DNA of 32,000 nucleotides from Candidatus Omnitrophota bacterium (lineage in GTDB: Bacteria > Omnitrophota > Gorgyraeia > 2-01-FULL-45-10). The DNA lies in NCBI GenBank assembly GCA_023818895.1, contig JAMWCX010000001.1, forward strand, positions 149,789-181,788, in the 5' to 3' direction. This document shows, piece by piece, positions 1 to 32,000 of this stretch (positions are counted from its first letter, which is position 1; each line of letters begins with the position of its first letter). A program made the position numbers and the translations under genes. The notes below the pieces were generated by a model, which was not told the DNA's origin, ran no database searches, and saw only the letters and a list, made by a program, of their open reading frames with translations.

Positions 1-127
1 CCCCTTTTCATCCGATGCGCATATCGATATCTGTAACTTTTATTACTTATTACGCCCTTCTATTCCGCACCCTCCTATATCCCATTGCGATGATCGCTCC
101 TACGAGCCCCACGACCGTCGCCGGCTC
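1..127. repeat. 127-nt perfect repeat (partner 1795-1921) covering the PEP-CTERM tail, stop codon and 3' flank of two different genes
   Basis: Window positions 1-127 read identically to 1795-1921 (ccccttttcatccgatgcgcatatcg...gtcgccggctc). The two sequences diverge immediately upstream in both genes. Confidence 0.9.
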
Positions 128-1129
128 CGGAACAGGTTCTCCTTCGAGCCCGCTTCCCAACTTGATATAGTACCTACCGTTATAAGTCCATGAATCTCCA
201 ATATCATAGCCGGTGTCTCCGGGAAGGGTGCCGGAGAGGTAGCGCCAGGTGACATTGTCTATCGCCACTTCTCCAGAGCCTGCAACGTAAAGGTCAGTCA
301 ACTGCTTTATCTGGCTTGTGGTGTAGTTTAAATCTAAATCAGGAATAGCCGTAGTAATATGCTCAAAATCCTCAATACCTTTTCCAGCCATTCCTAAGTT
401 ATAGATAGCCGCAACTTCGTTCGCATCCAATGCTCTATTCCATATAGCAACGTCGTCAACAGTGCCATCAAAACCGTAATTTTGGCGGCCAATCTTAAAT
501 CCACCCACCCACCAATCATGTGTGGAATAATTAAAAGTGGCTGAATCTGTTTCAATTAAGCCGTTTGGCCCATAAATATATGTTTTCTTATCTGGTTTAT
601 TAAAGGTTAAGGCAGTAAAATACCAAGTATCTGCGCTCCAACTGGTTTGAGTGCTTAATAGATCGTTATGCGTATAAGGATATGAATTGGAATAATGATT
701 CAATTTGCCATCACCATAATAATTAAGCGACATATTTACAGTACTATATAAAAACAGGCCTATGCCGCCTGTCTGCGAAGATGAATCAATAGTTACATCC
801 GGCTTAAACCAAAGGGTAACGGTATAAGTTGATGAATAGCTTTGTCCGCCAAGCGCCTGTGTAATATAGCTGTTATTGGGAACTTCAATATAAGAACTGT
901 TTCCTTCTCCTGTGAAGTTATATGCCTGTCCGATTTTGCCTGTAACCACGCTTGCGTTATTTACCGAACCAACCTGCGAATGGCCGGTAGAATCGCTAGC
1001 ATCGCCGTCGAGCTTCCAATAGGTCATTAGCGAGTTCTCGTAGGCAGCATGAGCTCTTGTAGCGCAGAATGCACTTATAACAAGTACAAGTATAAGAACC
1101 ACTGATCGTAAATTTGTAGATATTTTCAT
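50..1129 (-). CDS. Secreted LamG/concanavalin-A-like lectin-fold protein with PEP-CTERM sorting signal
   Basis: 359-aa ORF with a signal peptide (MKISTNLRSVVLILVLVISAFCATRAHA). LamG-type motifs are present (YWKLDGDASDSTGH near the N-terminus, DDVAIWNRAL near the end of the fold). The C-terminus PVPEPATVVGLVGAIIAMGYRRVRNRRA gives the PEP motif, a TM helix and a basic tail. The ATG at 1129 is preceded by AAGGTAGG. Confidence 0.85.
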   Translation of the reverse strand: MKISTNLRSVVLILVLVISAFCATRAHAAYENSLMTYWKLDGDASDSTGHSQVGSVNNASVVTGKIGQAYNFTGEGNSSYIEVPNNSYITQALGGQSYSSTYTVTLWFKPDVTIDSSSQTGGIGLFLYSTVNMSLNYYGDGKLNHYSNSYPYTHNDLLSTQTSWSADTWYFTALTFNKPDKKTYIYGPNGLIETDSATFNYSTHDWWVGGFKIGRQNYGFDGTVDDVAIWNRALDANEVAAIYNLGMAGKGIEDFEHITTAIPDLDLNYTTSQIKQLTDLYVAGSGEVAIDNVTWRYLSGTLPGDTGYDIGDSWTYNGRYYIKLGSGLEGEPVPEPATVVGLVGAIIAMGYRRVRNRRA

Positions 1130-1156
1130 GACAACCTACCTTTATATCTGGAAACC

Positions 1157-1190
1157 AAAAATCCCGACCTCCTACTCAGGAAATCGGGAT
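1157..1190 (-). terminator. Intrinsic terminator forming the expression platform of leader copy A
   Basis: The minus strand reads TCCCGATTTCC-TGAGT-AGGAGGTCGGGA followed by TTTTT. The stem is about 11 bp including G-U pairs. It lies between the aptamer and the start codon at 1129. Confidence 0.7.
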
Positions 1191-1196
1191 GCGCAA

Positions 1197-1370
1197 AGCT
1201 TTACGTTAGCTTTAAACGGCAACTGGCTGGCGTGCGATATTCTGCGACGCCCCTATAGCTTTGCTACGGCCTTTAAGTTTTCTTCAGGCCGCAGTCCTGA
1301 GCAATGTCCTAAGTTACATCGACGGACATTGCCGAAGAACGCCCCGCCCTTTCGGGAGGTTTGCGATTAG
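1197..1370 (-). promoter_or_regulatory. GEMM-I (c-di-GMP-I)-like riboswitch leader, copy A, with a 76-nt insertion in the aptamer core
   Basis: The minus strand reads CTAATCGCAAACCTCCCGAAAGGGCGGGGC-[76 nt, 1265-1340]-GCAAAGCTATAGGGGCGTCGCAGAATATCGCACGCCAGCCAGTTGCCGTTTAAAGCTAACGTAAAGCT. It has the same modules as copies B-D, except for the insertion between the first hairpin and GCAAAGC. Confidence 0.6.
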
Positions 1371-1392
1371 TTACTTTCTTTTTTCTACAAAG

Positions 1393-1420
1393 AGTATACC
1401 TGATTCTGATAAATAGTCAA
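1393..1420 (-). promoter_or_regulatory. Sigma70-like promoter for leader A (TTGACT-N16-TATACT)
   Basis: The minus strand reads TTGACT (1420-1415), a 16-nt spacer, then TATACT (1398-1393). It sits about 25 nt upstream of the aptamer. The same architecture occurs at the same relative position in all four copies. Confidence 0.55.
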
Positions 1421-1512
1421 TAAAGAATAACTAACTTTTTTATTTTCAATTCTGCATTACTCATATTTTAAAATGGTGATAGGTATATAAGATTCGATTC
1501 GGCTGCTTGCTA

Positions 1513-1731
1513 CTATTGTAGCTCGATTATTTTGATCCTGGAGGCGTGTCCCTTTGCGATGCGTATCCTGCTCTTGGGAATGCCGAAGTACCCGCTTAAT
1601 GCCGCTATGACCGCCTCGTTGGCCCTGCCCTCTTTGGCTGGCGCATTGACACGGACGACGAACTCGTTATCGCTTATCTTTTCCACGACCTCAGCCTTCG
1701 AATTGGGTTTGACTTTCACGGATATCCGCAT
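1513..1731 (-). CDS. DUF167 / YggU-family small protein
   Basis: 72-aa ORF, MRISVKVKPNSKAEVVEKISDNEFVVRVNAPAKEGRANEAVIAALSGYFGIPKSRIRIAKGHASRIKIIEL. This is the typical YggU/UPF0235 pattern (V.V.P.....v........v.v.ap..G.AN..li..La....v.k..i.i..G..sr.K.v.i). Confidence 0.75.
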   Translation of the reverse strand: MRISVKVKPNSKAEVVEKISDNEFVVRVNAPAKEGRANEAVIAALSGYFGIPKSRIRIAKGHASRIKIIELQ

Positions 1732-1787
1732 AGCAAAAGTATAACATAAAAAGTCAAAAAAGTGACCACCACTTTCTAATAAAATAA

Positions 1788-1816
1788 ATGCGCACCCCTT
1801 TTCATCCGATGCGCAT
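1788..1816 (-). terminator. Candidate terminator hairpin downstream of the 1844-2932 gene
   Basis: The minus strand reads ATGCGCA-(15-nt loop)-TGCGCAT followed by TTATTTTATT. The loop is large, so support is only moderate. A truncated copy sits at the window start. Confidence 0.35.
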
Positions 1817-1921
1817 ATCGATATCTGTAACTTTTATTACTTATTACGCCCTTCTATTCCGCACCCTCCTATATCCCATTGCGATGATCGCTCCTACGAG
1901 CCCCACGACCGTCGCCGGCTC
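1795..1921. repeat. 127-nt perfect repeat, partner of 1-127
   Basis: Identical to 1-127. It covers the last about 26 codons (PEPATVVGLVGAIIAMGYRRVRNRRA), the stop codon and the 3' flank. Confidence 0.9.
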
Positions 1922-2932
1922 AGGGACGCCGCCTTCCGGCCCATACATGATCACGGGGCCAAAACCCTTAGATCCATCAAAACTGATGCGTGACCAGCTT
2001 GTGCCGTCATACTTCGAAACCAGGCCATAAGACCACGATCCGCTTCCTACTCCGGATGCATATACGTTGCCCGCATCATCGGCTGTCAAGCTGTTGATCC
2101 ATAAATAAAGGCTGTTGTCGAAACCTGTCTCCACCCAGCTTGTGCCGCCAAGATATTTGAAAACGTACTCAGTCCCGTAACCGCTTCCCGCTGCAAATAG
2201 ATCACCGTCGCTGTCCATGGCAAGGCCCATGATGACCCATGTATGAGGGCTATTATTGTATATGGACGTCCATGCGGTTCCTCCGTCGTATTTACTGATC
2301 TTCCCGTAGCTTCTCGAAGTATCTATACCATACACATACAAAGTATTAGTAGCTTGCGCGACCCACAGGTTAGAGTCGGAATACCCGCTCACACCCATAT
2401 CTGTCCAGCTCGTCCCGCCGTTCCACACGCGAACGCCATAGTTCTGATTGCCGCCCGCATAAAGGTTGCCGTTGTAGACCGCAAGGCCTGTTATAACCTC
2501 AGGCGAATTGAACCCGATATAATCCCAATTCGTTCCGCCCGTATATTTATAGACACCGGCGTAGTTATATCCGCCTGCATAAAGCGTTCCGTTTCCGTAC
2601 GCGAGGGTATTTATGTTGGTAACGCTGGTAAGGCCCAGAGATGTCCACGCCGTTCCGTCATATTTATAGACGCCGCCTCCTCCGAGGCCGGCAACGTAAA
2701 GATTGCCCGAATCATCCTTTACTATAGAACGGACCTCGCTTATCGCAGTCAGGCGAGGATCGGTCGGCGTCCAGTTAGATCCATCATACACATATATTTC
2801 ATTTGTGGCCCCCATATATAGTTGTTCGACATGGTCGGCGTAGATTTCCTGTGTTACAACGATAGAAAGCACCAACACCAGGAAAGTCGGTATAGTTATG
2901 CTCAGCAATTTCTTTAAGATTTGCGGCTTCAT
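1844..2932 (-). CDS. PEP-CTERM-anchored beta-propeller-type repeat protein
   Basis: 362 aa with an N-terminal hydrophobic signal/anchor (LLSITIPTFLVLVLSIVV). It has about 6-7 degenerate repeats of the type LYAGG...GVYKYDG(T)xW(T). The C-terminus is PEGGVPEPATVVGLVGAIIAMGYRRVRNRRA. Confidence 0.8.
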   Translation of the reverse strand: MKPQILKKLLSITIPTFLVLVLSIVVTQEIYADHVEQLYMGATNEIYVYDGSNWTPTDPRLTAISEVRSIVKDDSGNLYVAGLGGGGVYKYDGTAWTSLGLTSVTNINTLAYGNGTLYAGGYNYAGVYKYTGGTNWDYIGFNSPEVITGLAVYNGNLYAGGNQNYGVRVWNGGTSWTDMGVSGYSDSNLWVAQATNTLYVYGIDTSRSYGKISKYDGGTAWTSIYNNSPHTWVIMGLAMDSDGDLFAAGSGYGTEYVFKYLGGTSWVETGFDNSLYLWINSLTADDAGNVYASGVGSGSWSYGLVSKYDGTSWSRISFDGSKGFGPVIMYGPEGGVPEPATVVGLVGAIIAMGYRRVRNRRA

Positions 2933-2992
2933 AATATCACCAGATAAAATAATTTAACCCCTCTCTCGCGATTAGGAAGCTTTTCAATTATC

Positions 2993-4071
2993 TTATTTTT
3001 TTCTCCTCAAAGAACGCTTTATTCCAAACAGCGCCAAAGCGCTGAATAAGCCGATTACAGAAGCAGGCTCGGGGACACCGCCTTCCGGTTCTCCCTCCAA
3101 GCCGCTTCCCAGCTTGATGTAATACTTGCCACCTTAGGTCCAGGAATCTCCGATGTTGTAGCCGGTGTCTCCGGGAAGGTTGCCGGAGAGGTAGCGCCAG
3201 GTGATGCCGCCTATCTCCACTGAGCCCGTCTGAGCCGCGTAAAGGTCCGCGAGGGCACCGATGGCGTCTGTGTCATATACGTCCTGGCTGAAACCGAGGG
3301 TGTCCGCCTATCAGGCCTTCGTTGTAGAGGTGCGTTATCTGGGCGGAGGTCAAGGCGCTGCTCCAAACGGATACCTCATCAATCGAGTCGTCCCATGACC
3401 ATCTGCCGCCGGCATTATTGCTTCCTATTTCAAACGGATCCGTTCCCCTGATATCCTGGTTATTCAAAGTATTAGAATTTATTACTGTGCTTCTCTCCGT
3501 ACCATCTATGTATATCTTCAAACCGGTTGGACTGGAGGGATAATTCACGCCATCGTAAGTGCCCATAATGAAGTGCCAGTTTAAATCATCAAGAGAAGTG
3601 TCCGTGGTGATCTCCCTGAGCACGTATTGTCCGTATTGGCCTGTGTAAAGCATAAATACTACAGTTTCATTGTAATAATACATTTCATATCCTCTCAAAT
3701 AATACTTTCCAAGCAGCGCCCTTTCTCCTGTGGTAGCCGGGTTTGTGGTCTTAAACCACCCCCCCTATGCTGAAGGCATTATTGTAATTGAATGTCAGAT
3801 TGGATTTATTACCGACCTGAATATCGCTGTTGGTGCCGTTAAAGGCATAAGCGGTTCCTACTTTACCAGATGTGGTCAAAGTCGCATCGACCGTCAGGCT
3901 GTTGCTATCCTTCGAATCTCCCGTAGGACCGAGAGGATTTGCGGAGTCGAATTGCCAATAACTCACAAGGGAAGAATCTTCGTACACGCTTGCGCCAAAC
4001 CCTGTCCCTTCGCCCAGCACAAGGAGCACTATCGTTATTCCGATAATCAGTGACGCGCGTAGAGGTCTCAT
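2993..4071 (-). pseudogene. Decayed LamG/PEP-CTERM paralog (two frameshifts and one nonsense codon)
   Basis: Three ORF fragments in different frames (3751-4071, 3273-3698, 2993-about 3300) are collinear with the intact paralog at 18295-19359. There is a frameshift at a G7 run (plus-strand C7 at 3759-3765). An 11-nt deletion relative to the paralog lies at about 3303/3304. An in-frame TAA at 3134-3136 replaces the Tyr of SWTYNGRYYIKLGSG. The PEP-CTERM tail (VPEPASVIGLFSALALFGIKRSLRRKK) is still readable. Confidence 0.8.
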
Positions 4072-7000
4072 TTTAGCATTCTCGTTCTCCTGATCCTCCT
4101 CCACCCTACTATAATAAAAGCTCCCATAATCCCCACAACCGTCGCCGGCTCAGGGATTTCGCCGCCCGTCCCATAATTAAGAAATACATCCGTTCCACTC
4201 TTGGACATGCTCCATCCGGTAGCTGGTTGCCCTCCGCTAAACTGCAGCGTGAAATCATTCCAAGTCGGGATGCTGCCGGCGCTTATCACTATAAAGCTTG
4301 ACCCAATCTGGGGTAAGAAATTATCAAGATAACTGATCTCGAGGATAGCGCCGGGGTTGACGGAGAGCATGCCCGTTACATTTATCCAGTCCCATCCGGG
4401 ATCGGCGCCTTTTCCACCTATGATATCGGAATTTATCTCCCAGAGATAGATGCTGTTCTCATCGAAGGTAAGATTGGTAAATGTCTGTGTTCCAGGAGAA
4501 TCGCCCGGCGAAAGAATACCGCCAGCCGGAATCGTTACCGCAGTATCTAATTCTCCGACACCTTTCAACATACCCCCCATCATAGTGAATGAGGGCCCTG
4601 AGAACGTCCCTGCTAGATCAAAAGTCCCGCCATCCATGATAAAATCCCCTGTGCCGGAGATGTCCGTGGCGTGGAGTATACCACCGTTCATATCAAAAGT
4701 GCCATTGTCACCAATTACCATCTCCCCCACCGTCAATATCTTCTGATCCTCGAGCGTATATGAGGCCGTTTCAGTGCTCGTTCCGATCTTTAACGAAGCA
4801 AACTCAAGATCGCTTTGCGTATTTAGCGCGTAGTCTGTTCCGCGTATGTCGATCGTGCCGTTGGAACCATCAAGGGTGTTCGCATAGAGAGTGCCTCCTA
4901 ATATTCTGTAGGTTCCGCCTGCGCCTATTATCATCGTAACGATAGGGTTATCTTCGGTGCCGACCTGCGCATCGGCGCTCTGTACAAATGTTCCTGTGCC
5001 GCCACTTCCGATATTGATAGTATTGGCGGTAAGCGACCCGTATACACGAAAACTACCAACCGCGGAATCTCCAATATAGAGCGTAGCCAAATCGATATTA
5101 GAGCCGCTTCCGCTAAGGAGCAGGCCGCCATTAATTGAGATACTGCCACCGGAGATACTGCCGTCAGATATTGATAATACGCCGCCGTTAAGGTCGTAGT
5201 TACTGTTCAGATTCATGACGCCGTTCGGCAGTGAGACACTATAGTTATTCTGTATTACGTCTCTATTCACATTTATATAATTAGCGGCGATGTTGCCAGG
5301 AACCGTGAAAGAACAGGATCCGTAGCTTAAGGTAAGCGTATCGAGGTACGCATTATCAAAAGTTAAGGCAATGCCGCTAGTATCGTTTAGCGTACCCTGT
5401 CGCGTGGAAGATGTATTGATAGTGCCAGCGGCAAGCCAACTGCCAGAAATCGCCAATTCGACGCCGCTGCCGATTGTGATGGTATTGGCGCTTACGCCAT
5501 TGTACAGGGTAAGTGGGCTATTAACATTCAGAGTGTCAACCTTCATCGTGTGTCCTAAAGAAAGAGATCCTCCGTTATATGTATATGTTCCTTGGTTATC
5601 CCCAAAAGGATTTATGCCGCCACCTATACTGACCGAGTGACCGGACTGAATGACTTCGCTACCGATGCCTATTGCCATATTACCCGTGCTTATATCGCAC
5701 GGTACCTCTAAAGTGAGGTTATCGCCGATGGTAAAATTGGCCATATCGCTTATGCGGCCATTTGGTACGCTGATACTGCCACCATTGTAATAGAAGTTGC
5801 TGCCGGAGCTGCCTACAATGCCATTTTGCCCTGATACTGTCAAATCACCGCTCTGGAGATCGTAGTAACCTGCGTTCAGAGTCATATCACCTTCGACTGT
5901 GACGGTATCGTTTTGCGTAAAAGCCCCCTCTATGTACAAATAGGTGGCGTTGATAGACTGATCCGTTTTTTGGTCAAAATATACTCCTGAGCCGATATTA
6001 AATGTGCCGACATCGATGGTGGCGGCGTTCACGCTGGCCGAATTACCTGTAATAGCGAAAGTCCCGCTTCCGCTTATACTGCCCGTGCTCAATGCGCCGG
6101 CGTATAAGGTATAGGTCGAGCCTGACGCTATGCCCAGGGTGTTTTCTATCGTCACATCGTCCTGCTGGGTAAAGCTGCTGACAGTAATTCCATTGCCGAT
6201 GCTCATATTACCAGCCGTGATGGTTTGACCTGAATTTTGTGTAAAACTCACACCCTCGCTGCTTTCGCCCCAGCCAATATTAAGGTTATCAACATCCATA
6301 GTGGTCCACGTGCCAGACATTGTGCCTCCGTCAATATTTAGCGTTCCCGTACCGGGTCCGTTTCCGATTGAGTCGTTTACGGTAAGCACTCCGCCTTGTA
6401 AAGTATATATACCCTCGTAATTTTCCGCCATTCCGATATTGAGCTTATTTATCGTGTTGCTGCCGCCATACTGGATGAACCTCCCATAGGCGCCGAGGCC
6501 TATGTTCTCCGTATCGCCGCTTATGGTTATGCCGGGGCCTATCGCGAGCTCACCGTCATTGATATTACCGACATTCAGCGTTGTGCCGCTAATGGAACCT
6601 CCGGCGATTGTGATATAGGGCGTTGTAGTGTTGACGTTAAATGTGCTTGTGCCCGAACCGCTCGTAACATTTCTCCCGACATATAGAGTGCCTCCGTTGT
6701 AATCATATGTTCCGGATGAGCCTTCATTGACGCCCATGGCGAGGTCGCCGGATACAGTCAGTATTCCCGCCGACTGGGAAATTGTCCCTGTGCCTGAATT
6801 GCCGATGGTCAGGCCGCCGGTTGTTATGCTGATAGTCCCGTCGTAATTAAACTGGCCAGTGTAGCCGGCGCCATCGCCTACGGATAATGAGGATAACTCA
6901 AGCGACGAGCTAAAGGGTATGGTATAGGATCCTGTAGTATCGATGACAAGCCCTCCATAGAGATTAACAGAGGGAGACGCTATTGTAATGCTGGCTCCGG

Positions 7001-7433
7001 ATCCCTGCAGCCGAAGCTCTCCAAAAATATCGAGTCCTTGCGATGAGCAATAAACCTGCGAATTTTTGTTTAAAACGAGATTGTAAGCAGTGCACGACCC
7101 CCACCCATAGCTTGAAAATGCCCCCAATCCATAATTATCTGCGATAGTAATGGTAGTGCCGTTATCTGCGTAAAACTCCCACGGGTATGCCCAGTCTCTA
7201 ATTATAACCGAGGCACTAAACACGGCCATATCATGATAATCATCATAGGGAATTCCATAATCCCAATTGTTAGGATTATCGTAATAAGGGTCTTCGTATG
7301 CATAAAAATGATGCACGCAATGTTCATCATCTCCCCACGCGGGCGAAGAAGCGACACAGGCTATAATCGCGCATACCACAAGTCTCGCCATTAAATTATC
7401 TAGATGCACCTTTTGACTAATAAACCTTTTCAT
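4068..7433 (-). CDS. Large (1121 aa) PEP-CTERM surface protein with Gly/Thr/Asn-rich parallel beta-helix (autotransporter-passenger-like) repeats
   Basis: It has a signal peptide (ARLVVCAIIACVASSPAWG). About 900 aa are irregular G-x-(L/I)-x-(I/V) repeats (e.g. GGLTIGNSGTGTISQSAGILTVSGDL, GGVLTVNDSIGNGPGTGTLNIDGGT). The C-terminus is EIPEPATVVGIMGAFIIVGWRRIRRTRMLK. The ATG lies 4 nt after the stop of the upstream gene, and its stop overlaps the next start (ATGA at 4068-4071). Confidence 0.85.
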   Translation of the reverse strand: MKRFISQKVHLDNLMARLVVCAIIACVASSPAWGDDEHCVHHFYAYEDPYYDNPNNWDYGIPYDDYHDMAVFSASVIIRDWAYPWEFYADNGTTITIADNYGLGAFSSYGWGSCTAYNLVLNKNSQVYCSSQGLDIFGELRLQGSGASITIASPSVNLYGGLVIDTTGSYTIPFSSSLELSSLSVGDGAGYTGQFNYDGTISITTGGLTIGNSGTGTISQSAGILTVSGDLAMGVNEGSSGTYDYNGGTLYVGRNVTSGSGTSTFNVNTTTPYITIAGGSISGTTLNVGNINDGELAIGPGITISGDTENIGLGAYGRFIQYGGSNTINKLNIGMAENYEGIYTLQGGVLTVNDSIGNGPGTGTLNIDGGTMSGTWTTMDVDNLNIGWGESSEGVSFTQNSGQTITAGNMSIGNGITVSSFTQQDDVTIENTLGIASGSTYTLYAGALSTGSISGSGTFAITGNSASVNAATIDVGTFNIGSGVYFDQKTDQSINATYLYIEGAFTQNDTVTVEGDMTLNAGYYDLQSGDLTVSGQNGIVGSSGSNFYYNGGSISVPNGRISDMANFTIGDNLTLEVPCDISTGNMAIGIGSEVIQSGHSVSIGGGINPFGDNQGTYTYNGGSLSLGHTMKVDTLNVNSPLTLYNGVSANTITIGSGVELAISGSWLAAGTINTSSTRQGTLNDTSGIALTFDNAYLDTLTLSYGSCSFTVPGNIAANYINVNRDVIQNNYSVSLPNGVMNLNSNYDLNGGVLSISDGSISGGSISINGGLLLSGSGSNIDLATLYIGDSAVGSFRVYGSLTANTINIGSGGTGTFVQSADAQVGTEDNPIVTMIIGAGGTYRILGGTLYANTLDGSNGTIDIRGTDYALNTQSDLEFASLKIGTSTETASYTLEDQKILTVGEMVIGDNGTFDMNGGILHATDISGTGDFIMDGGTFDLAGTFSGPSFTMMGGMLKGVGELDTAVTIPAGGILSPGDSPGTQTFTNLTFDENSIYLWEINSDIIGGKGADPGWDWINVTGMLSVNPGAILEISYLDNFLPQIGSSFIVISAGSIPTWNDFTLQFSGGQPATGWSMSKSGTDVFLNYGTGGEIPEPATVVGIMGAFIIVGWRRIRRTRMLK

Positions 7434-7437
7434 GGGT

Positions 7438-8616
7438 TCACCATTTGTTATTTATCGCGCTTCTCCTTATCCATCCGCGCCGTTTGCCAAAAAATATCAT
7501 GGCCGTAATAGCCATTCCAAAGACCGTCGCCGGATCGGGGGCGCCTTTTTCACCTAATCCGCCTCCCAGATAAATATACCGCTGGCCTGTTGACATGTTT
7601 ATAAAGATATCACCAGGGTTGTGACCTGTCCAGATAGGGTCATCATGGGGTATATACTCCCAAGTAACATCGTCTATAGTTACTTCACCTTCCTGTGCCA
7701 GATAAAGATCGGATAACTGTTTTAATTCGCTGCTACTATACCCCAGATTAAAAAGTGTATTCATACCTATAAGGAGATTTTCATACTTCTCAACGCCGAG
7801 GTCGTAGATCATCTTTATCTCGTTTGAATCAAGCGCGCGATTCCACACGGCAGTATCGTCCATATAGGTGCCCGGGGAAAGAGGGTAATCCTCCGTACTT
7901 CCCGGCTCATAGTACCACCTAACGCCGCCCAAGAGGAACGGAACCCCGGTGGCGCTTAACGACCACTCGCCTATTACCGTATTGGAAACGGCGGTGGGAT
8001 TGCCATTCACGTATATGGATGCCACCTCGTCATAATGATTTACCTGGGATACAATATTCCACGTTATGGCTACATGCGACCATTTGGGTTCTTGTCCATA
8101 AACGGACATCGGTACCTGGACTGAGTTATTCCAATAATAGCTATTATTATCGCCAACAAATGGATACAAAACCGAGTAACCGGAATATGAGCTGTTTTGC
8201 ATAAAAAGGGCGGTCGCCCCAAGCCCGCCGGGGCCATCAAAGCTATTAACATCAGCGTAACCGGCCAGACCTACTCCATCTGACTCCGTCGGGATTTTCA
8301 ACCATACAGAGAAGGTGCCTGCGGTAGGCAGGACGGGCATTTCCTGGCTTACACCATTATAGGGCATTACCGCATTGCCGAATTTTCCCACACCCCACGA
8401 GGTATTGCCGGTATTATTAAAAGTCACGTTAGTATGCCCCGTTGAATCGGCGGCGGTATCGCCGCTTGTTTCATCGAACTTCCAGTAATAAAGCAGTGAA
8501 GTTTCGTAAGAGGCAAAAATAGGCGGGGCGACGCCCGCAATCACGATACATATGATTATGCCTATAAATATTTTCGTCCTCATCGCCCTCACCCCTCTCT
8601 CGAGTTTTGTAATCAT
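7438..8616 (-). CDS. Secreted LamG-like lectin-fold protein with a degenerate PEP-CTERM-like tail (PDP instead of PEP)
   Basis: 392 aa containing YWKFDETSGDTAADSTGH, DDTAVWNRALDSNEIKMIYDLG and the shared pre-tail module (LKQLSDLYLAQEGEVTIDDVTWEYI...). The tail is GAPDPATVFGMAITAMIFFGKRRGWIRRSAINNKW. An alternative start MRTKIF at 8583 would give a cleaner signal peptide. Confidence 0.8.
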   Translation of the reverse strand: MITKLERGVRAMRTKIFIGIIICIVIAGVAPPIFASYETSLLYYWKFDETSGDTAADSTGHTNVTFNNTGNTSWGVGKFGNAVMPYNGVSQEMPVLPTAGTFSVWLKIPTESDGVGLAGYADVNSFDGPGGLGATALFMQNSSYSGYSVLYPFVGDNNSYYWNNSVQVPMSVYGQEPKWSHVAITWNIVSQVNHYDEVASIYVNGNPTAVSNTVIGEWSLSATGVPFLLGGVRWYYEPGSTEDYPLSPGTYMDDTAVWNRALDSNEIKMIYDLGVEKYENLLIGMNTLFNLGYSSSELKQLSDLYLAQEGEVTIDDVTWEYIPHDDPIWTGHNPGDIFINMSTGQRYIYLGGGLGEKGAPDPATVFGMAITAMIFFGKRRGWIRRSAINNKW

Positions 8617-8634
8617 TTTAGTTCCCTCTCAAAC

Positions 8635-8666
8635 AAAAATCCCGACCTCCTACTCGGAAATCGGGA
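8635..8666 (-). terminator. Intrinsic terminator forming the expression platform of leader copy B
   Basis: The minus strand reads TCCCGATTTCC-GAGT(A)-GGAGGTCGGGA followed by TTTTTG. It lies about 20 nt upstream of the start codon at 8616. Confidence 0.75.
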
Positions 8667-8727
8667 CGCGTAATCCTTGGCCAGAGGCCAAGGATGGCCG
8701 CACATTTCAAGAGAAATGTGCAAGCCG

Positions 8728-8829
8728 AGCTTTACGTTAGCTTTAAACGGCAACTGGCTGCCCTGACGATTTTTCCGTCGAGGACCCTATAGCTTTGCGT
8801 CCCACCCTTTCGGGAGGTTTGCGATTATA
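8728..8829 (-). promoter_or_regulatory. GEMM-I (c-di-GMP-I)-like riboswitch aptamer plus conserved 3' mini-hairpin, copy B
   Basis: The minus strand reads TATAATCGCAAACCTCCCGAAAGGGTGGGACGCAAAGCTATAGGGTCCTCGACGGAAAAATCGTCAGGGCAGCCAGTTGCCGTTTAAAGCTAACGTAAAGCT. The GCAAACC / GAAA tetraloop hairpin / GGGACGCAAAGC / second hairpin / GUUGCCG order matches the Vc2-type consensus as I remember it. Two extra perfect hairpins (8672-8694 and 8700-8721) separate it from the terminator. Confidence 0.75.
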
Positions 8830-8850
8830 CCACTTCTGTTATCTAAAGCA

Positions 8851-8880
8851 AGTATACCTTATATATATATATAAATGCAA
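8851..8880 (-). promoter_or_regulatory. Sigma70-like promoter for leader B (TTGCAT-N18-TATACT) with a (TA)7 tract in the spacer
   Basis: The minus strand reads TTGCAT (8880-8875), an 18-nt spacer, then TATACT (8856-8851). The position relative to the aptamer matches the other copies. Confidence 0.5.
8860..8873. repeat. (TA)7 dinucleotide microsatellite inside the promoter spacer
   Basis: tatatatatatata was read directly at 8860-8873. The paralogous promoter of copy C has only (TA)4, at 19615-19622. Confidence 0.9.
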
Positions 8881-8918
8881 TACCAAAAGAGCTGGCTTTT
8901 TCATTTCTAAATTTAACT

Positions 8919-10310
8919 CTACCACTTGCCCGTCTTCTGCGGTTTCGCCTTCGGCAGGTTCTCGATCACCTTGAGCGATTCGCAGAGCTCGAGGTCGGAG
9001 AGTGTCGAATCTTTGAGCTTGCCGGACAGGAACTTTTCGTAACCTCCGAGGTCGAGCATTCCGTGGCCTGAGTAGTTGAAGAGTATGACCTTCTCCTTTC
9101 CTTCCTGGGCCGCCTTTTTGGCCTCATCTATTACGCAGGCGATGGCGTGGCTCGTCTCCGGCGCGCAGATAAATCCTTCAGTTCTTGCCCATGTAAGAGC
9201 CGACTCGTAGGACTTTAACTGGCTATAGGCGCGCGGCTTTATGAGGCCTTCTACTATGCACTGGCTTACCAGTGGCGCCATGCCATGGTATCTTAGTCCT
9301 CCGGCATGGATCGGGGCGGGTATAAAGGTGTGGCCGAGCGTGTACATCGGAAGAAGCGGTGTCATCTTTGCCGTATCGCCGAAGTCATAAGTGAACGGCC
9401 CCTTCGTCATTTTCGGGCAGGTCGAAGACTCAACGGGAAAGATGTCGATCTCTTCGCCGTGAATTTTATCGCAGACGAACGGGAACGAGAGTCCGGCGAA
9501 ATTAGATCCGCCGCCCGCGCAGCCGATCACTACGTCGGGCTTCTTTTCTCCGGCGAGCTTGAGCTGTTTCTTCGCTTCGAGCCCTATTATAGTTTGGTGC
9601 AGGAGGACATGGTTCAGGACGCTTCCCAGCGAATAGCGCGTCTTACCTGATTTATCGCTTACGGCTTCTTCTATCGCTTCGCTTATAGCTATGCCGAGCG
9701 ATCCCGGCGTATCCGGCATCCTCTTCAGTATCTCGCGCCCCGCGCTTGTCTCGTTCGATGGGCTCGCGACGCAATTTGCTCCCCAAACCTGCATCATCGT
9801 CTTACGGAAAGGTTTCTGGTCGAAGCTCACCCTAACCATATATACCTTGCACTCGAGCCCGAGCATGTTGCAGGCGAAAGCGAGCGCGCTTCCCCACTGG
9901 CCTGCGCCGGTCTCGGTCGTCAGCTTCTTTATGCCGAACTGCTTGTTATACCAGGCCTGGGCTACGGCGGTATTGGGTTTGTGGCTTCCCGGCGGGCTGA
10001 CGCTTTCGTCCTTATAATATATTCGCGCTGGAGTCTTAAGGTATTCCTCAAGACGCCTTGCCCTGCGAAGAGGCGTCGGATGCCATATCGCGAGCATCTC
10101 CAATATCTCTTCCGGAATATCTATCCAGCGCTGGCGGCTCACTTCCTGCTCTATGAGGTTTGTGGGGAATACGGGAGCCAGCATGTCCGACGTTATCGGC
10201 TTTCCGTCCGGAGTAAGCGGCGGCTGCATAGGCGTGGGCAGGTCCGCCGCCAGGTTGTACCACTGCTTTGGCATATCACTTTGTCCCAGCGTAAATGTGG
10301 TCTGTTTCAT
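8919..10310 (-). CDS. trpB2: TrpB2-type tryptophan synthase beta-like PLP-dependent enzyme
   Basis: The N-terminus [36 protein letters not shown] is characteristic of TrpB2. A Gly-rich [11 protein letters not shown] loop is present. The ATG at 10310 is preceded by AAGGAG, whereas the ORF-track start at 10376 has no such support. Confidence 0.85.
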
Positions 10311-10320
10311 AAGTTGCTCC

Positions 10321-10797
10321 TTATTTATATTCTTTTTCAATTTTAGCCAAATAAACGAGGTGCATCTTCTCCTCATTGATAAGTTCTTCGATCTTTTCTT
10401 TGTGTGTCTGGCTCATGTAAGTTAAAAGCTCGCGAAAGAAGAGAATGGCGTCTTTTTCAAATTCCATGCCGTATCTTATTGCCTCGAGCGGCGACTTTAC
10501 ATGTTGGGAAAATTTTTCGGCGGAGACCTGGTTATAAAGCATGTCGTCCACGAGGGCCTTCATATACGACTCGAACTCGCCTTGGTAATTTTCCACAACT
10601 TCCGATTCTTCAACGGAATTGCGAATGGCGGTGAATTTCTTGATATGCTCGGCTTCCCAGTCCTTAAGGCGCGTAAATAACTCCTTCATTTTTTTCTGAT
10701 TAAATTTTGTCGAAACAAAAGCGTAGAAGTCCCTGCGCTTCTTCTCCTTCTCGATGCCCATGTCGATTATTTCGGCGGCATTAAAGACATTTGACAT
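10321..10797 (-). CDS. Ferritin-like / rubrerythrin-family diiron four-helix-bundle protein
   Basis: 158 aa with two E...ExxH pairs ([10 protein letters not shown]...WEAEHIKKF and [11 protein letters not shown]...EEKMHLVYL). The ATG is preceded by AAGGAG. Confidence 0.7.
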
Positions 10798-10819
10798 ATA
10801 GGTCTCCTTTCAGTTTCTC

Positions 10820-12031
10820 TTAAAGATATATTATATCTTCTTCGTGATACAGCGCAAGGAATAAGAGCATGTAATCCTTGATGTGGCGCGTGATAAGGAA
10901 ATTGTTGCGTATATGCTCCCTGCCGTTCTCTCCCAGCTTCCTGGCGTAGGCGGGGCTGTTCAAAAGCTGTTTTATGGCGAATGCAGCGCCGTCGACGGAA
11001 TGGCAAAGAAGGCCCGAATATTTATTCGTTATCTGCAGCGGGATGCCTCCGACGCTGGATGCCACAACCGGCTTGGCCTTCCATAGCGCCTCGGTGACGG
11101 TCAGGCCGAACCCTTCCTTAAGAGATTTTTGGACGATCACGTCCGATGCCCTCTGGATCGCGTTCACCTCCATGTCGTTCTGCGGCATGAGGAGGACATG
11201 TATGTCGTTGTCCCGGCAGGCCTCATCCCTGACCTCCTCCAGGACCTGTAGGCCTTCGGGATCGTCCGCCGCCCCTCCTCCCGCCAGGACCAGCTGGCAA
11301 TCGATACGCTTCTTCACCTGCCTGTAGGCCTGGATCACTCCGAGCGGATCTTTCAGCCTGTCGAAACGGGAGATCTGGGTGATCACTGGCTTGTCTTTCT
11401 TTATGCCGTATTTTTTTAATACCGAATCGATCACCTCCTGGGGCAATTCCCTGTTTTTGTCGCTCAAAGGGTCTATGGACGGCGATATCAGGAACTGCCT
11501 TATGGCCAGCCTGTGCGTGAAGCTGGGAGCCGAGAATACGGCGGCGTCGTATCTGATTATGAAATCCATCAGGAATTCCCAGACCCGCTTATCGGGTTTT
11601 GAAATATCGACGTGGCAGCGCCATATCCATTTATTAGCACCTCTCTTATTTACTAGCGCCACAGGCTGCGGGTCATGGACGAACACTATGTCGCCGTAAG
11701 TGTTTAGTCCTTCGATATTTTTCCGGCTGGTCTCCAGGAATATCTCGAAATCTTCTTTCCGTATATCGGTATTCTTTCCGTGCAGGGCGTTATGGAATTT
11801 TTTTGTCACCTCGAAGAACTGCTCGCCGCCTTTGATTACGTCCCACCTGCTATCGATTCCAAGCTGCCCCAGGAGCGGTATCATCCGGTTGAGTATCTCT
11901 GCCACCCCTCCGCCGACGGACGTTGAGTTGATGTGCTGGATGACCTTGCCTTTCAGCCTCCCGGCCAAAAGCCTCAGGTCGTCGATAACTGCCTGCCCCA
12001 CCAGCGGGATGTATTCCTCAATGTTGGCCAT
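10820..12031 (-). CDS. GT4 glycosyltransferase, TreT-like trehalose glycosyltransferring synthase (tentative)
   Basis: 403 aa. The N-terminal KGKVIQHINSTSVGGGVAEILNRMIPLLGQLGIDSRWDVIKGGEQFFEVTKKFHNALHG resembles archaeal/Thermotoga TreT as I remember it. A C-terminal GT-B E(x7)E-type region (SLKEGFGLTVTEALWK) is present. The gene sits in an operon with otsA and otsB. Confidence 0.65.
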   Translation of the reverse strand: MANIEEYIPLVGQAVIDDLRLLAGRLKGKVIQHINSTSVGGGVAEILNRMIPLLGQLGIDSRWDVIKGGEQFFEVTKKFHNALHGKNTDIRKEDFEIFLETSRKNIEGLNTYGDIVFVHDPQPVALVNKRGANKWIWRCHVDISKPDKRVWEFLMDFIIRYDAAVFSAPSFTHRLAIRQFLISPSIDPLSDKNRELPQEVIDSVLKKYGIKKDKPVITQISRFDRLKDPLGVIQAYRQVKKRIDCQLVLAGGGAADDPEGLQVLEEVRDEACRDNDIHVLLMPQNDMEVNAIQRASDVIVQKSLKEGFGLTVTEALWKAKPVVASSVGGIPLQITNKYSGLLCHSVDGAAFAIKQLLNSPAYARKLGENGREHIRNNFLITRHIKDYMLLFLALYHEEDIIYL

Positions 12032-12032
12032 G

Positions 12033-12704
12033 TCAGTCCTTTATGTGGCGCGTTACCAGGCCTATCAGCGTCTTGCGGAGGTTATCCAATGTGCGGGTGT
12101 ATGGATCGAGCCTGGATATGCTTCTTGCCAGCTCTTTATCGCCCAGGGAAGTTTCCACCCACAGGGAGAAATCGTTCGTCTTCTTTTCAAGGCGGAGGCG
12201 CGCCTCGAATATATGGAAATATATGGAATCCATCGTTATCATATTAAGGGCATCGGCGAATTCCCGGAGGTTGTGTGCAACGTAGTTGGTGGGGATCACG
12301 AAACTCACGGACTTTACAAAATAGAACTGTTCGCCCTCTCCCGCGAACCTCAGCCCCGCGGACGGGTTGGCCGCCAGATAGCCCTGTATGATATCCGCTA
12401 TCTTGTTGCGCAGGTCCCTTATCGTCAGAAATTCGATGGTATCTATGCTGGCGAGCCTCTCGCCCAGCTCTTTTTCGCCAAGCACGTTCGTCACCCAATA
12501 GGCAAAATCATTCGGCGGCTCCGGCGAGAGGTACATGTGCTGCTGTAAGAACCGGTGGGTGTGGTGGTATATGGAAGATCCGGGGGCCGTTTTTATTATT
12601 TCAAGAAGCTGTTTCAGGTTGGAAGCCTTCAGACCCGTCAGCTCGGAAAGATGCAGGCGCGTGTGAAACCTGAAAGGTTCTTTTGTTTGCATTGGCTCAG
12701 GCAT
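12033..12704 (-). CDS. Conserved hypothetical protein made of two tandem homologous halves (possibly DUF5752-like)
   Basis: 223 aa. Its halves align to each other (NDFAYWVTNVLGEKELGERLASID...LRNKIADIIQGYL versus NDFSLWVETSLGDKELARSISRLD...LRKTLIGLVTRHI). It is translationally coupled on both sides, with an 8-nt overlap with otsB and a stop 1 nt before the TreT-like start. Confidence 0.6.
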   Translation of the reverse strand: MPEPMQTKEPFRFHTRLHLSELTGLKASNLKQLLEIIKTAPGSSIYHHTHRFLQQHMYLSPEPPNDFAYWVTNVLGEKELGERLASIDTIEFLTIRDLRNKIADIIQGYLAANPSAGLRFAGEGEQFYFVKSVSFVIPTNYVAHNLREFADALNMITMDSIYFHIFEARLRLEKKTNDFSLWVETSLGDKELARSISRLDPYTRTLDNLRKTLIGLVTRHIKD

Positions 12705-13500
12705 TTTGCTCTTCTTTAAACTTTAAGATCATGGTCAGTAGCTGATACACTTCATCCGTGTTATCGGCATAATACCTGGCCGACGAGGCAGGGACATTTC
12801 CTACCATAACCGCGATCCCGTTATCGCCCAACGCTTTAAAAGCCTCCTCATCCGTGGTGTCATCGCCTACATAGATGGGAAAGATATCATTGTCCCCGGT
12901 TCTCATGCGCTCCCTCGCCAATAGCCACTTGACGATCTTGCCCTTACCCCAACCGGTGGCCGGCCGGACCTCTATCACCTTCTTGCCGTCCATTGTTGCG
13001 ATCTTGCCTGCTTCTTTAAAGGGGCCGGTGATCCTGCGGAAGATATCCCTTATCGTGTCCTCGTCGGTATCAGCCATGCGGTAATGAAGGCATAAGGACA
13101 AACCCTTGTCCTCTATAAAGACGCCCGGAGTCGCGGCATATTCGGCAGCAAGTATCGTTTTTATCCGGGCCAGGTTTTCTTTGTAGCTGGGAATGATCTT
13201 CCACTCAGATGTGATATCCTCGCCTTCGACCTCCAGCCCGTGATTGCCCACATATATAATGCCGTCCAGGCCGACGACCGATCTGATATCCGACAATGAC
13301 CTGCCGCTTATTATGGCAAGCCTCAACCCGCCAAGCCGCGAGAGACGCCCCAGAACCTCTTTCGTCTTATCGGGTATGCTCGCCTTATCGGGTGTGTCGG
13401 CGATAGGGGCCAGAGTGCCGTCGCAGTCCAGAAAAAGATAGATATTTTTTCCCTTGAGGCCGTTCTTTATACCGTTCCACACCGAAAAGATATGTTTCAT
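12697..13500 (-). CDS. otsB: Trehalose-6-phosphate phosphatase (HAD superfamily)
   Basis: 267 aa containing the HAD motif I FLDCDGTLAPI, ISGR, and GDDTTDEEAF (motif IV). It lies directly downstream of otsA. Confidence 0.85.
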   Translation of the reverse strand: MKHIFSVWNGIKNGLKGKNIYLFLDCDGTLAPIADTPDKASIPDKTKEVLGRLSRLGGLRLAIISGRSLSDIRSVVGLDGIIYVGNHGLEVEGEDITSEWKIIPSYKENLARIKTILAAEYAATPGVFIEDKGLSLCLHYRMADTDEDTIRDIFRRITGPFKEAGKIATMDGKKVIEVRPATGWGKGKIVKWLLARERMRTGDNDIFPIYVGDDTTDEEAFKALGDNGIAVMVGNVPASSARYYADNTDEVYQLLTMILKFKEEQNA

Positions 13501-13510
13501 TGCACCGCCC

Positions 13511-15745
13511 CTATGTTTTTCGCAGGGTCGTAAGTTCCGTTATTATATCGCCCGCCCACTTATAGACATTTTGTTCGGCAACCACTTTTCTCAGATTCTC
13601 CATCCGACGCCTCTTTTCGGGATCTGGCATCTCCACGGCCAATTTTATGCTGTCGGCGAATTCTTCGATCGAATAAGGTTTGATCTGTATGGCTTCAGAC
13701 AGCTCTTTCGCCGCCCCAGTAAAGCGGCTCAATATCAGGGTTCCGTTAAGGTCGTTCTTTGCGGCTATGTATTCCTTGGCGACAAGGTTCATGCCGTCGT
13801 GAAGCGAGCTTACTATGCAGATATCCGCGAGCCTGTAGAACGGCTTTATATCCTCAGGAGAAAAGTGGCGTTTTAAATATATTATAGGCCTCCATTCCTC
13901 GTCCAGGTATTTCCAGTTTATCTTTTCCACAAGCTCGTCAAGCTCCCCTATCAGGTCGTGATAGCGTTTTATGTGCGTCCTGCTTGGGGCGCCCAGCTGG
14001 ACAAAGACGAACTTCTTCCTGTAATCCGGGTATTTTTCCAGGAAACGGTCTATGGCGACCATGCGCTCGGCCAGACCCTTGGTGTAGTCTATCCTGTCGA
14101 CCCCAATCGCCACTATCTTTCCTTCCAGCTCGTAATCCCTGACGATCCTTTCCGATTTTTTTGCGTCGTCTTTATCGATGGAGCCGTTTATGTTTATATC
14201 CACGCTTATAGGGAAAGATCTGACAAAAGTCTCTTTTCCTCCCCGGATCACACTGAATTTTTCCGTATCGATCCGGCACTCCAGGAACCTGTTGGCCGTA
14301 TCGATGAAGTTGTTGCAATGATACTGGACATGAAAGCCTATAAGGTCGCATCCCAGCATGCCGTCCAGGATCTCCGCGTTATAGGGGCATATGGCGAATA
14401 CCTCGGGATTCGGCCAGGGTATATGCCAGAATAGCGCGATAGTGGCGTCAGGCCGCTTGGCTTTTATCATCTGGGGTAAAAGGGTGAAATGGTAGTCCTG
14501 TATAAAAACAAAAGGATTGTTCGCGGGCAGCTCCTCGATAACGCTTTCGGCAAATTTCTGGTTCGCCCTCCTATATATCTGCCAGTCGGACTCCCTGAAC
14601 ATCGGCCTGGTGTGGGTTATGTGGCAAAGCGGCCAGAGCCCTTCGTTAGAGAAACCGTAATAATAGCCGTCCTCCTCCTCTTTAGTGAGCCATACCCTCT
14701 TGAGTATATAGCGGTTATCTTCAGGCGGGACGCCGAGCTTGTTCTTGGAATTCACGAATTTCCTGTCGGCGTTGGCGCTACCGTGGGCTATCCAGGTTCC
14801 TCCGCAGGCGCGCATTATCGGGTCTATGGCCGTTACGACACCGCTGGCAGGACGGACACATGCTGCCCGGCCTGTCGCCTCATTAATGGTATGCAGATAA
14901 GGTTCCCTGTTAGAAACGACGAAGAAAGCGTTCTCCCCCAGTTTGGCCCTGACAAGGTCCCTAAGTCTTGCCTCTGTCCACAGATCTTCCCGCTCCAGGC
15001 GGACCTTAGCCTCCTCGGTTACGGCCTTTCTTGCTATCCGCAGCCCCAGGGCGACCTGTTCTACCTCCCTCGCGAGTTTGCCGAGTTCGCCCTTTTCCTT
15101 TATAGGATGCCTGAGGTCGGTCTCTCCTTTTTGGAATTTCTTGAACAATTCTGTAAGGCGCTCGACCGGATCGGTGAATATACGCCTATGCACCATAATG
15201 GATATTGCCGCGATCAGCATGAGCAGGATGATGAGCGCTATGCTGAGGCTTTTCCATATCTCGGCCAGCTGGGTGAAGACGTACGACGTGTCGTAAAGAA
15301 TCTCTTCCAGCCCGACCGTCTTTCCTTCTTCATCCGGCACAGGAAGCACGTAGCTGTATACCGTGTATTGCTTAAATTTTTCGATGCCTCCCCGGGGCGC
15401 GGCGTCTTTCAGGATGTCTTTGATATAAGGCTTGTCCTTGTCCTTCCATTCGGAGAAGCGGTCCGTGATGGCCAGCATGTTGCCGTCTTTGTCGTAGATG
15501 GCGCATCCCTGCATCCTCTCACGTCTCTGGAATTTTTGGACGAGACGTTCAATGCTGCGCCGGTCATCGCTGATAAGGGCATTGCGCACCGACAATTCCA
15601 GGCTCTCCGCCACGGCCCGCGCCTTCCTTCTGAGCTCATCTAGAAGCTTTGCCTCCTCGTAGCGCACGTGGAAGATGCCGAATATGACGAGGACCATCGT
15701 TACCATGATGAGTATCGGTAGTATAAACAGCATTAGCCTTTTCAT
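13511..15745 (-). CDS. otsA: Trehalose-6-phosphate synthase (GT20) fused to an N-terminal TM / extracytoplasmic sensor / TM / HAMP module
   Basis: 744 aa. Residues 1-about 265 comprise TM1 (LFILPILIMVTMVLVIFGIF), an about 140-aa loop, TM2 (LSIALIILLMLIAAISIMV) and a HAMP-like segment (DPVERLTELFKKFQKG...GELGKLAREVEQVALGL). The GT20 catalytic region follows (FFVVSNREPY...GLWPLCH...FWHIPWP...DGMNLVAKEY). Confidence 0.85.
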   Translation of the reverse strand: MKRLMLFILPILIMVTMVLVIFGIFHVRYEEAKLLDELRRKARAVAESLELSVRNALISDDRRSIERLVQKFQRRERMQGCAIYDKDGNMLAITDRFSEWKDKDKPYIKDILKDAAPRGGIEKFKQYTVYSYVLPVPDEEGKTVGLEEILYDTSYVFTQLAEIWKSLSIALIILLMLIAAISIMVHRRIFTDPVERLTELFKKFQKGETDLRHPIKEKGELGKLAREVEQVALGLRIARKAVTEEAKVRLEREDLWTEARLRDLVRAKLGENAFFVVSNREPYLHTINEATGRAACVRPASGVVTAIDPIMRACGGTWIAHGSANADRKFVNSKNKLGVPPEDNRYILKRVWLTKEEEDGYYYGFSNEGLWPLCHITHTRPMFRESDWQIYRRANQKFAESVIEELPANNPFVFIQDYHFTLLPQMIKAKRPDATIALFWHIPWPNPEVFAICPYNAEILDGMLGCDLIGFHVQYHCNNFIDTANRFLECRIDTEKFSVIRGGKETFVRSFPISVDININGSIDKDDAKKSERIVRDYELEGKIVAIGVDRIDYTKGLAERMVAIDRFLEKYPDYRKKFVFVQLGAPSRTHIKRYHDLIGELDELVEKINWKYLDEEWRPIIYLKRHFSPEDIKPFYRLADICIVSSLHDGMNLVAKEYIAAKNDLNGTLILSRFTGAAKELSEAIQIKPYSIEEFADSIKLAVEMPDPEKRRRMENLRKVVAEQNVYKWAGDIITELTTLRKT

Positions 15746-15791
15746 CTATTATCCTTTATGGAGAAGAAAGCCGTTTTCTGCGCAGGCACCT

Positions 15792-16895
15792 TTAATTACC
15801 GAAACATGTCCCGAGAGATACGGCCGTCTTTATCAGCGGGTGGTCTGGCGGTACGCTCCTGTGGCCCTTCGCGACGTCTTTTAACGGGACCATGACGAGC
15901 CGGCTCTTCTGCATCGCGACCATCTTGCCGAAATTGCGCGATACTATCATGTCGACCGCCTTGGACCCGAGCTGGGTAGCCAGCAGCCTGTCGAAAGACG
16001 TGGGCGAGCCTCCTCTCTGGAGATGCCCCATTGTCACAGACCGCGTCTCGATGCCGGTCGCCTTCTCCAGCTGGTCGCCTAGAACGAATCCTATCCCGCC
16101 CAGCCTGACCGGGTCGGAGCTCTCTTTTACGATCCTCTGCACGACGACCGACCCGCCCCTGGGCTTTGCGCCTTCGGCTATCACGACTATGGAGAAGCGC
16201 TTGCCCCTCTTGTGCCTTTCCCTGATGAACTTTATTATCGCATCCATCCTGTACGGTATTTCCGGAATGAGTATTATATCTCCCCCTCCCGCAATTCCGG
16301 AACATAGCGCCAGCCAGCCGGCGTTGTGGCCCATCACTTCTATGACCATGACGCGATGGTGCGACTGGGCGGTTGTGTGGAGCCTGTCTATGCCGTCGGT
16401 AGCGATAGACATGGCCGTATCAAATCCGAAAGTTATGTCCGTGCCGAGTATGTCGTTATCGATGGTCTTCGGCACGCCCACCACAGGTATGCCGTCTTTG
16501 AACAGCTTATAGGCTATGCCGAGCGACCCGTCGCCGCCTATCACCACGAGGCAATCTATTCCGAGGTGGCTCACCGTGTCGATCGCCGACCGGGACATGT
16601 CCGTAAAATCAAATTTGCCGTCTCTTTTGACCGGATAGCGGTAAGGATTTATCTTTTTGGTTGTGCCAAGGATGGTTCCGCCAAGGGTCAGGATGCCGGA
16701 TACGTCCCTATTATCCAAGTGCCTGTGCCGGTTATTTACCAGCCCTTCGTATCCGTCCTCTATGCCGATTACCTTCATTCCATGGTCATTCATCGCCTTC
16801 TTGGCCACCGCCCTTATGACGGCATTTATGCCTGGGCAGTCGCCGCCGCTGGTGAGTATTCCTATCGTCTTGCAGCTTTTCTTCTTTCCGCGCAT
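15792..16895 (-). CDS. pfkA: ATP-dependent 6-phosphofructokinase
   Basis: Contains GILTSGGDCPGINAVIR, IGGDGS (the Gly form typical of ATP-dependent enzymes), PKTIDND and MGHNAGWLA. The ATG at 16895 is preceded by AAGGA. The ORF-track start at 16922 is a TTG that overlaps the upstream gene. Confidence 0.85.
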   Translation of the reverse strand: MRGKKKSCKTIGILTSGGDCPGINAVIRAVAKKAMNDHGMKVIGIEDGYEGLVNNRHRHLDNRDVSGILTLGGTILGTTKKINPYRYPVKRDGKFDFTDMSRSAIDTVSHLGIDCLVVIGGDGSLGIAYKLFKDGIPVVGVPKTIDNDILGTDITFGFDTAMSIATDGIDRLHTTAQSHHRVMVIEVMGHNAGWLALCSGIAGGGDIILIPEIPYRMDAIIKFIRERHKRGKRFSIVVIAEGAKPRGGSVVVQRIVKESSDPVRLGGIGFVLGDQLEKATGIETRSVTMGHLQRGGSPTSFDRLLATQLGSKAVDMIVSRNFGKMVAMQKSRLVMVPLKDVAKGHRSVPPDHPLIKTAVSLGTCFGN

Positions 16896-16905
16896 GGTCG
16901 CATCC

Positions 16906-17463
16906 TTATAGTTGGTTGACAACGAGCTCGGTAAGGACGACTATATCCTCCGTGCAGAATATCCTGGGGATATTGGCGTCGTATAAGATGTTGGCGTCCG
17001 GGCCGAACTCTTCGTCGGCCTTCGACATCTTGATCAGTATTCCGACCTCTTCGAACGGGTATATCACGACGCTCACATCGCCGACAGGGCCTTTTTTGTG
17101 CGGCAGTCGCCCCGCCGCCGCCAGGAGATCTTCGGGTTTCTTGCCGTATTTCTTGATAATGCGCTCTATCGTTCTCTTTCTGAATGTCGGGTAATATGCG
17201 TCTCCTCCTTCGATTTGATTGAAGTCTATCCATTCGCCCGCCGGCTCAGGGAGTTTTCCGAAAAGGAGCTTCTGCGTTAGGTAATGGAGTATTATTATTA
17301 CGGTGTACTCCCTGGTTGGCGCGCTGCAGGAAGCGGAGATGACGGTTTTGCCATCCAGGTCGATGTCATAGGTGTCGGAGACAAACTTGACGGAATAGCG
17401 CCTTTCTTTGGCGATATTCGCAAGGTCCTTCCATGCTTTCTCGAGCGCGGCGGTGTAGGTCAT
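16906..17463 (-). CDS. Conserved hypothetical protein (DUF3786-like, tentative)
   Basis: 185-aa ORF in an operon with pfkA. The pattern YSVKFVSDTYDIDLDGKTV...IIILHYL resembles DUF3786 as I remember it, but this is not verified. Confidence 0.45.
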   Translation of the reverse strand: MTYTAALEKAWKDLANIAKERRYSVKFVSDTYDIDLDGKTVISASCSAPTREYTVIIILHYLTQKLLFGKLPEPAGEWIDFNQIEGGDAYYPTFRKRTIERIIKKYGKKPEDLLAAAGRLPHKKGPVGDVSVVIYPFEEVGILIKMSKADEEFGPDANILYDANIPRIFCTEDIVVLTELVVNQL

Positions 17464-17487
17464 TATTAAGGCTCTACCATATATTTT

Positions 17488-17841
17488 TCATGTGGCAATA
17501 ATGCCGGACAGCCTGAGCAACCTGATGCTCCAGCTCTTAGTCTTCCTTTTCAGTTCTTGAAGCTCGGGCGCATCGCTGGTTCCTCGCCTGATATGCAAGT
17601 GCCATAATGCAAGTTTTGGCTGAATAACTGAAAAAAGCTGCTGCGTCTGGAGGGGAGCTTCGTGTACAGCCCATTCGATGAAGTACTTGCTTTCTTCCAG
17701 GATGTCCTCGACGGCCGCTATATTCTTTGGATTGTCCAGAAACGCCGATATGCGGGCCAGGTCGCTTGCGAGGTGGCCTATGCGCCTTGTGGGCGTCTCC
17801 TTCATGTAGCGTTCTTTTATAATGTTAAGATTTTTCAACAC
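17488..17841 (-). CDS. Hypothetical helical protein
   Basis: 117-aa ORF with a GTG start at 17841 (alternative ATG at 17805). It overlaps the upstream gene by 17 nt. I recognise no motif. Confidence 0.4.
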   Translation of the reverse strand: MLKNLNIIKERYMKETPTRRIGHLASDLARISAFLDNPKNIAAVEDILEESKYFIEWAVHEAPLQTQQLFSVIQPKLALWHLHIRRGTSDAPELQELKRKTKSWSIRLLRLSGIIAT

Positions 17842-18169
17842 CGAATCTCGCTTTCACTATTTCATCAACTTTATGTCGTATGGCTTGGTTTTCGATGGTC
17901 ATGGAACGGTTCTTCTGTCTTGGTCTAATATTTATCAATGCCTCAAAGCGAACCTCTTTGGAATCGGGTAGCCAATCAGCGCCCCAAATATCCACCTGCT
18001 TGCTCCCATCATCAAGGAGAGCGGCTTCGCAATCTGCATGAAGCATCCCGCCGCCCGCAACCACCTCTCGCCTTATGTCAACAGCAAGCTTAATATAAGA
18101 ACCGAGCGCCTCAAGCATTTCCTTGATTTCTGCATCCGTAGCTTTTGTTCTGATTATATGTATATTCAT
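17825..18169 (-). CDS. Small conserved hypothetical protein (DUF5674-like, tentative)
   Basis: A start at ATG 18169 gives MNIHIIRTKATDAEIKEMLEALGSYIKLAVDIRREVVAGGGMLHADCEAALLDDGSKQVDIWGADW.... The longer ORF-track start at 18241 would run into the terminator hairpin. Confidence 0.45.
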   Translation of the reverse strand: MNIHIIRTKATDAEIKEMLEALGSYIKLAVDIRREVVAGGGMLHADCEAALLDDGSKQVDIWGADWLPDSKEVRFEALINIRPRQKNRSMTIENQAIRHKVDEIVKARFGVEKS

Positions 18170-18231
18170 CGCGCAGATTAGTATAGCATACCGCCGTGTC
18201 TGGCTGAAGTGAAATTTAATAGGCGGCCCAT

Positions 18232-18261
18232 AAAAAAACACATCCAGAAAATAGGATGTGT
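18232..18261 (-). terminator. Intrinsic terminator of the riboswitch-C cassette gene
   Basis: The minus strand reads ACACATCC-TATTTTCT-GGATGTGT followed by TTTTTTT. It starts about 35 nt after the stop of 18295-19359. Confidence 0.8.
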
Positions 18262-18294
18262 TGTTTAATATTTATTTCCATTACACGCTACACA

Positions 18295-19359
18295 TTACAC
18301 CCTTCTGTTCCGATACCTCCTGTACCCTATCGCAATGACCGCTCCCAATATCCCCACGACCGTCGCCGGCTCTGGAACAGGCTCTCCTTCGAGCCCGCTT
18401 CCCAACTTGATATAGTACCTACCGTTATAAGTCCATGAATCTCCAATATCATAGCCGGTGTCTCCGGGAAGGTTGCCGGAGAGGTAGCGCCAGGTGATGC
18501 CGCCTATCTCCACTGAGCCCGTCTGGGCCGCGTAAAGGTCCGCCAGGGCCCCAATGGCGTCTGTGTCGTATACGTCCTGGCTGAAACCGAGGGTGTTTAT
18601 CACTCCTCCGCCTATCAGGCCTTCGTTATAGAGGTGCGTTATCTGCTCTGATGTTAAAGCGGTGTTCCATATGGCGACTTCGTCGATAAGGCCGTTAAAA
18701 TAAGGCTTACCTTCTTCGGAAGGATAAGCAATATTTACACCAAATGTCCAGTTGCCGCCGTTAGATTGTTTAAAATAGTACCAGTTTTCTCTTAGTTCGG
18801 TATCAGCGGCACCATTAACATAGACAGTCATGACGTTATTTTCATATACAACAGCATACTGGTACCATGTGTTCGCTTCCCAACAGTCTCTTTGGGTAAC
18901 TGCGCTTGTCCAGTAATACCAGTAAGAACGTAGTTGACCCGGCCAATTAGGATGGAAATGACCAAAAATTTGATATTTATTTCCGCTCCATCCGTTGTTA
19001 TTGGTAACAATAGTGATATCTTTTGTTACTGATCTGTCAATTCTTTCATTTGGCCTAAAGAAATACACTACCGTGAAACTCCTATCTGCAGGGCTATCGG
19101 ATAAGACGGGATAAGGAACATTAATATAGCCATTTGTCTCATCAAAGATATAGGCTCCTCCTACTTTTCCTTGGCTTGTCCACGTTGCACCATTTACCAC
19201 GCCATGGTTGGTTCCTATAGAGTCATCGGCGTTTTGATTATCAAAATTCCAGTAGGCTACAGCACCATCATATACCGTCGCCGCATACTCCTCTGCTGCG
19301 TCGAACGCCAAGCACGCGATTATTACTCCGATCATCAGTGACGCGCGTAGAGGTTTCAT
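18295..19359 (-). CDS. Secreted LamG/concanavalin-A-like lectin-fold protein with PEP-CTERM sorting signal
   Basis: 354 aa containing a signal peptide (MKPLRASLMIGVIIACLAF), YWNFDNQNADDSIGTNHG, IDEVAIWNTALTSEQITHLYNEGL and the shared pre-tail module. The C-terminus is PVPEPATVVGILGAVIAIGYRRYRNRRV. The Shine-Dalgarno sequence GAGGTGG precedes the ATG. Confidence 0.85.
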   Translation of the reverse strand: MKPLRASLMIGVIIACLAFDAAEEYAATVYDGAVAYWNFDNQNADDSIGTNHGVVNGATWTSQGKVGGAYIFDETNGYINVPYPVLSDSPADRSFTVVYFFRPNERIDRSVTKDITIVTNNNGWSGNKYQIFGHFHPNWPGQLRSYWYYWTSAVTQRDCWEANTWYQYAVVYENNVMTVYVNGAADTELRENWYYFKQSNGGNWTFGVNIAYPSEEGKPYFNGLIDEVAIWNTALTSEQITHLYNEGLIGGGVINTLGFSQDVYDTDAIGALADLYAAQTGSVEIGGITWRYLSGNLPGDTGYDIGDSWTYNGRYYIKLGSGLEGEPVPEPATVVGILGAVIAIGYRRYRNRRV

Positions 19360-19427
19360 TGTCCCACCTCTTGCTTATCCTTCTTCGCTCTTCAATGCGC
19401 TTACTGTGATAGAGCTTCGAAGGACTA

Positions 19428-19477
19428 TTTTTTAGGCATAGCCTAAAAAAATGTCCCAACCTCCGGAACGATTGGGA
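19428..19477 (-). terminator. Tandem hairpins forming the expression platform of leader copy C
   Basis: The minus strand reads TCCCAATC-GTTCCGGA-GGTTGGGA, then CA and a T7 run. The T7 run is also the 5' arm of a second perfect hairpin, TTTTTTAGGC-TAT-GCCTAAAAAA. The first stem covaries with copies A, B and D (CCCGA/TCGGG becomes CCCAA/TTGGG). Confidence 0.7.
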
Positions 19478-19483
19478 TCGCAA

Positions 19484-19584
19484 AGCGTTACGTTCGCTCT
19501 AACGGCAACTGGCTGCCCTGACGATTTTTCCGTCAAGGACCCTATAGCTTTGCGTCCCACCCTTTCGGGAGGTTTGCGATTATA
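19484..19584 (-). promoter_or_regulatory. GEMM-I (c-di-GMP-I)-like riboswitch aptamer plus 3' mini-hairpin, copy C
   Basis: The minus strand reads TATAATCGCAAACCTCCCGAAAGGGTGGGACGCAAAGCTATAGGGTCCTTGACGGAAAAATCGTCAGGGCAGCCAGTTGCCGTTAGAGCGAACGTAACGCT. The aptamer is nearly identical to copy B. The mini-hairpin stem is AGCG/CGCT instead of AGCT/AGCT. Confidence 0.75.
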
Positions 19585-19605
19585 TCACTTTTCTCATCCA
19601 AATTA

Positions 19606-19634
19606 AGTTTACCTTATATATATGTTATATGGAA
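19606..19634 (-). promoter_or_regulatory. Sigma70-like promoter for leader C (TTCCAT-N17-TAAACT)
   Basis: The minus strand reads TTCCAT (19634-19629), a 17-nt spacer containing (TA)4, then TAAACT (19611-19606). Its position is homologous to the promoters of the other copies. Confidence 0.4.
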
Positions 19635-19664
19635 TAGTGAAATAGCTGGCTTTTTTATTTCCAC

Positions 19665-19719
19665 TTGACAACCGTGAATTTCATGTTAACATTAGGTATG
19701 TAGGTTAACATATGTTAAA
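19665..19719 (+). promoter_or_regulatory. Promoter/operator region of the HTH-Doc module
   Basis: TTGACA lies at 19665-19670 with a TAACAT-like -10 element 16-17 nt downstream. There are three GTTAA(C/A) half-sites (19685-19690, 19704-19709, 19714-19719). They are arranged as the palindromes ATGTTAACAT and TTAACATATGTTAA, and the second spans the start codon at 19712. Confidence 0.5.
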
Positions 19720-19999
19720 AGTCATATATAAGGTTTATATGGATGAGAAGAATAAGTATGTAAGCATCCCCGAACTTGCCAAGATACTGGGCCTGAGCAG
19801 GATAGCTGTTTTTAAAAAGGTCAAAAAGGGCGTCATTAAGGCGGCCAAGATAGGCAGGAACTACGCTATTCCCAGGTCTTATGTCGACAGCATACTGGGC
19901 AAGACTCTTGCCGTCAGCAGTAAGAAAGAGATCGCTGCCGCCGTAAAGAAGACAGTCAAGGAATACGGGCAGACGCTGAAACTTTTAGGCAGGGAATGA
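19712..19999 (+). CDS. Excisionase-type helix-turn-helix DNA-binding protein, putative antitoxin
   Basis: 95 aa. YVSIPELAKILGLSRIAVFKKVKKGVIKAAKIGRNYAIPRSYVDSIL matches the HTH_17/excisionase pattern. Its stop overlaps the Doc start (ATGA at 19996-19999). Confidence 0.7.
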   Translation: MLKVIYKVYMDEKNKYVSIPELAKILGLSRIAVFKKVKKGVIKAAKIGRNYAIPRSYVDSILGKTLAVSSKKEIAAAVKKTVKEYGQTLKLLGRE

Positions 20000-20418
20000 T
20001 GCAAAGGATCACCGTTAAGGAGGTCGAGTACCTGGCGTTCGTTCTCGCAGGGGAGATAATGTCGTTCAACGAGCCTATCCCCGATTTCAAGACGAGATTT
20101 CCCAATATACTGGAAAGCTGCATAGCCGCGCCTTTCCAGGCCTTCGAAGAAAAGTCCTTCTACCCGGGCCTCATCGACAAGGCGGCGATCCTCTTCTATC
20201 TCATGATCAAGAACCATCCCTTCCAGAACGGCAACAAGCGCATAGCCATGACGACGCTTTTCGTCTTCCTGCACAAGAATAAGAAATGGGTAAGGGTCGA
20301 CGCGCAGGAGCTGTATAATTTCACGATGTGGATAGCGCAGAGCCCGGCCAAGTGTAAAGATGAAACCCTCGCGGCGATCAGGAAATTTCTTGCCGAGCAC
20401 GTGACGGATCTCGGATAG
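19996..20418 (+). CDS. doc: Doc (death-on-curing) / Fic-family toxin
   Basis: 140 aa containing the Doc signature HxFx(N/D)GNKR as NHPFQNGNKRIAMTTLFVFL. It is translationally coupled to the upstream HTH gene. Confidence 0.85.
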   Translation: MMQRITVKEVEYLAFVLAGEIMSFNEPIPDFKTRFPNILESCIAAPFQAFEEKSFYPGLIDKAAILFYLMIKNHPFQNGNKRIAMTTLFVFLHKNKKWVRVDAQELYNFTMWIAQSPAKCKDETLAAIRKFLAEHVTDLG

Positions 20419-20423
20419 GATAT

Positions 20424-20457
20424 AAAAAAAACGCGGCAGGATATTACATCCTCCGCG
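20424..20457 (-). terminator. Terminator between the convergent doc and PEP-CTERM genes (strong on the minus strand)
   Basis: The minus strand reads CGCGGAGGAT-GTAAT-ATCCTGCCGCG (10 bp with one bulge) followed by TTTTTTTT. On the plus strand the same hairpin is followed by the weaker CTCTTGTT. Confidence 0.8.
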
Positions 20458-20482
20458 CCTCTTGTTCGCGTTTAATTACACA

Positions 20483-21736
20483 TTACACCCTTCTGTTCCG
20501 ATACCTCCTGTACCCTATCGCAATGACCGCTACCAATATTCCCACAACCGTCGCCGGCTCGGGGACAGGAGGAGGATCTCCTGCGAGTCCAGGATTCCTT
20601 ATTTCGATATAGTATTTATTTGTCGCGGCGTCATAGAAAGCATGTCCAGGGCTATAAGGCCCACCCGGCAAATTTTCTAAATAGTGCCATGTAATGCCAT
20701 CGCTTGTTTTTACAGAAGCTTCAGGGTCTGCGCTTCTGTATAGAGCGGTTAATGCCTCTAATTCTTCTTCGGTATATTCAAAATGGAGAGCGGATGTTAC
20801 CGCATCGTTGATATAATTATAGAATAGATCAAGATAGTAGATTTCTCTGTCAACTCCGTCTGAAGCATCCCATGCCAAAGCACCATTATAGAAGGAGAGG
20901 GAATAGATCGCATTAGTGCTATTGATTAATTCATTGGTGGTCGATCCTTCCCACAAAAATATCTTATTGGTGCTCGCTTCATTTATCCAGGCAACCATTC
21001 TGTCATAAACAACAGGGCTAAAATCTCTACTGCTATTATTAGTAAGCCGGCGTGTGGTTGTGCCGTCCCAGTAATATATTTCGTTCTCGCCTCCCGAGAC
21101 CCTACTCGCCCACGCTATTGTGCCATTATATAAGGATGGCTCCTCCTCAATAGCGCTGTTGTTAGTTATTCTTTGACTGGAAGTTCCGTTCCAATAATAA
21201 ATCTCGGAACCGTACCCACTACCACTAATATATGCTATTTCGTTATTTCCGAGTGAGGGAGAACTGTCATAGACGCTATTGTTTGTTATCTGCTGTGTCG
21301 TAGATTTGTTCCAATAATAGATCTCATAAGCCCCTGATCCGCCGTGATATGCTATATTGCCATTATATGTCGAAGGGCGGGCTTGGTATATAGAGTCGTT
21401 CGTGAGTTGATGCGTTGAGCCGTCCCAGTAATAAATTTCCAAATCCGTTCCATCGTTGTGTTCCCACGCAATTACTCCACCATGAAAGGAAACTTTCTGG
21501 TCTGACAACGAATCATTCGTTATCCTCTGTGTTGTTGAACCATCCCAATAATATACTTCATTGTTTGCTATCCACGCGATCTCGCCATTATAAACTTTGG
21601 GATCCTGGTCATTATATGAATTATTCGTTATCTGCAAAGGAGTCCATCCAGCATGAGAATTTGCTGCTACGAGCGACAATAGCAGCATTATCGCAAAAAT
21701 AATTAGCCCCTTTAATGTGGCGTGTCTTCTTCCCAT
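20483..21736 (-). CDS. PEP-CTERM-anchored beta-propeller-type protein with about 40-aa EIYYWDG repeats
   Basis: 417 aa with a signal peptide (LIIFAIMLLLSLVAANSHA). There are six clear repeats plus one degenerate repeat of the form ...P.(v/l)y.g.IAW.....e(I/V)YYW(D/N)GsttqriTNnS.... These are followed by the shared pre-tail module (LEALTALYRSADPEASVKTSDGITWHYLENLPGG...YYIEI) and PVPEPATVVGILVAVIAIGYRRYRNRRV. Confidence 0.85.
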   Translation of the reverse strand: MGRRHATLKGLIIFAIMLLLSLVAANSHAGWTPLQITNNSYNDQDPKVYNGEIAWIANNEVYYWDGSTTQRITNDSLSDQKVSFHGGVIAWEHNDGTDLEIYYWDGSTHQLTNDSIYQARPSTYNGNIAYHGGSGAYEIYYWNKSTTQQITNNSVYDSSPSLGNNEIAYISGSGYGSEIYYWNGTSSQRITNNSAIEEEPSLYNGTIAWASRVSGGENEIYYWDGTTTRRLTNNSSRDFSPVVYDRMVAWINEASTNKIFLWEGSTTNELINSTNAIYSLSFYNGALAWDASDGVDREIYYLDLFYNYINDAVTSALHFEYTEEELEALTALYRSADPEASVKTSDGITWHYLENLPGGPYSPGHAFYDAATNKYYIEIRNPGLAGDPPPVPEPATVVGILVAVIAIGYRRYRNRRV

Positions 21737-21752
21737 TTTTCCTACCTCAACT

Positions 21753-21784
21753 AAAAATCCCGACCTCCTACTTGGAAATCGGGA
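21753..21784 (-). terminator. Intrinsic terminator forming the expression platform of leader copy D
   Basis: The minus strand reads TCCCGATTTCC-AAGT(A)-GGAGGTCGGGA followed by TTTTTAG. It ends 17 nt before the start codon at 21736. Confidence 0.75.
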
Positions 21785-21804
21785 CGCGTTCTCTCGACGA
21801 GAAC

Positions 21805-21900
21805 GAGCTTTACGTTAGCTCTAAACAGCAACTGGCTGGCGTGCTTACGCGACGCCCCTATAGCTTTGCGGCCCGTCCTTTCGGACGGTGTGCGATTATA
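21805..21900 (-). promoter_or_regulatory. GEMM-I (c-di-GMP-I)-like riboswitch aptamer plus 3' mini-hairpin, copy D (most compact)
   Basis: The minus strand reads TATAATCGCACACCGTCCGAAAGGACGGGCCGCAAAGCTATAGGGGCGTCGCGTAAGCACGCCAGCCAGTTGCTGTTTAGAGCTAACGTAAAGCTC. The first hairpin is fully Watson-Crick paired (CCGTCC/GGACGG) through changes compensatory to copy B. The second hairpin is capped by GTAA. Confidence 0.75.
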
Positions 21901-21917
21901 TTCATTTATCTACTTTA

Positions 21918-21945
21918 AGTATAACTAAAATATACAATTATGCAA
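21918..21945 (-). promoter_or_regulatory. Sigma70-like promoter for leader D (TTGCAT-N16-TATACT)
   Basis: The minus strand reads TTGCAT (21945-21940), a 16-nt spacer, then TATACT (21923-21918). Confidence 0.55.
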
Positions 21946-21979
21946 TAAGAAATAACTTGCTTTTGTATTTTTAAATTAT

Positions 21980-23893
21980 ATGGAATATACACCCTTATTC
22001 CGATATAATAAATTCATGTATACCTACGACCGCTTCCAGCAGGAGGCAATCGATTGCATAAATGAGGGCCGTTCTGTCATCGTCTCTGCCCCAACTGGTG
22101 CCGGGAAGACGGCGATAGCCGAGCATGTCATTGATACCTGTATCAAGCGCCATCAGGGCGTTATCTACACCGCGCCCATAAAAGCCCTTTCCAACCAGAA
22201 GTTCCGCGACTTCCAAGCAATGTACCAGGACAATATAGGGATATTGACCGGCGATGTGTCGATAAACGCCGACGCGCCGGTACTTATAATGACTACCGAG
22301 ATATTTCGCAATAAAGTGCTGGACAATCCAGAAGGGCTGAATAAGTATTCCTGGATAATATTCGACGAAGTCCACTATATAGATAATCCAGAGCGCGGCA
22401 CCGTATGGGAGGAATCATTAATATTCTTGCCTGACCATATGAACATTTTGTGCCTCTCCGCCACAATCCCAAATATCGGCCAGTTCGCGAAATGGATTGA
22501 AACCATACATAAAAAAGAGGTGCGGGTTGTCGTTGAGAATAAACGTCCCGTTCCCCTTCATTTTTTCTACCAGTGCCATAATCAGGTGTTTGACAGCTTA
22601 AGCGATCTTAAAAGAACCAGGGCGTTCAAGCCCAACACGACCCACCATCTCATAAAATATATACGCCAGCGAGACGGGCTTCCCTGCATCTATTTCGTTT
22701 TCGGACGCAAGCGGGCTGAGTATCTTGCCGACGAGCTCTACAGTTTCAATTTTTTGACAAAAGACGAGGAAACGGCGATCCTGAAGATGTTTGATGAGCT
22801 TTGTGAAAAATATGAACTTACAGGCGAGAAGAGCGCTGGTTATATGCGCCATCTGGTTCAGCGCGGCATAGCGTTCCACCATGCCGGCATGCTGCCCACC
22901 TTGAAAGAGGTCGTAGAGAGGCTTTTTACATCAAGGCTTCTTAAGGTGATATTTACAACCGAGACCTTCGCGCTGGGCATAAACATGCCGAGTCGCTCCG
23001 TCGTATTCGACGAGCTGCGCAAATTTTACGGCAACTATGTGAGAAACCTCAAAACGCGCGATTTTTACCAGATGGCCGGCCGCGCCGGCAGGCGCGGCAT
23101 CGACAAGGAAGGGTTTGTCTACACGCGCGTGAATCTCCACAGGATACGAGCCGAGGAGGTTAAGGCCATCATCTATGGAAAACCGGAGGATGTCAAGAGC
23201 CAGTTCAACGCCTCATACGCCACGCTTCTTAATCTTTACGATAAGTATAAAGAAGGGCTTTTCGATATCTATCCGAGATCGCTTCACTATTATCAGACTA
23301 AAAAGCACCAGCAGATTGAGGCGGTCAGGCTCATGCAGGCAAAACTTAAGCTATTGCGCGAGGCCGGATGCATCGAGGAAGGCGAGCTTACCATGAAGGG
23401 CAACTTCGCGAAAGCCGTGTATGGTTATGAACTTCTGTTAACTCATCTTTATGGTGAGGGGGTGTTTGAGGAGCTGGACGAGACTGGACTTGGGGTGCTA
23501 GCCGTAGCCGCTGTCTTCGAGCCGAGGAAGAATCAGCGCCTGGTTTCTGTATCGAAACAGTCACGCGCCATCAAGGATATTTGCGAAAAGGCCTCATACG
23601 AGATAAGGCGCATGGAAACGCGCAACCGCATATATCCTTTCTCGAAACCTCCGTATTTTCATCTCGCGAAAGCTATGGAATGCTGGTTAAACGGTATGAA
23701 GTTTCAGAAGGTTTTGCAGTTTACGGATACCGATGAGGGGGAGCTTATAAGGTATTTCAGAATGGCCGCTCAGATATTGCGCGAAATCAAGGACGCTCCC
23801 ATATCCACCGATCTCAGGTCGAGAGTCGCTAACGCCATCCGTTACATAAGCCGCGATGTCGTCGATGCGGAGAAGCAGCTGAGGGAAGGATAA
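21980..23893 (+). CDS. Ski2/HelY-like DEAD/DEAH-box (DEVH) superfamily-2 helicase
   Basis: 637 aa containing Walker A (APTGAGKTAIAE), DEVH (IIFDEVHYID), SAT (LSAT) and QMAGRAGRRG (motif VI). A DSHCT-like C-terminus is present (WLNGMKFQKVLQFTDTDEGELIRYFRMAAQILREI). The start is uncertain (ATG at 21980 or 22016, neither with a clear Shine-Dalgarno sequence). Confidence 0.8.
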   Translation: MEYTPLFRYNKFMYTYDRFQQEAIDCINEGRSVIVSAPTGAGKTAIAEHVIDTCIKRHQGVIYTAPIKALSNQKFRDFQAMYQDNIGILTGDVSINADAPVLIMTTEIFRNKVLDNPEGLNKYSWIIFDEVHYIDNPERGTVWEESLIFLPDHMNILCLSATIPNIGQFAKWIETIHKKEVRVVVENKRPVPLHFFYQCHNQVFDSLSDLKRTRAFKPNTTHHLIKYIRQRDGLPCIYFVFGRKRAEYLADELYSFNFLTKDEETAILKMFDELCEKYELTGEKSAGYMRHLVQRGIAFHHAGMLPTLKEVVERLFTSRLLKVIFTTETFALGINMPSRSVVFDELRKFYGNYVRNLKTRDFYQMAGRAGRRGIDKEGFVYTRVNLHRIRAEEVKAIIYGKPEDVKSQFNASYATLLNLYDKYKEGLFDIYPRSLHYYQTKKHQQIEAVRLMQAKLKLLREAGCIEEGELTMKGNFAKAVYGYELLLTHLYGEGVFEELDETGLGVLAVAAVFEPRKNQRLVSVSKQSRAIKDICEKASYEIRRMETRNRIYPFSKPPYFHLAKAMECWLNGMKFQKVLQFTDTDEGELIRYFRMAAQILREIKDAPISTDLRSRVANAIRYISRDVVDAEKQLREG

Positions 23894-23983
23894 AAAAGAA
23901 TCGGCCGGCGACTTTCTCGCGAAATCTTTCCCATCAAAGCAAGCATCAGGAAAGACGGCCAAATGGCACGATGCCTGGCTCTT

Positions 23984-25759
23984 TCAGCGAAAAAGTTTTC
24001 CTATGAGATGGGTTTTCCTGAGCTTTCGCAGGGCTTCTATAACGTATTTTTTGTTTTGTGGCTGCGAGAACTGCATGAGTGCCCGCTGCAGCTTCCTTTC
24101 CCTCATCCCCTTCGCTACATAGACGGCCTTTCCCGTGAAAGGGTCTTTTTCGGTATGGTACATGGCAGCGGCGAGCGTCATCGGAAGCGGTATGAAATCC
24201 TGTATCTGCTCGGGACGGATATTGCGCGCTTTCAGGGCGAGCGCAAGCCTGAGGGCATCTTCCAGCGTTGAGCCGGGATGGGCGGCTATGAAATAGTTTA
24301 CAAGGAATTGTTTTTTGCCAGCGCGCCGGCTGAATTCATTAAACCTCGCCACGAATCGGTCGTATAGTTTCATAGGAGGTTTGTTCATCAGCTTGAGCAC
24401 ATGTTCTTCACTGTGTTCGGGCGCTACTTTTAGCAGGCCGCTAACGTGGTATTCACACAATGTTTTCAAAAACTCATCCGAGTCTTTTTCTACCAGAAGG
24501 TCGTAGCGGACGCCGCTTCCCACAAAAACGTTTTTGACGCCGGGTATCGTTGAAGATTCTTGCCAGAGTCTTAGCGTCTGGTCATAAGCAGGGATCAGAT
24601 TCTTGCATCTTTCCGGTGCCAGGCATTTTTTGTGCTTGCATGCACCCTCCCCTTTCCAGCGATGGCAGTAGGAGCCGTAAAGGTTGGCGGTCGGCCCGCC
24701 TATGTCCGTGATAGTGCCGCGGAAATCCTCGCGGCCGGCCAGGTTCCGTATCTCTTTCAGTATTGATGCGCGGCTGCGGCTTTGGACGATTCTGCCCTGA
24801 TGGGCGAATAGCGAGCAGAAACTGCACTCGCCCGGACAACCGCGATGCGAGACGATGGAGAATTTAACCGATTCGAACCCCGGCACTCCGCCCTCCTTTT
24901 TATATGAAGGATGCGGAAGGCGCGTATAAGGAAGGCCGTATATATGATCCATCCGGTCTTCGCTTAAAGGCATGACGGGCGGGAATTGTATAATTAATCG
25001 TTTTTCATGCGGCTGAATGATTGCGCGCCCCCTAAACGGGTCCTGCTCAAGATACGCCATCCTGAATGCCTCGTTAAATTTGTCCTTATTTACCCGCACC
25101 TCTTCAAATGAAGGTATAATCACATAGTCGTTGATGCCATCCGTTGAGTTTTTCGCAATGACTGTTCCGCGTATGCCTTCCAGCGACTTTGCGCCTTTAC
25201 CTTCTTTTAAACGGCGCGCTATCTCGAGAACCGCGGTCTCGCCCATACCGTACACCAGTATATCGGCCTTCGAATCCAGCAGCAATGAGCGACGCACCGT
25301 ATCGGACCAGTAGTCGTAGTGCGCCAGCCTCCTTAACGATGCCTCCATGCCGCCTATCACAATGACGGTGTTCGCAAACGCTTCTCTTATCCTGTTGGCG
25401 TAGATCAGCGTGGCCCTGTCTGGCCTGAGGCGAGGCTTTCCGCCGGGAGAATACTCATCGCGATTTCGCACTTTTTTGTTCGCGGTATAGTTGGCTACCA
25501 TAGAGTCGAGGTTTCCGGCACTAACGCCGAAAAAAAGACGCGGCCTACCCAGTTTTTTGAAATCGTCGAGGTTTGCGGAGCGCGGCTGAGCTATAATGCC
25601 TACCTTGAAACCCGCGTCTTCCAGGACGCGGCCGATCACAGCGGCGCCGTAGGATGGATGGTCAACATAGGCGTCGCCGGTCACAAGGATTATGTCCAGC
25701 TCGTCCCATCCGCGCTCTTCCATATCTGATTTGGAAATTGGTAAAAATTTCTTATTCAT
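23984..25759 (-). CDS. ygiQ: YgiQ-family (UPF0313) radical SAM protein
   Basis: 591 aa. The N-terminus FLPISKSDMEERGWDELDIILVTGDAYVDHPSYGAAVIGRVLEDAGFKVGIIAQP is typical of YgiQ. The radical-SAM cluster motif is CPGECSFCS. Confidence 0.85.
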   Translation of the reverse strand: MNKKFLPISKSDMEERGWDELDIILVTGDAYVDHPSYGAAVIGRVLEDAGFKVGIIAQPRSANLDDFKKLGRPRLFFGVSAGNLDSMVANYTANKKVRNRDEYSPGGKPRLRPDRATLIYANRIREAFANTVIVIGGMEASLRRLAHYDYWSDTVRRSLLLDSKADILVYGMGETAVLEIARRLKEGKGAKSLEGIRGTVIAKNSTDGINDYVIIPSFEEVRVNKDKFNEAFRMAYLEQDPFRGRAIIQPHEKRLIIQFPPVMPLSEDRMDHIYGLPYTRLPHPSYKKEGGVPGFESVKFSIVSHRGCPGECSFCSLFAHQGRIVQSRSRASILKEIRNLAGREDFRGTITDIGGPTANLYGSYCHRWKGEGACKHKKCLAPERCKNLIPAYDQTLRLWQESSTIPGVKNVFVGSGVRYDLLVEKDSDEFLKTLCEYHVSGLLKVAPEHSEEHVLKLMNKPPMKLYDRFVARFNEFSRRAGKKQFLVNYFIAAHPGSTLEDALRLALALKARNIRPEQIQDFIPLPMTLAAAMYHTEKDPFTGKAVYVAKGMRERKLQRALMQFSQPQNKKYVIEALRKLRKTHLIGKLFR

Positions 25760-25819
25760 GACGGAGATTCAAAGGTTAAGATCGAGATTAACGGCGTTTC
25801 ACAACCGTAGGCCTTGATT

Positions 25820-26470
25820 TTAAGCTTTGGATGTTGAAACTATCTTCCGATACACTTCCATGAAATCATTCGTGCGGCAGCTGTAGTCTGCAATTCTTGA
25901 TAGTTCCGCGCTCGAGGAATTGAAAGCTATGGAATAACCGGAGTTTCTGGCAAGCGGTATGTCCCCTTCGCTGTCGCCCACTGAAATGACCTCATGAGGT
26001 TTTACGCCGAATTTTTTATAAATCTTGGTCAGTATGGTGTGCTTTGCGCCGTGCTCGAGATTGATCTTGACGGCCCCGGTGAGGCGACCGTGCCTGGCGA
26101 CCAGGCGGTTTGATATCGCGTAGTCAAACTTAAGCTCCTTTCTTACCCTGTCGGTCATAAACTGAAGACCCGTGGAAACGGCCACGAGCCTGAAGCCGTG
26201 TTTTCTTAGTTTCGCGATACACTTCGGAGCGTTTTTTGAGTAGCGCACCCCTTTGAATAGGTTCCTTATCCTGGCTTCCGGCATCCCTTTCCAGTGGGAG
26301 GCATCCAGCTCGCAGAATTTCCTATAGGTGATCTTGCCCGCGAAGAAGTCTTCCTGATACCTGAAGGCGCGGCGTGTCCATATACCGAGTTTTTCGTGTA
26401 TATAGCGCCAGGAACTTATGTGTCGGGTAATAGTTCCGTCTATATCGAATATGATGAGTTTGTAGCGCAT
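25820..26470 (-). CDS. HAD-superfamily hydrolase (subfamily IB, phosphoserine-phosphatase-like)
   Basis: 216 aa containing motif I (IIFDIDGTIT), VSTG, and GDSEGDIPLARNSG (motif IV). Confidence 0.7.
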   Translation of the reverse strand: MRYKLIIFDIDGTITRHISSWRYIHEKLGIWTRRAFRYQEDFFAGKITYRKFCELDASHWKGMPEARIRNLFKGVRYSKNAPKCIAKLRKHGFRLVAVSTGLQFMTDRVRKELKFDYAISNRLVARHGRLTGAVKINLEHGAKHTILTKIYKKFGVKPHEVISVGDSEGDIPLARNSGYSIAFNSSSAELSRIADYSCRTNDFMEVYRKIVSTSKA

Positions 26471-26538
26471 AGTTAAACAAAAGCCATTTGATAACCGTGA
26501 ACAATTTTTATGACAACCTTTTCGATGAAGTAGCGCCG

Positions 26539-26985
26539 CTATTGAATGGCGCCCATCTTCAATAGGTTTAATCCTGTGCTGGGGTCGATATCCTTTGTTG
26601 CCTTTATGCCTTTTAATTCAAGCACAACGGCTTCTATAACAAGGAAGACCTGCGATTTCTTGCGAACACAGCCGGTTAGCGTCTTAAGCTTCTTCCCCAT
26701 TGCGGTGTGGATGTGTATCTGGGGCCCCTTTCTGTTTGTGAATATCGTTCCTATGCCCATTACCTCCCATGCGTTTTTGAAACTGACCCAGTTCGGCTCA
26801 GGCGGTATCGCCGCTTTTTTGGGGCCGGTGACAAGTTCGCCTTTTCTAAGCGCGCCTATGAATAATAACACGGCGGCCTTTAATCGCTCTTTTCGCGCAA
26901 AGTCATTCAGGCAATCCAGCAATATGTCACCGTCGTCAAATTTTAAAAGAAATATCCTGCCTAAAGAGCCTTTAGCGTATTTCAT
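26539..26985 (-). CDS. PPC (DUF296) domain protein
   Basis: 148 aa. The pattern GRIFLLKFDDGDILLDCLNDFARKERLKAAVLLFIGAL ... IHIHTAMG ... LTGCV ... VIEAVVLEL fits the DUF296/PPC fold as I remember it. Its start overlaps the hycI stop (TAATG). Confidence 0.55.
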   Translation of the reverse strand: MKYAKGSLGRIFLLKFDDGDILLDCLNDFARKERLKAAVLLFIGALRKGELVTGPKKAAIPPEPNWVSFKNAWEVMGIGTIFTNRKGPQIHIHTAMGKKLKTLTGCVRKKSQVFLVIEAVVLELKGIKATKDIDPSTGLNLLKMGAIQ

Positions 26986-27509
26986 TATACCTCATTCTTC
27001 TTTGGCTTTATTGATGGCAGAACATCTTTCAGTATTTTAGCGACCCTTTCTGCGGCGCGTTCGGCTATTCTCGATAGCGGCTTGCCGAACTCAAGAGACT
27101 TCGGCTGGATCCCAATTATTATCGCGGCGCAGCCAACCGACTTGACCAGATAATCGATCAACACCTTCGCGGGCATCTTGTGGGTCGAAAACGAATCACC
27201 GGCACCGAGATCGTCGGCGGAGAAAACAAAGGTCGAACCTGCGCGCCTGCCGAAGTTTATGGTATCTATCATGACCAGGTGAGAAGGATTATACCTTTTT
27301 ATCTCTCCGGTCAGGTTTTCGGGGGCGGTCTCGCCCATGAATACCTTTATTGCGCCAGGTCTTTCACGGCTGGCCAGCGTCTTCTTGAGTTGCGCGGCGG
27401 CGATAATGCCGGCGGCATCGTCGGCCCTGAGATCGGAGCCTATGCCGAGCACGGCTATCCGCGTGGCGCCGGAGAGCCTATTCAGGAGAAGTTTCTTTAG
27501 TGTCGTCAC
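26985..27509 (-). CDS. hycI: [NiFe]-hydrogenase maturation endopeptidase (HycI-type)
   Basis: 174 aa containing RIAVLGIGSDLRADDAAGIIAA, the typical GxGNxxxxDDxxG-like N-terminus. A His lies in FSTHKMP. The start is GTG. The gene is directly downstream of the hydrogenase structural genes. Confidence 0.75.
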   Translation of the reverse strand: MTTLKKLLLNRLSGATRIAVLGIGSDLRADDAAGIIAAAQLKKTLASRERPGAIKVFMGETAPENLTGEIKRYNPSHLVMIDTINFGRRAGSTFVFSADDLGAGDSFSTHKMPAKVLIDYLVKSVGCAAIIIGIQPKSLEFGKPLSRIAERAAERVAKILKDVLPSIKPKKNEV

Positions 27510-27855
27510 TGAAGACCGCCTTCAGATTTTTCCGGTCAAGCACGGCTAGCTCAAATTCTTTTGTGGATTCGAGCGCTTTTTTCGGGCACGAATCGACACA
27601 CTGCGCGCAGTAGATGCACTTGGCCAGACTTATCTCGCATTCGAATTTTTTGTTAGGCAGCTTTGTTATTTTTATGGCGCCGGACGGGCAATCCTTCATA
27701 CACATCTGGCATCCGATGCAAAGATGAGGTTTAAAGATTATCTTCCCCCGGAAATTGGCCGGCATCTCGACCTTTTTGAAGGGATATAAGGTCGTGGCGG
27801 GCTTCTTGAAGAAAGTCTCGACGACGAGTCTTATCATCTTGCCGGGCCTTGTCAT
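27478..27855 (-). CDS. Hydrogenase 2x[4Fe-4S] ferredoxin-like subunit (NuoI/HycF/MbhN-like)
   Basis: Contains CIGCQMCMKDCP and CIYCAQCVDSCP. The likely start is MTRPGKM at 27855, which overlaps the upstream stop (ATGA). The ORF-track start at 27930 lies inside the upstream gene. Confidence 0.8.
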   Translation of the reverse strand: MTRPGKMIRLVVETFFKKPATTLYPFKKVEMPANFRGKIIFKPHLCIGCQMCMKDCPSGAIKITKLPNKKFECEISLAKCIYCAQCVDSCPKKALESTKEFELAVLDRKNLKAVFSDDTKETSPE

Positions 27856-28793
27856 CGGTAGAGACCCCATTTCGCGATAAGACATATAAGTATCTGGAGG
27901 AAGGCGAGCGGCGATAAGTATTTCCAGCAAAAATTTATCATTTGATCTATTCTCAATCGGGCGAAGATACTACGCGAAAGCGACATTATTGCGATAATAG
28001 ATAGAACCTTTCCCATATAAAGTAGGAAACCCGCCAACGGCTTAAGATGAAAACCGAATGGCAGGTAGACGCTCGCTATGAGAGAAGAGCCGACGATCGC
28101 CTCGATATCGAGTGAGAGCCGGAATATTCCGAATAGGCGGCCGCTGTATTCGGTAAAGGTCCCCGCCACGATCTCAGTCTCGGCTTCGGGTATGTCGAAC
28201 GGCACCTTCTCGAGTTTTCCTAAAAGGGCGACGATAGCCACCGCGAACCCTATGATATTAAAGAGCCAGTAGCCGCTGTGGTTTTCGTAGAAAGACGCCA
28301 TTTCGCTGAGTGACCAGGTATTTGCAAGTAACGCGGGGGCCAATATGCACATAAGTAGCGGCACCTCATAGGCGAAAAGCTGGGTGAGAGAACGGACGGC
28401 GCCTATCTTTGAGTATAAAGAGGTTGAGTACCATCCGCCAAGAAAATATGTAAGCGTCGGTATAGTGAGTAGGTACATGACGACTATCAAGTCGCCGTTG
28501 AAAGAATAGAGGGCTTTTGGGCTCCATAGAGGTATATAAAAAATAGCCGTGACGGTCGCCGTCAGGGCGAATATTGGCATAGCCTTGAACATCCGTGGAT
28601 TTGCCTCTTCCGGCACTATGTCTTCTTTGGATGTGAGCTTTATGAAATCGGCGAGCGGTTGGAAGAACGGAGGCCCTACCCTGTTTTGCAAGCGCGCGTA
28701 TAGCTTGCGGTCGATATATTCGGCTATCAGGCCGGCGAAGACGAGGAACAGGAATCCCGGAAATACAAGTATATGAAGAAATGGCGTGAACAT
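27852..28793 (-). CDS. Hydrogenase integral-membrane subunit (NuoH/HycD/MbhM-like)
   Basis: A polytopic membrane protein with the NuoH-like N-terminus AEYIDRKLYARLQNRVGPPFFQPLADFIKL. The likely ATG (MFTPFLHIL) lies 1 nt after the large-subunit stop. The ORF-track start at 28838 is a TTG inside the upstream gene. Confidence 0.8.
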   Translation of the reverse strand: MFTPFLHILVFPGFLFLVFAGLIAEYIDRKLYARLQNRVGPPFFQPLADFIKLTSKEDIVPEEANPRMFKAMPIFALTATVTAIFYIPLWSPKALYSFNGDLIVVMYLLTIPTLTYFLGGWYSTSLYSKIGAVRSLTQLFAYEVPLLMCILAPALLANTWSLSEMASFYENHSGYWLFNIIGFAVAIVALLGKLEKVPFDIPEAETEIVAGTFTEYSGRLFGIFRLSLDIEAIVGSSLIASVYLPFGFHLKPLAGFLLYMGKVLSIIAIMSLSRSIFARLRIDQMINFCWKYLSPLAFLQILICLIAKWGLYR

Positions 28794-28794
28794 T

Positions 28795-30012
28795 TTAATT
28801 CCTCCGGGAAATCTTTCGGTTGACTTTCGTGAAATCAATGCCTCTTGCGCGGTACCACTCTATGCTGTATGCCCGAAGATCTTCCCACGCGAGGGTTTTG
28901 TCCGGCTTTTTAGGCTCCCTCAATGAGATGAGCCTGTCGGTGCACGAAAAACACGGGTCTATAGCGGCTATAACGATAGGCAAGTCGGCAAGTTGTCTGT
29001 CCTCCAGCATCTTCGCCACGGTCTGCAGATTGGCGAGCGTTGGTGCTCTTACCTTGACGCGCTCGGGCCTGTCTGTGCCGTCGGCCTTTACATAATGAAC
29101 GTCTTCTCCCCGCGGTGCCTCATAACGGCTGAAGGCCTCACCGGCAGGTATCTTGCGGGGCGCCTTGACCGATATGGGGCCGGTCGGCATCTCTTTTAGC
29201 GCCTGGCGTATCATCTTGTAGGATTCCATGAGCTCTCCTAAGCGCACCAGGGTCCTGCCATATACGTCACAATGATCGTCAGTTATTACCTTGAATTCAA
29301 GTTTATCGTAAGCGGCATAAGGGTCGTCTTTACGGGTGTCGCGAGGTATGCCGGATGCCCGTGCCGTCGGGCCAACCGCGCCCAAAGAAAGGGCGTCTTC
29401 GTGAGAAAGGATGCCTACGCAAGATAATCTCTTTATGAGAGTCGTTTCCTCTTTGGCGAGCTGTATGTAATATTTGGTCCTCTCCTCAAGGATGTCCATA
29501 GCCTTCAATATGTCTGAGATTTCAGAAGCATCTATGTTGCGCCTGACGCCACCGATAGTATTTATGCCGTAATTGACACGGTTTCCTGTAAGCTCTGCTA
29601 GTATGTCCATCACGACTTCCCTGTCGCGCCATGTGTACATGAGAAGCGTGTCAAAACCTATCTCATGTCCGGCGACTCCGAGCCATAAAAGATGCGAGTG
29701 GATTCTCTCCAGCTCCGCGATTATCGTGCGTATATAAAGCGCCCTTTCGGGTACGCTGAGGCCCGCTATCTCTTCTACGGCTTGGACAAAGGCGGTTGAA
29801 TGGGCATGAGAACATATGCCGCATATGCGTTCGACAAGGTAGACGTCCTGAATGTATGTTCGCTCTTCACACGCCTTTTCTATCCCCCTGTGGTTATAGC
29901 CGAGCCTCGCGCTGAATGCCATGATCCTCTCTCCGCTCAGCGTGACGCTGAAGCTTTCCGGTTCCTTAAGCGCTGGATGCTGGGGGCCTATGGGTATAAC
30001 CACTTTACGCAT
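28795..30012 (-). CDS. Group-4 [NiFe]-hydrogenase large subunit (NuoD/HycE/MbhL-like)
   Basis: 405 aa. Both Ni-binding Cys pairs are retained (RICGICSHAH near the N-terminus and DPCFSCTDR near the C-terminus). An about 45-aa C-terminal extension is consistent with processing by HycI. Confidence 0.85.
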   Translation of the reverse strand: MRKVVIPIGPQHPALKEPESFSVTLSGERIMAFSARLGYNHRGIEKACEERTYIQDVYLVERICGICSHAHSTAFVQAVEEIAGLSVPERALYIRTIIAELERIHSHLLWLGVAGHEIGFDTLLMYTWRDREVVMDILAELTGNRVNYGINTIGGVRRNIDASEISDILKAMDILEERTKYYIQLAKEETTLIKRLSCVGILSHEDALSLGAVGPTARASGIPRDTRKDDPYAAYDKLEFKVITDDHCDVYGRTLVRLGELMESYKMIRQALKEMPTGPISVKAPRKIPAGEAFSRYEAPRGEDVHYVKADGTDRPERVKVRAPTLANLQTVAKMLEDRQLADLPIVIAAIDPCFSCTDRLISLREPKKPDKTLAWEDLRAYSIEWYRARGIDFTKVNRKISRRN

Positions 30013-30493
30013 TGTCCGTACGCTCCTTTATAATATTATTAGCCGAGGCGTTCTTTTTCCAGTTTTTGCGCAATGGATACTCGCCCTTTGGCCAGTTGTC
30101 TGGAAGCGGATAGCGGTTGCCTGGCCCAAGGCCAGCTATCTCCACCCCCAGAAGGTCGGCGATCTCTCTTTCATAAATCTCTGCCGCCGGAAAGTAAGGC
30201 GTGATTGTATTCATCAGGGGTTTCTCATAAGAAACGGAAGTCTTGATACTGAGCACTATGCCATCAGTTCGCGCGATATGGTATATGAGCCCTATGGACT
30301 GCCTTTCGTCCAGCCCTGTTATAGTGCACAGGATTGAGAATCGCAGTATCTTAATAGCATAGCCTAACACCTCTTCGAAGGAATCCTTGTCTACCTCCGC
30401 CATTATGCGTCGCGCCCGTTGGACTCGTATTTTTCCTGACAGGCTCCTGAATTTTTCCGTAAGATCGTTCGCTATCTTGTCTTCAGAAGTCAT
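30005..30493 (-). CDS. Hydrogenase NuoC/MbhK-like subunit
   Basis: 162 aa located between the small and large subunits. It contains a NuoC-like core (ITGLDE...YHIA...YPAAEIYEREIADLLGVEI). Confidence 0.7.
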   Translation of the reverse strand: MTSEDKIANDLTEKFRSLSGKIRVQRARRIMAEVDKDSFEEVLGYAIKILRFSILCTITGLDERQSIGLIYHIARTDGIVLSIKTSVSYEKPLMNTITPYFPAAEIYEREIADLLGVEIAGLGPGNRYPLPDNWPKGEYPLRKNWKKNASANNIIKERTDNA

Positions 30494-30496
30494 GCC

Positions 30497-30937
30497 TTAT
30501 TCCTCCCTCTGCTCAAGGCTGGCCAATAACTTGACCACACCGTCTATTATCGCCGTTGGAGCGGCGGGGCAGCCAGGAATGTATGCCGAGACCGGAATTA
30601 CGCTGTCAATACCAGATTCTACATTGTAGCAGCCGTTGAATACGCCGCCCGAGCAGGCGCAGCTACCTACCGCGATGACGAATTTCGGTTGGGGCATCTG
30701 ATCGTATATCCTCTTCAGGCGGTCCTTTATCTGTCCCGTAACCGGCCCTGAGCATAAGAGTATGTCAGCGTGTCGCGGCGTGCCTTTCAACATCACTCCG
30801 AATCTCTCCATGTCGTATCTGGGCGTGAGAGCGGCCACTATTTCTATGTCGCAGGCATTACAGGCGCCGGTGTTGAAGTGAAGCATCCAAGGCGATTTTA
30901 TCCTAGACCATTTAACTATTTTATCTTTTATACGCAT
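30497..30937 (-). CDS. Group-4 [NiFe]-hydrogenase small subunit (NuoB/HycG/MbhJ-like)
   Basis: 146 aa. The [4Fe-4S] ligands are in GACNACDIE, GSCACSGG and IPGCPAAP. Confidence 0.85.
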   Translation of the reverse strand: MRIKDKIVKWSRIKSPWMLHFNTGACNACDIEIVAALTPRYDMERFGVMLKGTPRHADILLCSGPVTGQIKDRLKRIYDQMPQPKFVIAVGSCACSGGVFNGCYNVESGIDSVIPVSAYIPGCPAAPTAIIDGVVKLLASLEQREE

Positions 30938-30938
30938 C

Positions 30939-31271
30939 TTATCTCCTGAAAAGCATCGACAATCCTACTACCGCTCCGGCTATGTATATGACGGCGATCG
31001 CAAACGACCCCTTTGTCTCGACAGGCACCGTCGCTATCATTAGAGCGACTACGTGAAGCACGGTGAAGAAGAACGCGAATGGAAAAAACTGGCTGTAGTC
31101 CGGCTGCATCAGGTGCGTAGGCACGTCTTCGCCGCAGGCGTATGACTTGCCTATATCAGGCGGCTGTTTTTTGGGCTTGAAAGAAAGACTTCTTAACATG
31201 TGTGCGAATAGGACTACGATGAAAAGCGTTATTAAAAATCCTATAGGCGGAGATAATAAAATATTATACAT
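30939..31271 (-). CDS. Small 3-TM hydrogenase membrane subunit (NuoA/MbhI-like, tentative)
   Basis: 110 aa with three hydrophobic helices. YACGEDV resembles the YECG motif of NuoA. It is tightly packed between the Mrp-like subunits and the small-subunit gene. Confidence 0.45.
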   Translation of the reverse strand: MYNILLSPPIGFLITLFIVVLFAHMLRSLSFKPKKQPPDIGKSYACGEDVPTHLMQPDYSQFFPFAFFFTVLHVVALMIATVPVETKGSFAIAVIYIAGAVVGLSMLFRR

Positions 31272-31273
31272 GC

Positions 31274-31594
31274 TTATCCTCGCAGTTTTTTAAGCTCTCG
31301 GGCATCGAGGCCGTTAGTGTGTCTGAAAACCCGCAGGGCTATTCCGCCTGCCACGGCGGCTACCACCACCTCTATGACTATTACAGTGATGACTATCGCC
31401 TGCGTAAGCGCGTTTCTGCCCGTAACGTATCCAACTACTATGATAAGGAGCGTAACCGCCTTGAACAGGAGCTCGAGCCCTATTATAGCGCGAATAAGGT
31501 TTCGTGTAACAAGTAAACAGTATAAACCACATACCGAAAGAAGGATGATGAAAAAGCCAAACGTCATGAAGACTTGCCAGTTTTCACCACTCAT
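31274..31594 (-). CDS. MrpC/MnhC/NuoK-like membrane subunit (MbhG-like)
   Basis: The likely start MSGENWQVFMTFGFFIILLSVCGLYCLLVTRNLIRAIIGLELLFKAV is at 31594, preceded by GAGGAG. The pattern is typical of MnhC/NuoK. Confidence 0.7.
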   Translation of the reverse strand: MSGENWQVFMTFGFFIILLSVCGLYCLLVTRNLIRAIIGLELLFKAVTLLIIVVGYVTGRNALTQAIVITVIVIEVVVAAVAGGIALRVFRHTNGLDARELKKLRG

Positions 31595-32000
31595 CTTTCT
31601 TTCTCTCCTCAAAAAGGACAACCACGCCGAGGGCGCCAATTATTATTATGATGATCTGCCCGAACATATCTAAAGGCCGCATGTTCCACATGACCTGCCT
31701 GACATCGATGGAGGCGCCGACGGCAGGAGGCGCGGCGATATTATTCCTTATCTTCACAAAAGTTAACACAACCGCTACCAGTATCAGCAGTAGTGGAAGG
31801 TAGCCGAACCTCTTATGCCGCTCCCTTGAAAGCTCCACTATCTCCTTATGGGCAAGAGGCCTGGTCAAGCTTATGGTGCTGACAAATACTACCGTCATCA
31901 AGCCAGCGCATACGGACAGCTCAAATACCGCGGCAAGGGGCGAGTCGAGCCGGAACATGAGTATTGTTATGATAGCGCTTGTTACCGCAAGGCCTATCGC
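31584..32000 (-). CDS. MrpB/MnhB-domain membrane subunit, 5'-truncated by the window edge
   Basis: The reading frame stays open from 31958 to position 32000 (AIGLAVTSAIITILMFRLDSPLAAVFELSVCAGLMTVVF...). The ATG at 31958 is therefore probably internal. Confidence 0.6.
   Translation of the reverse strand, partial: AIGLAVTSAIITILMFRLDSPLAAVFELSVCAGLMTVVFVSTISLTRPLAHKEIVELSRERHKRFGYLPLLLILVAVVLTFVKIRNNIAAPPAVGASIDVRQVMWNMRPLDMFGQIIIIIIGALGVVVLFEERKKDEW

Follow-up and report, generated by a model that had tools for sequence, protein, structure and literature searches.

A GEMM-I (c-di-GMP-I) riboswitch leader with a terminator platform upstream of LamG and PEP-CTERM genes in Omnitrophota

Four copies of a structured RNA leader lie within 22 kb of Omnitrophota DNA, each of them upstream of a gene for a LamG-like or beta-propeller-like protein. 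An earlier note had described the leader in front of one multi-gene group as resembling the GEMM-I (c-di-GMP-I) riboswitches. Does this leader belong to that family, and if so, would binding of its ligand turn the downstream genes on or off? Is the ligand c-di-GMP, given that the base which contacts it in the best-known member is a different one here? Or, are the leaders inactive relics that were copied along with the genes behind them? These questions are addressed here for the leader and its companions in the window, which is the whole 32-kb stretch of DNA that was analysed, and for related leaders elsewhere.

When the whole window was compared with all 4227 Rfam families, the c-di-GMP-I model RF01051 matched positions 8746–8833 of the minus strand from end to end (model positions 1–87), with 62.9 bits and an E-value of 3e-10. 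The gathering score of this model is 35 bits. The RNA belongs to the GEMM-I / c-di-GMP-I fold family and the match is far beyond chance, which bears out the aptamer proposed in the earlier note. That note had also written out the leader correctly, as seen upon re-reading the minus strand, which runs GUGGUAUAAUCGCAAACCUCCCGAAAGGGUGGGACGCAAAGCUAUAGGG...CAGCCAGUUGCCGUU from 8833 to 8746. It had called for a check with RF01051 and its variant models; RF01051 passes, and in clan competition it is the best-scoring model at every copy. In the model alignment the junction is enclosed by P2, a hairpin with a GNRA loop, and by a second hairpin, P3, and both are supported by covariation. The leader as a whole is strongly structured, its minimum-energy fold being much more stable than those of shuffled sequences (z = -5.3). 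Only about three pairs of a P1 helix can be drawn (U.G, A-U, A-U), and a GCUUUAG/UUAAAGC pairing considered for it is not kept in the other leaders.

The resemblance to the Vc2 aptamer of Vibrio cholerae, also put forward earlier, holds for the fold and the core, which match RF01051, but not for the base preceding GCAAACC. This is C in the leader and G20, a ligand contact, in Vc2. The pocket positions of the 8746 aptamer are C20 (8823), A47 (8796) and C92 (8749). A47 lies in the GCAAAGC junction and is invariant across all copies; work on Vc2 has this base stacking, or intercalating, between the two ligand bases. C92, the Watson-Crick partner of one c-di-GMP guanine in Vc2, is shared by the 19501 and 1215 copies, and the 21824 copy has U at this position. 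Position 20 is neither the G of c-di-GMP-selective GEMM-I aptamers nor an A. With C20/A47/C92 the pocket is likewise distinct from those of the c-di-GMP-I-GGC (G47) and c-di-GMP-I-UAU (U20 with U92) variants.

Table 1. Features of the 8746 leader, its downstream genes and the other leader copies in the window.
Feature	Position	Strand	Details
c-di-GMP-I (GEMM-I) aptamer	8746..8833	-	P2 hairpin with GAAA loop and P3 hairpin; RF01051
Promoter-like element	8851..8880	-	TTGCAT (8880-8875), 18-nt spacer with (TA)7 run, TATACT (8856-8851)
Small hairpin directly 3' of aptamer	8728..8742	-	AGCU-AACGUAA-AGCU
Two extra hairpins in aptamer-terminator spacer	8673..8721	-	GCACAUUUC-UCUU-GAAAUGUGC and AUCCUUGGCC-UCU-GGCCAAGGAU; from fold
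Proposed antiterminator segment GCGUCCC	8663..8669	-	Foot of terminator 5' arm; complements aptamer core GGGACGC (8803-8797)
Intrinsic terminator	8631..8667	-	Stem 8667-8639, U tract 8638-8631; terminator scan
LamG-like (Laminin_G_3) secreted protein, 392 aa, first operon gene	7438..8616	-	Pfam PF13385 E = 1.2e-8; tail PDPATV...KRRGWIRR
1121-aa glycine/threonine-rich repeat protein	4068..7433	-	Tail IPEPATV...RRIRRTR; starts 4 nt after LamG stop codon
Decayed LamG paralogue	2990..4071	-	Frameshifts and stop codon; ORF fragments 3751-4104 and 3273-3698; Laminin_G_3 E = 6e-15 on second fragment
Beta-propeller-like protein, 362 aa, with PEP-CTERM tail	1844..2932	-	TIGR02595 21.0 bits; weak propeller-repeat matches
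Second copy	19445..19588	-	Aptamer 19501-19588 (C20), terminator ~19445-19481; upstream of LamG/PEP-CTERM gene 18295-19359; RF01051 63.9 bits
Third copy	21752..21904	-	Aptamer 21824-21904, terminator ~21752-21787; upstream of beta-propeller/PEP-CTERM gene 20483-21736; RF01051 54.2 bits
Fourth copy, split aptamer	1161..1373	-	5' half 1341-1365 (C20 = 1365), insertion 1265-1340, 3' half 1215-1264, terminator 1161-1190; upstream of LamG/PEP-CTERM gene 50-1129

Relatives of the leader were sought by look-ups of LamG homologues and by a pattern scan in which each species was represented by one genome. The same leader is present in two Omnitrophota MAGs (L009 and L024), in the fragmented assembly of a close relative (L265 and L266) and in two metagenome contigs (L262 and L256). 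In all of these except L024 it has been located directly upstream of LamG genes. At the other LamG homologue loci (L255, L257–L261, L263 and L264) there is no GEMM-I, which indicates that the pairing of leader and LamG gene is specific to a lineage and not general for these proteins. Eight related leaders align at a mean identity of 79%. Of the 26 predicted pairs, 7 show compensatory changes among them; P2 and P3 account for three each and the small hairpin 3' of the aptamer for the remaining one. The AAUC before G21 is invariant across the eight. Where Vc2 has G20, each of the four window copies carries a C, and so do all relatives of which the 5' half can be seen (L009, L024, L262 and L266).

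The earlier count of four copies in 22 kb was correct. Those at 8746–8833, 19501–19588 and 21824–21904 pass the RF01051 threshold and the fourth (1215–1373) is split. The 21824 aptamer combines C20 with U92 and carries an A24C/A43C pair, so that its C20/A47/U92 pocket is close to the UAU variant without being equal to it. For the fourth copy a permissive scan gave a sub-threshold 29.5 bits on the 3' half only (1215–1281). Its 5' half reads CUAAUC-GCAAACCUCCCGAAAGGGCGGG-GC and is followed by a 76-nt insertion (1340–1265) and then by GCAAAGCUAUAGGGG... The copy falls below the Rfam threshold because this two-helix insertion splits the aptamer between C44 and G45. The idea that it is a decayed aptamer lacking P2 was ruled out, since L265 and L266 show the 5' half upstream of the insertion. 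Insertions at exactly this point are also present in L266, L262 and L256, and L014, another Omnitrophota MAG, has one in a G20 aptamer. The first inserted helix has the form GUYCY...RGGAC with an exchange of U-A to C-G, and the second, CUGCGGCC.../CUGUGAACC..., has several exchanges. Given the covariation of both inserted helices and the complete compensation in P2 of L266, the split aptamers look functional despite scoring below the Rfam threshold.

Other elements of the leader are conserved to differing degrees. Upstream of the aptamer, the TTGCAT/TATACT element is a putative promoter. This promoter-like block is conserved in three of the window leaders, and a GGTATACT-like -10 is also found ahead of the leaders in L009, L262 and L265; a simple sigma-70 scan did not pick up the element at 8880–8851. 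Its position would place the transcript start about 20–25 nt before the aptamer. A TATAAT at 8829–8824, 22 nt downstream of the conserved TATACT, was rejected as the -10 box; it lies inside the 5' tail of the model and a start there would remove G21-C22. The small AGCU-AACGUAA-AGCU hairpin that follows the aptamer is found in all four window leaders and in L009, L024, L256, L262 and L266, with its stem compensated in the 19501 copy (AGCG/CGCU) and shifted in L256. It is, judging by this distribution, a marker of the subfamily. The possibility that its region serves as a decoy for the P3 strand was rejected, as the leaders do not keep the complementarity. The two extra hairpins of the spacer are found only in the 8746 leader and are missing from the other leaders in the alignment.

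The genes downstream appear to form the operon that had been proposed. The LamG gene, the gene for the 1121-aa protein, the decayed LamG paralogue and probably, as the last gene, that for the propeller protein follow one another with no terminator-like hairpin before 1778–1816, where the first hairpin with a U-rich run is found. The close spacing described in the earlier note is as stated, with a 4-nt gap (ACCC, 7434–7437) between the first two genes and an ATGA overlap at 4068–4071 for the decayed LamG. The statement that all of these genes carry PEP-CTERM tails stands only in part. TIGR02595, the PEP-CTERM model, has a cut-off of 16 bits, and the tail was defined by a C-terminal PEP motif, a hydrophobic helix and a basic cluster. 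The propeller gene (1844–2932) passes, as do the genes at 50–1129 (20.9 bits), 18295–19359 (17.8 bits) and 20483–21736 (17.5 bits). The 1121-aa protein, however, scores 14.7 bits, just below the cut-off, the tail of the first LamG protein is a PDP variant without a TIGR02595 match, and the decayed LamG retains an out-of-frame remnant (GVPEPASVIGLF...RRKK). The 1121-aa protein, put forward earlier as a beta-helix, has no Pfam match and no PDB sequence match. The LamG protein encoded at 18295–19359 is 100% identical to a database protein from a Candidatus Omnitrophica MAG. Riboswitches of the c-di-GMP-I class usually precede genes for surface and secreted proteins, as seen among the matches listed for genes downstream of C20 and G20 aptamers. 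Elsewhere the window encodes housekeeping functions (a TrpB-like enzyme, trehalose synthesis, phosphofructokinase, a helicase and a membrane-bound hydrogenase), and within its 32 kb there is no diguanylate cyclase, phosphodiesterase or exosortase (EpsH/Xrt) gene.

In which direction would the leader switch? The hairpin and U run proposed earlier as a terminator platform are real. The terminator scan finds a G+C-rich hairpin of 12 pairs, 6 of them G-C, at 8667–8639, immediately followed by UUUUUGUUU, and the hairpin is stable in the minimum-energy fold of the full-length leader. Behind the 21824 and 1215 copies the terminator has this same sequence, and a terminator is present after every copy in the window and in L009, L024, L262 and L266. 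In the full-length minimum-energy fold of the 8746 leader the terminator and the aptamer helices coexist, so any switch must be kinetic. The leaders were also folded after truncation just before the 3' arm of the terminator, which mimics the moment of decision. In the truncated 8746 RNA the minimum-energy fold pairs GCGUCCC with GGGACGC, with a summed pair probability of 7.5. Among five canonical leaders the 5' arm of the terminator pairs with the aptamer core U-GGGACGC in four and with a P3 strand in the fifth. In addition, the 3' arm of the terminator resembles the aptamer strand with which it competes, as in L024 (GGUUGGGACGC against GGAUGGGACGC).

The strength of this pairing was compared with that of shuffled arms in eight leaders, taking as the statistic the fraction of shuffled arms with a duplex energy at or below that observed. 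For the 8746 leader the duplex energy is -17.4 kcal/mol, where shuffled arms average -14.0, and the fraction is a marginal 0.10, similar to that for L009 (0.11). The fraction is 0.002 for the 19501 leader, less than 0.002 for L024 and 0.04 for L262. For the 21824, 1215 and L266 leaders it is about 0.5, no better than the controls. The 19501 leader has 13 nt plus 7 nt of complementarity that would disrupt the aptamer, the 13-nt stretch, GCUUUGCG(A)UCCCA, being complementary to the aptamer core, and its full-length minimum-energy fold is the antiterminator form. Because the best partner of the terminator 5' arm is the aptamer core, an OFF switch is favored, in which the ligand promotes termination. 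We lean modestly towards this direction on the basis of the modeled folds, with statistical support that is uneven across the leaders.

The best explanation of the locus, and one that we consider fairly probable, is a GEMM-I riboswitch leader with an OFF terminator platform and with c-di-GMP as its most likely ligand, the direction and the ligand being the inferred parts. A transcript would start from the promoter about 25 nt upstream, and the aptamer of about 88 nt would fold as P2, with its GAAA loop, and P3 around a cyclic-dinucleotide pocket, ahead of the intrinsic terminator. Were the ligand absent, the core GGGACGC could pair with GCGUCCC at the base of the terminator, which would block the terminator hairpin, and RNA polymerase would read into the operon. 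Were the ligand bound, the core would be locked within the aptamer, the terminator would form and transcription would stop at the U run (8631–8638). Against the explanation speaks that one would naively expect matrix or adhesion proteins to respond to c-di-GMP in the reverse direction. The C at the ligand-contacting position 20, the shortness of any P1 helix and the lack of c-di-GMP enzyme and exosortase genes in the window also count against it.

The same riboswitch and terminator might instead work as an ON switch, with high c-di-GMP inducing the PEP-CTERM surface proteins. This would fit the usual link between c-di-GMP and matrix production, which is a biological expectation. The terminator also forms by default in the full-length fold, as the unbound state of an ON switch would require, and the antiterminator complementarity is not significant in three of the eight leaders. 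However, no segment able to pair with either terminator arm while the aptamer stays folded was found in the folds of the leaders, where the spacer consists of self-contained hairpins. That the aptamer core is the best partner of the 5' arm couples aptamer folding to terminator formation, and the aptamer-disrupting complementarity of the 19501 copy points the same way. We regard the ON direction as unlikely.

The second matter is the ligand, and it turns on position 20. In Vc2, G20 contacts the Hoogsteen face of the c-di-GMP guanine that is not paired with C92, and in the literature G20 and C92 are less conserved than A47. How unusual is C at this position? In a pattern scan that left base 20 unconstrained, metagenomes had G in 119 cases, A in 6, U in 1 and C in none (n = 126), and viral contigs had G in 14 and A in 2 (n = 16). 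Overall, C20 was found in 0 of 142 aptamers of this unbiased sample, and G20 accounted for 94%. A scan that required C20, with one genome per species, nevertheless recovered at least 119 loci in at least 119 species of many phyla. By these counts C20 is rare (below about 2%) but recurrent, and it is conserved within this lineage. Since it is invariant amid covarying helices and present in at least 119 species, it looks selected.

The other pocket positions do not differ between the C20 and G20 sets, and all of them are canonical in the 8746 aptamer. A search for further pocket changes that accompany C20 found none apart from a depletion of G at position 19. C20 aptamers are followed by the same kinds of genes as G20 aptamers. 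Among the matches listed, the first genes after C20 aptamers encode S8 peptidases, pilins and fn3 and Ig-like surface proteins, as well as CheX/CheC, MCP and two-component proteins and, in one case, a GGDEF protein. A distinct regulon for C20 aptamers was not found, as these families overlap broadly with those of the G20 set. A literature search likewise found no paper that addresses C20 aptamers or their binding. The likeness of the downstream genes makes c-di-GMP the likeliest ligand, and on these comparisons c-di-GMP is most likely the ligand of the C20 leaders, perhaps bound with lower affinity. A C at a ligand-contacting base may shift affinity or specificity. Mutants of the pocket reportedly still bind c-di-GMP.

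Could the C20 aptamers sense another ligand, for example 3'3'-cGAMP? Position 20 contacts a ligand base, and a cytosine there would offer an amino donor and a ring-nitrogen acceptor, like the A20 of the cGAMP riboswitches. In the Geobacter riboswitches G20A switches selectivity to cGAMP, and the Vc2 double mutant G20A/C92U loses affinity for c-di-GMP and binds c-di-AMP. The rarity of C20 in the unbiased sample, its invariance across the eight related leaders and its recurrence in so many species would all fit such a change, as would the occurrence in some genomes of C20 aptamers in tandem with G20 or A20 aptamers. Validated specificity variants, however, typically have distinct regulons, and here the downstream families overlap, including the GGDEF and chemotaxis genes. 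The rest of the pocket is unchanged and no cGAMP synthase was seen in the window. Moreover, Vc2 binds c-di-GMP so tightly (at about 10 pM) that an aptamer could lose much of this affinity and still act as a physiological sensor of c-di-GMP. A different ligand is therefore, in our judgment, improbable. If it were the case, the 21824 copy with C20 and U92 could prefer an A-A or some other dinucleotide, and the four leaders would then not all answer to one signal.

A bolder form of the same idea, which we hold to be doubtful, is that the leaders form a distinct Omnitrophota GEMM-I subclass with a changed ligand preference or a markedly retuned affinity and a dedicated regulon of exosortase-sorted, lectin-like proteins. 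Its features may be the invariant C20, the 3'-fused hairpin with the AACGUAA loop and, in about half of the members, the two-helix insertion between C44 and G45. The changed preference could be for 3'3'-cGAMP or, in the C20/U92 copy, for another dinucleotide.

The remaining reading, that the leaders are inactive relics without regulatory function, copied along with recently duplicated PEP-CTERM genes, draws on real signs of copying. The 8746 and 19501 aptamers are nearly identical and the PEP-CTERM tails of the genes at 50–1129 and 1844–2932 are identical, from which it follows that recent duplication or gene conversion has occurred, and one of the downstream genes is a pseudogene. It is nonetheless very improbable, as compensatory changes have preserved P2, P3 and the hairpin that follows the aptamer in at least five genomes or metagenomes, the inserted helices of the split copies covary too, a terminator has been retained after every copy and the E-values are around 1e-10.

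How does the locus compare with known systems? Vc2, the reference structure for RF01051, shares GCAAACC, a P2 capped by GAAA, GGGACGCAAAGC with A47, P3 and a 3' GCC with C92. Unlike Vc2, the Omnitrophota leader has C in place of G20 (8823), no evident long P1 and the AGCU-AACGUAA-AGCU hairpin after the aptamer; its platform is an intrinsic terminator with a 5' arm that complements the aptamer core, and its host belongs to another phylum, the Omnitrophota. The GEMM-Ib/c-AMP-GMP riboswitches of Geobacter (for example Gs1761 and Gm0970) are alike in the GEMM-I scaffold, in a natural substitution at position 20 and in having many copies per genome. They have A20 and regulate exoelectrogenesis genes, whereas the leaders described here have C20 and LamG/PEP-CTERM cargo. 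A further known system is Cd1 of Clostridioides difficile, which is said to be a transcription-terminating OFF c-di-GMP-I switch with G20 in front of a flagellar operon. Both combine a GEMM-I aptamer with an intrinsic terminator such that the ligand favors termination, as is proposed here for the OFF direction, and they differ in the operon (LamG/PEP-CTERM here) and in the base at position 20 (C here).

The earlier note had known of no described case of riboswitch control of exosortase substrates. Such a cluster has, however, already been listed: in Methylophaga nitratireducenticrescens GP59 an 18-kb region contains four c-di-GMP riboswitches, every one of them beside a gene for a PEP-CTERM or VPLPA-CTERM protein (PMC12530212, 2025), so that the novelty claim does not hold. 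That report gives annotation and transcript levels only. Compared by description, the arrangement of riboswitches and PEP-CTERM genes is the same as in the Omnitrophota window. Methylophaga is a gammaproteobacterium and its genes lie beside exopolysaccharide genes, unlike the housekeeping neighbors found here. The lectin-like cargo and the Omnitrophota host are new details of the arrangement and not a new kind of system.

The riboswitch itself is real and well supported, it belongs to a very common class, and it likely has an OFF terminator platform. With it, the broad list of c-di-GMP-I riboswitch targets gains a LamG/PEP-CTERM regulon and an uncultivated phylum, the Omnitrophota, and the locus suggests that the signal turns these surface proteins off, not on. 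The split aptamers, with a large insertion that takes them below the Rfam threshold, imply that genome annotation undercounts the class. The C20 variant of the pocket is rare yet widespread. Should C20 alter which ligand is preferred, a well-known family would contain one more hidden specificity variant, comparable to the cGAMP riboswitches.

Five GEMM-I aptamers are interrupted exactly between C44 and G45 (numbering of the Vibrio cholerae reference aptamer, Vc2) by a structured, two-helix insertion. This insertion is 41–78 nt long, with covariation seen in both of its helices. The split aptamers are unannotated because their Rfam scores are below threshold.

Coordinates of the split aptamers, the 3' hairpin and the shared protein tail.
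Feature	Source	Position	Strand	Remark
Split aptamer	Window	1215–1373	(-)	
Split aptamer	L266, close relative	~1342–1500		
Split aptamer	L262, metagenome contig	~72–260		
Split aptamer	L256, metagenome contig	1–100		
Split aptamer	L014, another Omnitrophota MAG	+654		
Hairpin AGCU-AACGUAA-AGCU	Window	8728–8742	(-)	Conserved; equivalent position in the other three window leaders
27-residue tail	Window	50–130 and 1844–1925	(-)	

The AGCU-AACGUAA-AGCU hairpin begins 3–4 nt 3' of the aptamer. Its AACGUAA-type loop is nearly invariant, and the stem carries compensatory changes in both L256 and the 19501 copy. It could stand in for P1 or act as a pause or binding site. On the other side of the aptamer in the 8746 leader, a (TA)7 dinucleotide run at 8861–8874 (-) occupies the 18-nt spacer between -35-like and -10-like hexamers; the remaining leaders have a shorter or an interrupted run. 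It is possible that slippage here would alter promoter spacing and so generate phase variation.

Within the riboswitch-controlled operon, the LamG paralogue at 2990–4071 (-) is a pseudogene: its frame is shifted at least once and broken by an in-frame stop, and its PEP-CTERM tail is still legible, out of frame. The C-terminal 27 residues, VPEPATVVGLVGAIIAMGYRRVRNRRA, are identical in the LamG protein encoded at 50–1129 and the propeller protein at 1844–2932, two proteins with no other relationship, a pattern suggestive of gene conversion or of a sorting tail transferred recently.

Elsewhere in the window, a trehalose-6-phosphate synthase (Glyco_transf_20; 13511–15745, (-)) has an N-terminal extension with weak matches to dCache_3 and HAMP (E ~1e-4), and judged from these matches may be a sensor-fused biosynthetic enzyme. 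The L255 contig, which encodes LamG homologues, also carries an AdoCbl-II riboswitch (3968–4057, (-)) upstream of the gene for a cobalamin-independent methionine synthase, an ordinary arrangement with no relation to the GEMM-I leaders.

The copy at 21824–21904 (-) combines C20, U92 and an A24C/A43C pair (GCACACC...GGGCCGC), and therefore both ligand-pairing positions are unlike those of Vc2. In the analogous Vc2 double mutant, G20A/C92U, affinity for c-di-GMP is lost. Tandem arrays of 2–4 GEMM-I aptamers per leader are present in Clostridia (L049, L051, L085 and L108) and Sabulitectum (L005 and L045), and position 20 is mixed within them (G, A and C). Such arrays could provide multi-input logic, or graded affinities toward one ligand.

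Follow-up and report, generated by a model that had tools for sequence, protein, structure and literature searches.

Cytosine at the position aligned with Vc2 G20 in four paralogous leaders with riboswitches of the c-di-GMP-I (GEMM-I) fold from Candidatus Omnitrophica

The window, by which we mean the whole 32-kb stretch of DNA that was analysed, belongs to a Candidatus Omnitrophica genome. It carries four leaders with riboswitches of the c-di-GMP-I (GEMM-I) fold, which are paralogous to one another and all lie on the minus strand. In a scan of the whole window with the Rfam covariance models (CMs), for which the gathering score of RF01051 (c-di-GMP-I/GEMM-I) is 35 bits, aptamer B was matched at 8746–8833 over the full length of the model (62.9 bits, E = 3e-10), aptamer C at 19501–19588 (63.9 bits) and aptamer D at 21824–21904 (54.2 bits), all three above the gathering score. 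Aptamer B is the same element that an earlier note on this DNA had located at 8742–8829, with an offset of 4 nt. Aptamer A (1215–1375) is split, and RF01051 returned only 29.5 bits, for 1215–1281; this copy falls below the gathering score because of a 77-nt insertion at 1264–1340, between C44 and G45, whose fold has two hairpins (−34.9 kcal/mol) and which occurs nowhere else in the window. The halves on either side of the insertion read CUAAUCGCAAACCUCCCGAAAGGGCGGGGC on the 5′ side and GCAAAGCUAUAGGGG...CAGCCAGUUGCCG on the 3′ side. The structure lines of the CM alignment contain the two-hairpin architecture of the class, with P2 capped by a GNRA loop and followed by P3, and with the GACGCAAAG junction. 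Within the clan, the best match for the window aptamers is RF01051 rather than RF03167 or RF03168: RF03167 (c-di-GMP-I-GGC) gave just a 17-bit local match in the window, and no match in the window was reported for RF03168 (c-di-GMP-I-UAU). The motif AAUCGCAMACC occurs four times in the window, against about 1.1 occurrences expected by chance, and none of 100 shuffles reached four; these shuffles and the E values of about 1e-10 rule out a chance match as the source of the aptamers.

All four leaders precede minus-strand genes for secreted proteins that end in a PEP-CTERM signal (...VPEPATVVG...RR), three of which contain a LamG domain (Laminin_G_3). Aptamer B is followed by a gene for a 392-aa secreted LamG protein (7438–8616; Pfam Laminin_G_3, 1.2e-8) with the PEP-CTERM tail ...PDPATVFG...RR, and then, starting 4 nt after it, by an open reading frame for a 1121-aa secreted repeat protein (4068–7433; tail ...IPEPATVVG...RR) that has no Pfam match and probably belongs to the same operon. 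The gene after aptamer C (18295–19359) encodes a 354-aa LamG PEP-CTERM protein that is identical to NCBI protein P0001 of a Candidatus Omnitrophica MAG, the gene after aptamer D (20483–21736) encodes a 417-aa secreted repeat protein with a PEP-CTERM tail and no Pfam match, and the gene after aptamer A (50–1129) encodes a 359-aa LamG PEP-CTERM protein. Each leader would control a secreted, exosortase-sorted (PEP-CTERM) surface protein. GEMM-I was absent at eight loci obtained through homologues of the regulated LamG protein, so that riboswitch and protein family do not go together by necessity; L259, from the same search, is one locus with positions 1–1681 of the window. Outside these genes the window is ordinary chromosome, with trehalose synthesis genes and genes for a phosphofructokinase, a helicase and a radical-SAM enzyme, as well as a membrane-bound hydrogenase/complex-I-like cluster; no cyclic-dinucleotide enzymes (GGDEF, CD-NTase) are encoded within the 32 kb.

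The four leaders share one anatomy, in which an upstream block is followed by the aptamer, a hairpin that we call H1 and an intrinsic terminator. The upstream block, given here for copy B (8851–8880, minus strand), consists of TTGCAT, an 18-nt spacer and TATACT; it is conserved in the four leaders and is a putative promoter only, which was not picked up by the criteria of the sigma-70 scan. H1 of copy B (CCG..AGCU-AACGUAA-AGCU..CGG; 8725–8750, core 8728–8743, minus strand) has counterparts after the other three aptamers and after the aptamer of a further Omnitrophota genome (L039, see below). The hairpin (RAGCK-AACGUAA-MGCU) overlaps the 3′ strand of P1, including C92–G94, and in copy C it shows a compensatory change from U–A to G–C. 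The terminator scan placed the intrinsic terminator of copy B at 8630–8667, between the aptamer and the start codon, with a 12-bp stem (8639–8667), a 5-nt loop and a U tract, and homologous terminators follow copies A and D. The corresponding minus-strand elements are H1 at 1197–1212 and the terminator at 1157–1189 in copy A (1157–1212 overall), and H1 at 21806–21821 and the terminator at 21753–21784 in copy D (21753–21821 overall). The expression platform of copy C (19445–19499, minus strand) comprises H1 at 19484–19499, an antiterminator strand GCUUUGCGAUCCCA at 19473–19486 and the terminator at 19445–19477.

The wiring of the switch was approached by searching, in five leaders, for the best upstream partner of the 5′ half of the terminator together with its flank, and by comparing the duplex energy with that obtained for shuffles. 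The best partner was the aptamer core GGGACGCAAAGC in four of the five leaders. In copy C the strand GCUUUGCGAUCCCA is complementary to the aptamer core at 19547–19562 and the duplex has an energy of −23.0 kcal/mol, which one in 300 shuffles equalled, whereas for copy B (−19.1 kcal/mol) 14% of the shuffles were as good and the duplexes of copies D, A and L039 were not better than shuffles. P1 is AU-rich, and the duplexes are predicted in different registers across the copies. Ligand binding would lock the aptamer core and P1, and the downstream intrinsic terminator would then set the read-through: without ligand, the core strand GGGACGCAAAGC would pair with the 5′ flank of the terminator as an antiterminator, and with ligand the terminator would form, giving an OFF switch. 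This direction is the best-supported wiring that we infer, and it is favoured because the best partner of the terminator 5′ half and flank is the aptamer core, a pairing that is notable in copy C only. Three other platform ideas, namely pairing of the H1 3′ strand with the terminator, of the P3 loop GGAAAAAUCG with CGAUUUCC and of the AACGUAA loop with the start region, found no conserved support on inspection or in the duplex tests.

Only one base, that at position 20 (in the numbering of the Vc2 aptamer), is known to decide between c-di-GMP and 3′3′-cGAMP in this fold. Focusing on this position, the CM alignment pairs AAUCGCAAACC of the window with the consensus AAaGGCAAAcc, with posterior '*' at each of these positions, and likewise pairs GUGGUAUAAUCGCAAACC with the consensus uaaugaaAAaGGCAAAcc, with posterior '*' throughout. 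Model position 11 is therefore C in the window (posterior of at least 0.95) and position 10 is U. RF01051 has a conserved, unpaired G at model position 11, directly 5′ of the two-pair helix G21–C46/C22–G45. In Vc2, A47 intercalates between the two ligand bases and C92 forms a Watson–Crick pair with the ligand base G-beta. In the published numbering, G20 lies in J1-2, C22, A23 and A25 in P2, with the pair G45–C22, A47–A49 in J2-3 and C92 in J3-1 (PMC3764141). The GGC-variant model, which includes P1, has six unpaired bases (aaAAAG) from the apex of P1 to G21, as in C15–G20 of Vc2. From this numbering and from these six bases, model position 11 is, by alignment, the equivalent of Vc2 G20. In aptamer B, on the minus strand, C20 is at 8823, preceded by U19 at 8824 and followed by G21 and C22 at 8822 and 8821; the A47 equivalent, the first A of GCAAAG, is at 8796 by the CM alignment and the Vc2 numbering, and the C92 equivalent is at 8750, in a column that is invariant in the 22 pyrimidine-20 aptamers described below. 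C20 is at 19578 in copy C, at 21894 in copy D and at 1365 in copy A.

The reading that the earlier note had made by eye, with U and C at the positions matching G19 and G20, thus agrees with the CM alignment: the columns of G20, A47 and C92 read C, A and C, no copy has a G in the G20 column, and the window aptamers have a natural pyrimidine at position 20 while all copies keep A47 and C92. C20 is found in all four copies and in L039, which are therefore neither G20 nor A20, the latter being the GEMM-Ib state. Two details of the same note hold in part. The 5′ context AUAAUC, which it had assigned to all four copies, is present in three, and the fourth reads CUAAUC; the C92 context GUUGCCG is altered to GUUGCUG in copy D, where C93 is replaced by U and positions 24 and 43 form an A24C/A43C pair, while C92 itself is kept everywhere. 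The note had also allowed for a register shift of 1 nt that would make the G of UCGC the equivalent of G20, and this has practically no probability left. Besides the CM posterior, in each of the 22 pyrimidine-20 aptamers C46 is the partner of the G in YGC and G45 that of the C after it, and pairing in this alignment drops from 94% to 42–48% when the partners are slid by one column.

The junction sequence UAAUC is identical in the paralogues B, C and D, in which P2 and P3 differ by compensatory changes, and its retention beside helices that have diverged in this way argues for selection on the junction. The same retention, which extends to the core, bears on the possibility that the C20 copies have decayed, being weakened or blind to ligand, with leaders that act as constitutive attenuators. 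Such a decay could be read from copy A, split by its insertion and below the Rfam threshold, and from the terminator, which forms in every minimum-free-energy fold whatever the aptamer. However, three copies score 54–64 bits with every other core base intact, and the orthologous leader is conserved in the genome of L039, so that we consider decay highly improbable.

The likeness of the window aptamers to Vc2 (RF01051; PDB entries 3IRW and 3MXH) comprises the fold, the GAAA-capped P2, the GCAAAC/GACGCAAAG core, A47 and C92, whereas the window has C20 for G20 and U19 for G19, a J1/2 that appears longer (7–9 nt against 6 nt), a platform made of a conserved hairpin and an intrinsic terminator, and a host in the Omnitrophota. 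The Geobacter GEMM-Ib riboswitches (Gs1761 and Gmet_0970; PDB entry 4YAZ) share with the window the same fold, a base other than G at position 20, the AAU before it and the regulation of extracellular or surface functions through terminators. Their defining base is A, whereas that of the window is C, and the selectivity for cGAMP and the Hypr-GGDEF source of the ligand are established for Geobacter. The variants c-di-GMP-I-GGC (RF03167) and c-di-GMP-I-UAU (RF03168) are pocket variants of the same clan, named by positions 20, 47 and 92. The consensus GACGCGAA of the GGC model has G47, whereas the window has GACGCAAA, and UAU has U20 and U92, whereas the window has C20 and C92. The ligands of both variants were reportedly left unidentified by Weinberg et al. 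in 2017. On the aligned bases, the pocket triplet CAC of the window matches none of the four described states, namely GAC (c-di-GMP), AAC (c-AMP-GMP), GGC and UAU.

C20 is rare and recurrent, is apparently functional and also occurs outside the window. Earlier surveys are said to have contained a small 'other' fraction, of about 1%, at position 20. In a metagenome sample that was unselected for position 20, with about 83 unique aptamers among the matches listed, mostly from gut and fermenter, position 20 was G in roughly 69, A in 14 (about 17%) and C or U in none; among 18 viral-contig aptamers, also unselected for this position, 13 had G, five had A and none had a pyrimidine. A pattern scan of GTDB species genomes was aimed at Y20: about 95 of the 120 matches listed were chance matches, and at least about 25 were genuine pyrimidine-20 aptamers. 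The pattern required A47–A49, so that the retention of A47 is informative for the window only. Twenty of the GTDB loci were scanned with Rfam, and RF01051 was found above threshold (40.8–77.5 bits) over the pyrimidine-20 aptamer in 19 of them, with C or U at model position 11 in the alignments shown; in L081 the aptamer went to the related GGC model, and for L028 there was no Rfam match above threshold. Outside the window, at least 20 further pyrimidine-20 aptamers from about ten phyla exceed the Rfam threshold. L039 of the Omnitrophota (60.7 bits) has the AAUCGC and the H1 tail of the window and regulates an orthologous LamG/PEP-CTERM gene, and a second further Omnitrophota MAG also carries such an aptamer (L097). 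Other MAG carriers belong to the Chloroflexota, Planctomycetota (Pirellulaceae), Nitrospirota, Gemmatimonadota, Steroidobacteraceae, Firmicutes/Clostridia, Fermentibacterota (Aegiribacteria and Sabulitectum) and, by sequence, Polyangia (L118), and the isolate carriers are Pengzhenrongella frigida and P. phosphoraccumulans (NZ_CP144210) (L013 and L067), Desulfosarcina cetonica (L094) and Lysobacter sp. CFH 32150 (L034). Across 22 pyrimidine-20 aptamers, 94% of the cells pair, C92 never varies, and double-change cells in P2 number 36, compared with 11.6 in shuffles; the aptamers have stayed intact and evolve under a structural constraint. The genes that follow them are mostly for secreted or surface proteins, such as RTX, MopE/fn3, sortase-like and transglutaminase-like secreted proteins, and one is for a small HTH regulator. 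In the literature searched, we found neither a report or test of natural C20 or U20 variants with C92 nor binding data for natural C20 aptamers.

Five loci, found through the C/U-20 search, have a second GEMM-I aptamer near the C20 aptamer, with A20 at three loci (L027 and the tandems L086 and L034) and G20 at two (L062 and the tandem L050). Mixed tandems of A20 and C20 occur in a Firmicutes MAG and in Lysobacter, and of G20 and C20 in Anaerolineales. In L086 and L027 both cores are essentially identical apart from J1/2; in the L086 tandem the differences are at J1/2 (positions 17–20) and at position 91, beside C92, and the flanks have diverged. The neighbours in L086, L034 and L050 are highly similar but have different pocket bases, like the near-identical aptamers of the c-di-GMP-I/c-AMP-GMP cluster of Desulfobacca acetoxidans (PMC9481103), which pairs G20 with A20, whereas the window copies are all C20 and are dispersed single aptamers. 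The near-identical A20/C20 pairs (L086, L027 and L034) could place C20 with the cGAMP-type A20 class or could mean that C20 reads a distinct input. One reading is that pyrimidine-20 aptamers sense another guanine-containing dinucleotide or a related signal for which no riboswitch has so far been described, for example a purine–pyrimidine 3′3′ cyclic dinucleotide, and that the mixed tandems act as two-input logic gates. The recurrence of Y20 in about ten phyla in intact, covarying aptamers is consistent with this, as is the enlargement of the alpha pocket that a smaller base at position 20 would bring, and the L086 pair, with its few differences and diverged flanks, follows the pattern of the D. 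acetoxidans cluster (PMC9481103). However, J1/2 is less conserved than any other part of the core and differences there may therefore be neutral, same-class tandems are common (PMC9481103), and nothing positive points to any particular ligand; we regard this as improbable. It is possible but doubtful that aptamers with CAC and UAC pockets make up an additional specificity class, present in about ten phyla, which would sense 3′3′-cGAMP or another guanine-containing cyclic dinucleotide instead of c-di-GMP, with the mixed tandems as natural two-signal logic gates.

As to the cognate ligand of the window aptamers, we lean slightly towards c-di-GMP, read by a C20 that may be protonated. The switch would sense a guanine-containing 3′3′ cyclic dinucleotide, most probably c-di-GMP; as in Vc2, C92 would be the partner of the ligand base G-beta, and A47 the intercalating base. 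Every copy keeps both C92 and A47, and at least one G is therefore expected in the ligand. The remaining pocket bases and the tertiary-contact bases of the window aptamers are canonical, which supports retained sensing of c-di-GMP, and the genes under control are of a kind common in c-di-GMP regulons, which favours the same reading. Same-class c-di-GMP-I doublets are common, with 347 reported (PMC9481103), and the occurrence of C20 with G20 aptamers in L050 and L062 resembles such doublets. The engineered purine mutant G20A of Vc2 (PDB entries 3MUM and 4YB1) is like the natural pyrimidine variant of the window in having a base other than G at position 20, and it still binds c-di-GMP through a protonated A20 with a pKa above 8.3 and a Kd of 53 nM (PMC6140456). 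Since the electronegative pocket protonates A20 to this extent, a C+·G Hoogsteen pair is chemically reasonable, and we infer that C20 probably acts as an N3-protonated C+ in the classic C+·G Hoogsteen geometry, in parallel to the protonated A20 of Vc2 G20A.

Against c-di-GMP, the Watson–Crick edge of a neutral C (N4–H donor and N3 acceptor) matches the pattern of A20 rather than that of G20 and, on chemistry alone, fits the Hoogsteen edge of A no worse than that of G. In addition, a pyrimidine is shorter than a purine, and the pocket must therefore adjust. C20 could accordingly behave like A20, so that 3′3′-cGAMP would be preferred or cGAMP and c-di-GMP would both be accepted, with N6–H of A-alpha directed to N3 of C20, N7 to N4–H of C20, and G-beta paired with C92. 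The amino-donor/ring-nitrogen-acceptor edge is common to C and A, and the J1/2 context AAU-N fits the contact list A11, A12, U13 and A14 of Gs1761. Vc2 G20A is bispecific, with Kd values of 53 nM for c-di-GMP and 120 nM for cGAMP (PMC6140456), and A20G turns a Geobacter cGAMP switch to c-di-GMP (PMC6456294), which together show that one base at position 20 can set specificity. These precedents would favour an altered specificity, as would the near-identical A20/C20 pairs at other loci and the presence of C20 both in paralogues that have diverged and in a second genome of the Omnitrophota. However, A20 alone is no guarantee of cGAMP selectivity, as Vc2 G20A binds c-di-GMP slightly tighter. An A20 partner in three of the five C20-adjacent loci, against about 17% A20 in the sample unbiased for position 20, points towards cGAMP, but this partner sample is tiny and drawn from a C/U-20 search, and the partner is G20 in L050 and L062. 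Cyclic GMP-AMP, alone or with c-di-GMP, is in our estimate unlikely, though it is the main rival.

If, as we slightly favour, the specificity for c-di-GMP is unchanged, the pocket tolerates a pyrimidine, probably through a protonated C, and position 20 alone is therefore unfit for annotating ligands. If the specificity is changed, the variants would represent a new sensor class and a ready-made biosensor scaffold, and would offer a handle on cyclic-dinucleotide signalling in little-known phyla such as the Omnitrophota, Chloroflexota, Planctomycetota and Gemmatimonadota. The cultured carriers (Pengzhenrongella, Desulfosarcina cetonica and Lysobacter sp. CFH 32150) make the ligand question directly testable. 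Positions 1–1681 of the window match a 3.7-kb contig of assembly GCA_023818765.1 with 100% identity.

Among the 22 pyrimidine-20 aptamers of alignment A2, drawn from the window and from other genomes, two positions of the core change together. GCAAACC is accompanied by GGGACGC in 18 of 18 aptamers, and GCACACC by GGGCCGC in all four of the others, namely copy D of the window (21824–21904) and the aptamers of loci L015, L027 and L034; the search pattern behind the alignment allowed both positions to vary independently of each other. In the AAA bulge it is the middle A that looks to covary with the A of the GAC segment, and these two bases are likely to form a non-canonical pair.

Directly 3′ of every aptamer of the window lies a conserved hairpin whose loop, AACGUAA, is invariant; it is found on the − strand at 8728–8743, 19484–19499, 21806–21821 and 1197–1212, as well as in L039, a second Omnitrophota genome, at about 4466–4481. 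The hairpin overlaps the 3′ strand of P1, and that of copy C carries a compensatory change from U–A to G–C.

The fourth aptamer, copy A, is interrupted between C44 and G45 by a 77-nt insert on the − strand (1264–1340), which is predicted to fold as two hairpins. The insert occurs once within the window, and the same insert is found with a 100% match at 342–418 of the short contig L259, which belongs to another assembly of this organism. It may be an additional domain, and copy A may or may not have kept its ligand binding. Window positions 1–127 are identical to 1795–1921, these segments comprising the 3′ ends of the PEP-CTERM genes 50–1129 and 1844–2932 and the DNA just past them. The sequence of L259 jumps from one copy of this repeat to the other, a switch that looks like an assembly chimera.

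In other phyla, tandem or neighbouring GEMM-I aptamers with near-identical cores differ in the base at position 20: A/C in L086 (636–717 and 781–862), L034 (3370–3458 and 3499–3577) and L027 (3534–3608 and 5620–5694), and G/C in L050 (4343–4433 and 4509–4599). These pairs may represent natural two-input arrangements.

Elsewhere in the window, a 744-amino-acid protein (13511–15745, − strand) carries a GT20 trehalose-6-phosphate synthase domain fused to weak matches to a dCache_3 sensor domain, at the N-terminus, and to a HAMP domain, which would be an unusual sensor–enzyme fusion; genes for a trehalose phosphatase, for a glycosyltransferase of TreT type and for a DUF5752 protein lie next to it. 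Downstream of the gene for the 1121-amino-acid PEP-CTERM protein, a LamG-type gene (3273–4104, − strand) appears to be split into two ORFs, an N-terminal one with a signal peptide (3751–4104, − strand) and a LamG C-terminal one with a TTG start (3273–3698, − strand), and is probably a pseudogene or a frameshift. Between two riboswitch-controlled units lies a Fic/DOC-family ORF (19996–20418, + strand), overlapped by a second ORF on the opposite strand in the region 19879–20418. The unrelated metagenome contig L260, retrieved via a LamG homologue, carries an AdoCbl-II riboswitch (3968–4057) upstream of a metE-type methionine synthase gene, an ordinary arrangement.

What the first reader, a model, noticed from the sequence alone, without database searches (positions are those of the whole stretch)
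18232..19634. Self-contained cassette: promoter, riboswitch, one PEP-CTERM gene, terminator
The units at 18232-19634 and 20424-21945 are complete monocistronic modules. Each has a sigma70-like promoter, a GEMM-I-like leader with its own terminator, one secreted PEP-CTERM protein and a strong intrinsic terminator (ACACATCC...GGATGTGT-U7 in one, CGCGGAGGAT...ATCCUGCCGCG-U8 in the other). The payload differs between the two (a LamG lectin fold versus an EIYYWDG propeller). The regulatory front end, the pre-tail module and the sorting tail are shared. This looks like a plug-in architecture in which different extracellular binding domains are placed under one second-messenger-controlled display system. 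An HTH-Doc toxin-antitoxin pair sits between the two cassettes.
Basis: partly seen in the sequence, partly recalled or inferred. Interest (0 to 1): 0.7.

Follow-up and report, generated by a model that had tools for sequence, protein, structure and literature searches.

The report
Riboswitch-led PEP-CTERM surface-protein gene cassettes
An uncultured Omnitrophota bacterium puts a family of secreted, cell-surface-sorted binding proteins behind copies of one cyclic-di-GMP-type riboswitch with its own terminator; the arrangement is real and tidy but is built from known parts, and the same pairing has already been noted in another bacterium.

Summary
The window holds four leaders of one type, all on the minus strand. 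Three are full c-di-GMP-I (RF01051) matches: 19501-19588, 21824-21904 and 8746-8833, at 54-64 bits against a cutoff of 35. The fourth (about 1215-1368) is split by a 79-nt insertion. Each leader has a conserved -10 box, the aptamer, a short conserved hairpin and a 12-13 bp intrinsic terminator. All four precede Sec-signal/PEP-CTERM genes, seven in the window, one of them a pseudogene. Payloads are LamG, a 7-bladed beta-propeller and a 1121-aa repetitive protein. A ~70-aa pre-tail domain with no Pfam family is shared. It defines a family of at least 226 clusters, always C-terminal, on varied payloads. Identity between cassettes is mosaic: 78-100% at leaders or tails and about 35-40% in payloads, which indicates recombination at the shared ends.

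Aptamer and terminator folds are compatible, and aptamer strands can pair with the terminator 5' arm. My best guess is therefore an OFF switch, held with moderate confidence. The ligand-contacting G20 is C in all four copies. No exosortase could be examined. Relatives carry the proteins, mostly without the riboswitch. A similar riboswitch/PEP-CTERM cluster is published for Methylophaga. Verdict: new member of a known kind, of moderate interest.

The parts
18237..18262 (-). Intrinsic terminator of cassette 1 (ACACATCC...GGATGTGT followed by a U run)
   Evidence: 9-bp stem, 8-nt loop, T run; sequence
18295..19359 (-). CDS, 354 aa: signal peptide, LamG (Laminin_G_3), about 70-aa pre-tail module, PEP-CTERM tail (VPEPATVVG...RRYRNRRV)
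   Evidence: PF13385 E=1.9e-18; TIGR02595 17.8 bits vs 16
19447..19477 (-). Leader terminator of cassette 1 (UCCCAAUCG...GGUUGGGA plus U7). Its 5' flank GCUUUGCGAUCCC is complementary to the aptamer core GGGACGCAAAGC.
19483..19500 (-). Conserved linker hairpin (AGAGCG AACGUAA CGCUU) between aptamer and terminator
   Evidence: compensatory U-A/G-C change
19501..19588 (-). c-di-GMP-I (GEMM-I) aptamer of cassette 1. GAAA tetraloop in P1a; C instead of G at position 20.
   Evidence: 63.9 bits, E=1.7e-10; for position 20
19606..19634 (-). Promoter-like -35 TTCCAT, 17-nt spacer, -10 TAAACT
   Evidence: The -10 is conserved in 4 leaders. The generic scanner did not call this promoter.
20424..20460 (-). 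Intrinsic terminator of cassette 2 (CGCGGAGGAT...ATCCUGCCGCG plus U8; 10 bp with one bulged G)
   Evidence: sequence; not listed by the scanner, which allows no bulge
20483..21736 (-). CDS, 417 aa: signal peptide, 7-bladed beta-propeller (EIYYWDG repeats), pre-tail module, PEP-CTERM tail
   Evidence: (TIGR02595 17.5 bits vs 16; TIGR04275 repeat hit)
21752..21785 (-). Leader terminator of cassette 2 (GUCCCGAUUUCC AAGUA GGAGGUCGGGAU plus U5)
   Evidence: 12 bp
21805..21822 (-). Linker hairpin of cassette 2
21824..21904 (-). c-di-GMP-I aptamer of cassette 2. P1a and distal P1b differ from cassette 1 by compensatory changes.
   Evidence: 54.2 bits
21918..21945 (-). Promoter-like -35 TTGCAT, 16-nt spacer, -10 TATACT
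8634..8856 (-). Third leader: -10 at 8851-8856, aptamer 8746-8833, linker hairpin 8727-8744, two extra hairpins, terminator stem 8639-8667 plus a U run
   Evidence: (62.9 bits)
7438..8616 (-). CDS, 392 aa: LamG, pre-tail module and a degenerate tail (PDPATVFG...). First gene of the operon behind the third leader.
   Evidence: No PEP-CTERM HMM hit.
4068..7433 (-). CDS, 1121 aa: repetitive Gly/Thr/Ser-rich protein with a PEP-CTERM tail (IPEPATVVG...)
   Evidence: (TIGR02595 14.7 bits, just below 16)
2993..4071 (-). Pseudogene: LamG + pre-tail + PEP-CTERM, broken by a G-run frameshift, a 10-nt deletion and a TAA nonsense codon
   Evidence: 88% identical to 18380-18596
1844..2932 (-). CDS, 362 aa: repeat (propeller-like) protein with a PEP-CTERM tail. 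No pre-tail module and no leader of its own.
   Evidence: TIGR02595 21.0 bits vs 16
1156..1420 (-). Fourth leader: promoter TTGACT-16-TATACT (1393-1420), aptamer halves 1343-1368 and 1215-1263 split by a 79-nt two-hairpin insertion (1264-1342), linker hairpin 1196-1213, terminator stem 1161-1190 plus a U run
   Evidence: (29.5 bits, below the gathering score)
50..1129 (-). CDS, 359 aa: LamG + pre-tail + PEP-CTERM. Its last ~250 nt are 95-100% identical to cassette 1.
   Evidence: (TIGR02595 20.9 bits)
19712..20418 (+). Neighbour, not part of the cassettes: HTH_17/excisionase-type antitoxin candidate (19712-19999) overlapping by ATGA a Doc/Fic toxin (19996-20418, motif HPFQNGNKR)
   Evidence: TIGR01550 50.4 bits vs 38.65

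Best explanation
The window comes from a Candidatus Omnitrophota genome. It carries a paralogous set of transcription units built on one plan. 

The plan has four steps.
1. A sigma-70-like promoter (conserved -10 TAtACT) starts a 150-230-nt leader.
2. The leader folds into a GEMM-I/c-di-GMP-I aptamer, followed by a short conserved hairpin and a strong intrinsic terminator just before the ribosome-binding site. Control is therefore by premature transcription termination.
3. The mRNA encodes a Sec-exported protein. It has a variable binding domain (LamG lectin fold, 7-bladed beta-propeller or long repeat protein), a conserved ~70-aa pre-tail domain (one helix plus a small beta-sheet), and a PEP-CTERM tail (VPEP, a TM helix and an Arg cluster).
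4. That tail marks the protein for cleavage and surface or exopolysaccharide attachment by an exosortase encoded elsewhere.

The aptamer fold and the terminator do not overlap and can coexist. The only alternative pairing found for the terminator's 5' arm is with the aptamer's own P1a-3'/junction strand (GGGACGC[AAAGC]). The most likely logic is therefore an OFF switch. With ligand bound, aptamer + linker hairpin + terminator form and transcription stops. Without ligand, the aptamer strand pairs with the terminator arm and transcription reads through.

The cassettes are kept alike at their ends (leader, pre-tail, tail, 3' terminator) by recombination or gene conversion, while the payloads diverge.

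Shown: RNA family membership, terminators, protein domains, tails, mosaic identity and the taxonomic setting.
Inferred: the ligand, the polarity of the switch, exosortase processing and surface display.
For: RNA family:
- Three leaders score 54-64 bits against the gathering score of 35. The fourth scores 29.5 bits and carries a 79-nt insertion.
- Six predicted pairs in P1a, P1b and the linker hairpin show compensatory changes among 5 leaders.

Terminators and switch logic:
- Leader terminators have 12-13 bp stems plus U runs.
- When the aptamer is enforced, the terminator still forms in all three intact leaders.
- When the transcript is truncated, or the terminator 3' arm is blocked, the 5' arm pairs with aptamer GGGACGC(AAAGC) in L354 and L392, and with GGGGCGU in L417.
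- Duplex energy against shuffled aptamers: L354 -13.9 kcal/mol (17/500 shuffles as good); L392 -17.4 (41/500).
- The free MFE of L354 (-61.8) lacks the terminator. The aptamer + terminator state is -55.3.
- Off-switching c-di-GMP-I riboswitches are known, e.g. Vc2 (abstract of bioRxiv 10.1101/617340, seen).

Proteins:
- Pfam and NCBIfam hits.
- The propeller model and its Foldseek hits.
- The module family: 226 representative clusters at E<=1e-3, always with the module at the C-terminus. Tails are PEP (80) or PE[LMVIF]P (46). Payloads are diverse.

Recombination: mosaic identity.

Association:
- 4 of 4 leaders precede PEP-CTERM-type genes.
- An independent case exists in Omnitrophota MAG020, locus L129.

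Organism and reality of the sequence:
- An independent assembly matches window 20466-27217 at 99.985%.
Against: - Polarity is not settled. The antiterminator pairing is short (7-8 bp) and not better than shuffles in L417 (172/500), L129 (119/500) and L359 (365/500).
- In L417 and L392 the terminator state is 13-15 kcal/mol more stable than any read-through state even without ligand. Regulation there would have to be kinetic.
- The ligand-contacting G20 is C in all four leaders. In 99 other aptamers it was G in 84, A in 14 and C in at most 1. c-di-GMP binding is therefore assumed, not shown.
- No exosortase, GGDEF or EAL gene is in the window or in any fetched locus of this organism.
- The 392-aa protein's tail fails the PEP-CTERM models.
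- The same protein family in another Omnitrophota lineage (L002, L003, L137-L140) has no riboswitch. The coupling is therefore lineage-specific, not intrinsic to the module.
Confidence: 0.75

Rival explanations
1. Same parts, opposite polarity. The leaders are ON switches: the terminator forms by default, and c-di-GMP binding relieves it. High c-di-GMP (sessile or biofilm state) would then induce the PEP-CTERM surface proteins, as the 'display system' picture suggests.
For: - In L417 and L392 the terminator hairpin is the most stable state without ligand. This is what a default-off/ligand-on design needs.
- PEP-CTERM proteins are linked to exopolysaccharide and biofilm (Haft 2006, as cited in PMC12530212 and PMC7726332). 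c-di-GMP usually promotes such functions (established knowledge).
- In Methylophaga GP59, three of the four riboswitches next to PEP-CTERM/VPLPA-CTERM genes had higher transcript levels in biofilm.
Against: - No sequence was found that aptamer folding would free and that could then pair with either terminator arm.
- The aptamer and the terminator do not share nucleotides, so ligand-stabilised folding does not compete with the terminator.
- The only complementarity to the terminator 5' arm lies inside the aptamer, which gives OFF logic.
Confidence: 0.3
2. The aptamers are a specificity variant of GEMM-I. With C instead of G at position 20 they sense a different cyclic dinucleotide (for example 3'3'-cGAMP, as the A20 GEMM-Ib class does), or they bind c-di-GMP only weakly.
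For: - C20 is present in all four window leaders (alignments). In 99 other aptamers with the same core the position was G 84, A 14, C at most 1.
- G20 reads the Hoogsteen edge of one guanine of the ligand. A20 switches or broadens specificity to cGAMP (PMC6140456).
- My inference: C offers the same amino-donor/ring-N-acceptor pattern as A.
Against: - A47 and C92 and the rest of the core are canonical. The best Rfam family is c-di-GMP-I itself, not a variant family.
- The related leader in L129 has G20 in front of the same kind of gene.
- From memory of Smith et al. 2010 (paper not held): position-20 variants keep biologically useful c-di-GMP affinity.
- Identity of C20 across the four copies can be explained by gene conversion alone.
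Confidence: 0.1
3. The leaders are no longer ligand-responsive. They are inherited 5' UTR repeats that act as constitutive attenuators or stabilisers, carried along by duplication of the cassettes.
For: - The fourth leader is disrupted by a 79-nt insertion at the ligand-binding junction and falls below the Rfam threshold.
- C20 is present in all copies.
- One cassette gene is a pseudogene.
- Relatives express homologous genes without any riboswitch.
Against: - Compensatory base-pair changes between copies in P1a, distal P1b and the linker hairpin indicate selection for the fold.
- Three copies score far above the gathering score.
- The aptamer-hairpin-terminator plan recurs in a second species with a diverged sequence.
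Confidence: 0.07
4. The repeated cassettes are an assembly artefact, i.e. collapsed or chimeric joins at repeats in a metagenome-assembled genome.
For: - Shared ends of 90-250 nt at 92-100% identity are the kind of repeat that misleads assemblers.
- An independent assembly breaks exactly at the tail repeat.
- 10 of 11 related loci sit at contig ends.
Against: - The independent contig JAMWDH010000055.1 reproduces cassette 2 with its leader and 6.7 kb of flank at 99.985% identity.
- Every cassette has an intact, distinct payload ORF joined in frame to the module.
- The copies differ by compensatory RNA changes.
Confidence: 0.02

Closest known systems
Cluster of c-di-GMP riboswitches in front of PEP-CTERM / VPLPA-CTERM genes in Methylophaga nitratireducenticrescens GP59 (PeerJ 2025, PMC12530212)
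   Same: Several class-I c-di-GMP riboswitches lie within about 18 kb, each flanking a gene for a protein with a PEP-CTERM-type sorting tail, near exopolysaccharide genes. This is the same regulatory pairing and the same clustered, one-riboswitch-per-gene layout.
   Different: - The phylum differs (Gammaproteobacteria vs Omnitrophota).
- That paper only lists the adjacency and the transcript levels.
- It describes no shared pre-tail domain, no mosaic recombination and no expression-platform analysis.
- I could not read that genome here, so similarity at the sequence level is untested.
Characterised c-di-GMP-I (GEMM-I) riboswitches such as Vibrio cholerae Vc2 (tfoY)
   Same: - Same Rfam family, with P1a carrying a GNRA tetraloop and a P1b helix.
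- Conserved junction ...GACGCAAAGC..., and A47 and C92 present.
- Vc2 is reported to act as an off-switch (abstract).
   Different: - Position 20 is C, not G.
- The expression platform here is a separate linker hairpin plus an intrinsic terminator 30-90 nt downstream.
- The target genes are exosortase substrates, not a regulator.
GEMM-Ib 3'3'-cGAMP riboswitches of Geobacter (A at position 20)
   Same: Same scaffold, with a non-G nucleotide at the position that reads the Hoogsteen edge of one ligand base. They also control extracellular and surface functions.
   Different: The nucleotide here is C, not A. No binding data exist, and there is no evidence that the organism makes cGAMP.
PEP-CTERM/exosortase (EpsH/XrtA) protein-sorting system (Haft et al. 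2006)
   Same: N-terminal signal peptide, C-terminal VPEP motif + TM helix + Arg-rich cluster, and many paralogues per genome. The TIGR02595 model is met by four proteins.
   Different: - The exosortase was not seen.
- A conserved ~70-aa domain with no Pfam, NCBIfam or PDB match precedes the tail.
- In sister lineages this domain is followed by a PE[LMVIF]P-type tail instead.

Membership tests
c-di-GMP-I riboswitch (Rfam RF01051, GEMM-I) | Covariance-model score at or above the curated gathering score (35 bits) | tested here: met
   63.9, 62.9 and 54.2 bits for 19501-19588, 8746-8833 and 21824-21904. The fourth copy (1215-1281) scores only 29.5 bits, so it is not met for that copy.
c-di-GMP-I riboswitch (Rfam RF01051, GEMM-I) | Two-helix architecture (P1a with a GNRA tetraloop, P1b) supported by covariation | tested here: met
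   GAAA loop in P1a in all window copies. 6 of 21 predicted pairs show changes on both sides among 5 leaders. The sample is small.
c-di-GMP-I riboswitch (Rfam RF01051, GEMM-I) | Ligand-contacting nucleotides G20, A47, C92 (Vc2 numbering) | tested here: not met
   A47 and C92 are present. Position 20 is C in all four leaders (AAUC|GCAAACC). In 99 other aptamers it was G 84 / A 14 / C at most 1. The role of G20 is taken from PMC6140456. The mapping of numbering onto the Rfam columns is my own.
c-di-GMP-I riboswitch (Rfam RF01051, GEMM-I) | Binds c-di-GMP and changes expression in response | not testable with these tools
   Needs in-line probing or ITC, and transcription-termination assays.
c-di-GMP-I riboswitch (Rfam RF01051, GEMM-I) | Expression platform directly downstream in the 5' UTR of a gene | tested here: met
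   12-13-bp terminators with U runs lie 30-90 nt after each aptamer and 10-95 nt before the start codon.
PEP-CTERM exosortase substrates (TIGR02595 / PF07589) | C-terminal PEP motif + hydrophobic helix + basic cluster, scoring above the model cutoff (16 bits) | tested here: met
   354 aa 17.8; 417 aa 17.5; 362 aa 21.0; 359 aa 20.9. The 1121-aa protein scores 14.7, just below. The 392-aa protein (PDPATVFG) has no hit.
PEP-CTERM exosortase substrates (TIGR02595 / PF07589) | N-terminal signal peptide | tested here: inconclusive
   Judged by eye only: a basic n-region, a hydrophobic core and AxA-like sites (e.g. ...SHA|G...AHA|A) in all six intact proteins. No signal-peptide predictor was available.
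PEP-CTERM exosortase substrates (TIGR02595 / PF07589) | Multiple paralogues per genome | tested here: met
   Seven genes in 32 kb. At least 7 module-bearing loci in the related MAG CSMAG_1412.
PEP-CTERM exosortase substrates (TIGR02595 / PF07589) | An exosortase (EpsH/Xrt) encoded in the same genome | not testable with these tools
   None in the window or in fetched loci (Pfam lists; TM heuristic). The rest of the genome could not be retrieved.
Doc/Fic type II toxin-antitoxin pair (neighbour) | Doc-family toxin above the model cutoff, with the HxFx(D/N)GNKR motif | tested here: met
   TIGR01550 50.4 bits vs 38.65 and PF02661 E=2.9e-11. The motif HPFQNGNKR is in the translation.
Doc/Fic type II toxin-antitoxin pair (neighbour) | Small upstream antitoxin gene, translationally coupled | tested here: met
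   The 95-aa HTH_17/excisionase-type ORF ends in ATGA, overlapping the Doc start at 19996-19999. It is not a Phd-family antitoxin.
Beta-propeller payload (417-aa protein) | Propeller fold | tested here: met
   In the AF2 model the propeller region has pLDDT about 80-93. Foldseek hits to tricorn, TolB, trilobed-protease and designed 7-bladed propellers have probability 1.00.

The most novel reading that the evidence does not exclude
The four leaders are a natural C20 variant of the GEMM-I aptamer with altered cyclic-dinucleotide specificity, for example 3'3'-cGAMP or a mixed dinucleotide instead of c-di-GMP. Together with the recombining leader and tail ends, they would form a second-messenger-gated, payload-swapping surface-protein repertoire. 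An ultrasmall Omnitrophota cell might use it to change what it binds, such as hosts or particles.
Probability: 0.1. Interest if true: 0.7.

Novelty: new member of a known kind. Interest (0 to 1): 0.4.

Why it matters
Omnitrophota are uncultured, often ultrasmall bacteria, and their surface biology is almost unknown. Here a whole family of their exported binding proteins (lectin-like LamG, propellers and long repeat proteins) is wired to one cyclic-dinucleotide-type riboswitch. This gives a concrete, testable handle on when these cells change their surface.

Three pieces may be of wider use:
- a conserved ~70-aa domain that precedes PEP-CTERM-type tails in at least 226 protein clusters and has no family or structural match. 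It is a candidate recognition or spacer element for exosortase sorting.
- a natural C20 variant of a well-studied aptamer.
- clear mosaic evidence that leader and tail act as recombination handles for exchanging payloads.

None of this overturns current knowledge. The riboswitch class, the sorting signal and their adjacency are already described.

Tried and rejected
1. Genome-contig scan with a strict leader pattern: 0 hits. This organism's leader is not in the species-representative set.
2. Metagenome-contig scan with GCAAAGCTATAGGG...CAGCCAGTTGC: 120+ hits, but the pattern is common to c-di-GMP-I aptamers of gut Firmicutes and others. No downstream gene had a PEP-type tail.
3. Viral-contig scan with a lineage-specific leader pattern: 0 hits.
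A trimmed alignment worked, but 10 of the 11 loci were cut at the gene's 5' side, so their leaders could not be assessed.
5. Exact-protein look-up of the 354-aa protein: not on record.
6. Pre-tail module against Pfam at E<=10: only the PEP-CTERM motif. AF2 model of the module (pLDDT 67) against PDB with Foldseek: nothing below E=0.6.
7. Exosortase hunt: no Pfam exosortase in any annotated locus, and a multi-TM ORF heuristic found only transporters and NuoH.
8. The Smith 2009 and 2010 structure papers, which have the position-20 mutant data, are not held. 'G20C' in the literature search gave nothing useful.
9. Literature searches for Omnitrophota/Omnitrophica + PEP-CTERM/exosortase and for exosortase + riboswitch found nothing relevant.
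10. I considered and rejected SD-sequestration (translational) control. The GGAGG in the terminator 3' arm lies about 30 nt from the AUG, and a separate GAGG box sits at the proper distance.
11. I considered that the 79-nt insertion in the fourth aptamer is a mobile mini-element. It has no other copy in any held DNA.


Full report
**1. What is there**

Rfam (gathering thresholds, whole window) returns three c-di-GMP-I (RF01051) aptamers, all on the minus strand:
- 19501-19588: 63.9 bits, E=1.7e-10
- 21824-21904: 54.2 bits
- 8746-8833: 62.9 bits. This one lies outside the finding.

A permissive scan of 1-9000 adds a fourth, partial match at 1215-1281 (29.5 bits, below the gathering score of 35). 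Reading the sequence shows a complete leader of the same kind. Its aptamer is split between ...GGGGCG and CAAAGC... by a 79-nt insertion (1264-1342).

**2. Anatomy of a leader**

The leaders align and share the following elements:
- a -10 box TAtACT at 19606-19611, 21918-21923, 8851-8856 and 1393-1398
- a weak to good -35: TTCCAT, TTGCAT, TTGCAT and TTGACT, with 16-18-nt spacers
- the aptamer
- a conserved hairpin, (A/G)AGC(U/G) AACGUAA (A/C)GCU(C/U)
- an intrinsic terminator with a 12-13-bp stem and a U run: 19454-19477, 21757-21785, 8639-8667 and 1161-1190

The generic promoter scanner called only the fourth promoter (TTGACT-16-TATACT). The promoter claim for the other three rests on conservation.

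RNAalifold was run on the four window leaders plus one from another species. It recovers P1a, P1b and the linker hairpin, and 6 of 21 pairs show changes on both sides. For example, P1a is CCUCCC/GGGUGG in one copy and CCGUCC/GGACGG in another, and the distal P1b sequences are quite different. The RNAs are therefore under selection for their fold.

**3. The genes behind the leaders**

| Leader | Gene(s) | Content | Evidence |
|---|---|---|---|
| Cassette 1 | 18295-19359, 354 aa | LamG (PF13385, E=1.9e-18) + PEP-CTERM (TIGR02595 17.8 bits vs 16) | |
| Cassette 2 | 20483-21736, 417 aa | seven EIYYWDG repeats + PEP-CTERM (17.5 bits) | |
| Third leader, operon | 7438-8616, 392 aa | LamG with a degenerate PDPATVFG tail | |
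| | 4068-7433, 1121 aa | repeat protein, PEP-CTERM 14.7 bits | |
| | 2993-4071 | LamG/PEP-CTERM pseudogene (frameshift, 10-nt deletion, TAA nonsense) | |
| | 1844-2932, 362 aa | repeat protein, PEP-CTERM 21.0 bits | |
| Fourth leader | 50-1129, 359 aa | LamG + PEP-CTERM (20.9 bits) | |

For the 417-aa protein, the AF2 model has pLDDT about 80-93 over the repeat region. It matches tricorn, TolB, trilobed-protease and designed 7-bladed propellers at probability 1.00.

All six intact proteins start with signal-peptide-like sequences, judged by eye.

All four leaders in the window therefore precede PEP-CTERM-type genes. None precedes any of the roughly 25 other genes: trehalose synthesis, PFK, helicase, radical-SAM enzyme and hydrogenase/complex-I-like genes. 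The HTH_17/excisionase + Doc pair between the cassettes is confirmed.

**4. The shared protein module**

The last ~100 residues align across the paralogues...L(A/T)DLY...G..(I/V)TW.YL...LPGDTGY.IGDSW.Y.G.YYIKLGSGLEGEPVPEPATVVG...RR.R.RR.
- The stretch before the PEP motif has no Pfam or NCBIfam family.
- A profile of it, searched against 1.84 billion representative proteins, finds 226 clusters at E<=1e-3 and 91 at E<=1e-10. The match is almost always at the extreme C-terminus of proteins of 300-1900 aa.
- Of 100 full-length members, 54 carry Laminin_G_3 and 8 carry FG-GAP. Others carry discoidin, pentaxin, CBM5/12, collagen or PATR domains.
- AF2 on the module alone gives a moderate model: pLDDT 67 overall and about 80 for residues 20-80. 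It shows one helix and a five-stranded sheet, then the TM helix. Foldseek against PDB finds nothing.

The 'pre-tail module' is thus a real, uncharacterised domain attached to many binding-type payloads. This fits the 'plug-in' description at the level of the protein family.

**5. Mosaic cassettes**

Repeat finding and sliding-window identity of aligned cassettes show high identity at the ends only.

| Pair | Shared end | Identity there |
|---|---|---|
| 354 vs 392 | leader | 78-98% |
| 354 vs 359 | last ~250 nt | 95-100% |
| 354 vs 417 | last ~100 nt | 92-98% |
| 359 vs 362 | last ~130 nt, including the 3' terminator | 98-100% |

Payload regions are at about 30-45%, which is the level of unrelated sequence. 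Each cassette shares different ends with different partners, which is the signature of recombination or gene conversion at the conserved ends. The repeats also break assemblies. An independent contig (GCA_023818765.1, JAMWDH010000055.1) is 99.985% identical to window 20466-27217 and stops right after the stop codon (20483) of the 417-aa gene, in the tail/terminator repeat. In addition, 10 of 11 related genome loci lie at contig ends. The independent contig also argues against an assembly artefact.

**6. Organism and relatives**

Homologues of the module are named Candidatus Omnitrophica/Omnitrophota. The species-representative genome scan returns ten Omnitrophota MAG loci and one 'Planctomycetia' bin.

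Only one of those loci keeps the region upstream of its gene: L129, from Omnitrophota MAG020. It has the following layout:
- a c-di-GMP-I-clan match at 3178-3250, 44.4 bits. The best score is to the GGC variant model and is below that model's gathering score. Position 20 is the canonical G.
- a short hairpin and a terminator
- a 436-aa propeller + pre-tail gene, followed by a second paralogue

This is an independent second case of the coupling. By contrast, six loci from another Omnitrophota-like assembly pair (ERZ21831086 and ERZ21831104: L002, L003, L137-L140) carry propeller or LamG + pre-tail genes without any c-di-GMP-I match, even at E<=0.1-1. The coupling is therefore lineage-specific.

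**7. How the switch probably works**

The aptamer and the terminator do not overlap. With the aptamer base pairs enforced, all three intact leaders still fold the linker hairpin and the full terminator. The design is not the usual ON type, in which the terminator borrows an aptamer strand.

When the transcript is cut before the terminator's 3' arm, or that arm is kept unpaired, the 5' arm pairs with aptamer sequence:
- GGGACGCAAAGC with GCUUUGCG-A-UCCC in L354 (12-13 bp)
- GGGACGC with GCGUCCC in L392
- GGGGCGU with GCGUCCC in L417

Against dinucleotide shuffles of the aptamer, this complementarity is unusual for L354 (17/500) and L392 (41/500). It is not unusual for L417, L359 or L129. For L354 the unconstrained MFE (-61.8 kcal/mol) has no terminator, while the aptamer + terminator state is at -55.3. 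Ligand binding could therefore tip the balance toward termination. For L417 and L392 the terminator state is always the more stable, so any control there must be kinetic.

I conclude that control is by transcription termination. The most likely polarity is OFF, meaning that ligand causes termination. I put this at roughly 0.55, against 0.3 for ON. Both polarities are known in this class; Vc2 is reported as an off-switch (abstract).

**8. An unexpected nucleotide**

In the Rfam alignments the conserved unpaired G just before the GC/AAA of the junction is C in all four window leaders (AAUC|GCAAACC). This is model position 11, which I map to G20 of Vc2. In 99 distinct aptamers with the same core taken from the unspecific metagenome scan, the position is G in 84, A in 14 and C in at most 1.

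G20 reads the Hoogsteen edge of one guanine of c-di-GMP. A at this position defines the cGAMP-sensing GEMM-Ib class and makes Vc2 bispecific (PMC6140456). A47 and C92 are canonical here.

The effect of C20 on affinity or specificity cannot be decided in silico, and the mutant studies are not held. I therefore treat 'c-di-GMP' as the probable ligand, not a shown one.

**9. What could not be checked**

No exosortase, GGDEF, EAL or HD-GYP gene lies in the window or in other DNA of this organism, because only a 6.9-kb extra contig was reachable. A GGDEF gene sits near a module gene in a relative (L003).

**10. Comparison with what is known, and verdict**

The riboswitch class and the PEP-CTERM/exosortase signal are established. 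Their adjacency, in a cluster with one riboswitch per gene, is already reported for Methylophaga nitratireducenticrescens GP59. That genome has four c-di-GMP riboswitches within 18 kb, each next to a PEP-CTERM or VPLPA-CTERM gene (PMC12530212). Searches for Omnitrophota with PEP-CTERM or exosortase, and for exosortase with riboswitch, found nothing relevant.

This is therefore a new member of a known kind. Its features of some interest are:
- the phylum
- the uncharacterised pre-tail domain family
- the recombining ends
- the probable OFF polarity
- the C20 aptamers

Interest is 0.4. The most novel reading not excluded is a specificity-variant aptamer gating a payload-swapping surface repertoire (probability about 0.1).

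Noticed in passing
window 19639-19661, 21949-21971, 8885-8907 (minus strand): A conserved 23-nt box, GAAATAAAAAAGCCAGCTATTTC (imperfect palindrome GAAATA...TATTTC), lies about 5-28 nt upstream of the -35 in three of the four leaders and is absent from the fourth. It could be a transcription-factor site or an UP-like element carried with the cassette.
   Followed up: partly
window 2993-4071 (minus strand): A LamG + pre-tail + PEP-CTERM gene in the operon is a pseudogene with three independent lesions: a G-run frameshift near 3754-3763, a 10-nt deletion near 3300, and TAT->TAA near 3136. Its module is still 88% identical to that of cassette 1.
   Followed up: partly
window 1264-1342 (minus strand): A 79-nt insertion sits inside the ligand-binding junction of the fourth aptamer. 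It folds into two stable hairpins (-34.9 kcal/mol) and has no other copy in any held DNA. It is unclear whether it kills the aptamer or adds a helix to the junction.
   Followed up: partly
window 19571-19581, 21887-21897, 8816-8826, 1358-1368: Position 20 of the aptamer (G in 85% and A in 14% of 99 comparison aptamers) is C in all four copies. The related leader in L129 has G.
   Followed up: partly
window 1513-1730 (minus strand): A small ORF (about 72 aa, MRISVKVKPNSKAEV...) lies between the operon's terminator and the fourth leader. From memory it looks like a DUF167/YggU-type protein; it was not scanned.
   Followed up: no
window 10820-15745 (minus strand): A trehalose gene cluster: TreT-like glycosyltransferase, DUF5752, trehalose-phosphatase, and a 744-aa GT20 (OtsA-like) with an N-terminal extension.
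   Followed up: no
window 26985-31958 (minus strand): Genes for a membrane-bound [NiFe]-hydrogenase / complex-I-like module: HycI maturation protease, 4Fe-4S protein, and NuoH-, NuoD/NiFe large subunit-, NuoC-, NuoB- and NuoK-like proteins.
   Followed up: no
window 17825-18241 and 16906-17463 (minus strand): DUF5674 and DUF3786 proteins lie directly downstream of cassette 1. Their function is unknown and no link to the cassettes was seen.
   Followed up: no
L001 (JAMWDH010000055.1) and loci L126-L136: The independent assembly of the same organism ends exactly in the shared tail/terminator repeat. In related Omnitrophota MAGs, 10 of 11 module-bearing genes sit at contig ends, and one MAG (CSMAG_1412) has at least 7 such loci. 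This protein family is probably under-counted in MAGs.
   Followed up: partly
L137 4346-7078; L140 11229-15081 and 18683-19402: In the riboswitch-less Omnitrophota relatives, IS elements and transposases (rve, IS66, IS110, DDE_Tnp_1, Y1_Tnp) lie next to the module-bearing genes.
   Followed up: no
L138 8247-8444; window 19712-19999: There is a MamI (magnetosome) Pfam hit in a relative's contig. The window's HTH protein gives a sub-threshold MamR hit (27 bits vs 100). This may hint at a magnetotactic Omnitrophota relative, or may just be HTH similarity.
   Followed up: no
window 19385-19450 (minus strand): In cassette 1 only, the U run of the leader terminator can pair with a downstream A run (UUUUUUUAGGCUAUGCCUAAAAAA). 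This forms a second hairpin about 90 nt before the start codon. Its role is unknown.
   Followed up: no
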